This document shows positions 1 to 32,000 of a stretch of DNA of 32,000 nucleotides, piece after piece (within the stretch, counting starts at the first letter, position 1; every line of letters begins with the position of its first letter). The DNA is taken from positions 18,053 through 50,052 of the forward strand of contig JAGTJX010000004.1 of the NCBI GenBank assembly GCA_023657465.1, in the 5' to 3' direction. The notes beneath the pieces were generated by a model. The model was not told the DNA's origin and did no database searches. It was given only the letters and a program-made list of their open reading frames with translations. The DNA comes from Lysobacteraceae bacterium. GTDB taxonomy: Bacteria; Bdellovibrionota; UBA1018; JAGTJX01. A program made the translations under genes and the position numbers.

Positions 1-1066
1 ACGCCAGGAATATATTAAAAACGGATTCACTGATTCATTCCTCATTCCACTTGACGGTGAGCTTCTTAAGAAAACCATTCATGAATCGCTAGAGCTCGCA
101 TACAAAGCTAAAAAAGCGATGCGCGCAGTGAAGCTCATTGACATCGGGGCGAACTCCAAATTAGAATTTGATCTATCAATCTATCTCCCTGCAAACAAAA
201 AATACATTAAGTACTCAGCTGCAGGTGATGTGCTCGAAGCAGATCGACTTGATAAACTCAAAGAAAAAAAAGTGAGCAATATCTTCGTCCCAGTAGATCA
301 AATGAAACAGTTCTATGAGTATTCGGCTCATCGATTAAAAGAGCTCAATACCCCAGGAAAAATGAGTGAGACAGAACGCAAGGAGAGATTAGAAACAGCT
401 GTTCGCGATCTCATTACTGGAATGTTCGTCACCGATAGCAGTACAGTTACGATTGAAGCTGGGAAAATGATGGTCTCTGATTGTCAGGAGATCGTATCTA
501 CCTTCATCAATGCAAGCGCCCCAGGCGACTGGTACGGAAAAATTACTAAAACTATTGGCTCTACTAGTGATACATATTCGCACTCTTTGTCTGTTTCTAC
601 ATTTGCCTCACTTTTCTCTCTGGGACTTCAAATGGGTAAGCCCGAAGACATCGTAATTGCAGGAATGTTTCACGATCTTGGAATGGCCGATGTGCCAGTA
701 GAGGTTCAAAATAAGTCTGAGAGTGAAAGATCTTCTCAAGAAAAAAAGCTATATGAGATGCATCCCGAAATCTCAGTGAAGATCATGAAGGAGAGGAAGC
801 TCATCGTTCCTCCTACTGTCATGAGTGGAATTCTTCAACATCATGAAAAGTTTGATGGAACAGGTTTCCCCAAACAACTTCCTGGAAACAGGATCACTAT
901 AGAAGCACAGATAGTCGCCCTAGCAGATCGATTTGATTATTTGACTAGAGAAGAGCCAGGCAAGAAAAAAGTATTTCCTCAACAAGCATTAGAACAGATG
1001 CTCACTGATCCAGCGTTCAATCCTGAGCTCGTTAAAAAGCTCATTATCATGATGCCCAAGAGTTAA
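1..1066 (+). CDS. Response regulator with HD-GYP-type output domain (5' end lies outside the window)
   Basis: The frame starting at base 2 is open to the window edge, so ATG 119 is internal. The upstream residues (NGFTDSFLIPLDGELLKKTI) look like the end of a receiver domain. The HD motif FHDLGM and the HHEKFDGTGFP motif match the HD-GYP signature. Confidence 0.8.
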   Translation, partial: RQEYIKNGFTDSFLIPLDGELLKKTIHESLELAYKAKKAMRAVKLIDIGANSKLEFDLSIYLPANKKYIKYSAAGDVLEADRLDKLKEKKVSNIFVPVDQMKQFYEYSAHRLKELNTPGKMSETERKERLETAVRDLITGMFVTDSSTVTIEAGKMMVSDCQEIVSTFINASAPGDWYGKITKTIGSTSDTYSHSLSVSTFASLFSLGLQMGKPEDIVIAGMFHDLGMADVPVEVQNKSESERSSQEKKLYEMHPEISVKIMKERKLIVPPTVMSGILQHHEKFDGTGFPKQLPGNRITIEAQIVALADRFDYLTREEPGKKKVFPQQALEQMLTDPAFNPELVKKLIIMMPKS

Positions 1067-1069
1067 ACA

Positions 1070-1387
1070 TTAAGTTTTAGGTTTGATGGGATTGAATACA
1101 CTGACCATTCCATCAGCTGTCACTTGCTTTAGGATTTTTGGATTCAGCTTTGCGCTAGTCAATTGTTTGCCTGCGTCTTTGAGAGCTTTTTGAAAAAGTG
1201 AAAGCGGTCTGTAAAAGGCAGTGTCAATGTTCTGAACATCGGAGCAATCTAGCAGGTGAATTTGACTGGGGAGATTAGCCCAACCTTGAAATTGGATTTC
1301 TAATTGTTTCGCTGTAACATTGTCTACGGTCTCAGGAAGTTTGATAATATGAATATTGTCTTTTTGTTGGGTTTGAATCGGTGCCAT
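1070..1387 (-). CDS. STAS-domain (anti-sigma-factor-antagonist-like) protein
   Basis: I place the start at the internal Met (MAPIQTQ...). This removes the overlap with the divergent CheY gene. The 105-aa protein shows a SpoIIAA-like pattern (IHLLDCSDVQNIDTAFYRPL, GKQLTSAKLNPKILKQV). Family assignment is by eye. Confidence 0.5.
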   Translation of the reverse strand: MAPIQTQQKDNIHIIKLPETVDNVTAKQLEIQFQGWANLPSQIHLLDCSDVQNIDTAFYRPLSLFQKALKDAGKQLTSAKLNPKILKQVTADGMVSVFNPIKPKT

Positions 1388-1408
1388 AATAGTTGAAAGG
1401 ATAATCAA

Positions 1409-1798
1409 ATGAGCATTAAGGTGCAAGGTGCGATTCTCGTAGTAGACGATATGATGTTGGTTCGTAGAACAATCATCAAACACTTTAAGGAACTAGGCGC
1501 GTCTCAATTCATTGAAGCAAGCAGTGGTCGTGAAGCGTTTGAAAAACTTTCACGGGGCACAGAAGCTGTAGGTCTTGCTCTCATAGACTGGTCGATGCCT
1601 GATGCTCCAGGAATTGATCTACTTACGCGTTTAAAAGGTGAAACGCGCTTCAAAGAACTCCAAGTCATCATGATGTTTCTCGACTCTGAGAGTGAACATA
1701 TCAAGGAAGCCCTTGGAAAAGGTTCGAACCAAACATTGACCAAACCATTCGGTCCTATTCAGATCAATGATGTTTTGAAAAAATTGAATCTAGTTTAA
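1409..1798 (+). CDS. Single-domain CheY-like response regulator receiver
   Basis: ILVVDD acidic pocket, LALIDWSMPD phospho-acceptor region, conserved T and KPF near the C-terminus. Length is 129 aa. Confidence 0.85.
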   Translation: MSIKVQGAILVVDDMMLVRRTIIKHFKELGASQFIEASSGREAFEKLSRGTEAVGLALIDWSMPDAPGIDLLTRLKGETRFKELQVIMMFLDSESEHIKEALGKGSNQTLTKPFGPIQINDVLKKLNLV

Positions 1799-4700
1799 TT
1801 CTACAGAAACTACTTTTGAGACGCCTGGCTCTTCCATGGTCACGCCATAGAGAGTATCGTTCAATTCCATCGTTTTCTTATTGTGTGTGATTACAATGAA
1901 CTGACTCTTTGCAGACATCTCTCTCAGAAGTGCATTGAACTTACCGATGTTTGAATCATCGAGAGGTGCATCGACTTCATCGAGCAAACAGAATGGTGAA
2001 GGTTTAATGAGGAAAATTGAGAAAATAAGTGAGATCGCTGTGAGCGCTTTCTCTCCTCCTGAAAGCAAAGTGATATTGCTGACTTTTTTGCCAGGAGGTT
2101 GAGCCATGATCTCTACACCCGCTTCAAGAATATCAGTAGAACCTTCGGGATATACAAGAGTAAGAGTAGCTGAGCCACCACCGAAGATAATTGGGAAGAG
2201 TTTCTGGAAACGATCCGCAATTGCTTCGAATGCTTTCTGGAAGCGTTCTTCTGAAGTCTTATTGATGTGATCGATGGCTGCGTTTAAGTTCTCGATGGAT
2301 TTCTCAAGGTCGAGTTTCTCTCCATTGAGATATTCGAAGCGTTTTTTCATTTCTTCGAACTCTTCGACTGCCATGACGTTCACTTCGCCTAGCTTTCTAA
2401 TTTTTTCTTTGAGTTGCTCTACAGTTTCGAAAAGTTGCTTCTCATCTTCAGCAGACATCTCGCCTGTGATTACAGGATTGGTCATTTCTTCCTGAATCGG
2501 CGCTTGGTCAATGGGCTCGGTTAAGCAACCGACGCCATACTTTTCTTCAAGATTGAGCGAAAGGTGGGAGATCTCTCCAGACATTCTCTCAATGTCGATT
2601 GCAAGTTGGTTGACCGCTGTTGATTTTTCTTCGGACTTCTTATGAAGATCTTTGATTTGATCGAGGCCTAAGTTTAGCGCGAGAGAAGCTTGATCCAGTT
2701 TGTACTTAACGGCTGCTAATTCTGTTTGTTTCTCCGAGAGTTCACGCTGAAGTCTCTCTATTGTAGACTTCATGGAATCATCAGAATTTACAAACTGTAA
2801 TCGCTCGTCTGTCACGCGCTCAAGGAGTCTTTTGATCTCTTCAAGTCTAAGTTCCTTCTGATTAATGAATTGATTAGCCGACTCTAATTCTCGCTTCAAG
2901 CTCTGTAGGCGCTCCTTCTTGGAGGCTTCATCAATACGCTTGGATTGTAATACGTTGTTGAGGGCTTGAAGCTCTAAAGACTTTTTACCCAAAACAGAGT
3001 CATCATTTAAGAGCTTGGACTCTAGATTTGACTGAGAGGCGTTGATTGATTCTAATTGAGAAACGATTTGGATCTTCTCGTTTGCACTTTCATCAAGAGA
3101 AATTCGAATGCGTTCGCATTCAGAATTCATCTTCAGAGATTGTTTCTCAAGGTCTAGTATTTGAAGTTTAAGGCTAGAGATGTCTTTCTTGCTTGAGAAG
3201 ACATTCATCTCGATAGAGATCATTCGAGACTTGAGTGTCTCGATCGCTTGTTTAGCTGTAACTGTAGCGGTTTCACATTCTGTGACTCTAGCGATTGAAC
3301 TCTGATATTCCTGGGTTTGAGCATCAGTCTGAGTAGCTAATTCTTGAATGAGGCGCTTACGTCCTAAGATACTGACCGTCTGGTCGACTGTGGTGCTACC
3401 ACCACGAAGTGTGCCGTTGGCATCTACAGAATCTCCGTTGAGATCTACAAAAGTGAATCCAGAGAACTGAGCGAGAGTCGCTCCGTTAGAGATGCAGTTT
3501 AACAATAGCGGTGAAATCGATTCAACCACAAATGCCTTAGAGAATAACTGGTGCGTGAATGCATCGATATTCGATGTTGATTTGAAAGTGAGGAAGTCTA
3601 GAAGTGAGCCATGAAGAACTACGCCTAGAGAAGCGAGTTTTTCATAAGGAATGTTTTCAATTGTGGCATTCGGCATGAGCTGAATGCTTTGGAATGCGGC
3701 TCTGCCTTTGATGCGCTCTCTTAAGTATTGGAATGCAGTAATCGCATCTGTTGGGTTGCCAACGAAGATGAGTTCAAGTAGGGATTCTAGGAAACCTTCA
3801 AGCGACTTCTCATAGCCCTGCTTCACTTCGATACTGTCAGCTAAGAGCTGGAAGTTTTCAGACATTCCACTTGCACGAGCCCATTCCATTACAGCCTTAG
3901 GTCCGTCGCCTAAGCCTTCAAATTGGTCGTTGAGTTCTTTTAAACTATTCAGTCTTGATTCAGTTTGAGTGAGCTTCTTATGAAGAGAGTCACGAGCTTG
4001 TATCTCATTATAAGTTTGTTCTTGGAGAGAAGTAAGAGTGCTTGATGCAGCTTGGATTTCTGAAGAAACCGCATTCATGCTGGACTCTTGCTCAGAAAGC
4101 GATGCTATTGCTGTGTCCGACTGCGCATTCAGTGTAGCGACTTGCTCTGCGATTTCTGTGAGAGAGGTTTCAAAAGAGTGTTTCTGGTCAGTGAGTGACT
4201 CAATTTTAGCGCCAGTCGCAGCGAGTTGTGCTGAGAGCTCAGATCTACGATTCACGTTGCTGATGAGCTCTTGTTTGGCTTGATCGAGTACAGCTCTCGT
4301 CTCGTTGACTTCCTTCATGAGGGTGTCAGTTTGGATGGAGAACGAATTGATTTCTGCTTCGTGAGAAGCAAATTGAGATTGAATGTGGGTGAGTTCGTTT
4401 TCTTGAGTGAGTGTTCTCTCTTTGGATTCGAGCAGGTTCTGTGAAAGCTCAGATTGCTCGATAGTGAAGCTTTGGATTTGCTGATCGAGATCGCCTTGTC
4501 TTCTGCGTGAGAGATCAAGTGCGCTTTGTTCATGAGTGAGATCAGTAGAGATTGTTTGAATGAGTACTTGAAGATCATCAGAAAGCTTCTGATCTTGAAC
4601 TTGATTAATACGTTGAATTTCGAGTTCATTCTCAGAAGTAGAGAGTGTGGACTTAAGTCCGATGAGATCTTGTTCGAAAGTTTCGCGCTCAAGCTTAATA

Positions 4701-5473
4701 AATTCAATTTTCTCGCTTAGGATTTTAAATTTTCTGCGACCCCAGCTGATTTCTTTTTCGAAGAGTTCTTTTTTGTATTCTTTGTAGCGATTCGCTTTTT
4801 GGGCTTGGCGCTCAAGAGACGAAAGATTGCGCTCGATTTCCTGAAGGACGTCATTGAGTCTCGAGAGGTTAGCCTTTGCAGATTCAAGTTTGCGGAGAGA
4901 TTCTTTTTTGCGGGACTTGTACTTTGCAATTCCAGCGGCTTCTTCAACCAGGAGCCTTCGGTCTTCTGGTTTAGAGTTAACGATTTTGCCGATTTGGCCT
5001 TGCTCGATGACGGAGTAGCCCTTGGCTCCGATACCGGTATCCATGAAGAGTTCATGAATGTCTTTGAGTCGGGCAGTAATTCCATTGATGAAATATTCGC
5101 CTTCGCCTTGGCGGTTCACTCGGCGGGTGACGGAGACTTCCTTCATTTGTGTTGAAAGTGAGAGTGCAGGATCAAGGCTTGCGCCAGCAGGTGCTGTAGC
5201 AGGGTCTACCTGAGGAACTTCCATAACGAGAGTGGCTTCGGCGTAGGGAAGGGGCTGATATTTTGAGCTACCGTTAAATATCAAATCTTCAGCGTTGCTA
5301 CCGCGGATATGTTTGTAACTTTGCTCGCCCATGACCCAGAAAAACGCATCAACGATATTGGATTTACCGCAGCCGTTAGGGCCTACAATCCCTGTGATTC
5401 CATGGTCAAAATGGATTACTGTCTTGTCTTTAAATGATTTGAATCCTTGAACTTCTAGTCGTTTGACGCGCAT
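1790..5473 (-). CDS. smc: Chromosome segregation ATPase SMC
   Basis: MRVKRLEVQGFKSFKDKT N-terminus, Walker A GPNGCGKSN, long coiled coils, ABC signature LSGGEK, Walker B FCLLDEVDAPLD. I chose the start at Met19 of the track ORF, which is the conserved SMC N-terminus. Confidence 0.95.
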   Translation of the reverse strand: MRVKRLEVQGFKSFKDKTVIHFDHGITGIVGPNGCGKSNIVDAFFWVMGEQSYKHIRGSNAEDLIFNGSSKYQPLPYAEATLVMEVPQVDPATAPAGASLDPALSLSTQMKEVSVTRRVNRQGEGEYFINGITARLKDIHELFMDTGIGAKGYSVIEQGQIGKIVNSKPEDRRLLVEEAAGIAKYKSRKKESLRKLESAKANLSRLNDVLQEIERNLSSLERQAQKANRYKEYKKELFEKEISWGRRKFKILSEKIEFIKLERETFEQDLIGLKSTLSTSENELEIQRINQVQDQKLSDDLQVLIQTISTDLTHEQSALDLSRRRQGDLDQQIQSFTIEQSELSQNLLESKERTLTQENELTHIQSQFASHEAEINSFSIQTDTLMKEVNETRAVLDQAKQELISNVNRRSELSAQLAATGAKIESLTDQKHSFETSLTEIAEQVATLNAQSDTAIASLSEQESSMNAVSSEIQAASSTLTSLQEQTYNEIQARDSLHKKLTQTESRLNSLKELNDQFEGLGDGPKAVMEWARASGMSENFQLLADSIEVKQGYEKSLEGFLESLLELIFVGNPTDAITAFQYLRERIKGRAAFQSIQLMPNATIENIPYEKLASLGVVLHGSLLDFLTFKSTSNIDAFTHQLFSKAFVVESISPLLLNCISNGATLAQFSGFTFVDLNGDSVDANGTLRGGSTTVDQTVSILGRKRLIQELATQTDAQTQEYQSSIARVTECETATVTAKQAIETLKSRMISIEMNVFSSKKDISSLKLQILDLEKQSLKMNSECERIRISLDESANEKIQIVSQLESINASQSNLESKLLNDDSVLGKKSLELQALNNVLQSKRIDEASKKERLQSLKRELESANQFINQKELRLEEIKRLLERVTDERLQFVNSDDSMKSTIERLQRELSEKQTELAAVKYKLDQASLALNLGLDQIKDLHKKSEEKSTAVNQLAIDIERMSGEISHLSLNLEEKYGVGCLTEPIDQAPIQEEMTNPVITGEMSAEDEKQLFETVEQLKEKIRKLGEVNVMAVEEFEEMKKRFEYLNGEKLDLEKSIENLNAAIDHINKTSEERFQKAFEAIADRFQKLFPIIFGGGSATLTLVYPEGSTDILEAGVEIMAQPPGKKVSNITLLSGGEKALTAISLIFSIFLIKPSPFCLLDEVDAPLDDSNIGKFNALLREMSAKSQFIVITHNKKTMELNDTLYGVTMEEPGVSKVVSVELN

Positions 5474-5628
5474 GCCGTAGGAGAGTGTATCCAAAAGGTC
5501 GGAAAATACAAAAAATAAAACCGTCATTGAACAGACGTTTGACAGGGTGATTGAGACACTCTTTTAAAATAGAATAAATAATTGTTTTTATTAAAGTTTT
5601 AATCGGACACATGCCAGCTTTCTGAGTA

Positions 5629-5656
5629 TTGCAAGGCGTCACGATTGCGATATTCT
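5629..5656 (+). promoter_or_regulatory. Candidate sigma70-type promoter TTGCAA-N16-TATTCT
   Basis: The hexamers were read directly. The site lies about 25 nt upstream of a strong Shine-Dalgarno (AGGAG) and a 21-codon ORF. Confidence 0.35.
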
Positions 5657-5681
5657 GAGGGGGATAGTTAGGAGAAACAGT

Positions 5682-5747
5682 ATGATGAAACACCAATTGC
5701 GGTATCTGGCTGAAAAAATCCAGGATACGGGCCCTCCGCGACACTAA
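5682..5747 (+). CDS. 21-codon small ORF (MMKHQLRYLAEKIQDTGPPRH) with a strong SD; leader peptide or micro-protein candidate
   Basis: AGGAG sits 7 nt upstream of the ATG. The ORF is followed by about 200 nt of hairpin-rich sequence and an intrinsic terminator. No homology was recognised. Confidence 0.25.
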   Translation: MMKHQLRYLAEKIQDTGPPRH

Positions 5748-5953
5748 TAGCATGAGCCGATCTGATCGATATCGGCAGAGCTCATGTGACTTTGGATGGG
5801 AATGGCCGTTTCTGTCGCGAAGCCGGTTATAAAAATTGGTAAGTCTGTTAGTTAAATTGGATGAACAGATGGATTACGCGTAATACGGATCCATCCAAGA
5901 CAAAATAAACGACCCTTCTGTGGTTGTTAAAGTCGGAAGCCAAAAATCTTCCT

Positions 5954-5985
5954 AAAAGGCGGGCCTCGAACCCGCCTTTTTTTTT
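5954..5985 (+). terminator. Intrinsic terminator (AAAAGGCGGG-cctcgaa-CCCGCCTTTT followed by a T-run)
   Basis: 10-bp GC-rich stem, 7-nt loop and a run of 9-10 T. The A-run on the 5' side makes it formally bidirectional. Confidence 0.85.
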
Positions 5986-6073
5986 GTCCTCGAATCAACT
6001 CTTTGATTATTCTGCTCTCAATGAGAAGAGTCACCTTGTTGACTTAATGCATTAACTAAATTAAAGGTTAATC

Positions 6074-7129
6074 ATGAAAATAATTTCTCATGTTGTTTTA
6101 ATAGCAATCATACACTCGATATCCGCTACTCACGTTTGGGCCCAAAGCATAGAGCCATACCAATGCAAAACAGATCTTCAACTCAGCTTTGATTTCTTAA
6201 TTAAAAAAGGAATTAAGATTGCGGATATATCTGCTCTCAAGTTAACCACCGCAATTGACTTAGGTGGCCTAGGAATGACCGATCAGGACTTGCATTACTT
6301 GTGCCCTTTGACTGAGCTCACTAGCCTAGCACTCTATAATGATAACTCTGCTAATCCTCTAACTGGAAAGACACTTGAAAACCTTTCCACTCTCAGCAAA
6401 TTAAAAACTCTTGATTTGGATAGTAATCAAATCCGCGCTAACGATCTTTATCGATTAAAAGGAATGCAGAGTTTATCTTTGTTGAAACTATTTAATAATC
6501 CTCTGACTGCTGACGGTGCGGAGGGATTTTCAGCATTATTGGATTTACCCAAACTCGAATCTCTTTATCTGCATAAAACAGGCATCACAGCTAAAGATCT
6601 TGAAGGGTTGTCGGCTCTTAAAGACAGTCAGTCTTTGAGAGAACTCATTCTCATTGGGAACTCTCTGGGAGATGAACTCGCTCCATTAGCACTTATGCAA
6701 AACATTGAGCGACTCGATCTTACAGGAGTTGAAATGAAAACAGGAGCTGGACTGCAAGCTATTGGCTCTTTGTCTCAATTAAGTTCGCTTGTAATCGGAA
6801 ATAATGGATTTTCGACACCTTTAATGAACTCTATCAAATCAGAAAATTTTCTATTTTTAGTGGATGCCAAAAACTTAAAGTCCTTAGACGTCAGAGGACT
6901 CTATGTGAATGATTCAGATATCGCTGCGATCACAAATATTCAATCTCTCGTGCAACTAGAAATCGGTTATTCAATGGATGTTTCTAATGAAGGTTTAATG
7001 AAGCTGAAAAATCTCCCTCATTTAAAATGCGTCGTAATCGAAAGTGAAATCAATTACGATTTGCTCAAATCTCAGCTTCCAGGAGTGAAAATCCTAAAAA
7101 ATTCCATGAGTCGTTGCCGGTTTTTGTGA
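6074..7129 (+). CDS. Secreted leucine-rich-repeat (LRR) protein
   Basis: N-terminal signal peptide (MKIISHVVLIAIIHSISATHVWAQ). About ten LxxLxxLxLxxN-type repeats are visible (LTSLALYNDN, LKTLDLDSNQI, LSLLKLFNNPL and others). Confidence 0.8.
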   Translation: MKIISHVVLIAIIHSISATHVWAQSIEPYQCKTDLQLSFDFLIKKGIKIADISALKLTTAIDLGGLGMTDQDLHYLCPLTELTSLALYNDNSANPLTGKTLENLSTLSKLKTLDLDSNQIRANDLYRLKGMQSLSLLKLFNNPLTADGAEGFSALLDLPKLESLYLHKTGITAKDLEGLSALKDSQSLRELILIGNSLGDELAPLALMQNIERLDLTGVEMKTGAGLQAIGSLSQLSSLVIGNNGFSTPLMNSIKSENFLFLVDAKNLKSLDVRGLYVNDSDIAAITNIQSLVQLEIGYSMDVSNEGLMKLKNLPHLKCVVIESEINYDLLKSQLPGVKILKNSMSRCRFL

Positions 7130-7298
7130 GCATTGGTTTGCTTTATTAACCCAGGCTTTTTTAATCGAGAACATTAAAGGATGTCAGGTTTTTGACTGCC
7201 CCAATCAGTGTTTGAATCTTGTCGGCTTAAGTAACTAAATCTTAAACTCATGAAAGTCGCAAAAAATTGAGAAACTCACTCTAGATGCCGAATAGTAA

Positions 7299-8141
7299 GT
7301 GATGTTGATTGTGTATCCCAAACTACCATTGGAAGTAGCTCCGAGGCTTAAGGAATGTCCTATTTCAACGGTGGCACCTTATGCACTGATGTTGGCGCCG
7401 ATGTACGTCTTCATGCCGAAGAATAAAAGATTCGTTTCAGTCAAATCTCCTATGGATTTTTTTACTCCTGAAGAACTCAAAAAAATTGAAGTCATGACAA
7501 ACTTCTACGTTCCAGATTTTGTCGAGCATGTCGTACCTTATCGTAGTACCGGTAGATCAATCCGCTCCCTACTTACCTATCAAGTCGGTGAGAATGAACT
7601 AGGACCAACTCCGTTTGAACTCAGTGATTCGATTCTACGCCTCGTGGCTCCGCTCTGGAGATCGGGCTGGAAAGTAGATCCATTCTTCGTTTCAGTTCTT
7701 GTGAATGAATTATTCGAACCTCTTCCAGAAGCGGTTCTTAACCAGGCTCGTGATGAAAACGTAGATCAGTTTGAGAGATCACTCTATCAATCCAGCATCA
7801 CTGTGTTTCTTGCACTTCACTTGGGCTACACCGACCTTAAGGAGTTGGGAAAAATAAGAACACGCGTATTTGCGTTATCGAGCGCAAACCGTGCAGTGGG
7901 AGAACTCAAGACTGAGCTTGAAGAGCTCATTGCTTGTGTACAAAGTCTCTGCACTGAGTCCACTCAATGCACACTCGATTTCGATCAATTAGAAAAAGCA
8001 CCTGGAATCACATTTCAAAGACTCAAATTTAGGTTGAAGAGAATTCGTGAAGAGCTGAATAAAGCGCCGCAAGACTTCGTTTCGTTCAAATCATTATTAG
8101 AGGAAGAGATTAAGGTTAATGAGCTCACAGCAACAGCCTAG
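7299..8141 (+). CDS. Hypothetical protein
   Basis: 280-codon ORF with GTG/ATG start options at 7299/7302. It overlaps the next ORF by 23 nt, which suggests co-translation. No motif was recognised. Confidence 0.55.
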   Translation: MMLIVYPKLPLEVAPRLKECPISTVAPYALMLAPMYVFMPKNKRFVSVKSPMDFFTPEELKKIEVMTNFYVPDFVEHVVPYRSTGRSIRSLLTYQVGENELGPTPFELSDSILRLVAPLWRSGWKVDPFFVSVLVNELFEPLPEAVLNQARDENVDQFERSLYQSSITVFLALHLGYTDLKELGKIRTRVFALSSANRAVGELKTELEELIACVQSLCTESTQCTLDFDQLEKAPGITFQRLKFRLKRIREELNKAPQDFVSFKSLLEEEIKVNELTATA

Positions 8142-9849
8142 AGAGGCTAAGACATTCGGGGTAGGAAGTTGCCTGCAGGATGATGCAAGGGTCTACTATT
8201 CTCATTTGAGCTCAATGGATCATATTGGTCGTGTTTCTGATTTATTTTCTGCACTTCTAAAAAACCACTCTCCGAACCCATTAAAGATTCGCATGTTATC
8301 TCTCCTCATTGGATTCCAAGCTTACTTCGTCAGATCAGCGATTCAGAACGGAAATCAAACCGTTCTCATGGAATGCGGAAACGATTTGAATACTGTAGCT
8401 CTAGGTGTTTCATTTATCTATCCAGGATTCGGAAAGGAAGCACTAGCGGGTTTACCGGATCGTATACGTACAAATACTCCAGGAAGCGCATTTGAGAAGA
8501 TCCTCTTCAATTGCGCAGATATTTCTGATCGTTGTTACTTCAGGATTCAACCTCAGACTCAAAAAATTGAAATTGTGGGTGTGTTTGCGTTCTCTTCAAA
8601 AGACCTGGAAATGAATGTTCCGATCTCACAGAAGTTAAGTTTCATCTTGATTGGTGAAAACGCACCTAAGAAACCAGAAGTCAAAGAGTACAAAGAACTC
8701 GGTGATACTAATTATGCAAAACTACTTGAGCAGAAGATCCCGAATGACCAAATTCTAGCTCCTACAAACGGTGAGTTCATCGCTAAGTCAGTAAAGGTCG
8801 ACGACTTCAAGAAGATCATTGAAGATAGTCAGAAGAAAGACGACTTCAAACAAACGATCACAGACGACACCAATAAAGACGAAAATGATAAGACCTTTAG
8901 CGGTGAAGCTTACAAAAAAAATAACGAGAAATTCGTGTTTAAGGCTACAGCAGCAGACGAAGAAATTTATAAGTCTCTTCCTGAAGCTAAGGAAACAGAT
9001 CAAGAGTTAGAAGAGTCAGCAGCTGGATTAGATGATGTGGTAACTTCAGTTCGCGGTCAAACTCTCGATGGTCTCTCTCGTAGTAGTAATAGCAATAAAG
9101 ACGAGACTAAAAAAGCAGTGGATAGTTTGTTTAAGGATCTCGTCCAAGAAAAGTCAAAACTCGTGGATACAGCGCGAAGAGTGAGCATGCTTCTGAAGAA
9201 AAAGGCTCTCGAGTTTAGAAACAAAGAGCGCACCTGGCAGGAAGAAGCAAGACGTAAAGATGAAGAGATTAAGCAGAAGCAGTCCGCATATACTCATATC
9301 AAAGAAATGCTTTCAAAGGCAAATGCTCAAACTGAGCAGTTGCAAAGACAAGCTCTCGCTACTAACAACGATGTTATTTTTAAAGAAAAATACGACATTG
9401 TCAGAGCAGAATTAGCAGAGCTCAAGCGTGAACACATGCTCGCTACTCGCAAAGTAGCTGAAACCACAAGACAACTCACTGAGGCTCAAACAGCAGTGAA
9501 AGAGAACAGCACTTCTGAGTCACAGACCAAACTTGTGAGTGAACTCAATCAGAAAGTGGCACAGTCCAATCGTCAGCTCGAAGAATACAAACGTGTGAAT
9601 GCTCAGATCATGGGTAAGGTCACTGAACTTGAGAAAAAGCGTGGATCAGGTAATTCACAGCTCGAAGAATTCAAGTCGAAGCTCGCTAAGACCACTCAGC
9701 TCTTCCAAGAGAAGTCGAAAGAATCTGAAAGAAATAGAGTGAAGATCAAAGAACTGCAAGATGAGAAAGACAAGTTGTTTAAGGAGTTAGTAGAAGTCAG
9801 AACGGCATTTAATGCAATTAAGAAACCTACACCGCCTAAGGCTGCGTAA
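8119..9849 (+). CDS. Hypothetical protein with a long C-terminal coiled-coil region
   Basis: 576-aa ORF. The N-terminal part of about 190 aa looks globular. A K/D/E-rich linker follows, then heptad-like K/E/Q-rich sequence over the last 250 aa or so. Confidence 0.65.
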   Translation: MSSQQQPREAKTFGVGSCLQDDARVYYSHLSSMDHIGRVSDLFSALLKNHSPNPLKIRMLSLLIGFQAYFVRSAIQNGNQTVLMECGNDLNTVALGVSFIYPGFGKEALAGLPDRIRTNTPGSAFEKILFNCADISDRCYFRIQPQTQKIEIVGVFAFSSKDLEMNVPISQKLSFILIGENAPKKPEVKEYKELGDTNYAKLLEQKIPNDQILAPTNGEFIAKSVKVDDFKKIIEDSQKKDDFKQTITDDTNKDENDKTFSGEAYKKNNEKFVFKATAADEEIYKSLPEAKETDQELEESAAGLDDVVTSVRGQTLDGLSRSSNSNKDETKKAVDSLFKDLVQEKSKLVDTARRVSMLLKKKALEFRNKERTWQEEARRKDEEIKQKQSAYTHIKEMLSKANAQTEQLQRQALATNNDVIFKEKYDIVRAELAELKREHMLATRKVAETTRQLTEAQTAVKENSTSESQTKLVSELNQKVAQSNRQLEEYKRVNAQIMGKVTELEKKRGSGNSQLEEFKSKLAKTTQLFQEKSKESERNRVKIKELQDEKDKLFKELVEVRTAFNAIKKPTPPKAA

Positions 9850-9850
9850 T

Positions 9851-10103
9851 CGCGCCTTCTGCACAATACTATTTTGATACTTTCTGAACACACCCACAAG
9901 TAGTTTATATCAGCGGATGAGTGCTCCCTCTTTCTTTTTCAATCCGCACTCGAACGGGCTCCTGCCCTTTTATGGGAGCGCATCCAGCTCCATAAAATCT
10001 TGTGCTAATAGAAAAAGAAAGAGGGAGAGGCATGCAAAGCATGAGCTGTCTACTTGTGGGGTGTGTTCAGAAAGTATGAGACTACTGCTTTGCAGAAGGC
10101 GCG
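9851..10103. repeat. Long compound imperfect inverted repeat between convergent genes
   Basis: Outer arms: 9851-9863 pairs with 10091-10103 (13/13) and 9877-9902 pairs with 10051-10077 (26 of 27). Polypyrimidine 9924-9940 pairs with polypurine 10011-10027 (17/17). An inner hairpin spans 9968-9998. Confidence 0.85.
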
Positions 10104-11434
10104 ATAACAGAGTCTTGGGTGGTCCACCACTGTCCGAAATTCTCAATCGTCTGTTCAGACATCTTCTGTCTTAAGTCATCGCGTTTGAGTCCTGTGACAC
10201 CGGTGAAGAGAATCGGATTGAACAATCCAAAGTGAATATTAGAAGGCTGATAGTAATTGGGCTCAGATCCTGTGATGTGAGAGAGAAGTGCACCCAGAGC
10301 AGTGTTGAGTGGAGGAGGAGTGTAGGCTGCTCCCATGACTCTCTGATAAGCGAAGAAAGCTGCAAGAAGTCCACATGCTGATGATTCAACATAGCCTTCA
10401 ACGCCAGTGATCTGACCTGCTAGAAAAATATTAGAACGAGACTTAAGCGACAGATCTGGATTCAAAACCTTGGGTCCACAGACGTAAGTGTTTCTGTGGA
10501 TCGAACCTAAACGTAAGAACTCAACATTCTTAAGAGCGGGTATCATTTTGAATACGCGAGACTGTTCGCTGTACTTCAGTTTGGTTTGGAATCCCACGAT
10601 GTTGTAAGCAGTCTTGGCAATATTCTCAGAGCGGAGCTGCACGCATGCCCAAGGTCTGCGACCTGTCTTGGGATCAGTGAGTCCTACTGGCTTCATAGGT
10701 CCAAAACGTAAGCTTTCACGCCCTCCAGCTGCGATGGCCTCAATAGGTTGGCAACCTTGGAAGAAGTTTTCTTTCTCGAAGTTCTTGGGAGGGACTTTTT
10801 CCGCTGCGATCAGTGCATCGATGAATGCTTCGTATTCTTCCTTGTTCATCGGGCAATTGATGTAGGCACTCTCGCCACCTTTGTCGTAGCGATTGGCCAA
10901 GAATGATTTCTCAGGGTCGATGCTGTCTGCACTCACGATGGGTGCAATAGCATCATAAAAGTAGAGATCTCCTTCCCCTGTAGATTTTGCAATCCAAGAG
11001 GAGAGTGAATCTGAAGTGAGAGGTCCTGTAGCAATAATGGTGGGTGCTCCAAATTCAGGTGCAGAAACTTCTTCATTAACGAATGTAATGTTTGGGTGGT
11101 TTTTTAACTTCTCAGTAATGTATTTAGAAAATTGAACACGATCGACTGTGAGCGCTTCACCACCCGCGACGGCAGAGTCTTCGGCAGACTTCAGAATGAG
11201 AGAGCCCATTCTGATCATTTCGGCTTTTAGCATTCCAGGGGCAGAGGAGGGGGACTTGGACTTCAGGGAGTTGCTACAGACTAACTCTGCGCATTCGCCC
11301 GAATGATGGGCTTCGGTCATCTTGATGGGTCTCATTTCGTGAATCTCGACATGAATTCCATGTTCAGCCAACCAAAAAGCAGCTTCACTACCCGCTAAAC
11401 CGCTTCCTACGATGTGGATGTTTTTTTTGCCCAT
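10082..11434 (-). CDS. trmFO: Methylenetetrahydrofolate--tRNA-(uracil54-C5)-methyltransferase TrmFO
   Basis: N-terminal FAD-binding motif IHIVGSGLAGSEAA. Size is 450 aa. GidA-small-form pattern runs throughout (CSNSLKS, IATGPLTS, FLAGQITGVEGYVES). Confidence 0.9.
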   Translation of the reverse strand: MGKKNIHIVGSGLAGSEAAFWLAEHGIHVEIHEMRPIKMTEAHHSGECAELVCSNSLKSKSPSSAPGMLKAEMIRMGSLILKSAEDSAVAGGEALTVDRVQFSKYITEKLKNHPNITFVNEEVSAPEFGAPTIIATGPLTSDSLSSWIAKSTGEGDLYFYDAIAPIVSADSIDPEKSFLANRYDKGGESAYINCPMNKEEYEAFIDALIAAEKVPPKNFEKENFFQGCQPIEAIAAGGRESLRFGPMKPVGLTDPKTGRRPWACVQLRSENIAKTAYNIVGFQTKLKYSEQSRVFKMIPALKNVEFLRLGSIHRNTYVCGPKVLNPDLSLKSRSNIFLAGQITGVEGYVESSACGLLAAFFAYQRVMGAAYTPPPLNTALGALLSHITGSEPNYYQPSNIHFGLFNPILFTGVTGLKRDDLRQKMSEQTIENFGQWWTTQDSVIAPSAKQ

Positions 11435-11460
11435 GGCGAGCTGTCTAACACGGGCTTATA

Positions 11461-12375
11461 ATGATGTTAAGGATGAAGATTAAAGCAGCAATCACACGCT
11501 TCCTGGCTCATTTGACTGATGGAATTCAGGCATCTCCCCATACGGTCAGGGCTTATGAGGGAGATCTCATGAAGGGGTTACTTCCATGGGCAGAGAAGCA
11601 GGGGTGGTCGACGCTCTCACAGATTGAGAGTGGTCTATCTAAAGTCGAGCTGAGAACTTATATTTCGGAGCTCCTGGTTGATCACGAGAAGACTTCAGTG
11701 GTGAGAAGGCTTTCTTGTTTCAGAGCGTTCTTCCAATATCTCTATTCTCAGGGTCTCATCGATACGGATCTAGCAGTCAAAATTCCACTTCCTAAGATCT
11801 CAAAGCCACTTCCAGTGTTTCTCAAGATTGAAGAATTAGGAATGCTCATTGAATCTGTCCAGGGCGAGGATTTCTTCAAGCTTCGGGACCGAGCACTGAT
11901 CGAACTCATGTATGGTGCAGGGATCAGAGTCAGCGAAGTAGTGACTCTCAAGTGCTCAAATGTAGATCTCTCCCAAGGTTGGGTGAAGGTCATCGGTAAA
12001 GGCTCAAAAGAGCGAATGGTTCCCATTGGAAAAAAAACCGTGCAAGCACTTCAGGAGTACATGAAGTTTTTAAATGAGACTGCTCAAGCGCCAATTTTCG
12101 TAAATACGGGGAACAGACCACTCACGACTCGTGGGGTAAATGATATTCTTAAGCGTAGGCAATCTCAGGCAGGTCTAGAGAGACCGGTCTCTGCTCACGG
12201 GTTGCGTCACAGTTTTGCAACCCATCTCATGGCTGGTGGAGCGGATCTTAGGGTCATTCAAGAGATGTTGGGACACGTCACGCTGAGTACGACTCAGAAG
12301 TATACTCATTTGGATTTGGATCGGTTGTCTGAAGAAGTACTGATGCATCATCCTTTGAACAAAAAGGAAAAATAA
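11461..12375 (+). CDS. xerC: Xer-type tyrosine site-specific recombinase
   Basis: Catalytic signature residues are present: GIRVSE (Arg), HGLRHSFATHL (His-x-x-Arg), LGHVTLSTTQKYTH (His and Tyr). It sits next to trmFO, an arrangement known for xerC/codV. The XerC versus XerD call is uncertain. Confidence 0.8.
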   Translation: MMLRMKIKAAITRFLAHLTDGIQASPHTVRAYEGDLMKGLLPWAEKQGWSTLSQIESGLSKVELRTYISELLVDHEKTSVVRRLSCFRAFFQYLYSQGLIDTDLAVKIPLPKISKPLPVFLKIEELGMLIESVQGEDFFKLRDRALIELMYGAGIRVSEVVTLKCSNVDLSQGWVKVIGKGSKERMVPIGKKTVQALQEYMKFLNETAQAPIFVNTGNRPLTTRGVNDILKRRQSQAGLERPVSAHGLRHSFATHLMAGGADLRVIQEMLGHVTLSTTQKYTHLDLDRLSEEVLMHHPLNKKEK

Positions 12376-12396
12376 GCTACCTTAGCCTCATCTCTC

Positions 12397-13014
12397 ATGG
12401 ATCATCTTGTTGATTTTCTTTTGAATTTTTACGGCCCTACTCCTTACCTGATTATCTTTGGAGTTTTGCTTGCCTGCGGTCTCGGAGTTCCCATTCCAGA
12501 GGACATCACGCTCTTCGCAGCAGGTCTCATGGCTTACTACGGAGTTTCAGATCTCTATCTCATGATTGCCGTGAGCTTAGTGGGAGTGATGATGGGGGAT
12601 TCGATTATTTTTTGGTTGGGTCGTACAATCGGTTCTCAACTCACTAAGAAATGGTTTTTTGCAAAACTGCTTCCTCCTGATAGACTGGATCACGTAGGTA
12701 AGTTATTTCAAACACGCGGTAACAAATTATTATTTGCCGCAAGATTCATGCCGGGACTTCGTGCTCCAGTGTTTTTCTCAGCGGGTGTTCTCAAAGTGCC
12801 ATTCAAAACATTTTTCTTCTATGACGGAAGTGCGGCTCTCATCAGTGTTCCACTCATCATTGGTGCGGTTTATAAATTCGGAGACGAGCTAGACCAAGTC
12901 GTGCGAGTGATCAAGAAAATCGAAGGCGGAATAGTCATCGTCATTGCAGTAGTGATTCTAGGCATTATGGGTAAATGGTATTTCTCTCGCAAAAGAAAAA
13001 TAAAAGAAGCATGA
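12397..13014 (+). CDS. DedA/SNARE-associated family inner-membrane protein
   Basis: Multi-pass membrane protein with DedA-like motifs (GVPIPEDITLFAAG, GDSIIFWLGR, FAARFMPGLRAPVFFSAG). Confidence 0.8.
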   Translation: MDHLVDFLLNFYGPTPYLIIFGVLLACGLGVPIPEDITLFAAGLMAYYGVSDLYLMIAVSLVGVMMGDSIIFWLGRTIGSQLTKKWFFAKLLPPDRLDHVGKLFQTRGNKLLFAARFMPGLRAPVFFSAGVLKVPFKTFFFYDGSAALISVPLIIGAVYKFGDELDQVVRVIKKIEGGIVIVIAVVILGIMGKWYFSRKRKIKEA

Positions 13015-13889
13015 GAATGATTCCATTTATAATTTTAATGCAGTTGTTTTCTCTTCAAGCAAGAGCGACACCAGAAATCGATACGCTTTGCCAGGAAATC
13101 GACTTAGAAGTGAATGCTTTGAAGTGGAAGCTCCCGAGCTGCAATAAACTTGCGGAATGGAAAAGTCTGGGACAATCCGTAAAAGGTCGACCCCTCATTT
13201 ATGCTGAATTCGGAAACCCTGAATCAAAAAATACAACACTGATATTCTCCATGGTTCACGGTGATGAAATCACACCATTATTTATTGGTTTGAAGCTTGC
13301 AGACTGGCTTAAGCAGCAGCCAGTGATGCTCAAGACCCATCGTATTATTGTAGCTCCTCTGGTTAACCCAGATTCCTTCTTCTCTACACCGAGAACACGA
13401 GTGAATGCTCGTGGAGTTGATGTGAATCGGAATCTAGGCACTCTGGATTGGAAGTCCAAAGCGCTCCAGGCTTGGAAAACACAGTTCAAATCAGACAAAC
13501 GTAGATTCCCAGGTAATGAGCCTGACTCTGAGCCTGAAACGATATTTCAAAAAGACTTAATCAAGCTCACCAATCCTTCAAAAATCATGTCCGTTCATTC
13601 ACCTCTCAATCACTTGGATTACGATGGACCAACGACACTCTCTTTGTGGCGTTTTCCAAAAGACTATGTGGAAGAATGCATTAGGCTCAGTCAAAAAGTA
13701 AAAGCAAAATCTACAGGTTATTTTATTGGATCATTAGGTAACTATGCTGGAACAGAAAGAGGTATACCTACTTTCACCATGGAGTTACCTACTGCGAATC
13801 CCAAGAAAGCTTGGGATTATTGGCTTATCTTTAAAGCTGGGATCTATACAGTGATTCAGCATGGAGTTCCTAGAGTTGTCACGCATTAG
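13011..13889 (+). CDS. Secreted M14-family zinc carboxypeptidase-like protein (MpaA-like)
   Basis: I moved the start to ATG 13011, which forms an ATGA overlap with the dedA stop and precedes a signal peptide. Zinc motif HGDE, NPDSF and RGVDVNRN are present, with a later His (MSVHSP). Confidence 0.7.
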   Translation: MRMIPFIILMQLFSLQARATPEIDTLCQEIDLEVNALKWKLPSCNKLAEWKSLGQSVKGRPLIYAEFGNPESKNTTLIFSMVHGDEITPLFIGLKLADWLKQQPVMLKTHRIIVAPLVNPDSFFSTPRTRVNARGVDVNRNLGTLDWKSKALQAWKTQFKSDKRRFPGNEPDSEPETIFQKDLIKLTNPSKIMSVHSPLNHLDYDGPTTLSLWRFPKDYVEECIRLSQKVKAKSTGYFIGSLGNYAGTERGIPTFTMELPTANPKKAWDYWLIFKAGIYTVIQHGVPRVVTH

Positions 13890-14227
13890 CGCATTGAAGG
13901 ATTGAGTCTAGCCCATGCTGCAGAAGCTGGGTTACGGATAGGTGCAATTCTGTACCAATCACCATCCGAGTCGATGATTTGGTAGTCTTCTTTTTTGGCT
14001 AATCTTCCCACAATCGGAAAATAATCTGCAGGTCCTGATCTGAGTTCAAGTGAAGCATTGTCAGTTGAAAGTTTTGCAGAAAGAGGATGGGCGCGAGTGA
14101 TCGTAATGACGGGCTTCTTCTGAAGTTCTGCTAGTTTCTGAGATCCAGATACTGTTAAACCCACTCCAACGATAATGGACATCACTGATGAAAAAATAAA
14201 GGCTTTACTGAGTAAGTTAATTTTCAT
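13886..14227 (-). CDS. Secreted bacterial SH3-domain protein (last gene of the motAB-containing operon)
   Basis: Signal/TM segment at the N-terminus. SH3b-like C-terminus (GRLAKKEDYQIIDSDGDWYRI). GAGGAA SD is present. The start lies 16 nt after the motB stop. Confidence 0.55.
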   Translation of the reverse strand: MKINLLSKAFIFSSVMSIIVGVGLTVSGSQKLAELQKKPVITITRAHPLSAKLSTDNASLELRSGPADYFPIVGRLAKKEDYQIIDSDGDWYRIAPIRNPASAAWARLNPSMR

Positions 14228-14243
14228 CGTTCCTCAGGTTTAA

Positions 14244-15053
14244 TTATCTTACAGTTTCAGGAACTGTTTCAACCGGAACGTTTTGCCTAGAAGGCTCTTT
14301 GAAACCACTAAAAGGTATGGCGTGGATATCAGGGTGGAGTACGCGGACTACGACTCGGCGATTTTTTCCCATCGCTTCTTCACTGAGTTCTCCAGAGGGA
14401 GTGCGATCAGTGAGTTTGGGACGAGTGTCTCCGTACCCTATGGCTAGCATGTGAACAGGTAAAAACTTATTATCAATGAATTGTCTGACGATGCGAGAAG
14501 CCCTTGCTCCGGAGAGCTCCCAGTTTGAAGGGTAGATGCCACCAATAATGGGACGTTGGTCCGTATGGCCTTCAATGACAACGTTGTAATTTAACTTTTT
14601 TCGCTCTTGAGATTTCTTGATGGCGTTAGTAAGTTTTCCTAATACAAGTTTGCCATTGTCGGTAACATCAGCACTTCCAGTAATGAAAAACACTGCTGAT
14701 TCAAAAGTCACACTGACTCCCGTTTCATCGCTTGTGACGATGGACTCTTTATCAAGTCCAGCTTCTTGAATCATGTTTGAAATTTCTTTTTGAATATCTG
14801 CTGAAGGATTTTGATACTCGCCTTTGAAGTGCTTTGAGATTTCTTCTCTGACTTTTTCGAATTTGCCTTTTTCGAGATTTGCGAGACTGAACATCATGAT
14901 GAAGAATCCACAAAGGAGTGTCATCATGTCAGCATAAGAAATCAGCCAGTTGCCTTCACCTTCTTCTACATGTGGAGCGCTTGTATGATGTTCATACCTT
15001 TTGTCCTCATGGATCTCTGTCTGTTTTTTCTTAAATAAACTACGAATCGCCAT
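14244..15053 (-). CDS. motB: MotB-type stator protein with an OmpA-like peptidoglycan-binding domain
   Basis: NWLISYADMMTLLCGFFIMMF TM segment includes the conserved channel Asp. C-terminal OmpA-like motifs are GHTDQRPI, NWELSGARASRIVRQF and NRRVVVRV. Confidence 0.85.
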   Translation of the reverse strand: MAIRSLFKKKQTEIHEDKRYEHHTSAPHVEEGEGNWLISYADMMTLLCGFFIMMFSLANLEKGKFEKVREEISKHFKGEYQNPSADIQKEISNMIQEAGLDKESIVTSDETGVSVTFESAVFFITGSADVTDNGKLVLGKLTNAIKKSQERKKLNYNVVIEGHTDQRPIIGGIYPSNWELSGARASRIVRQFIDNKFLPVHMLAIGYGDTRPKLTDRTPSGELSEEAMGKNRRVVVRVLHPDIHAIPFSGFKEPSRQNVPVETVPETVR

Positions 15054-15057
15054 CGAA

Positions 15058-15843
15058 TTATGCCGCGGCTTTCTTCACAACGCGATCCTTTGGTAGAAGG
15101 AAAGAGTTTAAGCTCTCGCGCATTGCTATGGGGTTTGTGCTTTGTTTAAGAAGTAGAGCGCCTTCGATGATCATTCTTCGAAGCATGATTTCATCTTTGG
15201 TTCTCTCGGCGAGATTCTCTGCAATAGGAATGAAAACCATGTTGGCAAGTGTAATTCCGTAAAGAGTACCTACGAGACCAATTGACATCGCAGGTCCGAT
15301 CATTTTCTCAGCTCCGGGTTGACCTAGCTTTTGAAGAAGTGCAATCATCCCTAGAGTAGTAGCCAGAAGACCGAATGCTGGAGGAAACTTACCGATGACT
15401 CTAAACATGTTGGCTTCGTACATGTAGCGTGCTTCGATTGTTTTTAAGCGAGTCTCAAGCACTTGTCTAATCTCTTTTTCACTGAGTACTCCGTTTGAAA
15501 CGAGTGAAACAGCTTCTTTGAGGAATTCATGTTTGAGAGTAGGAACGACTTCGCTGATTGCAGATAAACCAGCTACAGCTTTTTTGTTGAGTTCTAAGAA
15601 CTGTTCAATGATGTGTTGATGGCTTGCGTGATTGATTCCTAAGACGCGAAGGAAGAAAACTTTTGTAAGAGCAAGAAGCTTAGTTACTGGGAAGCAGATA
15701 CTAGCAGCTGCTAAAGTTCCGCCGATAACGATTACGACTCCGTGGAAGTTTAAGAAGAACGCCATCTCCATTCCTGATTCATGAAGAGAGGCAACTACGA
15801 TCCCTAATCCCAATAGAACTCCAAAAAGTGAGGATAGATTCAA
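15058..15843 (-). CDS. motA: MotA/PomA-type stator channel protein
   Basis: 261 aa with a 2+2 TM topology and a large cytoplasmic loop. MotA/TolQ/ExbB signature region is FPPAFGLLATTLGMI...GPAMSIGLVGTLYGITLANMVFIPIAE. Confidence 0.85.
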   Translation of the reverse strand: MNLSSLFGVLLGLGIVVASLHESGMEMAFFLNFHGVVIVIGGTLAAASICFPVTKLLALTKVFFLRVLGINHASHQHIIEQFLELNKKAVAGLSAISEVVPTLKHEFLKEAVSLVSNGVLSEKEIRQVLETRLKTIEARYMYEANMFRVIGKFPPAFGLLATTLGMIALLQKLGQPGAEKMIGPAMSIGLVGTLYGITLANMVFIPIAENLAERTKDEIMLRRMIIEGALLLKQSTNPIAMRESLNSFLLPKDRVVKKAAA

Positions 15844-15845
15844 GA

Positions 15846-16355
15846 TTATGCAGCCTCCTTACGACGTGCAAGAGCTGTTTTCCACAGCTGGTATTGACTA
15901 ATGACGTATTTTTGATCTGTTTCTCTGAGACGAGCAATCATTGTGTCGATGCATGATTTGTAAAATCGCATTTTTCTAGAATCATCGCTCATGACATAGG
16001 CTTCAAACTTCTCTCTAGAAATCTGAAACACTTGGCAGTCCATGAGCGCTCTTACGGTTGCTGATCTTGGATTGTTATCGATGAGAGAGAGCTCACCAAA
16101 CACTGCGCCGGGCTGCAAGTGACCTAAGTCGTATTGATTGCTTCCCATCGGATTGGCCTTACTCACTCCGACTTGTCCATCAAGAAGTACGAACATACCA
16201 CCTTTGGTATCTCCTTCAATCATGATGTTGGTGTGAGCTTGTACGGCATAAGTTTCTCCAGTAGAAATTAACTCTTGGATCTCTTCATCAGTGAATCCAG
16301 AAAGGAGTTTCACTTCTTTGATCGTTTCTACAGTTGGAGCTTGTATCTCTGTCAT
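15846..16355 (-). CDS. Stand-alone cyclic-nucleotide-binding (CAP effector) domain protein
   Basis: The FGELSLIDNNPRSATVRA phosphate-binding cassette is typical of cNMP-binding domains. Length is 169 aa. It overlaps the upstream gene by 4 bp. Confidence 0.8.
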   Translation of the reverse strand: MTEIQAPTVETIKEVKLLSGFTDEEIQELISTGETYAVQAHTNIMIEGDTKGGMFVLLDGQVGVSKANPMGSNQYDLGHLQPGAVFGELSLIDNNPRSATVRALMDCQVFQISREKFEAYVMSDDSRKMRFYKSCIDTMIARLRETDQKYVISQYQLWKTALARRKEAA

Positions 16356-18616
16356 CCAGCCGCCTTGTAGAGAGCTGTATTCTCTCCGAACATTCTCTCA
16401 TTGGTTTCAATGAGATTAATGTGTCCATCTGTTGCCATGACTTTAATTCGGTTGAGTGCTTTTCGCTCAACCGCCATGTAGGCTTCTCTGTTTGGTGCTG
16501 GGAAGTTTGCTAGCTCTTCTTGTAATTCTTCTACTAAGTTAGTGGGTGCTTTTGAGAATACAACTCCACGAATTTCGTCGCTTGTACCGCGCAAGAAGGT
16601 AAGGAGCTCTTCGTGTTTGAGAGAAAGTACAAGATCAAGTAATTGATTGTCTTGCAAGTACTTGAGAGTCTCAAGACTGACTAACTTACTCTTAATAGTA
16701 CGAACACTATCAGGATTCACTGATCCTAGTGAGTGAACGACAGACTTCTGAGTTTCAGAATTAGACTTCTCAAGAAGAGTCACTAGCACATCTGACCCTG
16801 GTAATGCCTCTGTATTGAGTCTTGGATTTTCCACACGTTTACGTTTCAACGCGCTTGAGACGTTGTGAATATAATCTCTTGGTAAGTGGTCGATCCGTGT
16901 GAGTTCGGTTAATAGCTTCATTTTCACATCTTCTTCAAGATGTTGATAGATAGCGTTTCGTCTTTGGTGATCGACTTGAGTGAGAACGACAGCCTTTACT
17001 GTGAGAGATTCATTTCTTACGAGTTCAACAACTTGGAGTGCGTCCATTTCGACTAAGAAGTCGAAAAGACTTGAAGCCCGTGAACCCATAACGACCATCT
17101 TAGCTGCGACGGTTCTGTTATGAAGGTGTCTTAAGAGTTCAAGAGCGTCATCGTCTGCAATCTCTGTAGGGTTCTTAGCGTAATACTCCATGAGTTCTTG
17201 TAGATCTCCTTGAAGAGAAGGGTCTTTCAGCATGTCGATGACTACGCTTTCACCAAACATATGAATGTATTGTGCTGTGATTTCCATTCCTTCTTCTGTC
17301 AGGATTCTACTAAATACGTGTTTAGCGACTTTTGGCTGTTCGGCAAAAATCGTTGATAGCTCTTCTTTAAGCCGCTCGATTTCGTATCGCTTTGCAATAA
17401 TTGCTCCCTTGTCAGACCCACTACCAGAGTCTCCACCTGACTTGTATGTTGAGGGTGCGCTTGTAGATACTGGATCAGAAGTAAGGGATTGAAATATTCT
17501 GGAGACTCCAGATTTAGATTCACTACGAGAACCTCTAGCGCCAGCTATTGCGATGAAGATAAGAAGTAAAAGAATGGCGCAGCTGAAAATGAGCCCATAG
17601 ACTTTGAACTTTTGTAGTTCAGATTGAACTGCATCGCCATTTTCTACTCGTTCAATCTTTTCAAAACGTTCAAAACGTTCTTGTCTAGCAGTGTTGTGAT
17701 GTTCGTTTGAATTCTTGAATTCAGTATTGCTTGTTTTCTTATCTTCTGTTGAAGCAAATTTTCTATCTGTGTTCTCAGAGTTATTATTGGTAGTGTCGTT
17801 TTTGCTACTTGAACTAGAAGAATTATATCCGTTTGGATCCATGAGTGAACCAATCGACACGCCAGAGCTGGTCTTAGGGAACTTCATTACCTTAGACTTC
17901 ACATCTGCGTACTTCAGAAAGTTTGTTTTGAGTTTTGCCATCTCAATGATGTTGCGTTGCTCTTCGCCTGCAAGTACATCATTCATGAGTAGGGTACTAG
18001 AAACACGGTTGACCTTAATTGCGAAATCGCCATCTTGGAAAAACTCACCTGGAGAAGCGTATTGAGCTTCTTCAGTGTTGACTGGTTCGGCATTGATCTC
18101 GAAGTCAGCCATAATACAATTCTCAGGACAGACTTGTCCAATTAGCTCGTTCACGGCTTCTTTATATTGTCTAGAAACTCTCTCCCGTAGTTCTGCAAAC
18201 TTGCGAGCCGATGTTGCAGGTTGTGGAAACTTAGCGCTGGTCGTATCGATTCCTACTAAGTAGTTGAGACCTTCTAAGTTCTTCTTCATGAGATTGATGA
18301 AGTTATCTCGGGTTCCATTACCCAACATCGTATCGACTAAAATTTTTACTTTTGCTGATGCTGGTTTAAGATCAATTTCGTTAGAAAGAGTACGATCAGA
18401 GAATCCTGGAAGGAATTCGTCTGGTGTGGCCACTTCAACTTCAGCGTCTACTCCTAATAGCTTACATTGGTCAGGACAATATTTTGTGAGGAGTGGATCG
18501 ATGATTGCTCGAATGTCCGATTCAGACTTGCGCTTCACTTCTTCTACTGCACTGACTCTTTTTGCGTGCGACTCATTAGCACTGAATAGTATCGCTACAA
18601 ATAAAATAAACCTCAT
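16352..18616 (-). CDS. Membrane protein combining two FliF/EscJ-like ring-building-motif repeats (periplasmic), one TM helix and a FliG-like middle plus C-terminal region (cytoplasmic)
   Basis: Signal peptide is MRFILFVAILFSANESHA. Two alpha-beta-beta-alpha-beta-like repeats each carry a CPxxC (CPDQC, CPENC). An S/N/T-rich linker follows, then the TM segment VYGLIFSCAILLLLIFIAIAGA. The cytoplasmic part aligns by eye to FliG: FDFLVEMDALQVVELVRNE...LTQVDHQRRNAIYQHLEEDVKMKLLTELTRID, and LVSLETLKYLQDNQLLDLVLSLKHEELLTFLRGTSDEIRGVVFSKAP. Confidence 0.7.
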   Translation of the reverse strand: MRFILFVAILFSANESHAKRVSAVEEVKRKSESDIRAIIDPLLTKYCPDQCKLLGVDAEVEVATPDEFLPGFSDRTLSNEIDLKPASAKVKILVDTMLGNGTRDNFINLMKKNLEGLNYLVGIDTTSAKFPQPATSARKFAELRERVSRQYKEAVNELIGQVCPENCIMADFEINAEPVNTEEAQYASPGEFFQDGDFAIKVNRVSSTLLMNDVLAGEEQRNIIEMAKLKTNFLKYADVKSKVMKFPKTSSGVSIGSLMDPNGYNSSSSSSKNDTTNNNSENTDRKFASTEDKKTSNTEFKNSNEHHNTARQERFERFEKIERVENGDAVQSELQKFKVYGLIFSCAILLLLIFIAIAGARGSRSESKSGVSRIFQSLTSDPVSTSAPSTYKSGGDSGSGSDKGAIIAKRYEIERLKEELSTIFAEQPKVAKHVFSRILTEEGMEITAQYIHMFGESVVIDMLKDPSLQGDLQELMEYYAKNPTEIADDDALELLRHLHNRTVAAKMVVMGSRASSLFDFLVEMDALQVVELVRNESLTVKAVVLTQVDHQRRNAIYQHLEEDVKMKLLTELTRIDHLPRDYIHNVSSALKRKRVENPRLNTEALPGSDVLVTLLEKSNSETQKSVVHSLGSVNPDSVRTIKSKLVSLETLKYLQDNQLLDLVLSLKHEELLTFLRGTSDEIRGVVFSKAPTNLVEELQEELANFPAPNREAYMAVERKALNRIKVMATDGHINLIETNERMFGENTALYKAAG

Positions 18617-19335
18617 GGCGATGCTAACTTCCGTGATTGAACATATTTTTGTCTGTCGACAAATTTCTTTAATCCTATATTACTTGGATTAAACTCAAGG
18701 GCTTGGCCCCATGCCTTGATTGCTAAGTCTTGATAGCCTAACTTCTGAAGCACAGTCCCTCGCATTTCATAAAGTTTAGGATTGGTAGGATATTGTCTGA
18801 TCATTGGATCTACTTCAAGAAGCGCTGCTTCGAATCTACCCATGTTGTAGAGCTGTTTTACTTTATCAATCTTAGCAAGATAGCTACCATCAGAATCTGG
18901 TGTTTCATCTTGAGTAGGAGCAAGACCTAAGCCATTTTCAATTTCACGTCTTTTCCATTCATCGTTTGGATTACCTTTTGGAAAAGTTTGTTCAATCTCT
19001 CTATCTGCGATGGTTGGCTTTCTCTCATCATAGGTATAGTCGTACTGAGTATTCGATGCGACATTTCTTCCGCTGCTATTCATTTCATTAAAATCAGGAT
19101 TCATTGGCATAATAACATCGGTGATGTCTTTATCGGATTCTGGGATTTCGACTTCAATTGATCGATCGCCTTTTTTAGTTCTGAAAATCATTGGAGATTT
19201 AGATGCTTTAGCTGCGTTGTAGAAATCACCAAACGGGTTTTCAATAGGCTGAGCGCTTTCTTCTTTAGTTGAGAAAGCAGAACATCCAATCATGGTTGTC
19301 ATGAGCAATATGCTAAATATATTTTTCAAACTCAT
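18613..19335 (-). CDS. TPR-repeat lipoprotein
   Basis: Lipobox-like LMTTMIGC follows a signal sequence. C-terminal TPR-like repeats are present (GRFEAALLEVDPMIRQYPTNPKLYEMRGTVLQKLGYQDLAIKAWGQALEFNPSN). An ATGA overlap links it to the downstream gene. Confidence 0.7.
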   Translation of the reverse strand: MSLKNIFSILLMTTMIGCSAFSTKEESAQPIENPFGDFYNAAKASKSPMIFRTKKGDRSIEVEIPESDKDITDVIMPMNPDFNEMNSSGRNVASNTQYDYTYDERKPTIADREIEQTFPKGNPNDEWKRREIENGLGLAPTQDETPDSDGSYLAKIDKVKQLYNMGRFEAALLEVDPMIRQYPTNPKLYEMRGTVLQKLGYQDLAIKAWGQALEFNPSNIGLKKFVDRQKYVQSRKLASP

Positions 19336-19353
19336 TTAACCCTAGCCTCCGAT

Positions 19354-20517
19354 TCAAAACATTGCGCTTACGCCAAGACCGATTTCGATACCCGAAACAC
19401 TTCCTGCGCTTGTTCCACTCAGGAACGCTGTAGCAGGTGGTCTGTAGCCTAAGCTCACTGGAACTGCCCAGTGCTTACCAAAACGCCATTCATAGCCAAT
19501 GCGACCAATTGCACCTAAGAATCCAGATGCATAAGTGCCGCCAGCTGCGATAAAAAGACTGTTTCTAGCCTTGTTATAGCTTTCAATTTCTCCCCAGAGA
19601 TTCCACGCATGAACGAAAAGGAGTGTGAGGTTGAAGCCAGAGTAGAGATTGACTGTACCTGCAGTAGGAGTCACACCCATTAGCGTGTTAACGTCCATCA
19701 TGTAGTTCATTTCAAAACCGACTTCCTTCTTGCGATTGTCGTAACGTTCTACCATTCTAAATGCGAATCCAAGAACGCTTGAATAAGTTCCTACGTTTGC
19801 TTGATAGAAGTAATAGAGAGTTGGGCGATACATCACAGTAGGCGCGAATTCGATTTGATCCGTTTTAGGATTGATCTGATTGAAATCAACTCCACGACGG
19901 AATGCAGTGGCACGGGAAGTTTCAGAGTTATAACTCTTAGACCATGCAACAGTGCCTGTTTCGGCGTCTACTATATAGAAAGAAATGAGCATTCCAGAGG
20001 GTTGATAAGAAAATGCAATGTCCATGAAGTTTTCAATTCCAGACATTTTTGCAATTCTCGCTAATTGTACAGAGTTTCCATCAGTATTACTGATCACAAC
20101 ATTATCACCAAAAATATTTGCACTTTTTGCCTTACAAGGAAGACATTGAATCATTCTGGTTTTTGAGTTTCTGACAATTTTTTCACTGGTGACTAATTCT
20201 AAGTGCTGTCTGAATGACGGCGGTACGTTCTCACTGACTCCGATGTTTCGGATAGTGAGATTCTTCAGTCCTGAGACTTGTCCGTTTTTTACGTCGTACT
20301 CGAAGTCTGCAATCGTCTCTTCTAAGACTTGGTAGAAACTTCTAAATTTTTTGTCTTTATCTTTTTCCAAACCTAGCTTCGAACCAGTGGTTTCTGGAGC
20401 AGTGTCTTTTTGTAAACTCACGTTAGGCTCCGTCTCGTCAGATTTTGGTGCTACCTGTGCGTAGAGATATCCTGAAGTGATTAAGGCGATAAGCAAAATC
20501 AATAGATGCGAGCGCAC
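19354..20517 (-). CDS. Outer-membrane beta-barrel protein candidate (first gene of the operon)
   Basis: GTG start is preceded by AAGGAG. Signal peptide is MRSHLLILLIALITSGYLYAQ. The C-terminal half shows alternating hydrophobic and aromatic residues. The protein ends in Phe (GLGVSAMF), as is typical of OMPs. Confidence 0.55.
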   Translation of the reverse strand: MRSHLLILLIALITSGYLYAQVAPKSDETEPNVSLQKDTAPETTGSKLGLEKDKDKKFRSFYQVLEETIADFEYDVKNGQVSGLKNLTIRNIGVSENVPPSFRQHLELVTSEKIVRNSKTRMIQCLPCKAKSANIFGDNVVISNTDGNSVQLARIAKMSGIENFMDIAFSYQPSGMLISFYIVDAETGTVAWSKSYNSETSRATAFRRGVDFNQINPKTDQIEFAPTVMYRPTLYYFYQANVGTYSSVLGFAFRMVERYDNRKKEVGFEMNYMMDVNTLMGVTPTAGTVNLYSGFNLTLLFVHAWNLWGEIESYNKARNSLFIAAGGTYASGFLGAIGRIGYEWRFGKHWAVPVSLGYRPPATAFLSGTSAGSVSGIEIGLGVSAMF

Positions 20518-20844
20518 AAAGATTGTGCTCCTTCCTCAGATATCTCTTCGGACACAGGAGCTTGTGCTTAAGGACAAAGTAATTAATCTTGGGATTTAGT
20601 TAGTATTAGGTTGAAAATCGACATTTTTTTGTCAGTTCAGTGTGATTTACGTTTCTATTAAAAGTTAGAAGGAACAAGCGATGATCTGTATTCCTTAATA
20701 GAAAACGGCCTCAAAAATTGGAACGTTATTTAATAGAGATAGAAGGAGCCTGAATTTCTAGGCTCATTTTGAGAGTAGTGACTATATTTTACTCAAATAC
20801 ACATAATGGCAAAATCTACATCCCGGAAATAAGTAAATTCTAAG

Positions 20845-21042
20845 GTGAATTGTTTGAAAGATACGATTGTTAAGATGTTTCGTTCTTCATTCAAAAAGGT
20901 CGATAAAAAGTATATGGGAGTTCATTTGGTCATTCGCAATTTTCTTTATTGGATAACAGGTAATTCAGATAAACGTTTTTATGATATCTTTAATACAAAC
21001 AAGATAAAATTCAAATCTATAGATTCTGAAGAAAGCTTATGA
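20845..21042 (+). CDS. Hypothetical small protein (AT-rich ORF)
   Basis: 65 codons with a GTG start. An ATGA overlap with the next ORF is the only support. No homology was recognised. Confidence 0.3.
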   Translation: MNCLKDTIVKMFRSSFKKVDKKYMGVHLVIRNFLYWITGNSDKRFYDIFNTNKIKFKSIDSEESL

Positions 21043-21281
21043 TTTTTATAAGCCAACAAAAATTCACTACATTAACCAATGCAATGCTCCTTGTATTTTG
21101 TATTAGTTTTACTGGGATATTCGTACCCATAATTTCTTATTTCATGCAAAAAAAATGGTTTCCCTCAAAATACTCAAATTTGAATGCAGGTCTTCGAACA
21201 GAAGCAATACTAGTAGAATCCACAAGTAATAAGCGAGCAGTTGCAAGCCAGGTGAAACAACCTAAAAAAGTCCGGCGTTAA
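21039..21281 (+). CDS. Hypothetical membrane-anchored protein, possibly frameshifted at an A6 tract
   Basis: One predicted TM segment (AMLLVFCISFTGIFVPIISYF). After the A6 run at 21265-21270 the -1 frame stays open to 21463. Confidence 0.35.
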   Translation: MIFISQQKFTTLTNAMLLVFCISFTGIFVPIISYFMQKKWFPSKYSNLNAGLRTEAILVESTSNKRAVASQVKQPKKVRR

Positions 21282-21467
21282 GTCGGCCGATAATCAATAA
21301 GAATATTGCTACATCTCCAGCTAAGGAAGATTCCAAAGCTGAAAACCTTGCCGAAGCAGAAGCTCAAATAGCAGAAATCAAAACCGATCCTGAGTTTGAG
21401 CAGCTGTTTGGAGGCAATAGTGATTGGTTTTACAGAAGCTTTAGTTTTTGGAAAAATACTTGATGCA

Positions 21468-21511
21468 TTATTTGCAATTAATATTTGTTGGGTTATTTGC
21501 AATTAATATTT
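21468..21511. repeat. Tandem direct repeat, 2 copies of TTATTTGCAATTAATATTT with 25-bp period
   Basis: Copies at 21468-21486 and 21493-21511 are identical over 19 bp. Confidence 0.9.
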
Positions 21512-21671
21512 TTATCAAAATGAAATTCTGTAACTAGATTTTGTTCTTTTGATGCTACCTCAGCTAACCAACTCATCGTCTGGCACGCTTTGAAGAAGTG
21601 TCTCAATGGCATCCGCCTTTTCCTGGGTCACAAGAAAAAGCTTTCTCTTAGTTTCACTTTTAATCGCAACC

Positions 21672-21942
21672 TCAATAAGGCGCGTTTTCACGACTACCGA
21701 CATAAGTTACCTCCACTATTTTAACTTCGTTATTCACTACTTCCCAAACAGCAACATAGCTATAATTCAAATGGCAGTGATGAGTTCCATCAGTAAGTTT
21801 TGGATAGTTAGGTCAATTCACAGCGAACTGGACCGTTTGCCATGATATTGGCGATCAGGATCTGAAGTAATTCCCGAACATTTTTGGGCAGTTTACTTGG
21901 ACCTTTTACAGCCTTTTTCTTGGTTTTAACTGTCCAGGTCAA
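21672..21942 (-). pseudogene. Decayed RelE/ParE-superfamily-like toxin gene (1-nt frameshift plus in-frame TGA)
   Basis: Two frames read TWTVKTKKKAVKGPSKLPKNVRELLQILIANIMANGPVR and then N*PNYPKLTDGTHHCHLNYSYVAVWEVVNNEVKIVEVTYVGSRENAPY. The span is 271 nt, which is not a multiple of 3. A TGA sits where Trp is expected. Family assignment is by eye. Confidence 0.5.
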
Positions 21943-21961
21943 CTTTATTTCTAGTAAAAAA

Positions 21962-22141
21962 CTAAGCTCTCTTTTTACCAGGAGGGGAAGCCAATATTTT
22001 TTTAGCTTCCTCTAAATCCACCAGCTGATCAGTAACGTAGCGATGAATCACTGAGCCCACTAAGGTTTGGTAGGGAAGTCCATGCTTGAGCGCTAGCTTC
22101 TGTAACTTGAGCAAGTCCTCTTCTGGCAAACGAATGTTCAT
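21962..22141 (-). CDS. Ribbon-helix-helix (CopG/BrnA-like) antitoxin, 59 aa
   Basis: This ORF is below the track threshold. It reads MNIRLPEEDLLKLQKLALKHGLPYQTLVGSVIHRYVTDQLVDLEEAKKILASPPGKKRA. The LPxxxL...G.PYQTL pattern is typical of RHH antitoxins. It lies directly upstream of the toxin remnant. Confidence 0.6.
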   Translation of the reverse strand: MNIRLPEEDLLKLQKLALKHGLPYQTLVGSVIHRYVTDQLVDLEEAKKILASPPGKKRA

Positions 22142-22342
22142 ACGTTCAGATTTTGAGCTCTTAGAAGACCGAACTATTAGATTTGCTCGTTAAATCGAAG
22201 AGTTTTGATCCGAGCATTGCTTGGAAAACATTGGATGAATGAGAGCCGTACATATTTCGCTAAAAGCGAAGGATAGGCCATTCTCATTTAGTGAAACTGA
22301 CTCTTATTTCGTTTTTAGCGAAACATAGTGAAAAGGAAGTGT

Positions 22343-23044
22343 ATGAATAGAAATTTTTTATTGGTTTTAATGAGCATCACAGCATCTGCCTTCGCTCAAG
22401 AGCCATTCAATGCTTTATCTAGTTATAATAACGAGACTCATCCCATTTTACTTACAATTGAATTGCAAGAGACTAAGTCTTGGAAAGAAACAAACTCAAC
22501 AACTATAGCAAATATTTATGCTGATGAATCTGAGGAAGAGGTGGCACATAAATTACTTTTTCATAAGAAACATAATTTAATTGAAAATAAACTTTCTAAG
22601 TATCCTGTTTATGAAAGTATTAAGTCCATAATGGTGAATGCTAGAGAAGAAATTTATAGAACAATGCCTCAATCAATCACGAGAAAGACAATTTCAGAAC
22701 ATGGAACTGAATACCCAGTAATTATTGCTGATTTCAACCTTTTAGAAAATAAAGTGAGACTTTATTTATCAAGCAGCTCTAACTACAACGTAGAATTTGA
22801 TAGAATGTTACAAATTAGAAGAGATCGAATGAATGTTCTTGCTGGAACTAACTTCAGAATGGCACCTCCCACTCCAGGCGTTCCTCCGATTGAAAAAATT
22901 AATTTAAACGAAACACTAACTACTGAAGATAAAACTAAAATCACTAAACAATTAATAGATGCTATTCATTCTGCTTTTTCAATTACTATCAATACTTTTG
23001 AGTTTAATGAAAAATTGAGAACTACCATTGATTTGTTTAGTTAA
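22343..23044 (+). CDS. Secreted hypothetical protein
   Basis: I moved the start to ATG 22343, which follows AGGAAG. Signal peptide is MNRNFLLVLMSITASAFAQE. No homology was recognised. Confidence 0.6.
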   Translation: MNRNFLLVLMSITASAFAQEPFNALSSYNNETHPILLTIELQETKSWKETNSTTIANIYADESEEEVAHKLLFHKKHNLIENKLSKYPVYESIKSIMVNAREEIYRTMPQSITRKTISEHGTEYPVIIADFNLLENKVRLYLSSSSNYNVEFDRMLQIRRDRMNVLAGTNFRMAPPTPGVPPIEKINLNETLTTEDKTKITKQLIDAIHSAFSITINTFEFNEKLRTTIDLFS

Positions 23045-23266
23045 AAAATACTTAACCCTGATCACTAGCTCGCTTGATGCGTACTAAAGTAAAAGATTAA
23101 AATCACAAAAACGGGCCAAACAGAGCAGAGTGAGCGGGAAACAACGAAGTTGTTTCGTGCGATGCTCCAAATCTTGAGAGCTCCAGGTTTAAGCTGTACC
23201 CCTTCTAACCAAGAAGCACTGCAGCTACAGAACCCCTTCTGAAATAGCATTGACAGATGAACATTA

Positions 23267-23295
23267 GATTGTTACACAGCGATTAGATTTTAAAT
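23267..23295 (+). repeat. 29-bp conserved upstream element, copy 1 (GATTGTTACACAGCGATTAGATTTTAAAT)
   Basis: Identical to 23642-23670. It contains a possible TTGTTA -35 and an A/T-rich -10. It lies about 31 nt upstream of ATG 23326. Confidence 0.85.
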
Positions 23296-23325
23296 ATTAA
23301 ACAGATAACTGAAGGGGAAAACTCA

Positions 23326-23616
23326 ATGAAAAATATATTTTTTGGAATGCTCGCTCTCGCTAGTTCAACTCAAGCGTTCGCCGCTTGGCCTGAAACACAG
23401 TTGTTTTGTAAAAACGGAAAACTCTACGGAATCATCTATAACAATGATCCATTTATTGTTACGGAGTTTACCAATCAGAAAGAGTGTTCAAACAGCTTCG
23501 TGAATAGAAAATATTGCAAGGAAGCCAACATGCACGTCGTCTATGTCAAAGATGATCAAGCAGTAGAACACTATGCTACTCAAGACGAATGTCGCGAGGC
23601 TATTGGTAAAAATTAA
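23326..23616 (+). CDS. Small secreted Cys-containing protein
   Basis: Signal peptide is MKNIFFGMLALASSTQAFA. The mature part of 77 aa has 4 Cys. No homology was recognised. Confidence 0.6.
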   Translation: MKNIFFGMLALASSTQAFAAWPETQLFCKNGKLYGIIYNNDPFIVTEFTNQKECSNSFVNRKYCKEANMHVVYVKDDQAVEHYATQDECREAIGKN

Positions 23617-23641
23617 CCTATAGAGATATAAAAGAACGTAG

Positions 23642-23670
23642 GATTGTTACACAGCGATTAGATTTTAAAT
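23642..23670 (+). repeat. 29-bp conserved upstream element, copy 2
   Basis: Identical to 23267-23295. It lies about 24 nt upstream of ATG 23694. Confidence 0.85.
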
Positions 23671-23693
23671 TATTGGTTTTAGGAGTACTGAAT

Positions 23694-24098
23694 ATGAAAA
23701 ATATCCTGTCGATAATTTTATTTTTATCAAGCCTGAGTGCTTTTGCCTATGAGTACCCTGCTGCAAAAAGAGATCGTCCAATTATCGAAAAAGCCTTGAA
23801 TATGTACGACATTTCATTTGATGAACTCAAGTTCCCTTTAAAACGTCAGATTTTTACAGGAACCATGACTGCTTTAACTAAAATTCCAGAACTTGTTTCA
23901 TTTTTGACTGGTCTAGGCGATCAGCATTTCGTCACTCTCCATGTTATTGAAGGAAAGTTTAATCATGAGCAAAAGACATGCATCGCATATGTGCAGTTGA
24001 ACTTTGATAATACTCAAGAAGTTGAAATTGCAAATTGTGGCACTCATTACACTGACTTTTTCAGTTCCAAAAGATTAGTTCCACTCACTAGACCCTGA
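23694..24098 (+). CDS. Small secreted hypothetical protein
   Basis: I moved the start to ATG 23694, which follows AGGAG. Signal peptide is MKNILSIILFLSSLSAFA. Confidence 0.6.
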   Translation: MKNILSIILFLSSLSAFAYEYPAAKRDRPIIEKALNMYDISFDELKFPLKRQIFTGTMTALTKIPELVSFLTGLGDQHFVTLHVIEGKFNHEQKTCIAYVQLNFDNTQEVEIANCGTHYTDFFSSKRLVPLTRP

Positions 24099-24101
24099 TT
24101 A

Positions 24102-24188
24102 CATGAGCGCTGTTTGCTCATTAATTTAAAGAACTTAACGTGCACCCGAAGGCCTAATTGACATTCGGGCGTTTCCATTTCTATGAAA
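24102..24188 (+). repeat. Linker left module, copy 1 (hairpin 1 ATGAGC-N7-GCTCAT, hairpin 2 CCCGAA-N13-TTCGGG, then CGTTTCCATTTCTATGAAA)
   Basis: The same two-hairpin unit recurs at 27381-27422, 28801-28880 and 29297-29375. Hairpin 2 followed by a T-rich tail resembles an intrinsic terminator for the upstream plus-strand gene. Confidence 0.8.
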
Positions 24189-24191
24189 TAA

Positions 24192-24644
24192 CGCTCCCCA
24201 CTCTCCGCCCCAGTTGATGCATCTGACTGGTATATCAGTGATCGATTATCAGAAAAGCTAAAGAGTTATCCAATGGCGGATTTAGTTCCCTATCGAAACT
24301 ATTATCTAAAGCATATTTGGAATCGAGCAAAGTTCTATAACGGTCTCTCGAAGAAAGTGTTGGGAAGAGAAGTAAAGCATACGCTACTGATTCATCACAA
24401 TCTACTTAACGCTCTTTTCTTAGATGATTTATTGGCTATGTTTAAGAAGAATGGGTGGAAAATCATCTCTGCTGAAAGTGCATTTTCTGATCCTATCTTT
24501 AAAACTGAAGCAAAAATAGCCCCAGCTGGAGAAAGCATTTTATGGGCACTTGCTAAGGAAACGGGTAAATTTGAATCAATATTACGTTATCCGGCAGAGG
24601 ATAGTGACTATGAAAAACCAGAAATGGATCGACTCGGACTTTAA
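24192..24644 (+). pseudogene. 5'-truncated polysaccharide-deacetylase-like gene fragment
   Basis: The frame is open from 24192, directly after the linker, and reads RSPLSAPVDASDWYISDRLSEKLKSYPMADLVPY...HTLLIHHNLLNALFLDDLLAMFKKNGWKIISAE...PAGESILWALAKE. This resembles only the C-terminal part of a deacetylase-family protein. The N-terminal catalytic part is missing. Family assignment is by eye. Confidence 0.45.
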
Positions 24645-24704
24645 GAAATTCGACTAAATTTGCGGAACCTTCCTATAGCATGGGTCTCTATTTCAAGTGT
24701 CCTC

Positions 24705-25007
24705 TCAAGCAACTTTCAGCCTGTAATCAGGATTGATCTTTGAATAAAGCCTGATGAGCTTATCAGTGCTAAATCGGGTAATCCGATGATTGAATATCCT
24801 GCTCATATCAGCCTTGGTAATGCCTAAAAATTTTGCCATCGCAACGGCACTTAATTCATGTTGCTGAGAGTACTTAAGAAGGTCCTGGCAAATCTGGAAT
24901 CGAAATCTAGCTAGCTCATCGGCGTCAGGCGATAGCATGAGAAAGCCAGGTTTCTTGCTAAGTTTTGCTCTGATTTTTGATAATTCCTTTTTACTTGGAA
25001 AACCCAT
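24705..25007 (-). CDS. XRE-family helix-turn-helix antitoxin (HigA-like)
   Basis: HTH region is LSAVAMAKFLGITKADMSRIFNHRITRFSTDKLIRLY. It starts 3 nt after the upstream small toxin-like ORF. Its SD (GAGGAAG) lies inside that ORF's 3' end. Confidence 0.75.
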   Translation of the reverse strand: MGFPSKKELSKIRAKLSKKPGFLMLSPDADELARFRFQICQDLLKYSQQHELSAVAMAKFLGITKADMSRIFNHRITRFSTDKLIRLYSKINPDYRLKVA

Positions 25008-25010
25008 TCC

Positions 25011-25193
25011 TTACTTCCTCCTATATGCGTTGACGACTCCAATATAAAGCTCATCACCTTCTAATAACCAAACTAACTTGTAGTTTTTTCCTTCAAGTCT
25101 CAGTTGGTCGGTAACAAAATACTCATAAGGTTCGTCGCTGTCTTGAACGGGATAAGTACCTCCGTCTAGTAATTTTACAAGCTTTACGACCAA
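25011..25193 (-). CDS. Putative toxin partner (toxin-first, HigB-like arrangement); start uncertain
   Basis: The C-terminal pattern NYKLVWLLEGDELYIGVVNAYRRK resembles small RelE-fold toxins. Only a TTG start is available, because an in-frame TAA lies 8 codons upstream. The gene may be N-terminally truncated. Confidence 0.45.
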   Translation of the reverse strand: MVVKLVKLLDGGTYPVQDSDEPYEYFVTDQLRLEGKNYKLVWLLEGDELYIGVVNAYRRK

Positions 25194-25322
25194 CTCATCA
25201 TTAATTACATTTTTATGTTAAACCTCATAGTGAGCGTCAATAACGACCTTATGGATCGGTCGAGAGTTTACGGTAATATTGATTGCGTATTCACGGCGAT
25301 CCAAACATCCTAAAGTAGCATA

Positions 25323-25344
25323 ATGTTGTCATATTTGACAACAT
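25323..25344. promoter_or_regulatory. Perfect palindrome ATGTTGTCA-tatt-TGACAACAT, candidate operator of the adjacent TA module
   Basis: 9-bp arms with a 4-bp spacer, about 130 nt upstream of the toxin ORF on the minus strand. It overlaps a TTGTCA -35-like hexamer. Confidence 0.5.
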
Positions 25345-25380
25345 CTATTTCTAGTTGGCTTTACGTGGTTTACCGGAAAT

Positions 25381-25441
25381 AACTTCGTCACTTCAACTAG
25401 CCCGCTTAATGGATAGAATGTCCATTTAATCCGGTAAATAG
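25381..25441 (+). repeat. Linker fragment (AACTTCGTCA...CGCTTAATGG...TCCATTTAATCCGGTAAATAG)
   Basis: It aligns to the ATCAACTAAA-CGCTTAATG-...-CCGGTAAAAG part of the linkers at 26548-26603 and 28961-29012. It stops abruptly at the 3' end of the Phd-domain gene. Confidence 0.7.
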
Positions 25442-25442
25442 C

Positions 25443-25772
25443 TCATGAGACTGGAGTGATCTCTGCGATGGCACGACCATGCTTTAGTAATCGCACAGTA
25501 TTTCCTCTCAGTACTTGATCGAGGATCTCTCCTGTTTTGTTCTTCAATTCAGTTGCCGAATAGCTCAGTATATTCTTTTTTAATTCAGCAATGACCCAGG
25601 ATTCGAGTTTAAGTAGCGACTGTACGGGTAGGGCGCTCTCAGACATGAGTCCGTCGTTTAAAATAAAATGCATCGCGACTGAAAACTCAATCCCAGGAAA
25701 ATAACCCTCGGAAATTTTCATTTTTAGATTTTCAATCAGATCAGGATTTAATATCTGCGACAATGTATTCAT
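25443..25772 (-). CDS. Protein with a C-terminal Phd/YefM-like antitoxin domain, encoded downstream of Fic
   Basis: I placed the start at ATG 25772, which follows AAGGAG and lies 11 nt after the Fic stop. The C-terminus SYSATELKNKTGEILDQVLRGNTVRLLKHGRAIAEITPVS matches the Phd/YefM N-domain pattern. The N-terminal 65 aa are unrecognised. Confidence 0.55.
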   Translation of the reverse strand: MNTLSQILNPDLIENLKMKISEGYFPGIEFSVAMHFILNDGLMSESALPVQSLLKLESWVIAELKKNILSYSATELKNKTGEILDQVLRGNTVRLLKHGRAIAEITPVS

Positions 25773-25783
25773 AAGTTCACTCC

Positions 25784-26413
25784 TTATTCTTTTGAAATGC
25801 GTTTTTTGAAAAACCGCTCTAATTGTGAGAGGTCGCCCGAGTTGGCAGCTTCTAGTGCTCTCAGATGCTCGACTTTGTCCTTCAGTTTGAAAGTGAACAA
25901 GCTTTTGAATTTCCAATGCAGCCAGTACGCCATCAAAACCCTGCCTATTCGCCCATTGCCGTCTTGGAAAGGATGAATGCTCTGAAAAGAATAATAAAGC
26001 TCTGCTATTTGATTTCGGTCATGAGGATCACGATTGTAAAGCTTGATCCATTCCTGCATTGCAGTCTGAACTTTTGATGGACTGACATAATCAAACCTGC
26101 TCCCGTCTGAGCGAAAGGTATAGTTTTCGATCGATTTCCATTTGCCATGATCTCCAGAGAATCCAGTAAAGAGTTTCTGATGAAAACTCTGAATCAAGTC
26201 TATCGAAACATAAGGGCTTTTTTGTAATTCATGAATCAGCCATTCGACTGCAGATCTATAGTTGAGGAGTTCTCTGGCTTCAGAGATGGGGTGACCAAGT
26301 ACAGTCCTGCCAGCCAAGATCTCGCGAGACTCCTGTTCGGTCAATGTTGAGCCTTCGACGAGAGTGGACCCGATCAATAAGGCATCTTCAAGATCTTCAA
26401 GCTTCCACTTCAT
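25784..26413 (-). CDS. Fic-domain protein (AMPylase/Doc-superfamily)
   Basis: The canonical Fic motif HPFQDGNGRIGR is present. I prefer the start at ATG 26413 (MKWKLEDLED). The TTG at 26449 is the track alternative and lies inside the promoter palindrome. Confidence 0.85.
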   Translation of the reverse strand: MKWKLEDLEDALLIGSTLVEGSTLTEQESREILAGRTVLGHPISEARELLNYRSAVEWLIHELQKSPYVSIDLIQSFHQKLFTGFSGDHGKWKSIENYTFRSDGSRFDYVSPSKVQTAMQEWIKLYNRDPHDRNQIAELYYSFQSIHPFQDGNGRIGRVLMAYWLHWKFKSLFTFKLKDKVEHLRALEAANSGDLSQLERFFKKRISKE

Positions 26414-26453
26414 ATTGACTATATTAGCTAAAAAAGCTAATATAGTCAATATG
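26411..26453. promoter_or_regulatory. Perfect 19-bp inverted repeat (5-bp spacer) forming a symmetric TTGACT-N17-TAATAT promoter on both strands
   Basis: CATATTGACTATATTAGCT-aaaaa-AGCTAATATAGTCAATATG. On the minus strand the -10 ends 7 nt before the Fic ATG, and the CAT of the left arm is that ATG. Confidence 0.7.
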
Positions 26454-26460
26454 GTGTGAA

Positions 26461-26759
26461 TACTTCGTCAGAGTGCCTTTAATGGGATCAGAACACTTGC
26501 CTGTTTTTTTTACAATCGTAGGACTTACACCGACTGGTTTGCACCATCCGCCAAATCAACTAAATCGCTTAATGAGAATAATGGCAAGTATTTCCAGTAA
26601 AAGTGGGTGAGCGAGAATGAGCGTTATTGAATAGAAGGCTTGTTACAATACCCTACGGCGCCGCGCTTGACTGAGTATGTTAGAGTCGCTATTTAACTTT
26701 TGTTTACTAAATGAAAGAAAATGGATTCAAAACACGAATCATATCTACTGGTCTAAAAC
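26461..26759 (+). repeat. Linker copy A (right module with X2 motif, promoter and leader hairpin)
   Basis: Roughly 80 percent identical by eye to 28957-29167 over about 210 bp. It precedes the secreted-protein gene at 26798. Confidence 0.8.
26667..26695 (+). promoter_or_regulatory. Conserved linker promoter TTGACT-N17-TATTTA (copy A)
   Basis: Hexamers lie at 26667-26672 and 26690-26695. The same hexamers and spacing occur in copies B and C. The leader hairpin GATTC-N7-GAATC lies at 26724-26740. Confidence 0.6.
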
Positions 26760-26797
26760 CCTTGAACTTTAGTCGAGAATGAAATACTAGACTCAGC

Positions 26798-27355
26798 ATG
26801 AAAATATTCATTTTTTGTTTTTTTATACCTACTTTTGCTCTTAATTCTTTTGCAGAAGATCGAATTAAATTTGAAAAAAAAGGTGAAACTTACGATTTTC
26901 AAGTGAGTGATATCAATGGTCCTAATGGATCAACGGCACAAGAGGCCTTCCTCTATTACATATTTGCAGGCGCAAAAAAAAATAACTCGGATCAGAACGA
27001 CTGGAATGCATTCTACCGTATTCCTGGTTATAGAAAACAAACTATCAGTAAACTGCTTAAAGTAAATCTAGTTGGCGATTTACCAAAATATATTTGGCAC
27101 TTTTCACTTCCAACAGATGACCTGATTTCACACAAAAGCACGGAGAATAGCGAAGAGATACAAATCAAAGGTGAAGTAGCTGAGGTACTCTATGACGGTA
27201 TTCAAAATATACTAGCATACAACGATAGTCTTAGCTCTTGTGATAAGGAAAAAAGAGTTTTTCTTGGTAAAAAAATTGCTTGCTCACCAACTAAAATTAG
27301 AATCCAAAGTGAAGAATACGATTCAGCTCAATGTAAACTCACTTTAGATAAATAG
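26798..27355 (+). CDS. Secreted hypothetical protein
   Basis: Signal peptide is MKIFIFCFFIPTFALNSFAED. Length is 185 aa. No homology was recognised. Confidence 0.6.
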   Translation: MKIFIFCFFIPTFALNSFAEDRIKFEKKGETYDFQVSDINGPNGSTAQEAFLYYIFAGAKKNNSDQNDWNAFYRIPGYRKQTISKLLKVNLVGDLPKYIWHFSLPTDDLISHKSTENSEEIQIKGEVAEVLYDGIQNILAYNDSLSSCDKEKRVFLGKKIACSPTKIRIQSEEYDSAQCKLTLDK

Positions 27356-27387
27356 TTACCTGCTCAACAATTAGAAATGTCATGAGC

Positions 27388-27412
27388 GCCCGAAGATAAA
27401 TCACTTTCGGGC
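27388..27412 (+). terminator. Linker hairpin 2 acting as an intrinsic terminator (GCCCGAA-N11-TTCGGGC, then GTTTTCATTT)
   Basis: 7-bp GC-rich stem with a T-rich tail, 33 nt after the stop of 26798..27355. Confidence 0.65.
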
Positions 27413-27439
27413 GTTTTCATTTGAACTAAAATCAAATTA

Positions 27440-27808
27440 TTACGCAGCCCAATCCAAATCAATCCCTGAGAACTTGGCAAGTGGGATAAGTCCATTTCGA
27501 CTATTACCAGCTTCCTTCAAATCTATAAGACCAATATCGGCAAGGAGTTTGACATCGGTATGAACATTCTTGAAATCCCGTCCAAGTAGTTTCGCTAAAT
27601 CATAAATGGACTTGGGGCTTTGTTGAATGACCGCACGAAGAATCTCCATGCGAACTTTTGAAAAGACACGAGCTACCGCTTCTAGACTCGTAAAAATGAT
27701 TTCATCATCTTTTTGAATACCTTTTCTCTTACCCTCGATAGCCTCTGCCCATTCGCGTTTAGTGTTTTCTATTGTTTTAACAATAATTTTTGCATGTTTC
27801 TTTTTCAT
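27440..27808 (-). CDS. Winged-HTH antitoxin-like regulator (TumA-like partner)
   Basis: I placed the start at ATG 27808, which forms an ATGA overlap with the upstream gene's stop. HTH-like region is SIYDLAKLLGRDFKNVHTDVKLLADIGLI. Confidence 0.55.
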   Translation of the reverse strand: MKKKHAKIIVKTIENTKREWAEAIEGKRKGIQKDDEIIFTSLEAVARVFSKVRMEILRAVIQQSPKSIYDLAKLLGRDFKNVHTDVKLLADIGLIDLKEAGNSRNGLIPLAKFSGIDLDWAA

Positions 27809-28125
27809 ACTAAGAATCCCTCCATTCGAACCAAACTCCAAAAATCTTCAACTAACTGACTTACATCTTTAAATTCATACGCTTCTTCTCGCCCATTCCG
27901 GTGCAAATGGGGCCCCTTTGGCTTGTGGTTATCAAATCCAACGATCACTTCGCCTGACTCCCTCCAAACCAAGAAGAGAGAGAACTTTCGACCCTCTGGA
28001 TAATGAGGGCTTTCTGGAACATCAAATATTTTCAGCTCAGCAATGGCAACTTCTTCGCTAGCTCTATGAATGACTTGAACTTTAGAATGAAAAAGCAACG
28101 TCGCTGCTCGACGGGGAGAAGCCAT
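27805..28125 (-). CDS. TumE-like (DUF6516-type) toxin-antitoxin system protein
   Basis: The motif pattern HYPEGRKFSLFLV...GFDNHKPKGPHLHRNG...YEF resembles the TumE/DUF6516 family. Assignment is by eye. Confidence 0.55.
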   Translation of the reverse strand: MASPRRAATLLFHSKVQVIHRASEEVAIAELKIFDVPESPHYPEGRKFSLFLVWRESGEVIVGFDNHKPKGPHLHRNGREEAYEFKDVSQLVEDFWSLVRMEGFLV

Positions 28126-28163
28126 ATATGTTTATATTACCATATATAGAGCTTTGGTCAAGG

Positions 28164-28385
28164 ATTTCTACGAAAGAACATTCCAAATTCTACGCCCCAA
28201 CCTCTACTAAGTAATTTCCATTTAATCCGGTAGGCTTGTTTTCTAGAATCGCGAAATCAACTAAAACGCTTAATGAAAATATTGGCAAGTATGAACCCGC
28301 CTCACTTGACTTAGTCTACTAATGTTGATATTTAACTCGTGTTTACAAAATCATAGAAAATCTATTCAGAACCTGAATCAAAACT
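28164..28385 (+). repeat. Linker copy B (starts at ATTTCTACGAAAGAA; has X1 motif, promoter and leader hairpin; lacks the X2 segment)
   Basis: It aligns to 28871-29160 of copy C, with a deletion of about 75 bp after GGCAAGTAT. Confidence 0.8.
28306..28334 (+). promoter_or_regulatory. Conserved linker promoter TTGACT-N17-TATTTA (copy B)
   Basis: Hexamers lie at 28306-28311 and 28329-28334. The spacer sequence differs from copies A and C but its length is conserved. The leader hairpin ATTCAG-N3-CTGAAT lies at 28364-28378. Confidence 0.6.
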
Positions 28386-28418
28386 ATTTAGTCAAATGAC
28401 GTGAAGGATAGTGATGTT

Positions 28419-28796
28419 ATGAAAAAAATTATATTATGTGTGTTGTTGTTGATTTCGAATGCTGCATTTGCTCAAATAGAATTTGTCGAAACATATACCA
28501 TCGTTAGCCAGAAACCAGATGACATCTTCAGTACCATTATTAATCTTACTGATAATACAGGAAAAGTATTTTGTATAACTTGTCAGAATCCATTTGATGC
28601 AAGCTTTAAACGATCTGTCGCGTTTTGGGCTTATGGAAATGGTAGCGATAAATGGATTGCAACAACAAGTGAAACATTTAATTCAGACACTTGTCAAAAA
28701 CAAATATACTCATTGCTCGAACGTTTAGATGGCACGAATTCAATTGAGATTACTGTGAAAAATAAAATCTTAGTGAAGATGGATCTTAAGCACTGA
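28419..28796 (+). CDS. Small secreted hypothetical protein
   Basis: I moved the start to ATG 28419. Signal peptide is MKKIILCVLLLISNAAFAQ. The mature part of about 106 aa has 3 Cys. Confidence 0.6.
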   Translation: MKKIILCVLLLISNAAFAQIEFVETYTIVSQKPDDIFSTIINLTDNTGKVFCITCQNPFDASFKRSVAFWAYGNGSDKWIATTSETFNSDTCQKQIYSLLERLDGTNSIEITVKNKILVKMDLKH

Positions 28797-28840
28797 CTTC
28801 ATGAGCATCACATGCTCATCCTAGTAAAAGATTCTCGAAC

Positions 28841-28865
28841 GCCCGAAGGTAAATCGCTTTCGGGC
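28841..28865 (+). terminator. Linker hairpin 2 / intrinsic terminator (GCCCGAAG-N8-CTTTCGGGC, then GTTTTCATTT)
   Basis: 8/9-bp GC-rich stem followed by a T-rich tail, 45 nt after the stop of 28419..28796. Confidence 0.7.
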
Positions 28866-29075
28866 GTTTTCATTTCTATGAAAGAATTTTCGAAATCCTG
28901 CGCTCGAACCTCTACTCAGTAATTTCCATTTAATCCGGTAGACTCGATTCCAAAAACCGCCAGATCAACTAAAGAGCTAAATGGGAATATTGGCAAGTAT
29001 TTCCGGTAAAAGAAGGGTGCTAAGAGTGAGCGTTATTGAATAGAATTTCAGCCATATTGCCATACGGATCCTACC

Positions 29076-29104
29076 TTGACTTAGCCTATTAGAGTCGCTA
29101 TTTA
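29076..29104 (+). promoter_or_regulatory. Conserved linker promoter TTGACT-N17-TATTTA (copy C)
   Basis: Hexamers lie at 29076-29081 and 29099-29104. The leader hairpin GATTCA-N5-TGAATC lies at 29133-29149. Confidence 0.6.
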
Positions 29105-29205
29105 ACTCTTGTTTACAAAATCAAAGAAACTCGATTCAGACCATGAATCTAAATCATGGGTCTAAAGACAAAACTGCTGCTTCCATTTCAAAGGTCGTTA
29201 TTTTG

Positions 29206-29292
29206 ATGAAAAGACAAAATCCATACTATTTTATAATAGCTGGAGTTGGCTCGAGTGATCCCGAAATAACTGTTTCGTGCATATTGTTCTGA
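29206..29292 (+). CDS. 28-codon ORF (MKRQNPYYFIIAGVGSSDPEITVSCILF) at the position where other cassettes carry their gene
   Basis: It lies about 100 nt after promoter C, the same distance as in cassette A, and is followed by another two-hairpin module. The frame also opens at ATG 29143 (49 codons). The SD is weak. Confidence 0.2.
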   Translation: MKRQNPYYFIIAGVGSSDPEITVSCILF

Positions 29293-29296
29293 TCAC

Positions 29297-29440
29297 ACGA
29301 GCATCACCTGCTCATTAAAACAAAGGAATTATGAACGCCTAAAAAACTAAATTTCTTTCAGGCGTTTCCATTTCTATGATTGAACGTTCCCAATTCCATC
29401 CCTACTTCTACCGGAAGTATTGTCCATTTAATCGAGCAGT
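29297..29440 (+). repeat. Linker left module, copy 4 (degenerate hairpin 1, hairpin 2 GCCTAAA...TTTCAGGC, CGTTTCCATTTCTATGA, X1-like TCCATTTAATCG)
   Basis: It aligns to 28797-28940. It lacks the TTGACT promoter module and runs directly into the SD of 29455. Confidence 0.7.
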
Positions 29441-29454
29441 AAGGAAGAGAAACT

Positions 29455-29940
29455 ATGAAAATTTTAAGTCTTGGCATCTTAATAATAGGGTCAAATGCAT
29501 TTGCTTTAGATTTTGATGACTATAAACATTGGTACAATAACGGAAATAAAACAAAATTTACTAAAAATGCTCCTGATGAAACCGACCGTCTAAGTCGCTC
29601 AACTCCTCAATGCACCTTCGCTGTGCATTCTCCACCACGCTCAGAAAATGCTTCCGCAATTGCTATTGAGCCAACGAAAAATGGAGATATACTTGTTTTT
29701 GGATCTGTAACAACCATTGGAGACTCTAGAGCTCGTAAGATGCTTGCTAAATTAACTTCAAATTCTGAGTCGGACTCAGACTTGATTTTGGGTATTCGAA
29801 AAAACAATCTAGATGTTTATGAAGATGCTGCAGCTCCTGTAAGAATACTAATTCGTTCTGGTTATCGCGATCTCTACTTCAAAATCGAAACAGTTTCTGT
29901 GAGTGAAAAATTAAAGAATTTGCATACGGAAGATGTTTGA
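29455..29940 (+). CDS. Secreted hypothetical protein
   Basis: AGGAAG SD is present. Signal peptide is MKILSLGILIIGSNAFA. Length is 161 aa. No homology was recognised. Confidence 0.6.
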   Translation: MKILSLGILIIGSNAFALDFDDYKHWYNNGNKTKFTKNAPDETDRLSRSTPQCTFAVHSPPRSENASAIAIEPTKNGDILVFGSVTTIGDSRARKMLAKLTSNSESDSDLILGIRKNNLDVYEDAAAPVRILIRSGYRDLYFKIETVSVSEKLKNLHTEDV

Positions 29941-30014
29941 ACGCTTATAGAAAATATTAGTCCCTAAATTTGTAGCCTTTTGATGCTCTAAAAAGCAAAG
30001 GACTAAAATTCAAC

Positions 30015-30050
30015 AAAACCCTTGTTGGCATGATCTGCTAGCAGGGGTTT
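30015..30050. terminator. Bidirectional hairpin terminator between convergent genes
   Basis: AAAACCCTTGTTGG...CTGCTAGCAGGGGTTTT forms an imperfect long stem flanked by A and T runs. It lies between the 29940 (+) and 30058 (-) gene ends. Confidence 0.55.
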
Positions 30051-30057
30051 TATGTTT

Positions 30058-30366
30058 TTACGAAGCCTGTTTCTTTTCGCTTTCAATGGATATTTTGAGA
30101 CCGACTGCTTTGAGTAGTGATCTTAGAGTCGAGAGTTTTGGGTTTCCATCTTTTGAAAGCGTCTTATAGAGACTCTCTCTACCTAATGAAGCGTGTTCTG
30201 CAATCTCTGAAACTCCGTGAGCTACAGCTACGTCTCGTAGAGCTAAAAGAAACACATCTTCACTATCATCTTCATCTAGATGAGCATTGAGATATGCAGC
30301 TGCTTCCTTTGGATCGTGCAGTGATTGAATGAGTCCATCTTCATATTTTTTCGTTCGTTTTGGCAT
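30058..30366 (-). CDS. Addiction-module antidote protein (HigA-family HTH antitoxin)
   Basis: I placed the start at ATG 30366, which follows AGGAG. LHDPKEAAAYLNAHLDEDDSEDVFLLALRDVAVAHGVSEIAEHASLGRESLYKTLSKDGNPKLSTLRSLLKAVGL is the typical antidote-family sequence pattern. Confidence 0.8.
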   Translation of the reverse strand: MPKRTKKYEDGLIQSLHDPKEAAAYLNAHLDEDDSEDVFLLALRDVAVAHGVSEIAEHASLGRESLYKTLSKDGNPKLSTLRSLLKAVGLKISIESEKKQAS

Positions 30367-30380
30367 CTTTGTCTCCTTTG

Positions 30381-30641
30381 CTACACAGACTGATAATCTT
30401 TCCAATACTCTTTGGCCTTTTGAATATCGCGCTCCTGAGAGCCTTTATCTCCACCGACGAGGAGAACCACGATTTTTGCTCCATCCTCACCAAAATACAC
30501 TCGGTAGCCTGGGCCAAAATCAATTTTGAGTTCCCACACACCCTGGCTGAGATTTCTTGTATTACCCAGGTTTCCGGTACGCACACGGTTCAGGCGTTTC
30601 CGCACAATTGCTCGTGCTGAAATATCCTTCAGGCCATTCAA
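30381..30641 (-). CDS. Addiction-module killer protein (RelE/HigB-like); canonical start codon missing at the expected N-terminus
   Basis: RLNRVRTGNLGNTRNLSQGVWELKIDFGPGYRVYFGEDGAKIVVLLVGGDKGSQERDIQKAKEYW is the typical killer-family pattern. Family-like residues (ELLNYVTEDGRCPFEDW) continue in frame up to 30713 with no ATG, GTG or TTG. The only available start is TTG 30641. Confidence 0.7.
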   Translation of the reverse strand: MNGLKDISARAIVRKRLNRVRTGNLGNTRNLSQGVWELKIDFGPGYRVYFGEDGAKIVVLLVGGDKGSQERDIQKAKEYWKDYQSV

Positions 30642-30766
30642 CCAATCTTCAAATGGACACCGTCCATCTTCAGTGACGTAGTTTAGTAGCTCACGAGGAG
30701 TTGGTTCCTTATCTCAGCCTTTATTGTATCCTAAAAGATACATATATTGCAAGGTGTATTTTAGAC

Positions 30767-30937
30767 TCATTTATGGCGCCTCTCACCTAAAAGCTGCCTA
30801 TTCCACTTACCTAGGCTCATGATGTGCTGTTTTGAAGCGCCGTGCATGAGCTGCTCTGTGACATCGATAATCGTGCCGCTCCAACCCAATCCCAAGCCAA
30901 GCCAAATGAGTCGGTTGATCAAAGTTGAAATGTTCAT
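30767..30937 (-). CDS. 56-codon ORF with one hydrophobic segment (MNISTLINRLIWLGLGLGWSGTIIDV...)
   Basis: This ORF is below the track threshold. AAAGGA SD lies 7 nt upstream. It is locally GC-richer than the surrounding sequence. No homology was recognised. It competes with the track ORF 30807..30995 in another frame. Confidence 0.25.
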   Translation of the reverse strand: MNISTLINRLIWLGLGLGWSGTIIDVTEQLMHGASKQHIMSLGKWNRQLLGERRHK

Positions 30938-31200
30938 AGGTTAGTCCTTTCGTTGATACTATATTTTGAATAGTGATAGAAATCCCCCAAGACACGCCAC
31001 CTGGCCTTAGGGGATTGATTAGATTTTAATTTTCAATGAACCTACCAGTAAGAGTTTATCCGCTCTTGCAAATCGTCGATCCCAGAGCGCATATATGTAC
31101 TCTCGAACAACAACCAGTGGTTCGTTCAAAATAGCTCGTCGCCCACCATTCAAGTAAAAAAGCGAACTCGCGTCAGGAATGTTGGCCTTACCATTAGAAA

Positions 31201-31264
31201 GAAGGGCAATTATTTCCGGTAAAAGAGGGTGCCTTAGTACGAGCGTTATTGAATAGAAATTTCA
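31201..31264 (+). repeat. Isolated linker fragment (X2 segment only: GGCAATTATTTCCGGTAAAAGAGGGTG...GAGCGTTATTGAATAGAAATTTCA)
   Basis: It aligns to 28990-29049 of copy C and 26583-26637 of copy A. No promoter module follows. Confidence 0.75.
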
Positions 31265-31352
31265 AGAATTATGAAGGGAAGCGTACAAGAAAAAGGCCGT
31301 TGAATTTCTAAGCTCTCAACCATCGTGAGGCTGTACCATGGGCTCAATAACA

Positions 31353-32000
31353 TTAACTCAATTTGTCTGACTCACTACGTTCTATCATTTGGTCAACTGC
31401 AGCTTCTAACACTTTTATTCGCTCTAAATTTCCTTCTGCCTCAGCACTAGAAAACATTTTAAAATTGGCGTTGGGTGCGAGCGCTGAATGGGTTCCAGCC
31501 AAATATTCATTGATAAAAATTTTCAATGCAGGTTGAGAGTTTTTATCATTGACCCCGAGCCAATTGAGGCGACGCTCAACAAAGAGGGTAGTAAAGCCAT
31601 TCACCATGGCCCAGCAGTGCATCGATTTGTGATAAGGGTCTCCTGGACCCACAATCCCCTCTTTTTGTAATAGTTCGATCACTTTTTTGAGTAATGCGAA
31701 AGTCAATCCTGCTGCTTTTTCGAGCTCAGGATATTCCGGACTTGGACAAACCGTAGAGCTCAACATGAGCTTGAAATGTTGAGGATGAGAAAGTCCCATT
31801 TTAAAGTAAGATTGAGCACATCCATGTAGCAGTTCTTTAGGTTTTTTTCTGTTTTTGATAAATGCCTCTAGCATGTATTTCATTTTTATTTCAAAGCCTT
31901 GCTGGCTAATCGCCGCGAGTAACTCATTGCGATTCTTGAAGTGACGATAAGGAGCTGCTTGGCTGACTCCTGCTCGAATAGCAAGTGTGTTGAGGGAGAG
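31353..32000 (-). CDS. TetR/AcrR-family transcriptional regulator (5' end outside the window)
   Basis: The frame is open from 31883 to the window edge and reads LSLNTLAIRAGVSQAAPYRHFKNRNELLAAI, a TetR HTH. The helical C-terminal ligand domain follows. Confidence 0.85.
   Translation of the reverse strand, partial: LSLNTLAIRAGVSQAAPYRHFKNRNELLAAISQQGFEIKMKYMLEAFIKNRKKPKELLHGCAQSYFKMGLSHPQHFKLMLSSTVCPSPEYPELEKAAGLTFALLKKVIELLQKEGIVGPGDPYHKSMHCWAMVNGFTTLFVERRLNWLGVNDKNSQPALKIFINEYLAGTHSALAPNANFKMFSSAEAEGNLERIKVLEAAVDQMIERSESDKLS

Follow-up and report, generated by a model that had tools for sequence, protein, structure and literature searches.

A conserved operon of uncultured Bdellovibrionota pairs a flagellar-type stator with a FliF/FliG-like membrane protein and probably encodes a second motor-driven envelope machine

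The window analyzed here, a 32,000-nucleotide stretch of DNA, carries seven tightly packed open reading frames (ORFs) on the minus strand between positions 13886 and 20517 (Table 1), with 4-nt overlaps at 18613-18616 and 16352-16355 and gaps of 18, 2, 4, and 16 nt, exactly as the preliminary description of this cluster had it. The domain assignments proposed there all held as well, by Pfam or, for the 387-aa barrel, by an AlphaFold model, and a Pfam scan of window ORFs of at least 100 aa (all but a few) returned no other flagellar genes on either side of the operon, also as claimed. The order barrel–TPR–FliGL–(cNMP)–MotA–MotB, in which FliGL is a FliF/FliG-like fusion protein, is kept in ~80 species-level genomes, all from uncultured Bdellovibrionota, GTDB class UBA1018 among them, with translationally coupled junctions kept along it and median intergenic distances of -4 to +5 nt. 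Because identical gene order and short intergenic distances recur in the loci of ~80 species, the arrangement is far from chance. We found no publication describing this conserved operon, which appears to be previously undescribed.

Table 1. Coordinates of the operon's genes, protein regions, and upstream promoter in the window.
Feature	Position	Strand	Basis
FliA/sigma-28-like promoter	20545-20571	-	pattern match
Outer-membrane protein, 387 aa, signal peptide, barrel (predicted)	19354-20517	-	AlphaFold, Foldseek
Probable TPR lipoprotein, 240 aa, lipobox MIGC	18613-19335	-	Pfam, lipobox
FliGL, FliF/FliG-like fusion, 754 aa, whole gene	16352-18616	-	Pfam, profiles, alignments, model
FliGL signal peptide, residues 1-18	18563-18616	-	read from sequence
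FliGL periplasmic repeat 1, residues 20-128, invariant C47/C51	18233-18559	-	AlphaFold, Foldseek
FliGL periplasmic repeat 2, residues 134-244, invariant C163/C167	17885-18217	-	AlphaFold, Foldseek
FliGL Ser/Asn/Thr-rich low-complexity linker, residues 253-310	17687-17860	-	alignment
FliGL juxtamembrane residues 311-338 and TM helix 339-361	17534-17686	-	alignment, hydropathy
FliGL cytoplasmic FliG-like region, residues ~408-735	16412-17395	-	Pfam, phmmer, alignments
Stand-alone cNMP-binding protein, 169 aa	15846-16355	-	Pfam cNMP_binding, E 2e-20
MotA-type stator A subunit, 261 aa, TTG start	15058-15843	-	Pfam MotA_ExbB
MotB-type stator B subunit, 269 aa	14244-15053	-	Pfam MotB_plug 1.6e-15, OmpA 1.7e-13
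Membrane-anchored SH3_3 protein, 113 aa	13886-14227	-	Pfam SH3_3, E 1.3e-6

FliGL has 210 database homologues and is publicly annotated as 'hypothetical protein' or, automatically, as 'FliG'. Its signal peptide (MRFILFVAILFSANESHA) has a counterpart in the N-terminal hydrophobic leader of other family members. In an AlphaFold model (m1317db71aafe, pLDDT 84.5), the first periplasmic repeat has an alpha-beta-beta-alpha-beta, ring-building-motif-like fold, and the second shares this fold, interrupted by a hairpin insertion that bears a conserved VNxEEAQYG segment. When the periplasmic model was compared with PDB structures using Foldseek, the ten best matches were all FliF MS-ring chains, with Salmonella FliF chains at the top for repeat 1 (E 6.5e-8 to 1e-3), so the periplasmic ring-like domains claimed earlier are recognizable as these two repeats. 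No sequence method detected likeness to FliF or SctJ, and YscJ_FliF gave no sequence-level match in the periplasmic region; hhalign placed the start of repeat 2 on the start of RBM3 in FliF of the genome FG-1 ('VNETQTTYDQEG'), in an alignment that is statistically not significant. The FliF likeness of this part is accordingly a prediction of the AlphaFold model only. Beyond the repeats, the family alignment shows a linker of variable length followed by the most invariant stretch of the protein, residues 311-338 (...ERFEKIERVENGDAV...), and by the sole internal hydrophobic window with a Kyte-Doolittle score >1.6, the TM helix.

The cytoplasmic part of FliGL covers the N, M, and C domains of FliG. 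Of the profiles expected from the preliminary description, FliG_M (residues 528-594, E 2.8e-7) and FliG_C (629-735, E 2.7e-13) were found while YscJ_FliF was not; the match to TIGR00207 fliG, at 53 bits, fell short of the 226.7 cutoff, and phmmer matched residues 49-326 of Aquifex aeolicus FliG (3HJL, E 5e-9). Identity to the canonical FliG of FG-1 is 19%. Alignment with FliG of E. coli, T. maritima, A. aeolicus, and FG-1 indicated that FliGL, in contrast with canonical FliG, has lost the FliM-binding EHPQR motif, having invariant E536-S-L-T and E571 instead, and has P606-G607 in place of the Gly-Gly linker. Its torque-helix equivalent (residues 693-709) is all-acidic (E696, E697, E700, and E701), with the equivalents of D288/D289 kept and R281 and R297 lost, while canonical FliG of the same lineage retains both EHPQ and the R...DE...R helix. 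FliGL also evolves much faster, with ~50% identity across the clade compared to 84-90% for canonical FliG.

The operon's MotA is similar over its full length to C. sporogenes MotA (6YSF, 1e-33) and PomA (8BRD, 1e-28), and it matches the NCBIfam MotP, PomA, and MotA models at full length, below their equivalog cutoffs. The equivalents of P173 and P222 are invariant, but the charged residues R90 and E98 of canonical MotA are replaced by V90 and S97; K87/K88 and E98, close by, are conserved. MotB combines a TM helix, a plug, and an OmpA-like peptidoglycan-binding domain; its D42 (14928-14930), which corresponds to E. coli D32 in the alignment, is found without exception in 67 of 67 sequences. Judged from these sequence features, namely the proton-path Asp, the plug, the two conserved prolines, and the OmpA-like domain, the stator is of flagellar type. 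The parallel loss of R281/R297 from FliGL and of R90/E98 from MotA points to a private, co-evolved interface between the two proteins.

The first gene's 387-aa product had no match in Pfam or NCBIfam. Its AlphaFold model (pLDDT 78) contains a periplasmic alpha/beta domain (residues ~60-200, with invariant C125/C128) and a C-terminal 8-stranded beta-barrel (~228-385), and the protein ends in ...SAMF. Foldseek comparison with the PDB likened the N-terminal part to the TolB N-domain, LpoB-C, GNA1162, PelC, and FlgT and the barrel to OmpA, OmpW, OmpX, and NspA, which predicts an outer-membrane barrel with a TolB-N/LpoB/FlgT-like domain. Weak TPR_2, TPR_11, and TPR_14 matches lie at residues 159-220 of the 240-aa protein, and 41 of its 71 homologues have a lipobox-like motif by a crude pattern. 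The barrel gene is kept in all loci with enough flank, and the position of the TPR lipoprotein gene is conserved in all loci.

A profile of the periplasmic domain found only 147 proteins among 1.84 billion representatives, and all ten matches scanned had FliG-like or MgtE_N-like C-terminal matches, weak in short variants. Deeply diverged fusion proteins of 603, 611, and 969 aa still adjoin MotA–MotB, and two of these also have adjacent barrel and TPR genes; in the 969-aa variant's cluster (L083) both are homologous to those of the window, the barrel protein being 28% identical (E 1e-41). These distant variants retain the five-gene core in another order, and their torque-helix region is poorly conserved. 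A flagellin gene adjoins one distant variant, and the last gene of one distant cluster encodes a weak TonB_C-like protein. The MotA/MotB stator is always encoded beside one FliGL-type membrane protein, and the barrel with its TolB-N/FlgT-like domain and the TPR lipoprotein always accompany them.

Such envelope-spanning parts, comprising an inner-membrane motor, a single-pass adaptor whose periplasmic linker is long and flexible, a TPR protein, an outer-membrane barrel bearing a TolB-N-like domain, and an OmpA-like anchor, would also suit a Tol/Ton/Agl-Glt-type force transducer that does not rotate. Here MotA5B2 would pull or twist FliGL as a membrane adaptor, and the periplasmic domain of FliGL would pass conformational work to the barrel and TPR lipoprotein, serving to tether the outer membrane, to glide over surfaces, or to remodel the envelope. 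The topology of the seventh gene's family (Zn-ribbon–TM–periplasmic domain) recalls that of Myxococcus GltJ, and the TonB_C-like protein of the one distant cluster fits as well. We nevertheless regard this reading as rather doubtful, since the A subunit is MotA/PomA-like over its full length and not of TolQ/ExbB/AglR type, FliG is not known in any role other than that of a ring-forming rotor surface, and ring-building-motif repeats are a hallmark of ring formers.

Host flagellar genes were read from three cluster-bearing genomes, FG-1, FG-2, and LF-bin-178. FliGL is not the genome's only fliF/fliG, a possibility raised at the outset, as FG-1 carries, besides the cluster, a full canonical flagellar operon that includes a separate FliF and FliG, and also encodes FliM/N and the export apparatus; FG-2 and LF-bin-178 each encode canonical FliG too. 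The proposed neighbourhood check showed that the operon is conserved and that none of the ~80 main-family loci lies inside or beside a flagellar operon. The hosts carry a polar flagellum of unusual thickness (PMC13200544).

Genes for MotAB and for motor accessories typically belong to the sigma-28 class. A FliA-type promoter, TTAAG (20571-20567) and CCGAAGA (20551-20545) separated by 15 nt, starts 54 nt upstream of the first gene's GTG start, which is preceded by a ribosome-binding site (GAGGAAGGAG, 20537-20528). Although this is the sole match in the window to the pattern T[CT]AAG-N14-17-CCGA[AT][AGT]A, it is not significant alone, as 27% of shuffles have at least one. Among 64 related loci, 33 nevertheless have the motif immediately before the first gene, compared to ~0.7 expected from background, and 4 more have it just outside the scanned range. 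The window promoter matches the attack-phase FliA consensus of B. bacteriovorus, TTAAG-N16-CCGATA (PMC3627812). A conserved FliA-type promoter in flagellated hosts ties the operon to the flagellar or attack-phase regulon, so the earlier view that it is self-contained and distinct from the flagellum stands for gene content only.

In Vibrio and Campylobacter, high-torque polar motors recruit outer-membrane proteins, lipoproteins, TPR proteins, and OmpA-like proteins whose genes lie away from the main flagellar loci. By analogy, the polar flagellar motor might have an accessory, specific to this lineage, that the operon supplies, with special stators and a periplasmic/outer-membrane scaffold. In it, FliGL would make up a further ring around the MS/C-ring, as SctD does around SctJ, and this ring would hold or gear the stators of a thick, probably sheathed flagellum. 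The thick flagellum, the promoter, the flagellin gene beside one distant variant, the fold that the barrel protein's N-domain shares with TolB-N, LpoB, and FlgT, and the 1-4 motAB pairs of Bdellovibrio-like organisms (PMC11323537) would all fit. We consider this possible but somewhat unlikely, because an operon MotA without the R90/E98 charges is poorly suited to the canonical rotor, whose FliG keeps the partner charges in this lineage, and because FliGL has lost the FliM site and, instead of a scaffold fold, comprises ring-building repeats of its own together with an entire rotor-like FliG region. The cluster's constant separation from flagellar operons also argues against it, as does the lack of named cultured Bdellovibrio, Bacteriovorax, or Halobacteriovorax among the matches, although the pattern-based scan may miss divergent copies.

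The operon's own MotA/MotB motor, FliF/FliG-like protein, and outer-membrane parts together make it probable that a second, motor-driven machine of the envelope is encoded here. To the fuller reading, that of a second, flagellum-derived rotor–stator module with genes separate from those of the flagellum and a connection to the outer membrane, we give about an even chance. The ~60-residue disordered linker between the repeats and the TM helix would transmit torque poorly, the canonical charges of MotA (R90/E98) and FliG (R281/R297) are absent, the torque-helix region is poorly conserved in distant variants, and the flagellated hosts, FliA promoter, flagellin neighbour, and FlgT-like fold equally fit a flagellar accessory. 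In such a second module, the FliGL repeats would assemble an inner-membrane ring displaying FliG-like C-domains, and ion flow would turn MotA5B2 units that push the ring's acidic torque helix through their private interface; we infer that the FliGL module rotates. Movement or force would pass via the periplasmic ring and long linker to the TPR lipoprotein and barrel. The cNMP-binding protein, where present, could act on the ring or stator as a brake or clutch, as YcgR does on flagellar motors, and the Zn-ribbon–TM–SH3 protein could have an accessory role in anchoring or regulation. FliA would drive expression together with late flagellar or attack-phase genes, and possible outputs include envelope work at a pole, surface movement, and prey invasion.

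The cNMP-binding protein has no DNA-binding domain, and its phosphate-binding cassette (FGELSLIDNNPRSA, residues 86-99, 16059-16100) is conserved in 59 of 60 homologues. The gene is missing from 12 loci, where MotA directly follows FliGL after 0-96 nt (mostly 2-7 nt), and from distant variants, and it is therefore accessory: the domain behind the earlier label 'cyclic-nucleotide-modulated' is real, but such modulation is not a core property. Flagellar stators are mechanosensors, and an intact cassette encoded between rotor-like and stator genes in most loci could indicate a regulatory or sensory device, in which FliGL, as a decoy rotor sequestering or activating stators, would sense membrane potential or load and signal through the cNMP-binding protein without mechanical envelope work. 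This seems quite improbable given that a whole subclade and the distant variants dispense with the gene, and that a cytoplasmic signalling role does not account for a barrel and TPR lipoprotein that are always kept.

The SH3_3 call for the last gene held with a correction, as the window copy is a truncated version of a Zn-ribbon–TM–SH3 gene whose relatives (275-425 aa) carry Zn_ribbon_4 and SH3_3 and which directly follows MotB on the same strand in 39 of 66 loci. This truncation and the faster evolution of FliGL would fit a decaying, functionless remnant of a duplicated flagellar locus. Such a remnant is already very unlikely: the ORFs are intact and have overlapping junctions, dozens of residues are invariant across ~80 species and beyond, the catalytic Asp and prolines are invariant, and the promoter is conserved.

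The seven minus-strand ORFs within 13886-20517 were found at exactly the positions assigned to them in the preliminary description, and the tight packing it claimed (two 4-nt overlaps and gaps of 18, 2, 4 and 16 nt) was likewise correct. Its domain calls also held in Pfam and NCBIfam searches of the products, which returned SH3_3, MotB_plug plus OmpA, MotA_ExbB, cNMP_binding, FliG_M plus FliG_C, and TPR. The gene for FliGL, the FliF/FliG-like fusion protein, sits between the TPR lipoprotein gene and the cNMP and MotA genes rather than in a fliF-fliG-fliH operon. As had been reported, no other flagellar genes were found in the window; in contrast with the flagellar motor core, the cluster lacks FliM/N, export gate, rod, hook and filament genes. 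To its left lie housekeeping genes encoding an HD-domain protein, SMC, an LRR protein, a GidA-family protein with a GIDA domain, a tyrosine recombinase of the phage-integrase family, a VTT/DedA-type membrane protein and an M14 peptidase; on its right follows a stretch of low GC content that carries HTH, Fic/DOC and TetR-like genes. The reading we prefer, to which we give roughly even chances, is that the operon specifies a rotor–stator module that derives from the flagellum but is encoded apart from it. In such a module, rings of FliGL would be driven by the operon's own MotAB and would be coupled to the barrel protein of the outer membrane and to the TPR lipoprotein, while an optional cNMP-dependent brake could act on the rotor–stator module.

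Positions in the window of the operon genes, the candidate promoter and the neighboring features described in the text
Feature	Product length (aa)	Coordinates	Strand	Location
LRR protein		6074-7129		
ORF adjoining the LRR protein gene	280	7299-8141	+	
Second ORF beside it	576	8119-9849	+	
M14 carboxypeptidase		12975-13889	+	
SH3 protein	113	13886-14227	-	operon
MotB	269	14244-15053	-	operon
MotA	261	15058-15843	-	operon
cNMP-binding protein	169	15846-16355	-	operon
FliGL	754	16352-18616	-	operon
TPR lipoprotein	240	18613-19335	-	operon
Barrel protein	387	19354-20517	-	operon
Candidate FliA-type promoter		20571-20545	-	upstream of operon
Low-GC stretch		20600-30000		
HTH_37 protein		24705-25007	-	low-GC stretch
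Fic/DOC protein		25784-26449	-	low-GC stretch
HVO_A0114/HTH_20 protein		27440-27841	-	low-GC stretch
TetR-like gene		31353-31883	-	just past low-GC stretch

FliG is the stator-facing rotor surface of flagella, and the cytoplasmic part of FliGL aligned with the whole of FliG, including its N region. Both FliG_M (E 2.8e-7) and FliG_C (E 2.7e-13) scored above their Pfam gathering scores, and phmmer matched FliGL to FliG crystal structures (3HJL residues 49-326, E 5e-9). FliGL did not reach the cutoff of the fliG equivalog TIGR00207 (53.1 bits versus 226.7) and is a membrane-anchored protein, in contrast with soluble FliG of ~330 aa. When this part was aligned against the FliG proteins of E. coli, Thermotoga, Aquifex and FG-1 (a cluster-bearing Bdellovibrionota genome), the FliM-binding EHPQR motif of flagellar FliG was not kept in FliGL, which has E536-S-L-T and E571 at the positions of E125-H-P-Q and R160. 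Across 45 FliGL sequences, the E, the T and E571 were present in 45/45 and the S in 44/45, with the L position variable; the canonical FliG of FG-1 carries NEHPQT at this site. The Gly-Gly hinge of FliG is Pro-Gly in FliGL. In the torque helix (E. coli numbering), the acidic equivalents of D288/D289 are kept as E700/E701 and the K264 position is K or R, while both arginines are lost, R281 being replaced by N, D or E and R297 by N, S or G. Past the FliG fold, FliGL has a conserved C-terminal extension with no counterpart in FliG (window 16355-16420), which reads INLxETNERMF and then, in most members, a terminal KKVAGW. Public annotation names members of the family "hypothetical protein" or, automatically, "FliG."

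The N-terminus of FliGL is a signal peptide, and residues 19-252, modeled from 34 homologues (pLDDT 84.5), are predicted to form two alpha-beta-beta-alpha-beta repeats with the topology of ring-building motifs. In a Foldseek search of the PDB with this model, chains of the Salmonella FliF MS-ring took the first ten places (E 6.5e-8 to 1e-3), and the injectisome ring proteins PrgK, PrgH and YscD ranked below FliF. The ring-like periplasmic domains proposed earlier thus reappear in the structure model, as two predicted repeats whose likeness is to FliF. We discarded kinship to FliF or SctJ at the sequence level, for which there was no signal: even with E values of up to 10 allowed, none of 34 FliGL family members matched YscJ_FliF (PF01514), a profile search with FliGL against PDB sequences returned neither FliF nor SctJ, and hhalign against E. 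coli FliF and FG-1 FliF was not significant, although in the non-significant alignment repeat 2 (VNxEEAQYG) begins where RBM3 of FG-1 FliF begins. The repeats are followed by a variable Ser/Asn/Thr-rich linker and then by the most invariant stretch of the protein, the periplasmic juxtamembrane segment ERFEKIERVENGDAV (window 17603-17686, minus strand), after which comes the sole internal membrane helix (residues 339-361). FliGL departs from the flagellar core, where the FliF-like and FliG-like parts are not one polypeptide with a cleaved signal peptide and where there are two membrane helices instead of one. One invariant CxxxC pair also marks the helix-to-strand turn of each repeat (C47/C51 and C163/C167), and there is an invariant CxxC (C125/C128) in the barrel protein's N-domain; these periplasmic pairs are probably structural disulfides, metal binding being the other possibility.

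The stator proteins resembled those of flagella. The operon MotA matched solved flagellar stators over its full length (6YSF, C. sporogenes MotA, 1e-33; 8BRD, PomA, 1e-28), its P155 and P206 (E. coli P173 and P222) were invariant in 69/69 sequences, and all eight significant NCBIfam matches of the A subunit were to flagellar MotA, PomA or MotP. MotB has an invariant D42 (E. coli D32), a MotB_plug domain (1.6e-15) and an OmpA-like domain (1.7e-13, both Pfam). None of the NCBIfam equivalog cutoffs (MotA, PomA, MotP, MotB, MotS) was reached, with best scores of 147 bits versus 394 on the MotA side and 137 versus 283 on the MotB side; the two proteins are diverged paralogues and not orthologues of known stators. 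The charges R90 and E98 of flagellar MotA are absent at their canonical positions, which hold V90 (S in the family) and S97 (N in the family), and nearby are conserved K87/K88 just upstream and an E at +1. E98 is thus lost from MotA in parallel with the loss of its partner R281 from FliGL, with an acidic helix facing a basic loop. In the lineage's canonical FliG, R...DE...R is retained. From these residues, we infer that the MotA–FliGL interface may be private and co-evolved. The same comparison was uninformative in distant variants of the cluster, whose torque helix is poorly conserved.

An inner-membrane A5B2 motor with a single-pass adaptor reaching into the periplasm and with outer-membrane partners also recalls Tol-Pal, Ton, Agl-Glt, GldLM and Zorya, and the seventh gene's product presumably resembles GltJ in topology. 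However, the A subunit of the operon is of the flagellar MotA/PomA class and not of the TolQ, ExbB, AglR, GldL or ZorA type, and the adaptor is FliG-like rather than TolA-, TonB- or GldM-like (or GltG-like). We know of MotA/PomA-class stators only as flagellar motors, and we consider it improbable that the operon is a non-rotary transducer of the Tol/Glt kind. Zorya or another defence system was rejected, as PADLOC found no ZorA, ZorC or ZorD and the operon showed only generic ZorB/MotB similarity.

The barrel protein had no Pfam or NCBIfam family match. Its model (pLDDT 78) comprises a periplasmic alpha/beta domain, with structure matches to the TolB N-domain, LpoB-C, GNA1162, PelC and FlgT, and an 8-strand barrel matching OmpA, OmpW, OmpX and NspA. 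The TPR protein has a lipobox and C-terminal TPRs. Accessories of this general kind are known from high-torque polar motors, namely FlgT/FlgO/FlgP and MotX/MotY in Vibrio and PflA/PflB and FlgP in Campylobacter; like them, the operon brings together an outer-membrane protein, a lipoprotein, TPR repeats, a TolB-N/FlgT-like fold and OmpA-like anchors beside a stator. No operon protein matched the Vibrio or Campylobacter accessory families in Pfam or NCBIfam, and to our knowledge neither of these systems includes a second FliG-like or FliF-like protein.

The hosts that were checked carry flagellar genes of their own. FG-1 and a second cluster-bearing genome, FG-2, belong to magnetotactic, vibrioid, presumed predatory bacteria that are placed in GTDB class UBA1018 and have one thick flagellum at the pole (PMC13200544). 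According to the FG-1 genome supplement, FG-1 has a complete flagellar operon, with FlgBC, FliE, FliF (558 aa), FliG (337 aa, with EHPQ), FliH-FliR (including FliM and FliN), FlhB, FlhA and FlhF. FG-2 and the MAG LF-bin-178 encode a canonical FliG besides the cluster, so that a check for a separate flagellar regulon gave a full one in FG-1 and a canonical FliG in the other two of these three relatives. Canonical FliG is 84-90% identical across the clade compared to ~50% for FliGL. The separate FliG and this faster divergence indicate that FliGL is an extra, fast-evolving paralogue and not the only fliF/fliG of these genomes.

The promoter region also pointed toward flagellar regulation. The motif TTAAG-N15-CCGAAGA lies 54 nt upstream of the first gene's GTG start codon, followed by a strong ribosome-binding site, and fits the FliA type TTAAG/TAAAG – ~15-16 nt – (G)CCGATA(A), the attack-phase consensus in B. 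bacteriovorus being TTAAG-N16-CCGATA (PMC3627812). A single sigma-28 match in the window alone is not significant; its significance comes from positional conservation, since T[CT]AAG-N14-17-CCGA[AT][AGT]A occurs at the equivalent place in at least 33/64 related loci (~0.7 expected), with four more just outside the scan. The operon thus has a candidate promoter of the sigma-28 type, as flagellar late genes do, and this conserved motif makes its co-expression with late flagellar or attack-phase genes probable. The motif was absent from L083 and L084, two distant-variant clusters, and a sigma-54 promoter search found none.

The main rival to our reading is that the operon is an accessory, peculiar to this lineage, of the motor that drives the thick polar flagellum; the FliA-type promoter, the presence of flagella in the hosts and the FlgT-like fold of the barrel protein all favor it. 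This explanation is at odds with the private MotA–FliGL charge pattern, the complete rotor-like architecture of FliGL and the lack of linkage between the cluster and flagellar operons, and we regard it as rather unlikely. We continue to prefer a separately encoded rotor–stator module. A further suggestion, put forward with considerable doubt, is that this is a free-standing ion-driven rotary engine lacking axle, export apparatus and filament, in which a FliGL ring, turned by MotAB of its own and joined to the outer-membrane barrel complex, might perform mechanical work on envelope or prey at a site other than the base of the flagellum, such as the pointed pole, free of a flagellum, of the presumed predators.

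The 169-aa protein consists of a cNMP-binding domain alone (Pfam E 2e-20), with no DNA-binding domain after it, and its phosphate-binding cassette (FGE...R[ST]A) is intact, as in 59/60 homologues. By domain and cassette, it is predicted to belong with the CAP/CRP-type cyclic-nucleotide receptors. Flagellar motors have a second-messenger brake, YcgR, which this protein resembles as a small nucleotide-binding protein encoded with a rotor–stator pair that could bind MotA or FliG. In contrast with the PilZ domain and c-di-GMP of YcgR, its domain is of the CAP type, and its gene is missing from part of the family. That the whole operon is a signalling device appears very improbable to us.

Scanning one genome per species yielded 91 loci, of which 80 were kept. 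All came from uncultured Bdellovibrionota labelled Bacteriovoracaceae, Oligoflexia or Bdellovibrionales, including UBA1018, CAIRTR01, FG-1 and FG-2. By tblastn, the order barrel–TPR–FliGL–(cNMP)–MotA–MotB was present in every locus with enough flank, with median junctions of -4 to +5 nt and unrelated housekeeping genes as neighbors. In 12 loci (L038, L046, L047, L049, L052, L054, L055, L056, L058, L070, L072 and L077), the cNMP gene was missing and MotA directly followed FliGL at 0-96 nt, mostly 2-7; most of the 12 also have E-S-N-T in place of E-S-L-T at the former EHPQ site. The SH3 protein proved to be a short form of a 275-425-aa Zn-ribbon–TM–SH3 protein, whose gene follows MotB in 39/66 relatives.

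A profile of the FliGL periplasmic domain retrieved only 147 proteins among 1.84 billion representatives, in size classes of about 750-830, 910-990 and 570-620 aa. All ten that were scanned had FliG-like or MgtE_N-like C-terminal matches, weak in the short variants, and a long variant was present in a Silvanigrellales MAG. Three distant variants still adjoin MotA–MotB: one with homologues of the window's barrel protein (28% identity, E 1e-41) and TPR protein in another gene order, one with barrel and TPR genes of its own, and one adjoining a flagellin gene. Together with the cNMP-less loci and the SH3 distribution, these variants indicate a core of five genes, with the cNMP and Zn-ribbon/SH3 genes accessory. 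Cyclic-nucleotide modulation, claimed for the machine in the preliminary description, would therefore not be a general property of the family. That the conserved cluster is a relic is barely credible.

Literature searches returned no description of this cluster or of a FliG-like protein with MotAB outside flagella, and a published MotAB phylogeny does not mention the cluster. The closest published architecture to FliGL is the natural FliF–FliG fusion of Chlamydiaceae (Bergeron 2016, PMC4768692), which is ~330 aa long and retains the two membrane helices of FliF but, of FliG, has only a piece resembling the middle domain; the flagellar genes listed there for Chlamydia are only FliF, FliL and FlhA. 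The two fusions share a short FliF-like part with two ring-building motifs (predicted ones in FliGL), a cytoplasmic end joined to a FliG-like domain and a setting outside a complete flagellar system. FliGL differs in having the whole FliG N/M/C region, including the stator-facing helix, and a dedicated MotAB adjacent; we know of no MotAB in Chlamydia. FliF–FliG deletion-fusion mutants of Francis et al. and Thomas et al. reportedly have working motors. Engineered full-length 1:1 fusions of FliF to FliG in Salmonella are reported still to assemble rings (PMC6079021). Those are laboratory constructs within a complete flagellum; FliGL occurs in nature as a diverged paralogue, and its two repeats are followed by a disordered linker of considerable length.

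A FliG-like protein and a MotA/PomA-class stator are conserved here as a private pair in a separate operon, in bacteria that keep a full canonical flagellum, and the operon also brings FliF-like repeats, a TolB-N/FlgT-like barrel and a TPR lipoprotein beside this pair. If it is an independent machine, it would add to the short list of ion-driven envelope motors and offer a model for torque generation and modular flagellum evolution, with one rotor polypeptide, no switch and no export gate. A free-standing engine would be a new kind of bacterial rotary machine and a natural minimal rotor–stator pair, bearing on how the torque-generating core can exist apart from type III secretion. If it belongs instead to the flagellar motor, a second ring of FliG-like protein would still be an element of motor architecture not known before. 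The system also gives a large uncultured clade (GTDB UBA1018, "Bdellonasia") a distinguishing cell-biological feature that can be tested.

Several further observations concern the clusters and their records. The FG-1 assembly contains two different FliGL loci (L065 and L067), both cut by contig ends at nearly the same residue (~570), which suggests that the cluster is present in FG-1 as two paralogous copies and that the assembly broke where their 3' parts are alike. A divergently transcribed gene for a 288-aa lipoprotein lies directly upstream of the barrel gene (L001:5005-5871, minus strand, and the same place in 46/51 related loci). It had no Pfam match, and we left it out of the operon because the window contains no homologue; either it is a dispensable component, the eighth, or it is only a conserved neighbor. 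In L084, on a 7.5-Mb contig of 67% GC, the short variant of the fusion protein (611 aa) lies in a longer same-strand cluster (1120-13365), whose other products are MotA and MotB, two OMP_b-brl barrels, two large TPR-like proteins, one protein of 325 aa and one of 180 aa that matches TonB_C weakly; the system may have taken a more elaborate form here, in another lineage. Public taxonomic labels were wrong (window as a whole; P0001, P0088, P0311, P0460): the window's MAG (NCBI KA715_12850) goes under the name "Xanthomonadaceae bacterium," and for LF-bin-178 one record gives "Methylotenera sp." and another Oligoflexia. All relatives are Bdellovibrionota.

Within the window, the stop codons of the SH3 gene and the convergent M14 gene overlap by 4 nt at 13886-13889, leaving no space for a terminator between them. 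The two adjacent ORFs beside the LRR protein gene had no Pfam match, and no tRNAs or Rfam families were found in the window. The low-GC stretch (35-40% versus 41-47% elsewhere) has short ORFs, several of them without matches, and looks like an inserted island with toxin-antitoxin-like genes; relatives carry different genes in its place.

What the first reader, a model, noticed from the sequence alone, without database searches (positions are those of the whole stretch)
16352..18616. Natural FliF-like/FliG-like chimera with twin CPxxC-containing ring-building-motif repeats
**Periplasmic half.** After a signal peptide the protein has two similar units of about 110 aa:
- Unit 1: IRAIIDPLLTKYCPDQCKLLGVDAEVEV ... 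ASAKVKILVD ... NFINLMKKNLEGLNYLVGIDT.
- Unit 2: YKEAVNELIGQVCPENCIMADFEINAEPV ... FAIKVNRVSSTLL ... RNIIEMAKLKTNFLKY.
- Their helix-strand-strand-helix-strand order resembles the RBMs of FliF, EscJ and SpoIIIAG.
- Each unit has a Cys-Pro-x-x-Cys pair.

**Linker and membrane.** An S/N/T-rich linker and a single TM helix follow.

**Cytoplasmic half.**
- About 400 cytoplasmic residues align by eye with FliG middle and C-terminal domains.
- This includes the segment equivalent to the torque helix (APTNLVEELQEELA). That segment keeps acidic residues but lacks the Arg of enteric FliG.

**Significance.** In flagella, MS-ring and C-ring functions are split between FliF and FliG. A single polypeptide joining them next to motAB is unusual.
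Basis: partly seen in the sequence, partly recalled or inferred. Interest (0 to 1): 0.8.

Follow-up and report, generated by a model that had tools for sequence, protein, structure and literature searches.

The report
Membrane-anchored FliF/FliG-like rotor protein with own stator
A predatory-bacterium lineage carries a conserved operon in which flagellar-type MotA/MotB stator genes sit beside one protein that joins FliF-like periplasmic domains to a full FliG-like domain, plus two outer-membrane partners and no other flagellar genes nearby, which points to an undescribed ion-driven envelope machine built from flagellar rotor and stator parts.

Summary
ORF 16352-18616 (-) encodes a 754-aa protein.

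- **Periplasmic half.** It has a signal sequence and two homologous ~110-aa units (hhalign E 1.8e-10). Each unit models as alpha-beta-beta-alpha-beta. Each carries an invariant CxxxC.
- **Middle.** A variable S/N/T-rich linker and one TM helix follow.
- **Cytoplasmic half.** This is FliG-like. Pfam FliG_M and FliG_C score above threshold. The model aligns with full-length FliG.
- **Fold matches.** The best Foldseek PDB matches of the periplasmic model are Salmonella FliF MS-ring chains (E 5e-8). No sequence similarity to FliF or SctJ was detectable.

**Conserved cluster.** All 75 related loci, from Bdellovibrionota MAGs, keep the FliG-like gene, and every locus with enough flanking DNA keeps the same order:
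- putative OM barrel
- TPR lipoprotein
- this protein
- a cNMP-binding protein (usually)
- MotA
- MotB

Two distant relatives, a 986-aa variant and a single-unit form probably from Bradymonadales, keep the same partners in a different order.

**Best reading.** This is a self-contained, non-flagellar rotor-stator module. A dedicated flagellar-type stator acts on the FliG-like domain of a membrane-anchored, probably ring-forming protein. Movement is relayed to outer-membrane partners, and a cyclic nucleotide modulates it.

**Not shown.** Ring formation, rotation and the cellular role are inferred.

**Precedent and novelty.** The closest precedent is the Chlamydiaceae FliF-FliG fusion. I found no paper describing this system.

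The parts
19354..20517 (-). g387: secreted protein with a conserved N-terminal domain (invariant CxxC, C125/C128) and a probable C-terminal outer-membrane beta-barrel ending in Phe
   Evidence: ORF. Found in all related loci that hold enough upstream DNA, and in distant clusters L078 (E 4e-50) and L076. No Pfam or PDB sequence match; only weak OMP-barrel hints. Invariant residues.
18613..19335 (-). g240: lipoprotein (lipobox ...MIGC, invariant C18) with C-terminal TPR repeats. Its stop overlaps the start of the FliG-like gene by 4 nt
   Evidence: Conserved next to g387 in related and distant clusters.
16352..18616 (-). The 754-aa fusion protein: signal sequence, two RBM-like units, linker, TM helix, FliG-like N/M/C domains
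18563..18616 (-). N-terminal signal sequence (residues 1-18, MRFILFVAILFSANESHA)
   Evidence: Read from the sequence. An N-terminal hydrophobic region is present in all 28 homologues. Cleavage was not tested; no SignalP was available.
18212..18553 (-). RBM-like unit 1 (residues 22-135), with C47-x3-C51 at the helix 1/strand 1 turn and an invariant PGF in the strand 1-strand 2 loop
17867..18211 (-). RBM-like unit 2 (residues 136-250), with C163-P-x-x-C167
17681..17866 (-). Variable S/N/T-rich periplasmic linker (residues 251-312)
   Evidence: 29-95 aa across homologues, 44% S/N/T.
17606..17680 (-). Near-invariant charged juxtamembrane segment ERFERxEKIERVENGDAVQ...KFK (residues 313-337)
   Evidence: invariant E313, E319, E322-E325, G327-A329.
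17537..17605 (-). Single transmembrane helix (about residues 338-360)
   Evidence: hydropathy peak at 342-360, positive charge on the C-terminal side.
17405..17536 (-). Cytoplasmic linker of constant length (about 50 aa) holding a semi-conserved motif. It stands where the FliG-binding tail of FliF would be
   Evidence: The analogy to the FliF C-terminal tail is an inference.
17087..17404 (-). FliG N-like helical domain (residues 405-510)
   Evidence: The AF2 model aligns with full-length FliG over about 320 columns. No significant Pfam FliG_N match.
16817..17086 (-). FliG middle domain (Pfam match 528-594). The EHPQ motif is replaced by ESLT
16376..16816 (-). FliG C-terminal domain (Pfam match 629-735)
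   Evidence: 1qc7_B TM 0.82, rmsd 1.8; 8ucs_H TM 0.75.
16511..16549 (-). Torque-helix equivalent (residues 690-702, APTNLVEELQEEL)
   Evidence: Alignment to FliG. Residue counts.
15846..16355 (-). 169-aa stand-alone cyclic-nucleotide-binding protein with an intact phosphate-binding cassette (FGELSL..PRSATV) and a conserved C-terminal helix; no DNA-binding domain
   Evidence: Present in most related loci. The orthologue stays near the FliG-like gene in the Oligoflexales clade, where MotAB is not adjacent.
15058..15843 (-). MotA, flagellar-stator type (closest to MotP/PomA/MotA)
   Evidence: C. sporogenes MotA 6ysf E 1e-33; PomA E 1e-28.
14244..15053 (-). MotB with plug helix, conserved TM Asp (YADMMTLL) and OmpA-type peptidoglycan-binding domain

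Best explanation
The minus-strand operon 14244-20517 encodes a self-contained rotor-stator module that is not part of a flagellum.

**Shown.**
- MotA/MotB are a flagellar-type, plug-gated, peptidoglycan-anchored ion-driven stator.
- The 754-aa protein has the same membrane topology as FliF/SctJ. It exposes a complete FliG-like domain, including the C-terminal torque-helix subdomain, on the cytoplasmic face.
- The genes are co-inherited with an outer-membrane barrel candidate, a TPR lipoprotein and, usually, a small cNMP-binding protein.

**Inferred.**
- The cytoplasmic face of the MotA pentamer engages the acidic torque helix of the FliG-like domain, as in flagellar motors.
- The twin RBM-like domains, each probably stapled by a CxxxC disulfide, together with the FliG ARM domains, assemble the protein into a ring. 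That ring is a one-polypeptide MS-ring plus FliG-ring.
- Ion flow drives the ring in one direction, because the FliM-binding EHPQ motif is lost and the cluster encodes no FliM or FliN.
- The movement is passed through the periplasmic part to the lipoprotein/barrel pair in the outer membrane.
- The cNMP-binding protein acts as a brake or clutch on the FliG-like domain.

**Unknown.** The cellular output is not known. Surface motility or an envelope process tied to a predatory lifestyle are the leading guesses.
For: - **FliG identity.** Pfam FliG_M and FliG_C score above gathering thresholds. A family profile hits FliG structures at E 1e-13. The only Foldseek hits with E<1e-3 are FliG chains, and full-length FliG aligns over about 320 columns.
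- **RBM-like units.** They are true repeats with alpha-beta-beta-alpha-beta order. The top five PDB matches are all Salmonella FliF MS-ring chains, E 5e-8 to 8e-4.
- **Topology.** It places the FliG part in the cytoplasm.
- **Stator type.** It is of the flagellar kind, with a plug and a conserved Asp.
- **Synteny.** The order g387, g240, FliG-like, (cNMP), MotA, MotB is kept in every related locus with enough flanking DNA, out of 75 species-level genomes. Start and stop codons overlap or nearly abut.
- **Distant relatives.** These share only E 1e-19 to 1e-6 similarity in the N-domain, yet they still sit beside MotA, MotB and homologues of g387 and g240, in a different order.
- **No flagellar context.** No flagellar or type III export genes lie in the 32-kb window.
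- **Cysteines.** A DsbA-like gene lies directly upstream of the FliG-like gene in 3 of 3 Oligoflexales-clade loci. This fits periplasmic disulfides at the invariant cysteines.
- **cNMP link.** The cNMP-binding gene follows the FliG-like gene even where MotAB is not adjacent.
Against: - No oligomer was modelled, so ring formation is unproven.
- The alpha-beta-beta-alpha-beta fold is shared with non-ring BON domains. OsmY and DolP appear as weaker hits.
- The N-domain has no sequence similarity to FliF or SctJ.
- A 29-95-aa disordered linker separates the RBM units from the membrane. It would transmit torque poorly.
- The canonical charge pairs are not in register.
  - The R281 position of FliG is acidic or Asn.
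  - The MotA position aligned to R90 is S, A or G.
  - The MotA position aligned to E98 is variable, with charged residues one or two positions away.
  - A different interface, or simply an alignment offset, cannot be told apart.
- In the Oligoflexales clade, MotAB, g387 and g240 are not within 9 kb.
- I could not check whether these genomes also hold canonical fliF and fliG.
Confidence: 0.5

Rival explanations
1. A non-rotary force transducer in the manner of Ton or Tol. Single copies or small oligomers of the FliG-like protein are pushed by the spinning MotA pentamer. The resulting pull travels along the long flexible periplasmic linker to the twin N-terminal domains. These domains dock on the TPR lipoprotein and barrel in the outer membrane. 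Inner-membrane ion flow would thereby energise an outer-membrane process.
For: - The linker between the N-domains and the TM helix is long, variable and disordered (29-95 aa). This recalls the periplasm-spanning parts of TonB and TolA.
- An outer-membrane barrel candidate and a TPR lipoprotein are obligatory partners. Tol-Pal similarly has Pal, an outer-membrane lipoprotein, and the TPR protein CpoB (own knowledge).
- The N-domain fold also resembles dual-BON proteins, which bind membranes.
Against: - In the known Ton, Tol, Gld and Agl systems (own knowledge) coupling happens inside the membrane or in the periplasm, not through a cytoplasmic FliG domain.
- MotA here is of the flagellar class, not the ExbB/TolQ class.
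- The best structural matches of the N-domain are ring-forming FliF chains, about 10,000-fold better in E-value than BON proteins.
- The ARM_M and ARM_C parts of FliG that build the ring in flagella are kept.
Confidence: 0.25
2. It is the true flagellar rotor of these lineages: a fused FliF-FliG that replaces the separate proteins, encoded with the flagellar stator.
For: - Engineered FliF-FliG fusions assemble into rings (PDB 8z4d; papers listed). By my own recollection the Salmonella fusion also supports motility.
- Bdellovibrio swims with a flagellum (review text quoted).
- JGI annotates many homologues as 'flagellar motor switch protein FliG'.
Against: - The score is far below the FliG equivalog cut-off: 53 bits against 226.7.
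- There is no sequence match to FliF.
- There are only two RBM units, with about 20-aa strand 1-strand 2 loops and no beta-collar.
- The EHPQ motif that binds FliM is lost.
- No export-gate, rod, hook or switch genes lie in the window or the conserved neighbourhood, which consists of housekeeping genes.
- The conserved partners are an outer-membrane barrel candidate and a TPR lipoprotein that match no flagellar family in Pfam or NCBIfam.
- No homologue among the named hits came from cultured flagellated Bdellovibrio bacteriovorus or Bacteriovorax.
Confidence: 0.07
3. A regulatory decoy or accessory of the flagellar motor. The membrane-anchored FliG-like protein, under cNMP control, captures or parks stator units, or forms an extra ring around the flagellar basal body. 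This would tune swimming.
For: - A cNMP-binding protein is tightly linked to the FliG-like gene. FliG is a known target of second-messenger brakes such as YcgR (own knowledge).
- Flagellar motors of related groups carry lineage-specific TPR scaffolds (PflA, PflB) and rings built from ARM or MgtE_N-like domains (FlgY, FlbB) (PMC13023049).
Against: - A decoy has no obvious need for two conserved outer-membrane partners, a dedicated co-inherited MotAB pair, or periplasmic RBM-like domains with invariant cysteines.
- The operon is not linked to flagellar genes.
- About ten loci lack the cNMP gene yet keep everything else.
Confidence: 0.12

Closest known systems
Flagellar MS-ring/C-ring core (FliF plus FliG) driven by MotA5B2 stators
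   Same: - FliG_M and FliG_C domains, and a full-length FliG-like fold.
- Periplasmic alpha-beta-beta-alpha-beta units whose best structural match is FliF.
- The same topology.
- A flagellar-class MotA, and a MotB with plug, Asp and OmpA domain, encoded alongside.
- Acidic residues at the D288/D289 positions of the torque helix.
   Different: - One polypeptide instead of two.
- Two RBM-like units rather than three, and no beta-collar.
- No sequence similarity to FliF.
- EHPQ lost, and R281 replaced by an acidic residue or Asn.
- No FliM/FliN, export apparatus, rod, hook or filament genes nearby.
- Obligatory partners are an outer-membrane barrel candidate and a TPR lipoprotein.
Chlamydiaceae FliF-FliG fusion protein (Bergeron 2016, PMC4768692)
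   Same: A natural single polypeptide with two periplasmic RBM-type domains, a membrane anchor and a cytosolic FliG-like part, in a setting without a complete flagellum.
   Different: - The chlamydial protein is about 330 aa.
- It has two TM helices.
- Only the FliG M region is reported, so it has no torque domain.
- It is discussed as a partner of the injectisome protein SctQ, not of MotAB.
- Here all of FliG is present and the gene is linked to a stator.
- Sequence relatedness between the two was not tested.
SctJ (EscJ/PrgK), inner-membrane ring of injectisomes
   Same: Signal sequence, two tandem RBMs, linker and a C-terminal TM helix: the same periplasmic architecture. PrgK/PrgH/MxiG-type chains appear among the weaker Foldseek hits.
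   Different: - SctJ is a lipoprotein with almost no cytoplasmic part (own knowledge).
- No sequence match to Pfam YscJ_FliF.
- No injectisome genes here.
Other non-flagellar 5:2 motors (ExbBD-TonB, TolQR-TolA, GldLM, AglRQS, ZorAB)
   Same: A MotAB-family ion-driven unit encoded with a dedicated partner that reaches across the envelope to outer-membrane components.
   Different: - The A subunit here is of the flagellar class, not the ExbB/TolQ class. The MotB also carries the plug helix (Pfam MotB_plug) typical of flagellar stators (classification in PMC12505986).
- MotA matches no PADLOC ZorA model; MotB gives only generic ZorB (MotB-family) matches.
- The partner is a FliG-like cytoplasmic domain, which none of those systems uses (own knowledge).

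Membership tests
FliG (flagellar rotor/switch protein) | FliG middle domain (Pfam PF14841) at or above the gathering score | tested here: met
   31.1 bits against a cut-off of 25, residues 528-594.
FliG (flagellar rotor/switch protein) | FliG C-terminal domain (Pfam PF01706) with the torque-helix subdomain | tested here: met
   50.6 bits against a cut-off of 23.3, residues 629-735. The model superposes on 1qc7_B (TM 0.82, rmsd 1.8 A) and on FliG_C bound to MotAB, 8ucs_H.
FliG (flagellar rotor/switch protein) | Orthologue-level score (NCBIfam TIGR00207 equivalog) | tested here: not met
   53.1 bits against a cut-off of 226.7.
FliG (flagellar rotor/switch protein) | N-terminal domain that binds the FliF C-terminal tail | tested here: inconclusive
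   Pfam FliG_N scores only 13.7 bits, and on the M region. However, the AF2 model aligns with full-length FliG (3hjl, 8wiw, 8umx) over about 320 columns.
FliG (flagellar rotor/switch protein) | EHPQR motif of the M domain that binds FliM | tested here: not met
   Aligned to ESLT. Only E536 and the later R574 are kept. No fliM or fliN in the window.
FliG (flagellar rotor/switch protein) | Charged torque-helix residues K264, R281, D288, D289, R297 (E. coli numbering) | tested here: inconclusive
   K/R676, E700/E701 and R710 are conserved. The R281 position is E or D in 26 of 28 proteins and N in the window. The E. coli numbering was mapped by me; the R281/D288/D289 pairings are quoted in PMC12505986.
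FliG (flagellar rotor/switch protein) | Soluble cytoplasmic protein, separate from FliF | tested here: not met
   Fused behind a TM helix to a periplasmic domain.
FliF / SctJ (Pfam YscJ_FliF, MS-ring and injectisome inner ring) | Sequence match to PF01514, or to FliF or SctJ of known structure | tested here: not met
   No such hit at E<=10 for any of 27 members, nor for the family profile against PDB sequences.
FliF / SctJ (Pfam YscJ_FliF, MS-ring and injectisome inner ring) | Tandem periplasmic ring-building motifs of alpha-beta-beta-alpha-beta topology | tested here: met
   AF2 secondary-structure order in both units. Foldseek top hits are 7bk0_B, 6scn_A and 8t8p_A (FliF), E 5e-8 to 5e-7, probability 1.00. 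Global TM-scores are low (0.27-0.30), so the match is local and by domain.
FliF / SctJ (Pfam YscJ_FliF, MS-ring and injectisome inner ring) | RBM3 with a beta-collar insertion (FliF-specific) | tested here: not met
   The strand 1-strand 2 loops are only about 20 residues. The position of the collar in FliF is from my own knowledge.
FliF / SctJ (Pfam YscJ_FliF, MS-ring and injectisome inner ring) | Assembly into a ring of 20-35 subunits | not testable with these tools
   No multimer prediction was available.
FliF / SctJ (Pfam YscJ_FliF, MS-ring and injectisome inner ring) | Genomic association with type III export-gate genes | tested here: not met
   None in the window or the conserved neighbourhood.
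Flagellar-type stator MotA/MotB | MotA_ExbB domain, with closest relatives among flagellar MotA/PomA/MotP | tested here: met
   Pfam 69.3 bits. NCBIfam best hits are MotP, PomA and MotA, all below equivalog cut-offs. PDB hits: 6ysf E 1e-33, PomA E 1e-28.
Flagellar-type stator MotA/MotB | MotB plug helix, conserved TM Asp and OmpA-like peptidoglycan-binding domain | tested here: met
   PF13677 56.9 bits, PF00691 51.1 bits. The YADMMTLL motif is conserved in 64 orthologues.
Flagellar-type stator MotA/MotB | MotA R90 and E98 (E. coli) rotor-contact charges | tested here: inconclusive
   The aligned positions are S/A/G (90) and N/S/K (97). K87, K88 and E/D98 are conserved one or two positions away. 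The alignment has a one-residue gap here.

The most novel reading that the evidence does not exclude
This is a stand-alone ion-driven rotary motor with no type III export apparatus, rod or filament. A ring of one fused FliF/FliG-like protein is spun by its own MotAB stators and coupled to an outer-membrane lipoprotein/barrel complex. It occurs in predatory Bdellovibrionota and in relatives that are probably Bradymonadales. It would be either a flagellar rotor-stator core stripped down and re-used for a new envelope function (surface movement, prey attack), or a surviving relative of the rotor-stator pair that predates its union with the export apparatus.
Probability: 0.3. Interest if true: 0.9.

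Novelty: new variant of a known kind. Interest (0 to 1): 0.78.

Why it matters
**Open question it touches.** FliG and flagellar-class MotAB are known to work only inside flagella. Surveys have noted rotor proteins in non-motile species and asked whether rotor components have other uses (PMC12199754).

**What this adds.** Here is a concrete, widely conserved candidate:
- a minimal rotor-stator set in a single operon
- no export apparatus or axial parts nearby
- outer-membrane partners
- a cyclic-nucleotide sensor

**If it rotates.**
- It would be a new class of bacterial rotary machine.
- It would be a natural minimal system, with one rotor polypeptide, for studying torque generation.
- It would bear on how the flagellar motor was assembled in evolution.

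**If it does not rotate.** It would still show a new way of coupling a 5:2 motor to the outer membrane.

**Experimental access.** A relative is annotated from Persicimonas, a genus with a cultured species. The genome record named 'Bdellovibrionota bacterium FG-2' is not flagged as a MAG. Experiments may therefore be feasible.

Tried and rejected
- **Sequence searches of the N-domain.** Pfam (E up to 10) and PDB sequences gave only noise.
- **Anti-phage defence.** Rejected. PADLOC gave nothing for the FliG-like protein, g240, g387 or MotA. The only matches were generic MotB and cNMP-domain hits.
- **A 'Rosetta-stone' fusion of g387 and g240.**
  - It appeared in locus L076 as a called 689-aa gene matching both.
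  - I reject it as evidence, because the junction is Arg/Pro-rich nonsense followed by an internal lipoprotein signal (...LAGGC).
  - It is therefore most likely two adjacent genes merged by gene calling or a frameshift.
- **Promoter and terminator scan of the operon.** Counts were no higher than in shuffled sequence.
- **tRNA and Rfam scans of the window.** Nothing found.
- **Literature searches.** Seven searches found no description of this family. The only precedent was the chlamydial fusion.
- **The FlgY/FlbB E-ring.** It has a periplasmic ARM/MgtE_N domain. I considered it and rejected it as a match, because here the ARM-type domains are predicted to be cytoplasmic.
- **Canonical fliF/fliG in the same genomes.** I could not test this. 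Only 18-20 kb around each locus is accessible.

Full report
**1. The observation**

The ORF at 16352-18616 on the minus strand is real and encodes 754 aa. It has more than 200 homologues in the protein collection. The best 120 listed are mostly full length, 740-840 aa, and about 50% identical. Every informative name points to Bdellovibrionota, Oligoflexia or Bacteriovoracia metagenome-assembled genomes. The exact sequence is an NCBI MAG protein labelled 'Xanthomonadaceae bacterium'. That label conflicts with all relatives.

In an alignment of 28 full-length members:
- The four cysteines C47, C51, C163 and C167 are invariant.
- PGF70-72, FP130-131, FP246-247 and most of the charged segment 313-329 just before the TM helix are also invariant.

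**2. The periplasmic half**

- Residues 22-135 and 136-250 are a true tandem duplication. Profile-profile comparison gives probability 96.9%, E 1.8e-10, over 107 columns.
- An AlphaFold2 model of residues 20-250, built on 27 sequences, has mean pLDDT 83.8. Both units show the order helix, strand, strand, helix, strand. That is the ring-building-motif topology.
- In each unit the CxxxC sits exactly at the turn from helix 1 into strand 1. An intra-motif disulfide that staples this turn is my inference.
- Foldseek against the PDB returns five hits with E<=0.001, and all are Salmonella FliF MS-ring chains: 7bk0_B at 4.9e-8, 6scn_A at 2.9e-7, two 8t8p chains, and 7d84_A.
  - Weaker hits include injectisome inner-ring proteins (PrgH, and the 6rwx and 7ah9 chains).
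  - Other weaker hits have the same topology but are not ring builders: the dual-BON proteins OsmY and DolP, OsmC, and the MamM C-terminal domain.
  - Global TM-scores are low (about 0.3), so the match is by domain, not by the mutual arrangement of the two units.
- No sequence-level relationship to FliF or SctJ can be shown. Pfam YscJ_FliF is not hit by any of 27 members at E<=10, and the family profile hits no FliF in the PDB.

The periplasmic half is therefore 'FliF-like' in fold and architecture only. With a signal sequence, two RBMs, a linker and a TM helix, its layout is as close to SctJ as to FliF. It lacks the beta-collar insertion of FliF RBM3.

**3. Linker and topology**

- Between unit 2 and the conserved juxtamembrane segment lies a linker of 29-95 residues (median 72). 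It is 44% Ser, Asn or Thr and is not conserved.
- All 28 proteins have an N-terminal hydrophobic region and one strong central TM segment (window residues about 339-360).
- Net charge is +1 to +4 in the 15 residues after the TM segment and -2 to +1 before it.
- Together with the invariant cysteines, this places the N-terminal half in the periplasm and the C-terminal half in the cytoplasm.
- Cleavage of the signal sequence was not tested.

**4. The cytoplasmic half**

- Pfam finds FliG_M (residues 528-594, 31.1 bits, cut-off 25) and FliG_C (629-735, 50.6 bits, cut-off 23.3).
- The NCBIfam FliG equivalog is matched far below its cut-off, 53 against 226.7 bits. The protein is therefore a FliG relative, not an orthodox FliG.
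- A profile of residues 405-747 hits the FliG crystal structures 3hjl, 3ajc, 1lkv and 4fhr at E 1e-13 to 1e-11.
- The AlphaFold2 model of this region (pLDDT 83.6) is all-helical.
- In Foldseek, the only hits with E<0.001 are FliG chains. Full-length FliG from crystal and in-situ C-ring structures aligns over about 320 columns.
- The C-terminal subdomain superposes on 1qc7_B (TM 0.82, rmsd 1.8 A) and on FliG_C bound to a MotAB stator, 8ucs_H (TM 0.75).
- The cytoplasmic half therefore corresponds to the whole of FliG, including an N-like domain that sequence methods do not recognise.

Two functional motifs differ from flagellar FliG:
- **FliM-binding motif.** The EHPQ motif aligns to ESLT. Only the Glu, and the later Arg (R574), are kept.
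- **Torque helix.** I mapped it to E. coli numbering myself; the functional pairs R90/D288-D289 and E98/R281 are quoted in PMC12505986.
  - K264 corresponds to K/R676.
  - D288/D289 correspond to E700/E701, which are acidic in 27-28 of 28 proteins.
  - R297 probably corresponds to R710.
  - R281 corresponds to E or D in 26 of 28 proteins and to N693 in the window.
  - A Lys or Arg stands one position earlier in 26 of 28, but Thr in the window.

**5. The stator next door**

- MotA (15058-15843) is closest to flagellar MotP, PomA and MotA in NCBIfam, all below their equivalog cut-offs.
- It is closest to Clostridium sporogenes MotA (E 1e-33) and Vibrio PomA (E 1e-28) among solved structures.
- MotB (14244-15053) has the plug helix, the YADMMTLL motif with the channel Asp, and an OmpA-type domain.
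- In 67 aligned MotA sequences, the position HMMER aligns to E. coli R90 is S, A or G. The position aligned to E98 is variable.
- K87/K88 and an invariant acidic residue at 98 lie one or two positions away.
- The alignment has a one-residue gap here. I cannot tell a re-wired interface from an alignment offset.

**6. Gene neighbourhood: the main new result**

A scan of one genome per species found 75 loci. All come from Bdellovibrionota MAGs, from MAGs with vague or doubtful labels, or from the record named 'Bdellovibrionota bacterium FG-2'.

Every locus with enough flanking DNA has the same order:
- g387
- g240
- FliG-like
- cNMP-binding protein, absent in about ten loci of the most divergent subclade
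- MotA
- MotB

In the window, the genes overlap or are separated by 2-18 nt.

The partner genes:
- **g387** (19354-20517) has a signal sequence, a conserved N-terminal domain with an invariant CxxC, and a C-terminal part ending in Phe. It matches nothing in Pfam or the PDB, apart from weak outer-membrane-barrel hints.
- **g240** (18613-19335) is a lipoprotein with C-terminal TPR repeats.
- **The 169-aa protein** (15846-16355) is a bare cyclic-nucleotide-binding domain. It has an intact phosphate-binding cassette and a conserved C-terminal helix.

The rest of the window holds housekeeping genes (SMC, a GIDA-family gene I read as TrmFO, XerC-type recombinase, DedA, an M14 peptidase) and no flagellar genes.

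**7. A wider superfamily**

An exhaustive profile search with the periplasmic domain alone found 143 representatives. They fall into three further groups:
- more distant twin-unit proteins of 717-856 aa
- variants of 912-986 aa with an N-terminal low-complexity extension
- a group of about 540-625 aa that matches only one unit

The members I tested carry FliG_M, FliG_C or MgtE_N-type matches. All four that I read keep one CxxxC per unit.

Their genomic contexts:
- **The 986-aa and 969-aa variants** lie directly after MotA and MotB, preceded by two genes. In L078 those two genes are homologues of g387 (E 4e-50) and g240 (E 6e-20). No DNA was held for the other locus.
- **The single-unit protein P0225** lies on a 7.5-Mb contig. 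It follows MotA and MotB, which in turn follow g387-like and g240-like sequences. The only named member of its family is from Persicimonas, a genus of Bradymonadales whose described species is a predator (PMC7188933).
- **A clade named as Oligoflexales or Oligoflexaceae** differs.
  - Three of three loci have a DsbA-like gene directly upstream of the FliG-like gene.
  - Two of three have the orthologous cNMP-binding gene nearby.
  - None has MotAB, g387 or g240 within 9 kb.

The partnership of the FliG-like protein with MotAB, g387 and g240 thus survives gene-order change across deep divergence, though not in every clade. The cNMP sensor tracks the FliG-like gene rather than MotAB. The DsbA linkage fits disulfide formation at the invariant cysteines.

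**8. Interpretation**

The simplest reading is that the stator's partner is the FliG-like domain encoded beside it. MotA would engage the C-terminal torque-helix subdomain on the cytoplasmic face of the membrane, as in flagella.

Three features make a ring the most economical guess:
- ring-building-type periplasmic units
- the ARM_M and ARM_C parts of FliG, which polymerise in flagellar rotors
- a 1:1 fusion of the two

The result would be a one-protein MS-ring plus FliG-ring.

Loss of EHPQ, and the absence of FliM/FliN from the cluster, suggest there is no switch complex and so rotation in one direction. The outer-membrane pair is the likely receiver of the movement. The cNMP-binding protein is the likely regulator.

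None of these steps beyond domain identity, topology and co-inheritance is shown. The long disordered linker and the BON-like alternative for the fold keep a non-rotary, Ton/Tol-like pulling mechanism as a serious rival.

Weaker readings:
- That it is the true flagellar rotor. This is disfavoured by the equivalog score, the missing motifs, the partners and the genomic context.
- That it is a flagellar accessory or decoy.

**9. Known or new**

A natural FliF-FliG fusion has been described in Chlamydiaceae (PMC4768692). It is about 330 aa, is reported to hold only the FliG M region, and is not linked to MotAB.

The recent survey of MotAB and its non-flagellar relatives mentions FliG only once, in its introduction, as the flagellar rotor partner of the stator (PMC12505986). 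I read only the matched passages.

A 2025 survey noted rotor proteins in non-motile species and raised the possibility of other functions (PMC12199754).

Seven full-text searches found no description of this family or operon. The library lacks most subscription-journal papers, so this absence is not proof.

I rate the finding as a new variant of a known kind: flagellar rotor-stator parts in a new, non-flagellar arrangement. There is a fair chance that it is a new kind of machine.

**10. Limits**

- No multimer modelling was possible.
- I had no access to whole genomes to check for canonical flagellar genes.

Noticed in passing
window 19354-20517 (g387), residues 125-128: The putative outer-membrane partner has an invariant CxxC (QCLPCK here; CTKC and CTAC in the distant homologues from L078 and L076) in its N-terminal periplasmic domain. 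The domain matches nothing in Pfam or the PDB.
   Followed up: partly
L079:6837-7841, L080:7408-8382, L081:7864-8841: In the Oligoflexales clade, a DsbA/Thioredoxin_4 gene lies directly upstream of the FliG-like gene in three of three loci. This hints at a dedicated oxidase for the CxxxC motifs.
   Followed up: partly
L076:4226-6295: A called 689-aa gene matches both g387 (N-terminal part) and g240. However, it contains Arg/Pro-rich nonsense followed by an internal lipoprotein signal (...LAGGC). It is probably two genes merged by a frameshift or by gene calling in GC-rich DNA, not a true fusion.
   Followed up: yes
window 16352-18616 (protein P0001): NCBI labels the identical protein as coming from a 'Xanthomonadaceae bacterium' MAG. 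All 75 related loci and the named homologues are Bdellovibrionota, so the MAG is probably mislabelled or mis-binned.
   Followed up: partly
window 13886-14227 (-): A small 113-aa protein with an N-terminal hydrophobic segment and an SH3_3 domain lies 16 nt downstream of motB. Weak homologues follow motB in two of the 75 related loci (L027, L059); a third (L063) lies elsewhere on the opposite strand. It is probably not a core part of the module.
   Followed up: partly
window 20518-32000: G+C drops from about 0.42-0.47 to 0.36-0.39 upstream of the operon. The stretch holds mostly short ORFs, or ORFs with no Pfam match, plus a Fic/DOC protein (25784-26449). It may be a variable or acquired region.
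   Followed up: no
window 7299-9849 (+): Two adjacent ORFs of 280 and 576 aa have no Pfam match. They lie next to a leucine-rich-repeat protein (6074-7129).
   Followed up: no
loci L038, L046, L047, L050, L052, L053, L055, L064, L069, L073: The most divergent subclade of the window's family (42-46% identity) lacks the cNMP-binding gene between the FliG-like gene and motA. It keeps all other parts.
   Followed up: partly

Follow-up and report, generated by a model that had tools for sequence, protein, structure and literature searches.

Genomic context and gene content of the island

The window, a stretch of 32,000 nucleotides, belongs to the metagenome-assembled genome (MAG) of an uncultured predatory-type member of the Bdellovibrionota. 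It contains a strain-specific accessory island of 10.7 kb (Table 1), with a GC content of 0.34-0.40 as opposed to 0.41-0.47 in the flanking core. Synteny with the close relative L009 covers positions 10206-20580 and ends where the island begins, as it also does with L010; the TetR gene is intact and extends past the end of the window. Both closest relatives (L009 and L010; neighbouring gene identity 85% and 76%) lack the island at the same locus. The NCBI label of the MAG is 'Xanthomonadaceae', whereas the window is clearly of Bdellovibrionota by the homologues found; its flanks are Bdellovibrionota-like, and an error of binning or of taxonomic assignment most likely lies behind the label.

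On the plus strand, six orphan ORFs encode products of 96 to 238 aa with N-terminal signal peptides, each ending (A/S)FA. That their mature parts share no similarity, as initially proposed, was confirmed by an all-against-all blastp, in which similarity was confined to the signal peptides. The cargo ORFs are singleton clusters at 90% identity. S96 had no match in Pfam, and among 5.8 billion proteins no homologue of S185 was found but itself. S238 has a single homologue (72% identity, among 1.84 billion representative proteins), located in a different, core context (L077), where DNA homology comprises the ORF only. The immunity-protein label is unsupported: no island ORF matched an immunity family in a family search, and the AF2 model obtained for the immunity-protein question had a pLDDT of 50. 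A further ORF of 123 aa had been described as a truncated deacetylase-like fragment, an assignment without support, Pfam, NCBIfam and PDB sequences having given no match.

The minus strand had been assigned five toxin-antitoxin (TA) modules, of which four are complete type II pairs by Pfam and the fifth is a decayed CopG-type remnant. The CopG-like ORF of the latter matches Pfam CopG_antitoxin with E = 0.004, under the family cut-off, and clusters (at least 90% identity) with two paralogues of 103 aa encoded in other parts of this MAG. Among the complete pairs, the HTH_37 antitoxin (Pfam HTH_37, E = 4.9e-8) carries the NCBI name 'XRE family', and the Fic toxin (Pfam E = 2.7e-18; NCBI name 'Fic family protein') is accompanied by a Phd-like partner (PhdYeFM, E = 1.6e-5) and by an operator-like palindrome (inverted repeat I1, 26399-26465).

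Table 1. Features of the accessory island in window coordinates
Feature	Position	Strand	Basis and remarks
Accessory island	20581-31352	.	Synteny break and composition
Copy F: junction right end (R2), core site GAACGTTATTTAATAGAGAT	20691-20743	+	Left island edge; nhmmer R model E = 0.1; PWM 32.7 bits
Decayed TA remnant	21560-22141	-	CopG-like 59-aa ORF (21962-22141) plus 44- and 47-aa fragments
Secreted ORF S238	22343-23044	+	Signal peptide; 233 aa counted from annotated start
P2, promoter-like 37-mer	23259-23295	+	Second copy 23634-23670; repeat family D7, 92% identity
Secreted ORF S96	23326-23616	+	Signal peptide; singleton cluster
Secreted ORF S134	23694-24098	+	Signal peptide; singleton cluster
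T(A): TGA stop, hairpin CATGAGC..GCTCAT, terminator hairpin	24096-24176	+	nhmmer T model 73.9 bits
L(A): left junction arm, inverted core site ATTTCTATGAAATAACGCTC	24177-24226	+	nhmmer L model E = 1.5e-8; core site PWM 35.3 bits on - strand
123-aa ORF	24273-24644	+	No signal peptide; singleton cluster
TA pair: HTH_37/XRE antitoxin (24705-25007), 60-aa partner (25011-25193)	24705-25193	-
A2: junction fragment, R1-like + TCCATTTAATCCGGTA	25385-25439	+	Repeat family D6; nhmmer R E = 0.002, L E = 0.011
TA pair: Fic toxin (25784-26413), Phd-like (25443-25772 or -25916)	25443-26413	-
R(B): junction right half, core site at end	26521-26636	+	nhmmer 110 bits; PWM 26.3 bits; 26532-26757 vs 28941-29166, 76.8% over 228 bp (self-BLAST)
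P(B): TTGACT, 17 nt, TATTTA, then small hairpin	26642-26760	+	nhmmer 118 bits
Secreted ORF S185	26798-27355	+	Signal peptide
T(B2): partial terminator module	27356-27422	+	nhmmer E = 1.6e-10; 92% identical to T(C) over 39 bp (27384-27422 vs 28837-28875, self-BLAST)
TumE/TumA cassette: TumA (27440-27808), TumE (27805-28125)	27439-28163	-	Pfam TumE, HVO_A0114
L(C1) + R1(C1)	28164-28292	+	82% identical to 28872-29000 (self-BLAST)
P(C1)	28294-28390	+	nhmmer 90.6 bits; 28305-28383 vs 29075-29153, 83.5% (self-BLAST)
Secreted ORF S125	28419-28796	+	Signal peptide; singleton cluster
T(C): TGA stop, hairpin, intrinsic terminator	28794-28871	+	nhmmer 73 bits; terminator scan: 14-bp stem, 28837-28869
M(C): sole complete junction element	28872-29049	+	Core site inverted at left end, direct at right
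P(C)	29051-29168	+	nhmmer 118.8 bits
49-aa remnant ORF	29143-29292	+	Fills cassette slot between P(C) and T(D)
T(D) + L(D)	29290-29438	+	Junction cut after TCCATTTAATCGAGCAG; nhmmer T 71 bits, L 56 bits; 29296-29433 vs 28800-28935, 70% (self-BLAST)
Secreted ORF S161	29455-29940	+	Signal peptide; singleton cluster
TA pair: HI1420-type antidote (30058-30366), Gp49/RelE-type toxin (30381-30641)	30058-30641	-	Pfam, NCBI names
R2(E): junction right end with core site	31192-31261	+	Right island edge; nhmmer 58.7 bits, PWM 31.2 bits; 31205-31264 vs 28992-29050, 87% (self-BLAST)

A modular linker joins the genes

The intergenic DNA of the island is a mosaic of one linker, whose copies are 70-92% identical, far above chance. 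All copies listed in the initial annotation were recovered by self-BLAST or nhmmer, but its right module from 26461 shows similarity only from about 26521, and it had missed a right-end copy near the left island edge (20691-20740). The window's 20 kb of core DNA contain no copy, and neither do L009 and L010. We divided the linker, which in full measures about 370 bp, into T (a hairpin and an intrinsic terminator), M (178 bp, with terminal inverted repeats) and P (a promoter-like leader), and alignment and nhmmer place all mosaic breakpoints on module edges. In three units the conserved linker begins in register with the stop codon, and relative to T the TGA stop of the 49-aa remnant ORF keeps the register seen in copies A and C. 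A single copy of M is complete; the others are truncated, most of them at varied points, which also fits the decay of a repeat family, and in copy C1 the alignment indicates that R2 was lost by a deletion of about 58 bp. Module P may act as a promoter; a consensus promoter scan did not call it. The second promoter-like element, P2, precedes a pair of unrelated secreted ORFs. As single-stranded DNA the M copies fold no better than shuffles (z = +0.6 and +1.0 for the complete M(C)).

The most conserved piece of the linker is a site of about 22 bp (GAGCGTTATTGAATAGAAAT; consensus TTGGARCGTTATTNNATAGAAAT), inverted copies of which form both ends of M. Eight such core sites were detected in the window by PWM, in the order + - + - - + - +; with the R2 missing from copy C1 added, the alternation is strict. 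As the ends of M are inverted copies, orientation alternates along the array and direct copies bracket the island, those of F on the left and E on the right matching each other at 17/20 positions. The site shows no clear two-arm layout with a 6-8-bp spacer, as is found in tyrosine-recombinase sites.

The TumEA cassette and related junctions at other loci

The TumE/TumA pair, a discrete cassette of 725 bp, also occurs in at least five genomic contexts besides this one; among the TA pairs of the island it alone adjoins a core site. Its DNA is about 80% identical to L066/L067, with shorter homology to L068/L069 and L070 (left end 28072 or 28060). In the five other contexts the homology ends at 27439 in every case, and that to L066/L067 ends exactly at 28163 too, the point at which T stops and L starts; the limits of TumEA homology coincide exactly with linker module edges. 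L071-L074 represent a further context, with a TumE that is at least 90% identical. The cassette carries an operator and a promoter-like site of its own (TTGACC-16-TAATAT, 28161-28134), and a core-type site, GTTMTTTCRTA, precedes the TumE promoter by 2-16 nt in the window and also in L066, its relative orientation being alike in the two. The L071 context has no core site and instead a different direct repeat of about 50 nt.

Related junction elements are present at two other metagenomic loci. The similarity of junction elements across genomes is limited. L018, a Bdellovibrionota-like contig, has the exact 18-mer core inside an R module of 116 nt (76-87% identical), with a core gene on one side and a minus-strand HTH/antidote-like gene on the other; R alone of the junction element is shared, and copy F matches the L018 copy at 38/43 positions (0/2000 shuffles as high). 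In L066, a gene module encoding MFS and LCM proteins is flanked by inverted core-like sites (4 PWM matches vs 0.6 expected), and the element M1 is a hairpin-forming palindrome of 150 nt (z = -4.5). The similarity of M to L066 is significant for one arm only, L(A) aligning to the left arm of M1 with a score of 35 (shuffle mean 12.9; 0/2000 as high). An nhmmer search with the whole element found nothing.

Comparison with known gene-collecting systems

Apart from a XerC-like gene, the 32 kb contain no recombinase or transposase gene. This gene is syntenic in L009, adjoins trmFO and is housekeeping, and its product scores 122 bits against the integron-integrase model (cut-off 265). No intI was found in the 32 kb, and neither strand of the island has an RYYYAAC...GTTRRRY pair with a spacing of 50-160 nt. 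A dif-like site was likewise not found, the core site being unlike the proteobacterial dif consensus and the dif of B. bacteriovorus (PMC2731167). With neither attC sequence, attC fold nor intI, an integron reading was set aside, as was a Xer/dif array. Rfam yielded no family match. The junction fits none of the classes tested (attC, dif, Rfam), in agreement with the initial statement that the linker lies outside recognised classes.

Sedentary chromosomal integrons typically contain both orphan and TA cassettes. With these and with CALINs the island shares a head-to-tail order of short, unrelated and mostly orphan ORFs, absence of the array in relatives, inverted repeats at the junction ends, a stop codon supplied by the junction and interspersed self-promoted TA pairs. 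It differs in lacking an attC consensus, a single-strand hairpin and, within the window, intI, attI and Pc; it also has a junction that gives each cassette its own promoter-like leader and terminator, and TA pairs that sit at junction edges without a junction element of their own. The rAID systems of Bacteroidales are arrays of small genes, some of them secreted, with conserved intergenic sequence. The resemblance is a general one; the array in the window has no heading recombinase gene and no immunity-family match, has TA pairs interspersed and belongs to a different phylum.

The dif modules of Acinetobacter are bounded by pdif sites and reside on Rep_3 plasmids (PMC13141974, PMC6449649). There as here, inversely oriented copies of one short site bound short modules, so that the orientation of the site alternates, TA modules are nearly universal, the recombinase is encoded away from the array, some modules lack an ORF (here the interior of M) and others are fused after deletion of a site (here copy C1). 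In contrast, our core site lacks the 11-6-11 layout of XerC/XerD sites, and the array is chromosomal, in another phylum, with promoter/terminator flanks common to its modules. Like MITEs and Correia, ERIC or BOX repeats, M is about 180 bp long with terminal inverted repeats and occurs in truncated, modular copies, and 'putative mobile promoters' also consist of homologous upstream regions before non-homologous genes. Unlike in these families, no copy seen lies outside the variable island or away from the edge of a cargo unit, T and P are conserved together with M, and target-site duplications are not evident.

Origin of the array

Conserved junction DNA around unrelated cargo supports an accessory, cassette-like array. 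The proposal of gene-cassette accretion with a novel junction is partly supported; no recombinase was found in the 32 kb. We tentatively favour, as a possible explanation, a chromosomal gene-accretion array in which expression modules are joined by M and its sites of about 22 bp. The basic unit would consist of a P leader, one unrelated orphan secreted-protein ORF and T, which would supply the TGA stop; units would be linked via M. DNA would be gained, lost and fused at core sites and module edges by a site-specific recombinase or transposase encoded elsewhere, and recombination may be site-specific at the 22-bp site, while self-promoted type II TA pairs, placed in opposite orientation at junctions, could stabilise the array. 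Its logic would resemble that of integron cassettes or Acinetobacter dif modules. Since one promoter/terminator/junction element is reused and is not an integron site, the array may represent a new way to collect genes, for which no recombination enzyme was found.

A serious rival, though we hold it rather doubtful, is that selfish or regulatory intergenic repeats make up the mosaic and that no dedicated cassette system exists. M would then be a MITE/ERIC-like element, accompanied by a 'mobile promoter' module (P) and a terminator module (T). The composite linker would have spread within the AT-rich island, itself of horizontal origin, by local duplication, homologous recombination and gene conversion, and TA pairs would be separately mobile. 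The terminal inverted repeats of M, the M1 palindrome, another large palindromic element in the same genome (9831-10123, z = -13), the truncation of most copies, the absence of a recombinase nearby, the mobility of TumEA in contexts without the junction element and the common P2 before two other unrelated ORFs are all in line with this rival. A MITE alone, however, accounts neither for the joint conservation of M with T and P, which are located beyond its inverted repeats, around unrelated ORFs, nor for the in-register start at the stop codon, nor for TumEA ends that match module edges to the base in the window and a similar site beside TumEA in L066; the lack of copies in the core DNA and in L009/L010 also counts against the mosaic. 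Tandem duplication of one ancestral secreted-protein gene, with coding parts altered past recognition by diversifying selection, preserved untranslated flanks and later insertion of TA pairs, would account for the head-to-tail units, their common flanks and the single signal-peptide type, yet appears improbable, as flanks that are 75-92% alike enclose ORFs without detectable similarity and homology ends sharply at the ORF edges. The S238 homologue, which has no linker, is 72% identical, so these ORFs change too slowly for similarity to have been lost.

Very improbable in our view is a canonical integron cassette array or CALIN with divergent attC: M ends show ..AAC / GTT.. in attC-like order, M1 of L066 folds as a long imperfect hairpin and the mix of orphan and TA cassettes is as expected, but the motif search, the folding of M and the missing intI all argue against it, as does a 370-bp junction with promoter-like and terminator modules of its own. 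An artefact of metagenome assembly, in which repeats gave rise to a chimeric join, is hardly credible; the discordant NCBI label could suggest one, but the contig measures 429 kb with flanks of the expected type, an R copy was independently recovered in L018, and the linker copies differ by 8-30% and are therefore not collapsed identical repeats.

Genomic Setting of the Island

The window derives from the chromosome of an uncultured bacterium belonging to the Bdellovibrionota, and its proteins exactly match the NCBI MAG entries MCM0606974-MCM0606990 (429,514-bp contig). NCBI labels the source MAG "Xanthomonadaceae bacterium," and since its gene content and all close homologs point to the Bdellovibrionota, the taxonomy or the binning of this MAG is probably wrong. 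Homologs of the 387-aa gene preceding the island all stem from Bdellovibrionota, Oligoflexia or Bacteriovoracia MAGs. The first 20 kb of the window contain core genes, including SMC, trmFO, a XerC-like recombinase and a MotA/MotB/FliG-like operon. DNA synteny with L009, one of the two closest relatives (neighboring gene 85% identical), ends at the left boundary of the island (Table), and the break lies at the identical position in the other, L010 (76%); beside the operon each of them has a different gene, not the island of the window. GC content is 0.34-0.40 from 20581 to the TetR gene vs. 0.41-0.47 in the core, and the TetR gene is intact and continues past the window end. No tRNA or tmRNA genes were found in the window, nor any Rfam family at gathering thresholds or permissive E-values.

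Features of the window and of related contigs
Feature	Coordinates	Strand	Composition or evidence
Synteny with L009	10206-20580		DNA alignment
387-aa gene	19354-20517
Island	20581-31352
TetR gene	31353 onward
Copy A			T + start of L
Copy A2			fragment of R
Copy B			R + P
Copy B2			part of T
Copy C1			L, R1, P; ~58-bp deletion takes out R2
Copy C, alignment reference	28794-29168		complete
M of copy C, M(C)	28872-29049		sole complete M
Copy D			T + L
Copy E			R2 only
Copy F	20691-20743		extra copy
P2 37-mer	23259-23295, 23634-23670		92% identical
P2 37-mer, partial	31017-31036
Former "deacetylase fragment"	24273-24644	+	no family or PDB sequence match
HTH_37 antitoxin + 60-aa partner		-	Pfam on antitoxin only; partner matches no family
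Fic + Phd-like protein		-	Pfam
TumE/TumA (TumE/HVO_A0114)	27439-28163	-	Pfam
Gp49-RelE + HI1420 antidote		-	Pfam
CopG-like 59-aa ORF	21962-22141	-	Pfam score under family cut-off
Palindrome at Fic promoter-like site	26399-26465		31-nt arms, 84% complementary
Palindrome between convergent genes	9831-10123		~290 nt, near-perfect imperfect palindrome
Gene convergent with trmFO	8119-9849	+
trmFO	10082-11434	-
L066 palindrome	L066 7237-7386		150 nt
L071 TumE/TumA locus	L071 9900-11080		GCA_964364175.1
L068 TumE/TumA context	L068 74-2323, 6477-8120		IS21-family insertion (IstA/IstB) truncating TumE; large serine recombinase gene

Modular Structure of the Linker

The reiterated linker described in the initial annotation is real, its copies being 70-92% identical over 39-228 bp and all located within the island. 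Alignment of all copies to one complete copy divides it into three modules, and the truncations of individual copies fall at the module edges. Module T (about 78 bp) opens with C-TGA, in three units the stop codon of the ORF before it, and continues with a hairpin (CATGAGC...GCTCAT) and an intrinsic terminator, whose 14-bp stem was detected by terminator scan. Module M (178 bp), composed of L, R1 and R2, has terminal inverted repeats as MITEs do (ATTTCTATGAAAKAAC... / ...GTTATTGAATAGAAAT; inverted repeat I7, 90% complementary). Module P (about 120 bp) contains TTGACT, 17 nt and TATTTA as well as a small conserved hairpin; the distance from its end to each start codon is about 35 nt. We infer that P could serve as a promoter; it was not called by a consensus promoter scan, and no covariation was seen in its hairpin.

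A small peptide encoded in R was considered and rejected, as the reading frame differs between copies. RNAalifold gave no convincing structure for R on either strand, which makes a structured RNA unlikely. On the minus strand R1 contains a promoter candidate (TTGCCA-17-TTTAGT) whose -10 element is without the key A at position 2 and which the scan did not call. Upstream of the two unrelated secreted ORFs S96 and S134 lies a second repeated element, the 37-mer P2 (GAACATTAGATTGTTACACAGCGATTAGATTTTAAAT), another case of one upstream element placed before different genes.

Searching plasmid and phage records with the full linker (blastn) gave no match. Only chance matches were obtained when viral contigs were scanned with the linker motifs, or when the 18-mer core was searched in a genome-contig collection not including the window's genome, where one Bdellovibrionales MAG proved unrelated.

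A Conserved Core Site at the Ends of M

The best-conserved piece of the linker is GAGCGTTATTGAATAGAAAT, within which an 18-mer is shared without mismatch by copies B, C and E and by the metagenome contig L018. Scanning the 32 kb with a weight matrix derived from the copies gave eight sites, all inside the island (shuffled sequence, 0.2), a test that is circular for those eight and informative only in finding nothing else. The extra copy F, about 110 bp inside the synteny break, matches the L018 copy at 38/43 positions; F and E are direct repeats (17/20 identical) that bracket the island. Along the array the core sites are oriented + - + - - + - +, and the alternation is strict, as in dif modules, once the R2 lost from C1 is included, although it partly follows from the inverted ends of M. 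The gene modules, and the interior of M, thus lie between inverted sites.

Cargo of the Array

Six plus-strand ORFs of the island encode signal peptides ending in (A/S)FA. Their previously noted lack of mutual similarity in the mature part was borne out by all-against-all blastp, in which matches were confined to the signal peptides. No Pfam match was obtained for any of the six at E ≤ 0.01, and in a clustering of about 15 billion proteins at 90% identity each of them is a singleton. For S185 no homolog was found in 5.8 billion proteins, whereas S238 has a single one (72% identity, 1.84 billion representatives), which adjoins sucAB-lpd in another genome, L077; DNA homology there comprises the ORF alone, and no linker was found at that locus. 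An AF2 model of S238, built with its one homolog, reached a pLDDT of 50 and was unusable. The label of deacetylase fragment given earlier to the seventh plus-strand ORF has no support (Table). A shared promoter/terminator frame around unrelated ORFs is an unusual feature of this island.

Where five minus-strand TA modules had been proposed, Pfam supports four complete pairs, and the fifth is a decayed CopG-type remnant. In the TumE/HVO_A0114, Fic/Phd and Gp49/HI1420 pairs the two small genes lie side by side, and both toxin and antitoxin belong to known families. The CopG-like ORF is a truncated copy of two 103-aa paralogs (≥90% identical) of the same MAG, KA715_13565 on the window's contig and KA715_06520 on another contig, and these full-length paralogs suggest that further TA loci or arrays are probably present elsewhere in this MAG. 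In the Fic/Phd pair the Fic gene precedes the Phd-like gene, opposite to the usual phd-doc order. The palindrome overlapping the Fic promoter-like site (Table) is probably the operator of this pair.

The TumE/TumA Cassette and Related Arrays

At 90% identity TumA falls into a cluster of 12 members, and the contigs of these members place TumE/TumA in at least five other contexts (L066/L067, L068/L069, L070, L071-L074), with a DNA identity to the window of about 80%. In L066/L067 the homology spans 27439-28163 of the window, and in L068/L069 and L070 it shares the right limit, 27439. At one limit the TumA stop codon adjoins the end of T; the other is the base that immediately precedes L. TTCAARTGA directly follows the TumA stop in all contexts. 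In both the window and L066 the TumE promoter is preceded, at a distance of 2-16 nt, by a core-type site (GTTMTTTCRTA) in equal relative orientation. This distribution argues for discrete cassettes.

Contig L066 is itself an array, with MFS, LCM, a BrnT/CopG TA pair, a secreted DKNYY protein, TumE/TumA and YCII, its cassettes being separated by a repeated imperfect palindrome of ~150 nt. The copy listed in the Table has the ends CGAAATAAC...GTTATTTCG and a single-stranded fold of z = -4.5, and is the most attC-like object among the sequences examined. Its left arm aligns significantly with L of copy A, whereas other arms of the window elements do not, and the whole M of the window gave no significant nhmmer match to the M of L066. 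The MFS-LCM module of L066 is bounded by inverted core-like sites, and a related contig, L075, has a different small-gene set beside the same LysR gene. The R module of L018 is separated by 28 nt from a core-gene start and is followed by a minus-strand ORF and a fragment of an HI1420-like HTH gene.

In L071, TumE/TumA is bracketed by a ~50-nt direct repeat (CAGACRTCTGAATGGATTTTAYAAACAAAATGAATTCTAAAA), a junction repeat different from that of the window, and lies in a small insert between DUF3108 and lpx lipid A genes, adjoining an HNH endonuclease gene. TumE of L068 is cut by an insertion sequence (Table). L068 also has a large serine recombinase gene, 3.3 kb downstream of TumA and surrounded by small GNAT-type genes; its product is a candidate recombinase, with no link to the junction site.

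Comparison With Integrons, dif Modules, and rAID

In a heuristic pattern test for attC sites, defined as R'' (RYYYAAC) and R' (GTTRRRY) 50-150 nt apart, no pair was found in 20500-31400 on either strand, vs. about 3 in shuffled sequences. Single-strand hairpin folding of the M copies gave z = +0.6 and +1.0 for M(C) and -1.8 to +0.4 for the A, A2 and Cx regions. An intI gene with attI and Pc next to the array was not found within the 32-kb window; intI is not required for a CALIN. The sole tyrosine recombinase of the window is XerC/D-like (276 bits to XerC, 122 bits to the integron-integrase model, cut-off 265), and its gene is syntenic in L009 and located 9 kb from the island. An integron was rejected on the absence of an RYYYAAC...GTTRRRY pair, of hairpin folding of the M copies and of intI in the window, in line with the earlier remark that the linker matches neither sedentary chromosomal integrons nor rAID arrays.

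The site that bounds dif modules comprises 28 bp, with a XerC arm, a 6-bp spacer and a XerD arm, and is related to chromosomal dif. The inner-core pattern GATAA-N6-TTATGT occurs at chance level in the window and never at a junction, which led us to discard a Xer/dif array, and the core site has no resemblance by eye to the dif site of B. bacteriovorus, TCTTCTGATAAGTTATATTATGTAACGG (PMC2731167). A dif-like GGTGC...TTAT resemblance in copy C was dropped because it is absent from the other copies. The island does resemble the dif modules of Acinetobacter plasmids (PMC13141974) in the alternation of its inverted sites, in TA modules that are nearly universal, in modules lacking an ORF and in fused modules, but its core site differs from theirs. 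Its logic also resembles that of integron cassettes.

rAID arrays are headed by a tyrosine recombinase gene and carry cargo homologous to interbacterial immunity genes. No such recombinase gene heading the array was found in the island or in its flanks within the window.

Origin of the Array

The architecture of the island is that of an accretion array. We consider it unlikely that the array consists of divergent tandem paralogs, is a canonical integron or reflects an assembly artefact. We tentatively favor, while giving it somewhat less than even chances, a model in which a recombinase whose gene lies elsewhere targets recombination to the 22-bp sites and to module edges. A somewhat less probable but serious alternative is that duplication and homologous recombination inside an acquired island spread a MITE-like element together with mobile promoter and terminator modules. 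The terminal inverted repeats of M, the truncation of most copies, the lack of a recombinase gene for the site in the 32 kb and the movement of TumE/TumA also without this site all speak for such a spread, but the window's 20 kb of core DNA contain no copy of the linker or core site, and no clear target-site duplication surrounds M(C) (at most TTC).

Targeted recombination could belong to an undescribed gene-capture system of the Bdellovibrionota, a more specific proposal that we consider doubtful. The ~22-bp site TTGGARCGTTATTNNATAGAAAT, forming the inverted ends of a ~150-180-bp element, would be the target of the recombinase, and captured ORFs would be fitted into a preformed frame of promoter and terminator. 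The outcome would be arrays in which orphan secreted proteins are self-expressed and which TA cassettes stabilize. Such a system would be integron-like or dif-module-like, with a different site and expression logic.

If the junction site is a recombination target, the island would represent a third architecture for arrays of unrelated genes, beside integron attC cassettes and Xer-dependent dif modules, and this in a poorly studied predatory phylum. Each captured gene would obtain its own promoter and terminator. The finding would be relevant to the origin and expression of orphan cassettes, an open question, and would point to a set of lineage-specific secreted proteins with a possible action on prey or competitors. 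Spread of a MITE-like element would still leave the island as a clean example of homologous regulatory modules around non-homologous genes.

Outside the island, a long palindrome without sequence relation to the linker overlaps the 3' ends of both trmFO and the gene convergent with it (Table). Its single-stranded fold has -86.9 kcal/mol vs. -36.2 in shuffles (z = -13); a MITE-like element and a bidirectional terminator are both conceivable.

Follow-up and report, generated by a model that had tools for sequence, protein, structure and literature searches.

Type II toxin-antitoxin (TA) loci move between genomes, and the plasmids, phages, integrons or transposons on which they reside are generally taken to be their vehicles. 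To our knowledge, the entry of a carrier-less chromosomal TA pair has rarely been seen at base resolution. A TumE/TumA-like pair lying inside a copy of a repeated intergenic linker raises the question of whether such a pair was inserted there as a discrete unit, and by what kind of event. The genome's own repeat family provides a virtual empty site, and thereby a base-level view of the insertion of a TA operon without a transposase of its own.

The pair lies within the window, by which we mean the whole 32,000-nucleotide stretch of DNA that was analysed (Table 1). The nearest TumA homologues are named as Pseudobdellovibrionaceae, Bacteriovoracaceae and Bdellovibrionota metagenome-assembled genomes, that is, as Bdellovibrio-like bacteria. 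Between about 20.6 and 31.3 kb of the window, orphan signal-peptide genes on the plus strand alternate with TA modules on the minus strand, and a reiterated linker is found between them. A short CopG-like open reading frame (ORF) in the array (window 21962-22141) is a degraded relative of BrnT/BrnA-like TA pairs present at C1:343821-344398 and C3:174857-175434.

The linker is a dispersed terminator-containing repeat, with ∼35 significant profile matches in eight clusters on all four contigs; no member of the family was found in 40 genomes of the same order that were searched. We divided it into modules which follow each other in the order M0, M1, M2, M3 and a promoter/leader module. Folding prediction gave two hairpins for M0 and M1 together (-18.8 kcal/mol, z -5.9), which serve as terminator for the gene before the linker. 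M2, with a length of about 70 nt, starts with ATTTCTATG and is predicted to form no hairpin (z -0.2 to +1.6); no Rfam family matched the linker. As M2 occurs without M1 in about eight copies, with unrelated DNA upstream, the M1/M2 junction is a natural module edge. Wherever else the type of M1 found at the TumE/TumA locus occurs among the matches listed, M2 comes immediately after it, and there are about 11 intact M1-M2 junctions versus the one that is occupied. M2 is bracketed by a direct 9-nt motif, TTTYCATTT (window 28864-28945 and all copies), its ends being conserved and its middle variable, and it stands alone at four sites.

Table 1. Features of the TumE/TumA locus and of the sites compared with it. 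Coordinates without a contig prefix are those of the window. Profile positions refer to a linker profile built from six intact copies and the rejoined split copy, so that the matches of the two flanks arise partly by construction; the alignments described in the text are independent support.
Feature	Position	Strand	Description
Window	C3:18053-50052		2.83-Mb genome, four contigs, 43-44% G+C
Upstream cassette gene	26798-27355	+	185 aa with signal peptide, without Pfam match; terminator within the left linker half
Left half of split linker (M1)	27356-27422	+	Profile positions 1-42, E 6e-7; ends in ATTT
Left ATTT	27419-27422	not applicable	Sequence and alignments
Inserted TumE/TumA unit	27423-28163	-	741 bp
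tumA, antitoxin	27440-27808	-	122 aa, winged-helix PF25212, E 3e-23
tumE, predicted toxin	27805-28125	-	106 aa; Pfam TumE PF20126 (DUF6516), E 2.2e-8, 34.4 bits versus curated cut-off of 23.4, residues 28-99
Two CCATATAT operator boxes	at 28122 and 28140	-	Overlapped by the promoter (feature 28122-28161); conserved in homologous units
Predicted promoter	28161-28134	-	TTGACC-16-TAATAT, TG before -10; 2 nt between -35 box and right junction
Right half of split linker (M2 and M3a, then promoter/leader of next gene)	28164-28400	+	Profile positions 35-163, E 2.5e-35
Right ATTT	28164-28167	not applicable	First 4 nt of M2
Downstream cassette gene	28401-28796	+	131 aa, signal peptide, no family
Intact linker copy C	28797-29166	+	Profile positions 1-163, E 1.4e-48; closest relative of split copy; virtual empty site
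Fic/Phd-like TA module	∼25438-26517		Splits complementary linker pieces (profile positions 43-106 and 105-163) at the M2/M3 edge (CCGGTA/GACT); no target duplication
VapBC-like pair	C2:885923-886652 (site C2:885829-886781)		Between M2 broken after CCATT (profile position 94) and a fresh M2 start
HigBA-like pair	C3:3834-4533 (site C3:3786-4601)		Between M2 broken after CCATT (profile position 94) and a fresh M2 start
IS3-family element	C4:854034-855346		1313 bp, OrfA 101 aa, OrfB 312 aa; second copy, 99.6% identical, in C1:9770-13547

When the TumE/TumA segment was removed, the joined linker halves aligned end to end with 16 other copies, and the single surplus at the junction was the four bases ATTT. 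The bases bordering the two ATTT sequences differ on both sides (C on the left and G on the right before it, G on the left and C on the right after it), so that the repeat is exactly 4 bp long. Left and right of the junction alike, the split copy is closest to its neighbour, copy C (92% identity on the left, 82% on the right), indicating that the two halves come from one linker copy. Overall the two copies are 84% identical, the highest pairwise value in the linker family, and the split copy is nested within that family. The site also emerged, with an overlap of 4 and a gap of 741, when the whole genome was scanned blindly for split repeats. The other clean sites in the scan were genuine IS insertions (ISL3-type, IS66-type and a 2.1-kb element), with duplications of ∼8-10 bp. 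The precise 741-bp insertion with a 4-bp ATTT duplication that had been claimed in the first-pass annotation is therefore borne out, the halves rejoining to an intact linker plus 4 nt, and the objection that they might belong to different copies fails. As evidence of mechanism a single 4-bp duplication is suggestive, not proof: an apparent duplication of at least 4 nt was seen in 1.9% (∼1 in 50) of simulated duplication-free insertions, in which random 741-bp genome fragments were placed into linkers.

The insertion point is no more than 4 nt from the natural left edge of M2, for which the chance is roughly 5%, and 9 nt behind the stem of a terminator hairpin in the left half (8-bp stem arms at 27387-27394 and 27406-27413, followed by a T-run; -10.8 kcal/mol, z -2.5). 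An inverted repeat across the left junction (27411-27424 with 27432-27445, 79% complementary) was attributed to chance, 831 nt containing 26 pairs of this kind. The split copy also lacks ∼70 nt of M3b, the stretch from TTCCGGTAAAAG to GAATAGAA, which in copy C separates M3a from the promoter module (window 28292-28300 versus 29001-29070).

By its sequence features, the 741-bp segment is a complete, self-regulated type II TA operon of the TumE/TumA kind. The ATG of tumA overlaps the stop codon of tumE (ATGA), the pairing of the two genes is kept in all homologous loci, and the tumA stop codon is 17 nt from the left junction. Terminal inverted repeats are absent, no inverted pair linking one end of the unit to the other, and the insert contains no recombinase gene. 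Pfam matches and the repeat search thus agree with the earlier description of the insert as a TA operon and its operator only. The unit is present in single copy, with one BLAST match to the unit and one match to TumE in the genome. TumE-TumA is an experimentally validated, translation-targeting TA superfamily that combines a DUF6516 toxin with a winged-helix antitoxin (Durairaj et al. 2023, PMC10584680). The pair described here shares with it a TumE domain above the Pfam cut-off, an adjacent small winged-helix partner, an overlapping bicistronic operon and a palindromic operator at the promoter. It is a distant member (34 bits), whose toxicity and neutralization are predicted from sequence, and the movement of modules is not treated in that paper.

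If the unit is mobile, it should be recognizable in other surroundings. Many TumA homologues with 84-92% identity were found in metagenomes, and homologous units, 76-81% identical in DNA sequence, occupy six or more unrelated neighbourhoods in other Bdellovibrionota metagenome-assembled genomes: between DUF3108 and LpxL-LpxK genes; with a small ORF, a BLUF gene and a Na-H antiporter gene; with LolA and RlmH genes; beside a gene for a 621-aa protein; and others. Similarity to the unit begins no more than 2 nt from its promoter end, at the -35 box, and ends at the stop codon or within ∼17 nt after it. In a six-way alignment, pairwise identity was 65-78% within the unit, falling to 30-40% in each bin of the flanks. 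The TumA and TumE proteins of these units are 84-90% and 71-82% identical to those of this genome, whereas the flanking housekeeping proteins of the same contigs are only 34-49% identical to their counterparts here. As the TA proteins are far more alike than their housekeeping neighbours, the unit has been exchanged recently between deeply diverged lineages. The proposal that TA modules move as independent units is thereby supported, and we consider it very likely that the locus records a real insertion of a horizontally mobile unit.

The linker was absent from all the other contexts of the unit that were examined, and AAAT precedes the -35 box in none of the homologous units, which indicates that the tetranucleotide is not part of the unit. 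When the same ends were assumed for six other units, inspection by eye for flanking 4-bp repeats gave one candidate, matching at three of four positions and at the same offset (GCCA/GTCA, L021), and no others. In the present genome, ∼300 bp without a TA pair separate DUF3108 and LpxL, a gene-level empty site for one of the contexts. An empty site in another genome or strain was found in none of the strains and metagenomes searched: no record was returned when the upstream gene and tumA were looked up as exact proteins, look-ups of the neighbours of homologous units returned occupied sites only, metagenome pattern scans of the LolA/RlmH context gave no empty site, and the relatives of one carrier genome were too distant for base-level comparison. 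Phage carriage of the unit was discarded, no phage match being found; plasmid matches to the TA family, which is plasmid-borne in other phyla, were distant (<36% identity). In a metagenomic relative of the unit (L036:1-500) most of tumE has been lost (∼100-340 of the unit missing) while the promoter and an intact tumA are kept, giving an orphan antitoxin derivative. In the Bacteriovoracaceae genome with the closest unit, a different dispersed repeat of 65-130 nt (L037:2347-2479) lies ∼170 bp upstream of the TA promoter. It has many copies in that genome and in one other.

Other TA units adjoin linkers in this genome. The Fic/Phd-like module is a second clean case of a TA unit within a linker, with a different kind of junction (Table 1). 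The breakpoints after CCATT at the VapBC-like and HigBA-like pairs may be the diverged end of M2, not true junctions. BrnTA-like, HicAB-like and HTH/nucleotidyltransferase pairs adjoin linkers at other positions, so that in all at least five different positions are used, including profile positions of about 94, 106-109, 126 and 163. No clean duplication was found at any of the other TA units adjoining linkers, and no terminal motif common to the TumE/TumA, VapBC, HigBA and Fic/Phd units. TA units clearly accumulate at linkers, but at no single sequence. The idea that they use the linker as a specific target is supported in part only. Insertion of the TumE/TumA unit at a natural edge of M2 hints at a site preference, but elsewhere the unit lies in ordinary intergenic DNA without a linker, and the linker positions of the other TA units vary. 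The HigBA-like pair has a -35-like box 1 nt from its junction, and the stop codon of the VapBC-like pair is 17 nt from its junction, the same distance as that of tumA.

Since the unit encodes no recombinase, an enzyme that integrated it would have acted in trans. The first-pass annotation had proposed a search for such a recombinase elsewhere in the genome, and one candidate was found, a recently active IS3-family element whose two copies are flanked by 4-bp duplications (GAAG and CGAT). Its transposase is the only enzyme identified in the genome that makes duplications of this length; no IS4 or IS5 transposases were found in the genome. The resemblance of the unit's ends to those of the element is, however, weak. 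The promoter end was matched to the right inverted repeat of the element at a level reached by 1% of random 30-mers, the other end at a level reached by 9%, and what likeness there is comes from the -35 box and the AT-rich operator. IS3 transposases require paired inverted repeats, which the unit lacks. Of the three other carrier genomes checked, two gave no match to the element; these genomes are metagenome-assembled, and such assemblies often miss IS elements. We regard an IS3-type transposase as a doubtful agent. The genome also gave seven serine-recombinase and 18 tyrosine-recombinase matches, and the sole recombinase gene in the window is of the Xer type, beside trmFO and 8 kb from the array. 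An IS200/IS605-type insertion was rejected, because a single weak match to Y1 transposases was obtained and visual inspection showed no hairpin close to the end of the unit that carries tumA.

Several other histories could have led to the same arrangement. The TA-bearing linker might be ancestral, the intact linkers descending from a copy in which deletion between the ATTT repeats had removed the operon. Such a deletion between 4-bp repeats is mechanistically possible, but the split copy is nested beside copy C and is no outgroup, the intact M1-M2 junctions far outnumber the occupied one, the unit is too similar to units of distant lineages to be old here, and BLAST of the genome revealed no remnants of tumE or tumA in other linker copies. 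With the split copy nested in the family and copy C its nearest relative on both sides, insertion is far more parsimonious than ancestral presence, which we hold to be extremely improbable. Alternatively, the insertion may be real and the duplication not, the second ATTT having come from donor DNA or microhomology as a coincidence of AT-rich sequence. The intergenic DNA of this genome has a G+C content of 31-39%, the simulations produced such coincidences, and the Fic/Phd unit of the same array lies in a linker with no duplication. Here, however, the repeat is exact and bounded by mismatches on both sides, and AAAT before the -35 box is found in no homologous unit. Coincidence is accordingly a distinctly improbable source of the second ATTT, which probably arose from a staggered cut.

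The place of the insertion would be accounted for at least as well as by transposition if the linker arrays were an integron-like cassette platform with site-specific recombination of its own. ATTT at the M1/M2 junction would then be the crossover core, the TA operon one more cassette and the flanking ATTT a regenerated core. Insertion took place at the natural left edge of M2, where some eight M2 copies start after unrelated DNA, and TTTYCATTT precedes M2 and recurs near its end. The VapBC-like and HigBA-like units lie between a CCATT-broken M2 and a fresh M2 start, the Fic/Phd unit is exactly at the M2/M3 boundary, and orphan secreted-protein genes occupy one strand and TA modules the other, as they likewise do in sedentary chromosomal integrons. 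Yet no integron integrase was found in the genome (best TIGR02249 score 71.6 bits versus a cut-off of 265), no recombinase gene is beside the array, the Xer-type gene being the nearest in the window, and M2 has neither an attC-like hairpin (z about 0) nor an Rfam match; an integron proper was rejected on these grounds. The TA units also adjoin linkers at five or more different positions, the CCATT breakpoints may be no more than a diverged M2 end, and the TumE/TumA unit integrates in genomes in which the linker family was not found. We think a platform of this kind rather unlikely, although a single event fits a transposition-type duplication and a site-specific core alike and the two cannot be told apart by it. 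The absence of inverted repeats and of a recombinase, and the single copy, would also be expected of a one-off illegitimate integration, in which a double-strand break arose behind the hairpin of the terminator, its 4-nt overhangs were filled in and an incoming linear TA fragment was joined to the ends, only complete self-regulated TA operons surviving selection. The site is beside a strong REP-like hairpin; REP-like hairpins are gyrase sites in enterobacteria, type IIA topoisomerases cut with a 4-bp stagger, and such an enzyme or a nuclease could make the break. Incoming DNA is plausible for a TA family that is plasmid-borne in other phyla. On the other hand, no Ku homologue was found in this 96%-complete genome, so that classical end joining is unlikely and joining through Ku was rejected. 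A variable donor flank would be expected as well, whereas all similarity among the contexts of the unit, at least six in number, stops 2 nt before the -35 box and ∼17 nt past the stop codon. This too seems an unlikely origin.

On balance, and with modest confidence, we favour staggered-cut integration in trans of a horizontally acquired TA unit. The unit reached this lineage by horizontal transfer and was integrated as a discrete piece into a copy of the terminator-linker repeat that the genome already possessed, behind the terminator stem, where nothing essential is disrupted and the TA operon ends facing its neighbour's terminator. Cutting of the target with a 4-nt stagger and filling of the gaps would have duplicated ATTT. 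The enzyme, for which the IS3-family transposase is a weak candidate, would have been supplied in trans. After integration, TA addiction would hold the unit in place and, together with the other TA units nearby, TumE/TumA would stabilize the accessory array.

Related behaviour is known from several systems. Sedentary chromosomal integrons contain small orphan genes, a reiterated spacer and interspersed TA modules with their own promoters in the opposite orientation, which are presumed to stabilize the array. The array described here has the same small orphan genes and repeated spacer, opposite-strand TA modules with their own promoters and a presumed stabilizing role, but it has no attC-like folding site and no IntI, and the TA unit, which ends 17 nt after its stop codon, has no recombination site. 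The pdif modules of Acinetobacter plasmids are small, are often TA pairs and are moved by a host enzyme in trans; they are bounded by inverted 28-bp XerC/XerD sites. The TumE/TumA unit resembles them as a small TA module without its own recombinase, but no XerC/XerD-like sites were seen by eye to flank it. MITEs and mobile insertion cassettes moved by IS transposases likewise have no transposase in the unit, and the 4-bp duplication is of the length made by the IS3-family element of this genome. The TumE/TumA unit differs from them in having no terminal inverted repeats, in its single copy and in its weak, one-sided likeness to IS ends. By analogy, the nearest published parallel is the insertion of restriction-modification (RM) units with target duplication. 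RM units can enter a genome without linkage to a mobile element, leaving target duplications that are either short or long (Furuta, Abe & Kobayashi 2010, PMC2853133; review PMC3874152). Those with short duplications have long imperfect inverted repeats and duplicate 8 bp, and others duplicate from 30 bp to >100 bp (PMC2853133; PMC3874152). Common to the two cases are an addictive two-gene unit without its own transposase, a clean insertion and a flanking direct repeat, although here the single ATTT is seen in paralogous intact linkers and not at an allelic empty site. The TumE/TumA unit differs in lacking inverted repeats, in its 4-bp duplication and in its TA instead of RM cargo. Integron TA cassettes and pdif modules are similar in logic to the insertion of this carrier-less TA operon, but the sites that define those two systems are absent here.

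A wider reading can be put forward tentatively, and we consider it unlikely as a whole: bare TA operons in the Bdellovibrio-like clade, extending from promoter to stop codon and lacking both inverted repeats and a recombination site, might form a class of non-autonomous mobile cassettes that are excised and reinserted by an enzyme in trans, with a 4-nt stagger and preferentially behind terminator hairpins, the linker arrays serving as an integrase-less, integron-like landing platform. A dedicated trans mechanism, if true, would explain the pile-up of TA units in accessory arrays and defence islands, and the present locus would offer a concrete system for TA mobility, with a unit, a target and a candidate enzyme. 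If the event was a one-off illegitimate integration, the locus is a tidy but ordinary horizontal acquisition.

Several further elements were noted in the course of the analysis. The paralogous BrnT/BrnA-like TA pairs on C1 and C3 each lie beside a linker copy and a shared gene for a 249-aa secreted protein; their common surroundings show segmental duplication between arrays. The C1 copy of the IS3-family element is interrupted by a 2.45-kb element whose ends match an IS66-type element at C4:434992-437446. A full-length ISL3-type element with a 438-aa transposase (C2:880984-882394; duplication ∼10 bp) lies in linker-associated sequence, beside an M3-like fragment at C2:880870-880920, and deletion derivatives of it lacking 468 bp are present at C4:264685-265630 and C2:546808-547753. 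A 2084-bp element (C2:883027-885110), with ORFs of 365, 118 and 132 aa and a duplication of ∼9 bp, is located just upstream of the ribosome-binding site of a gene.
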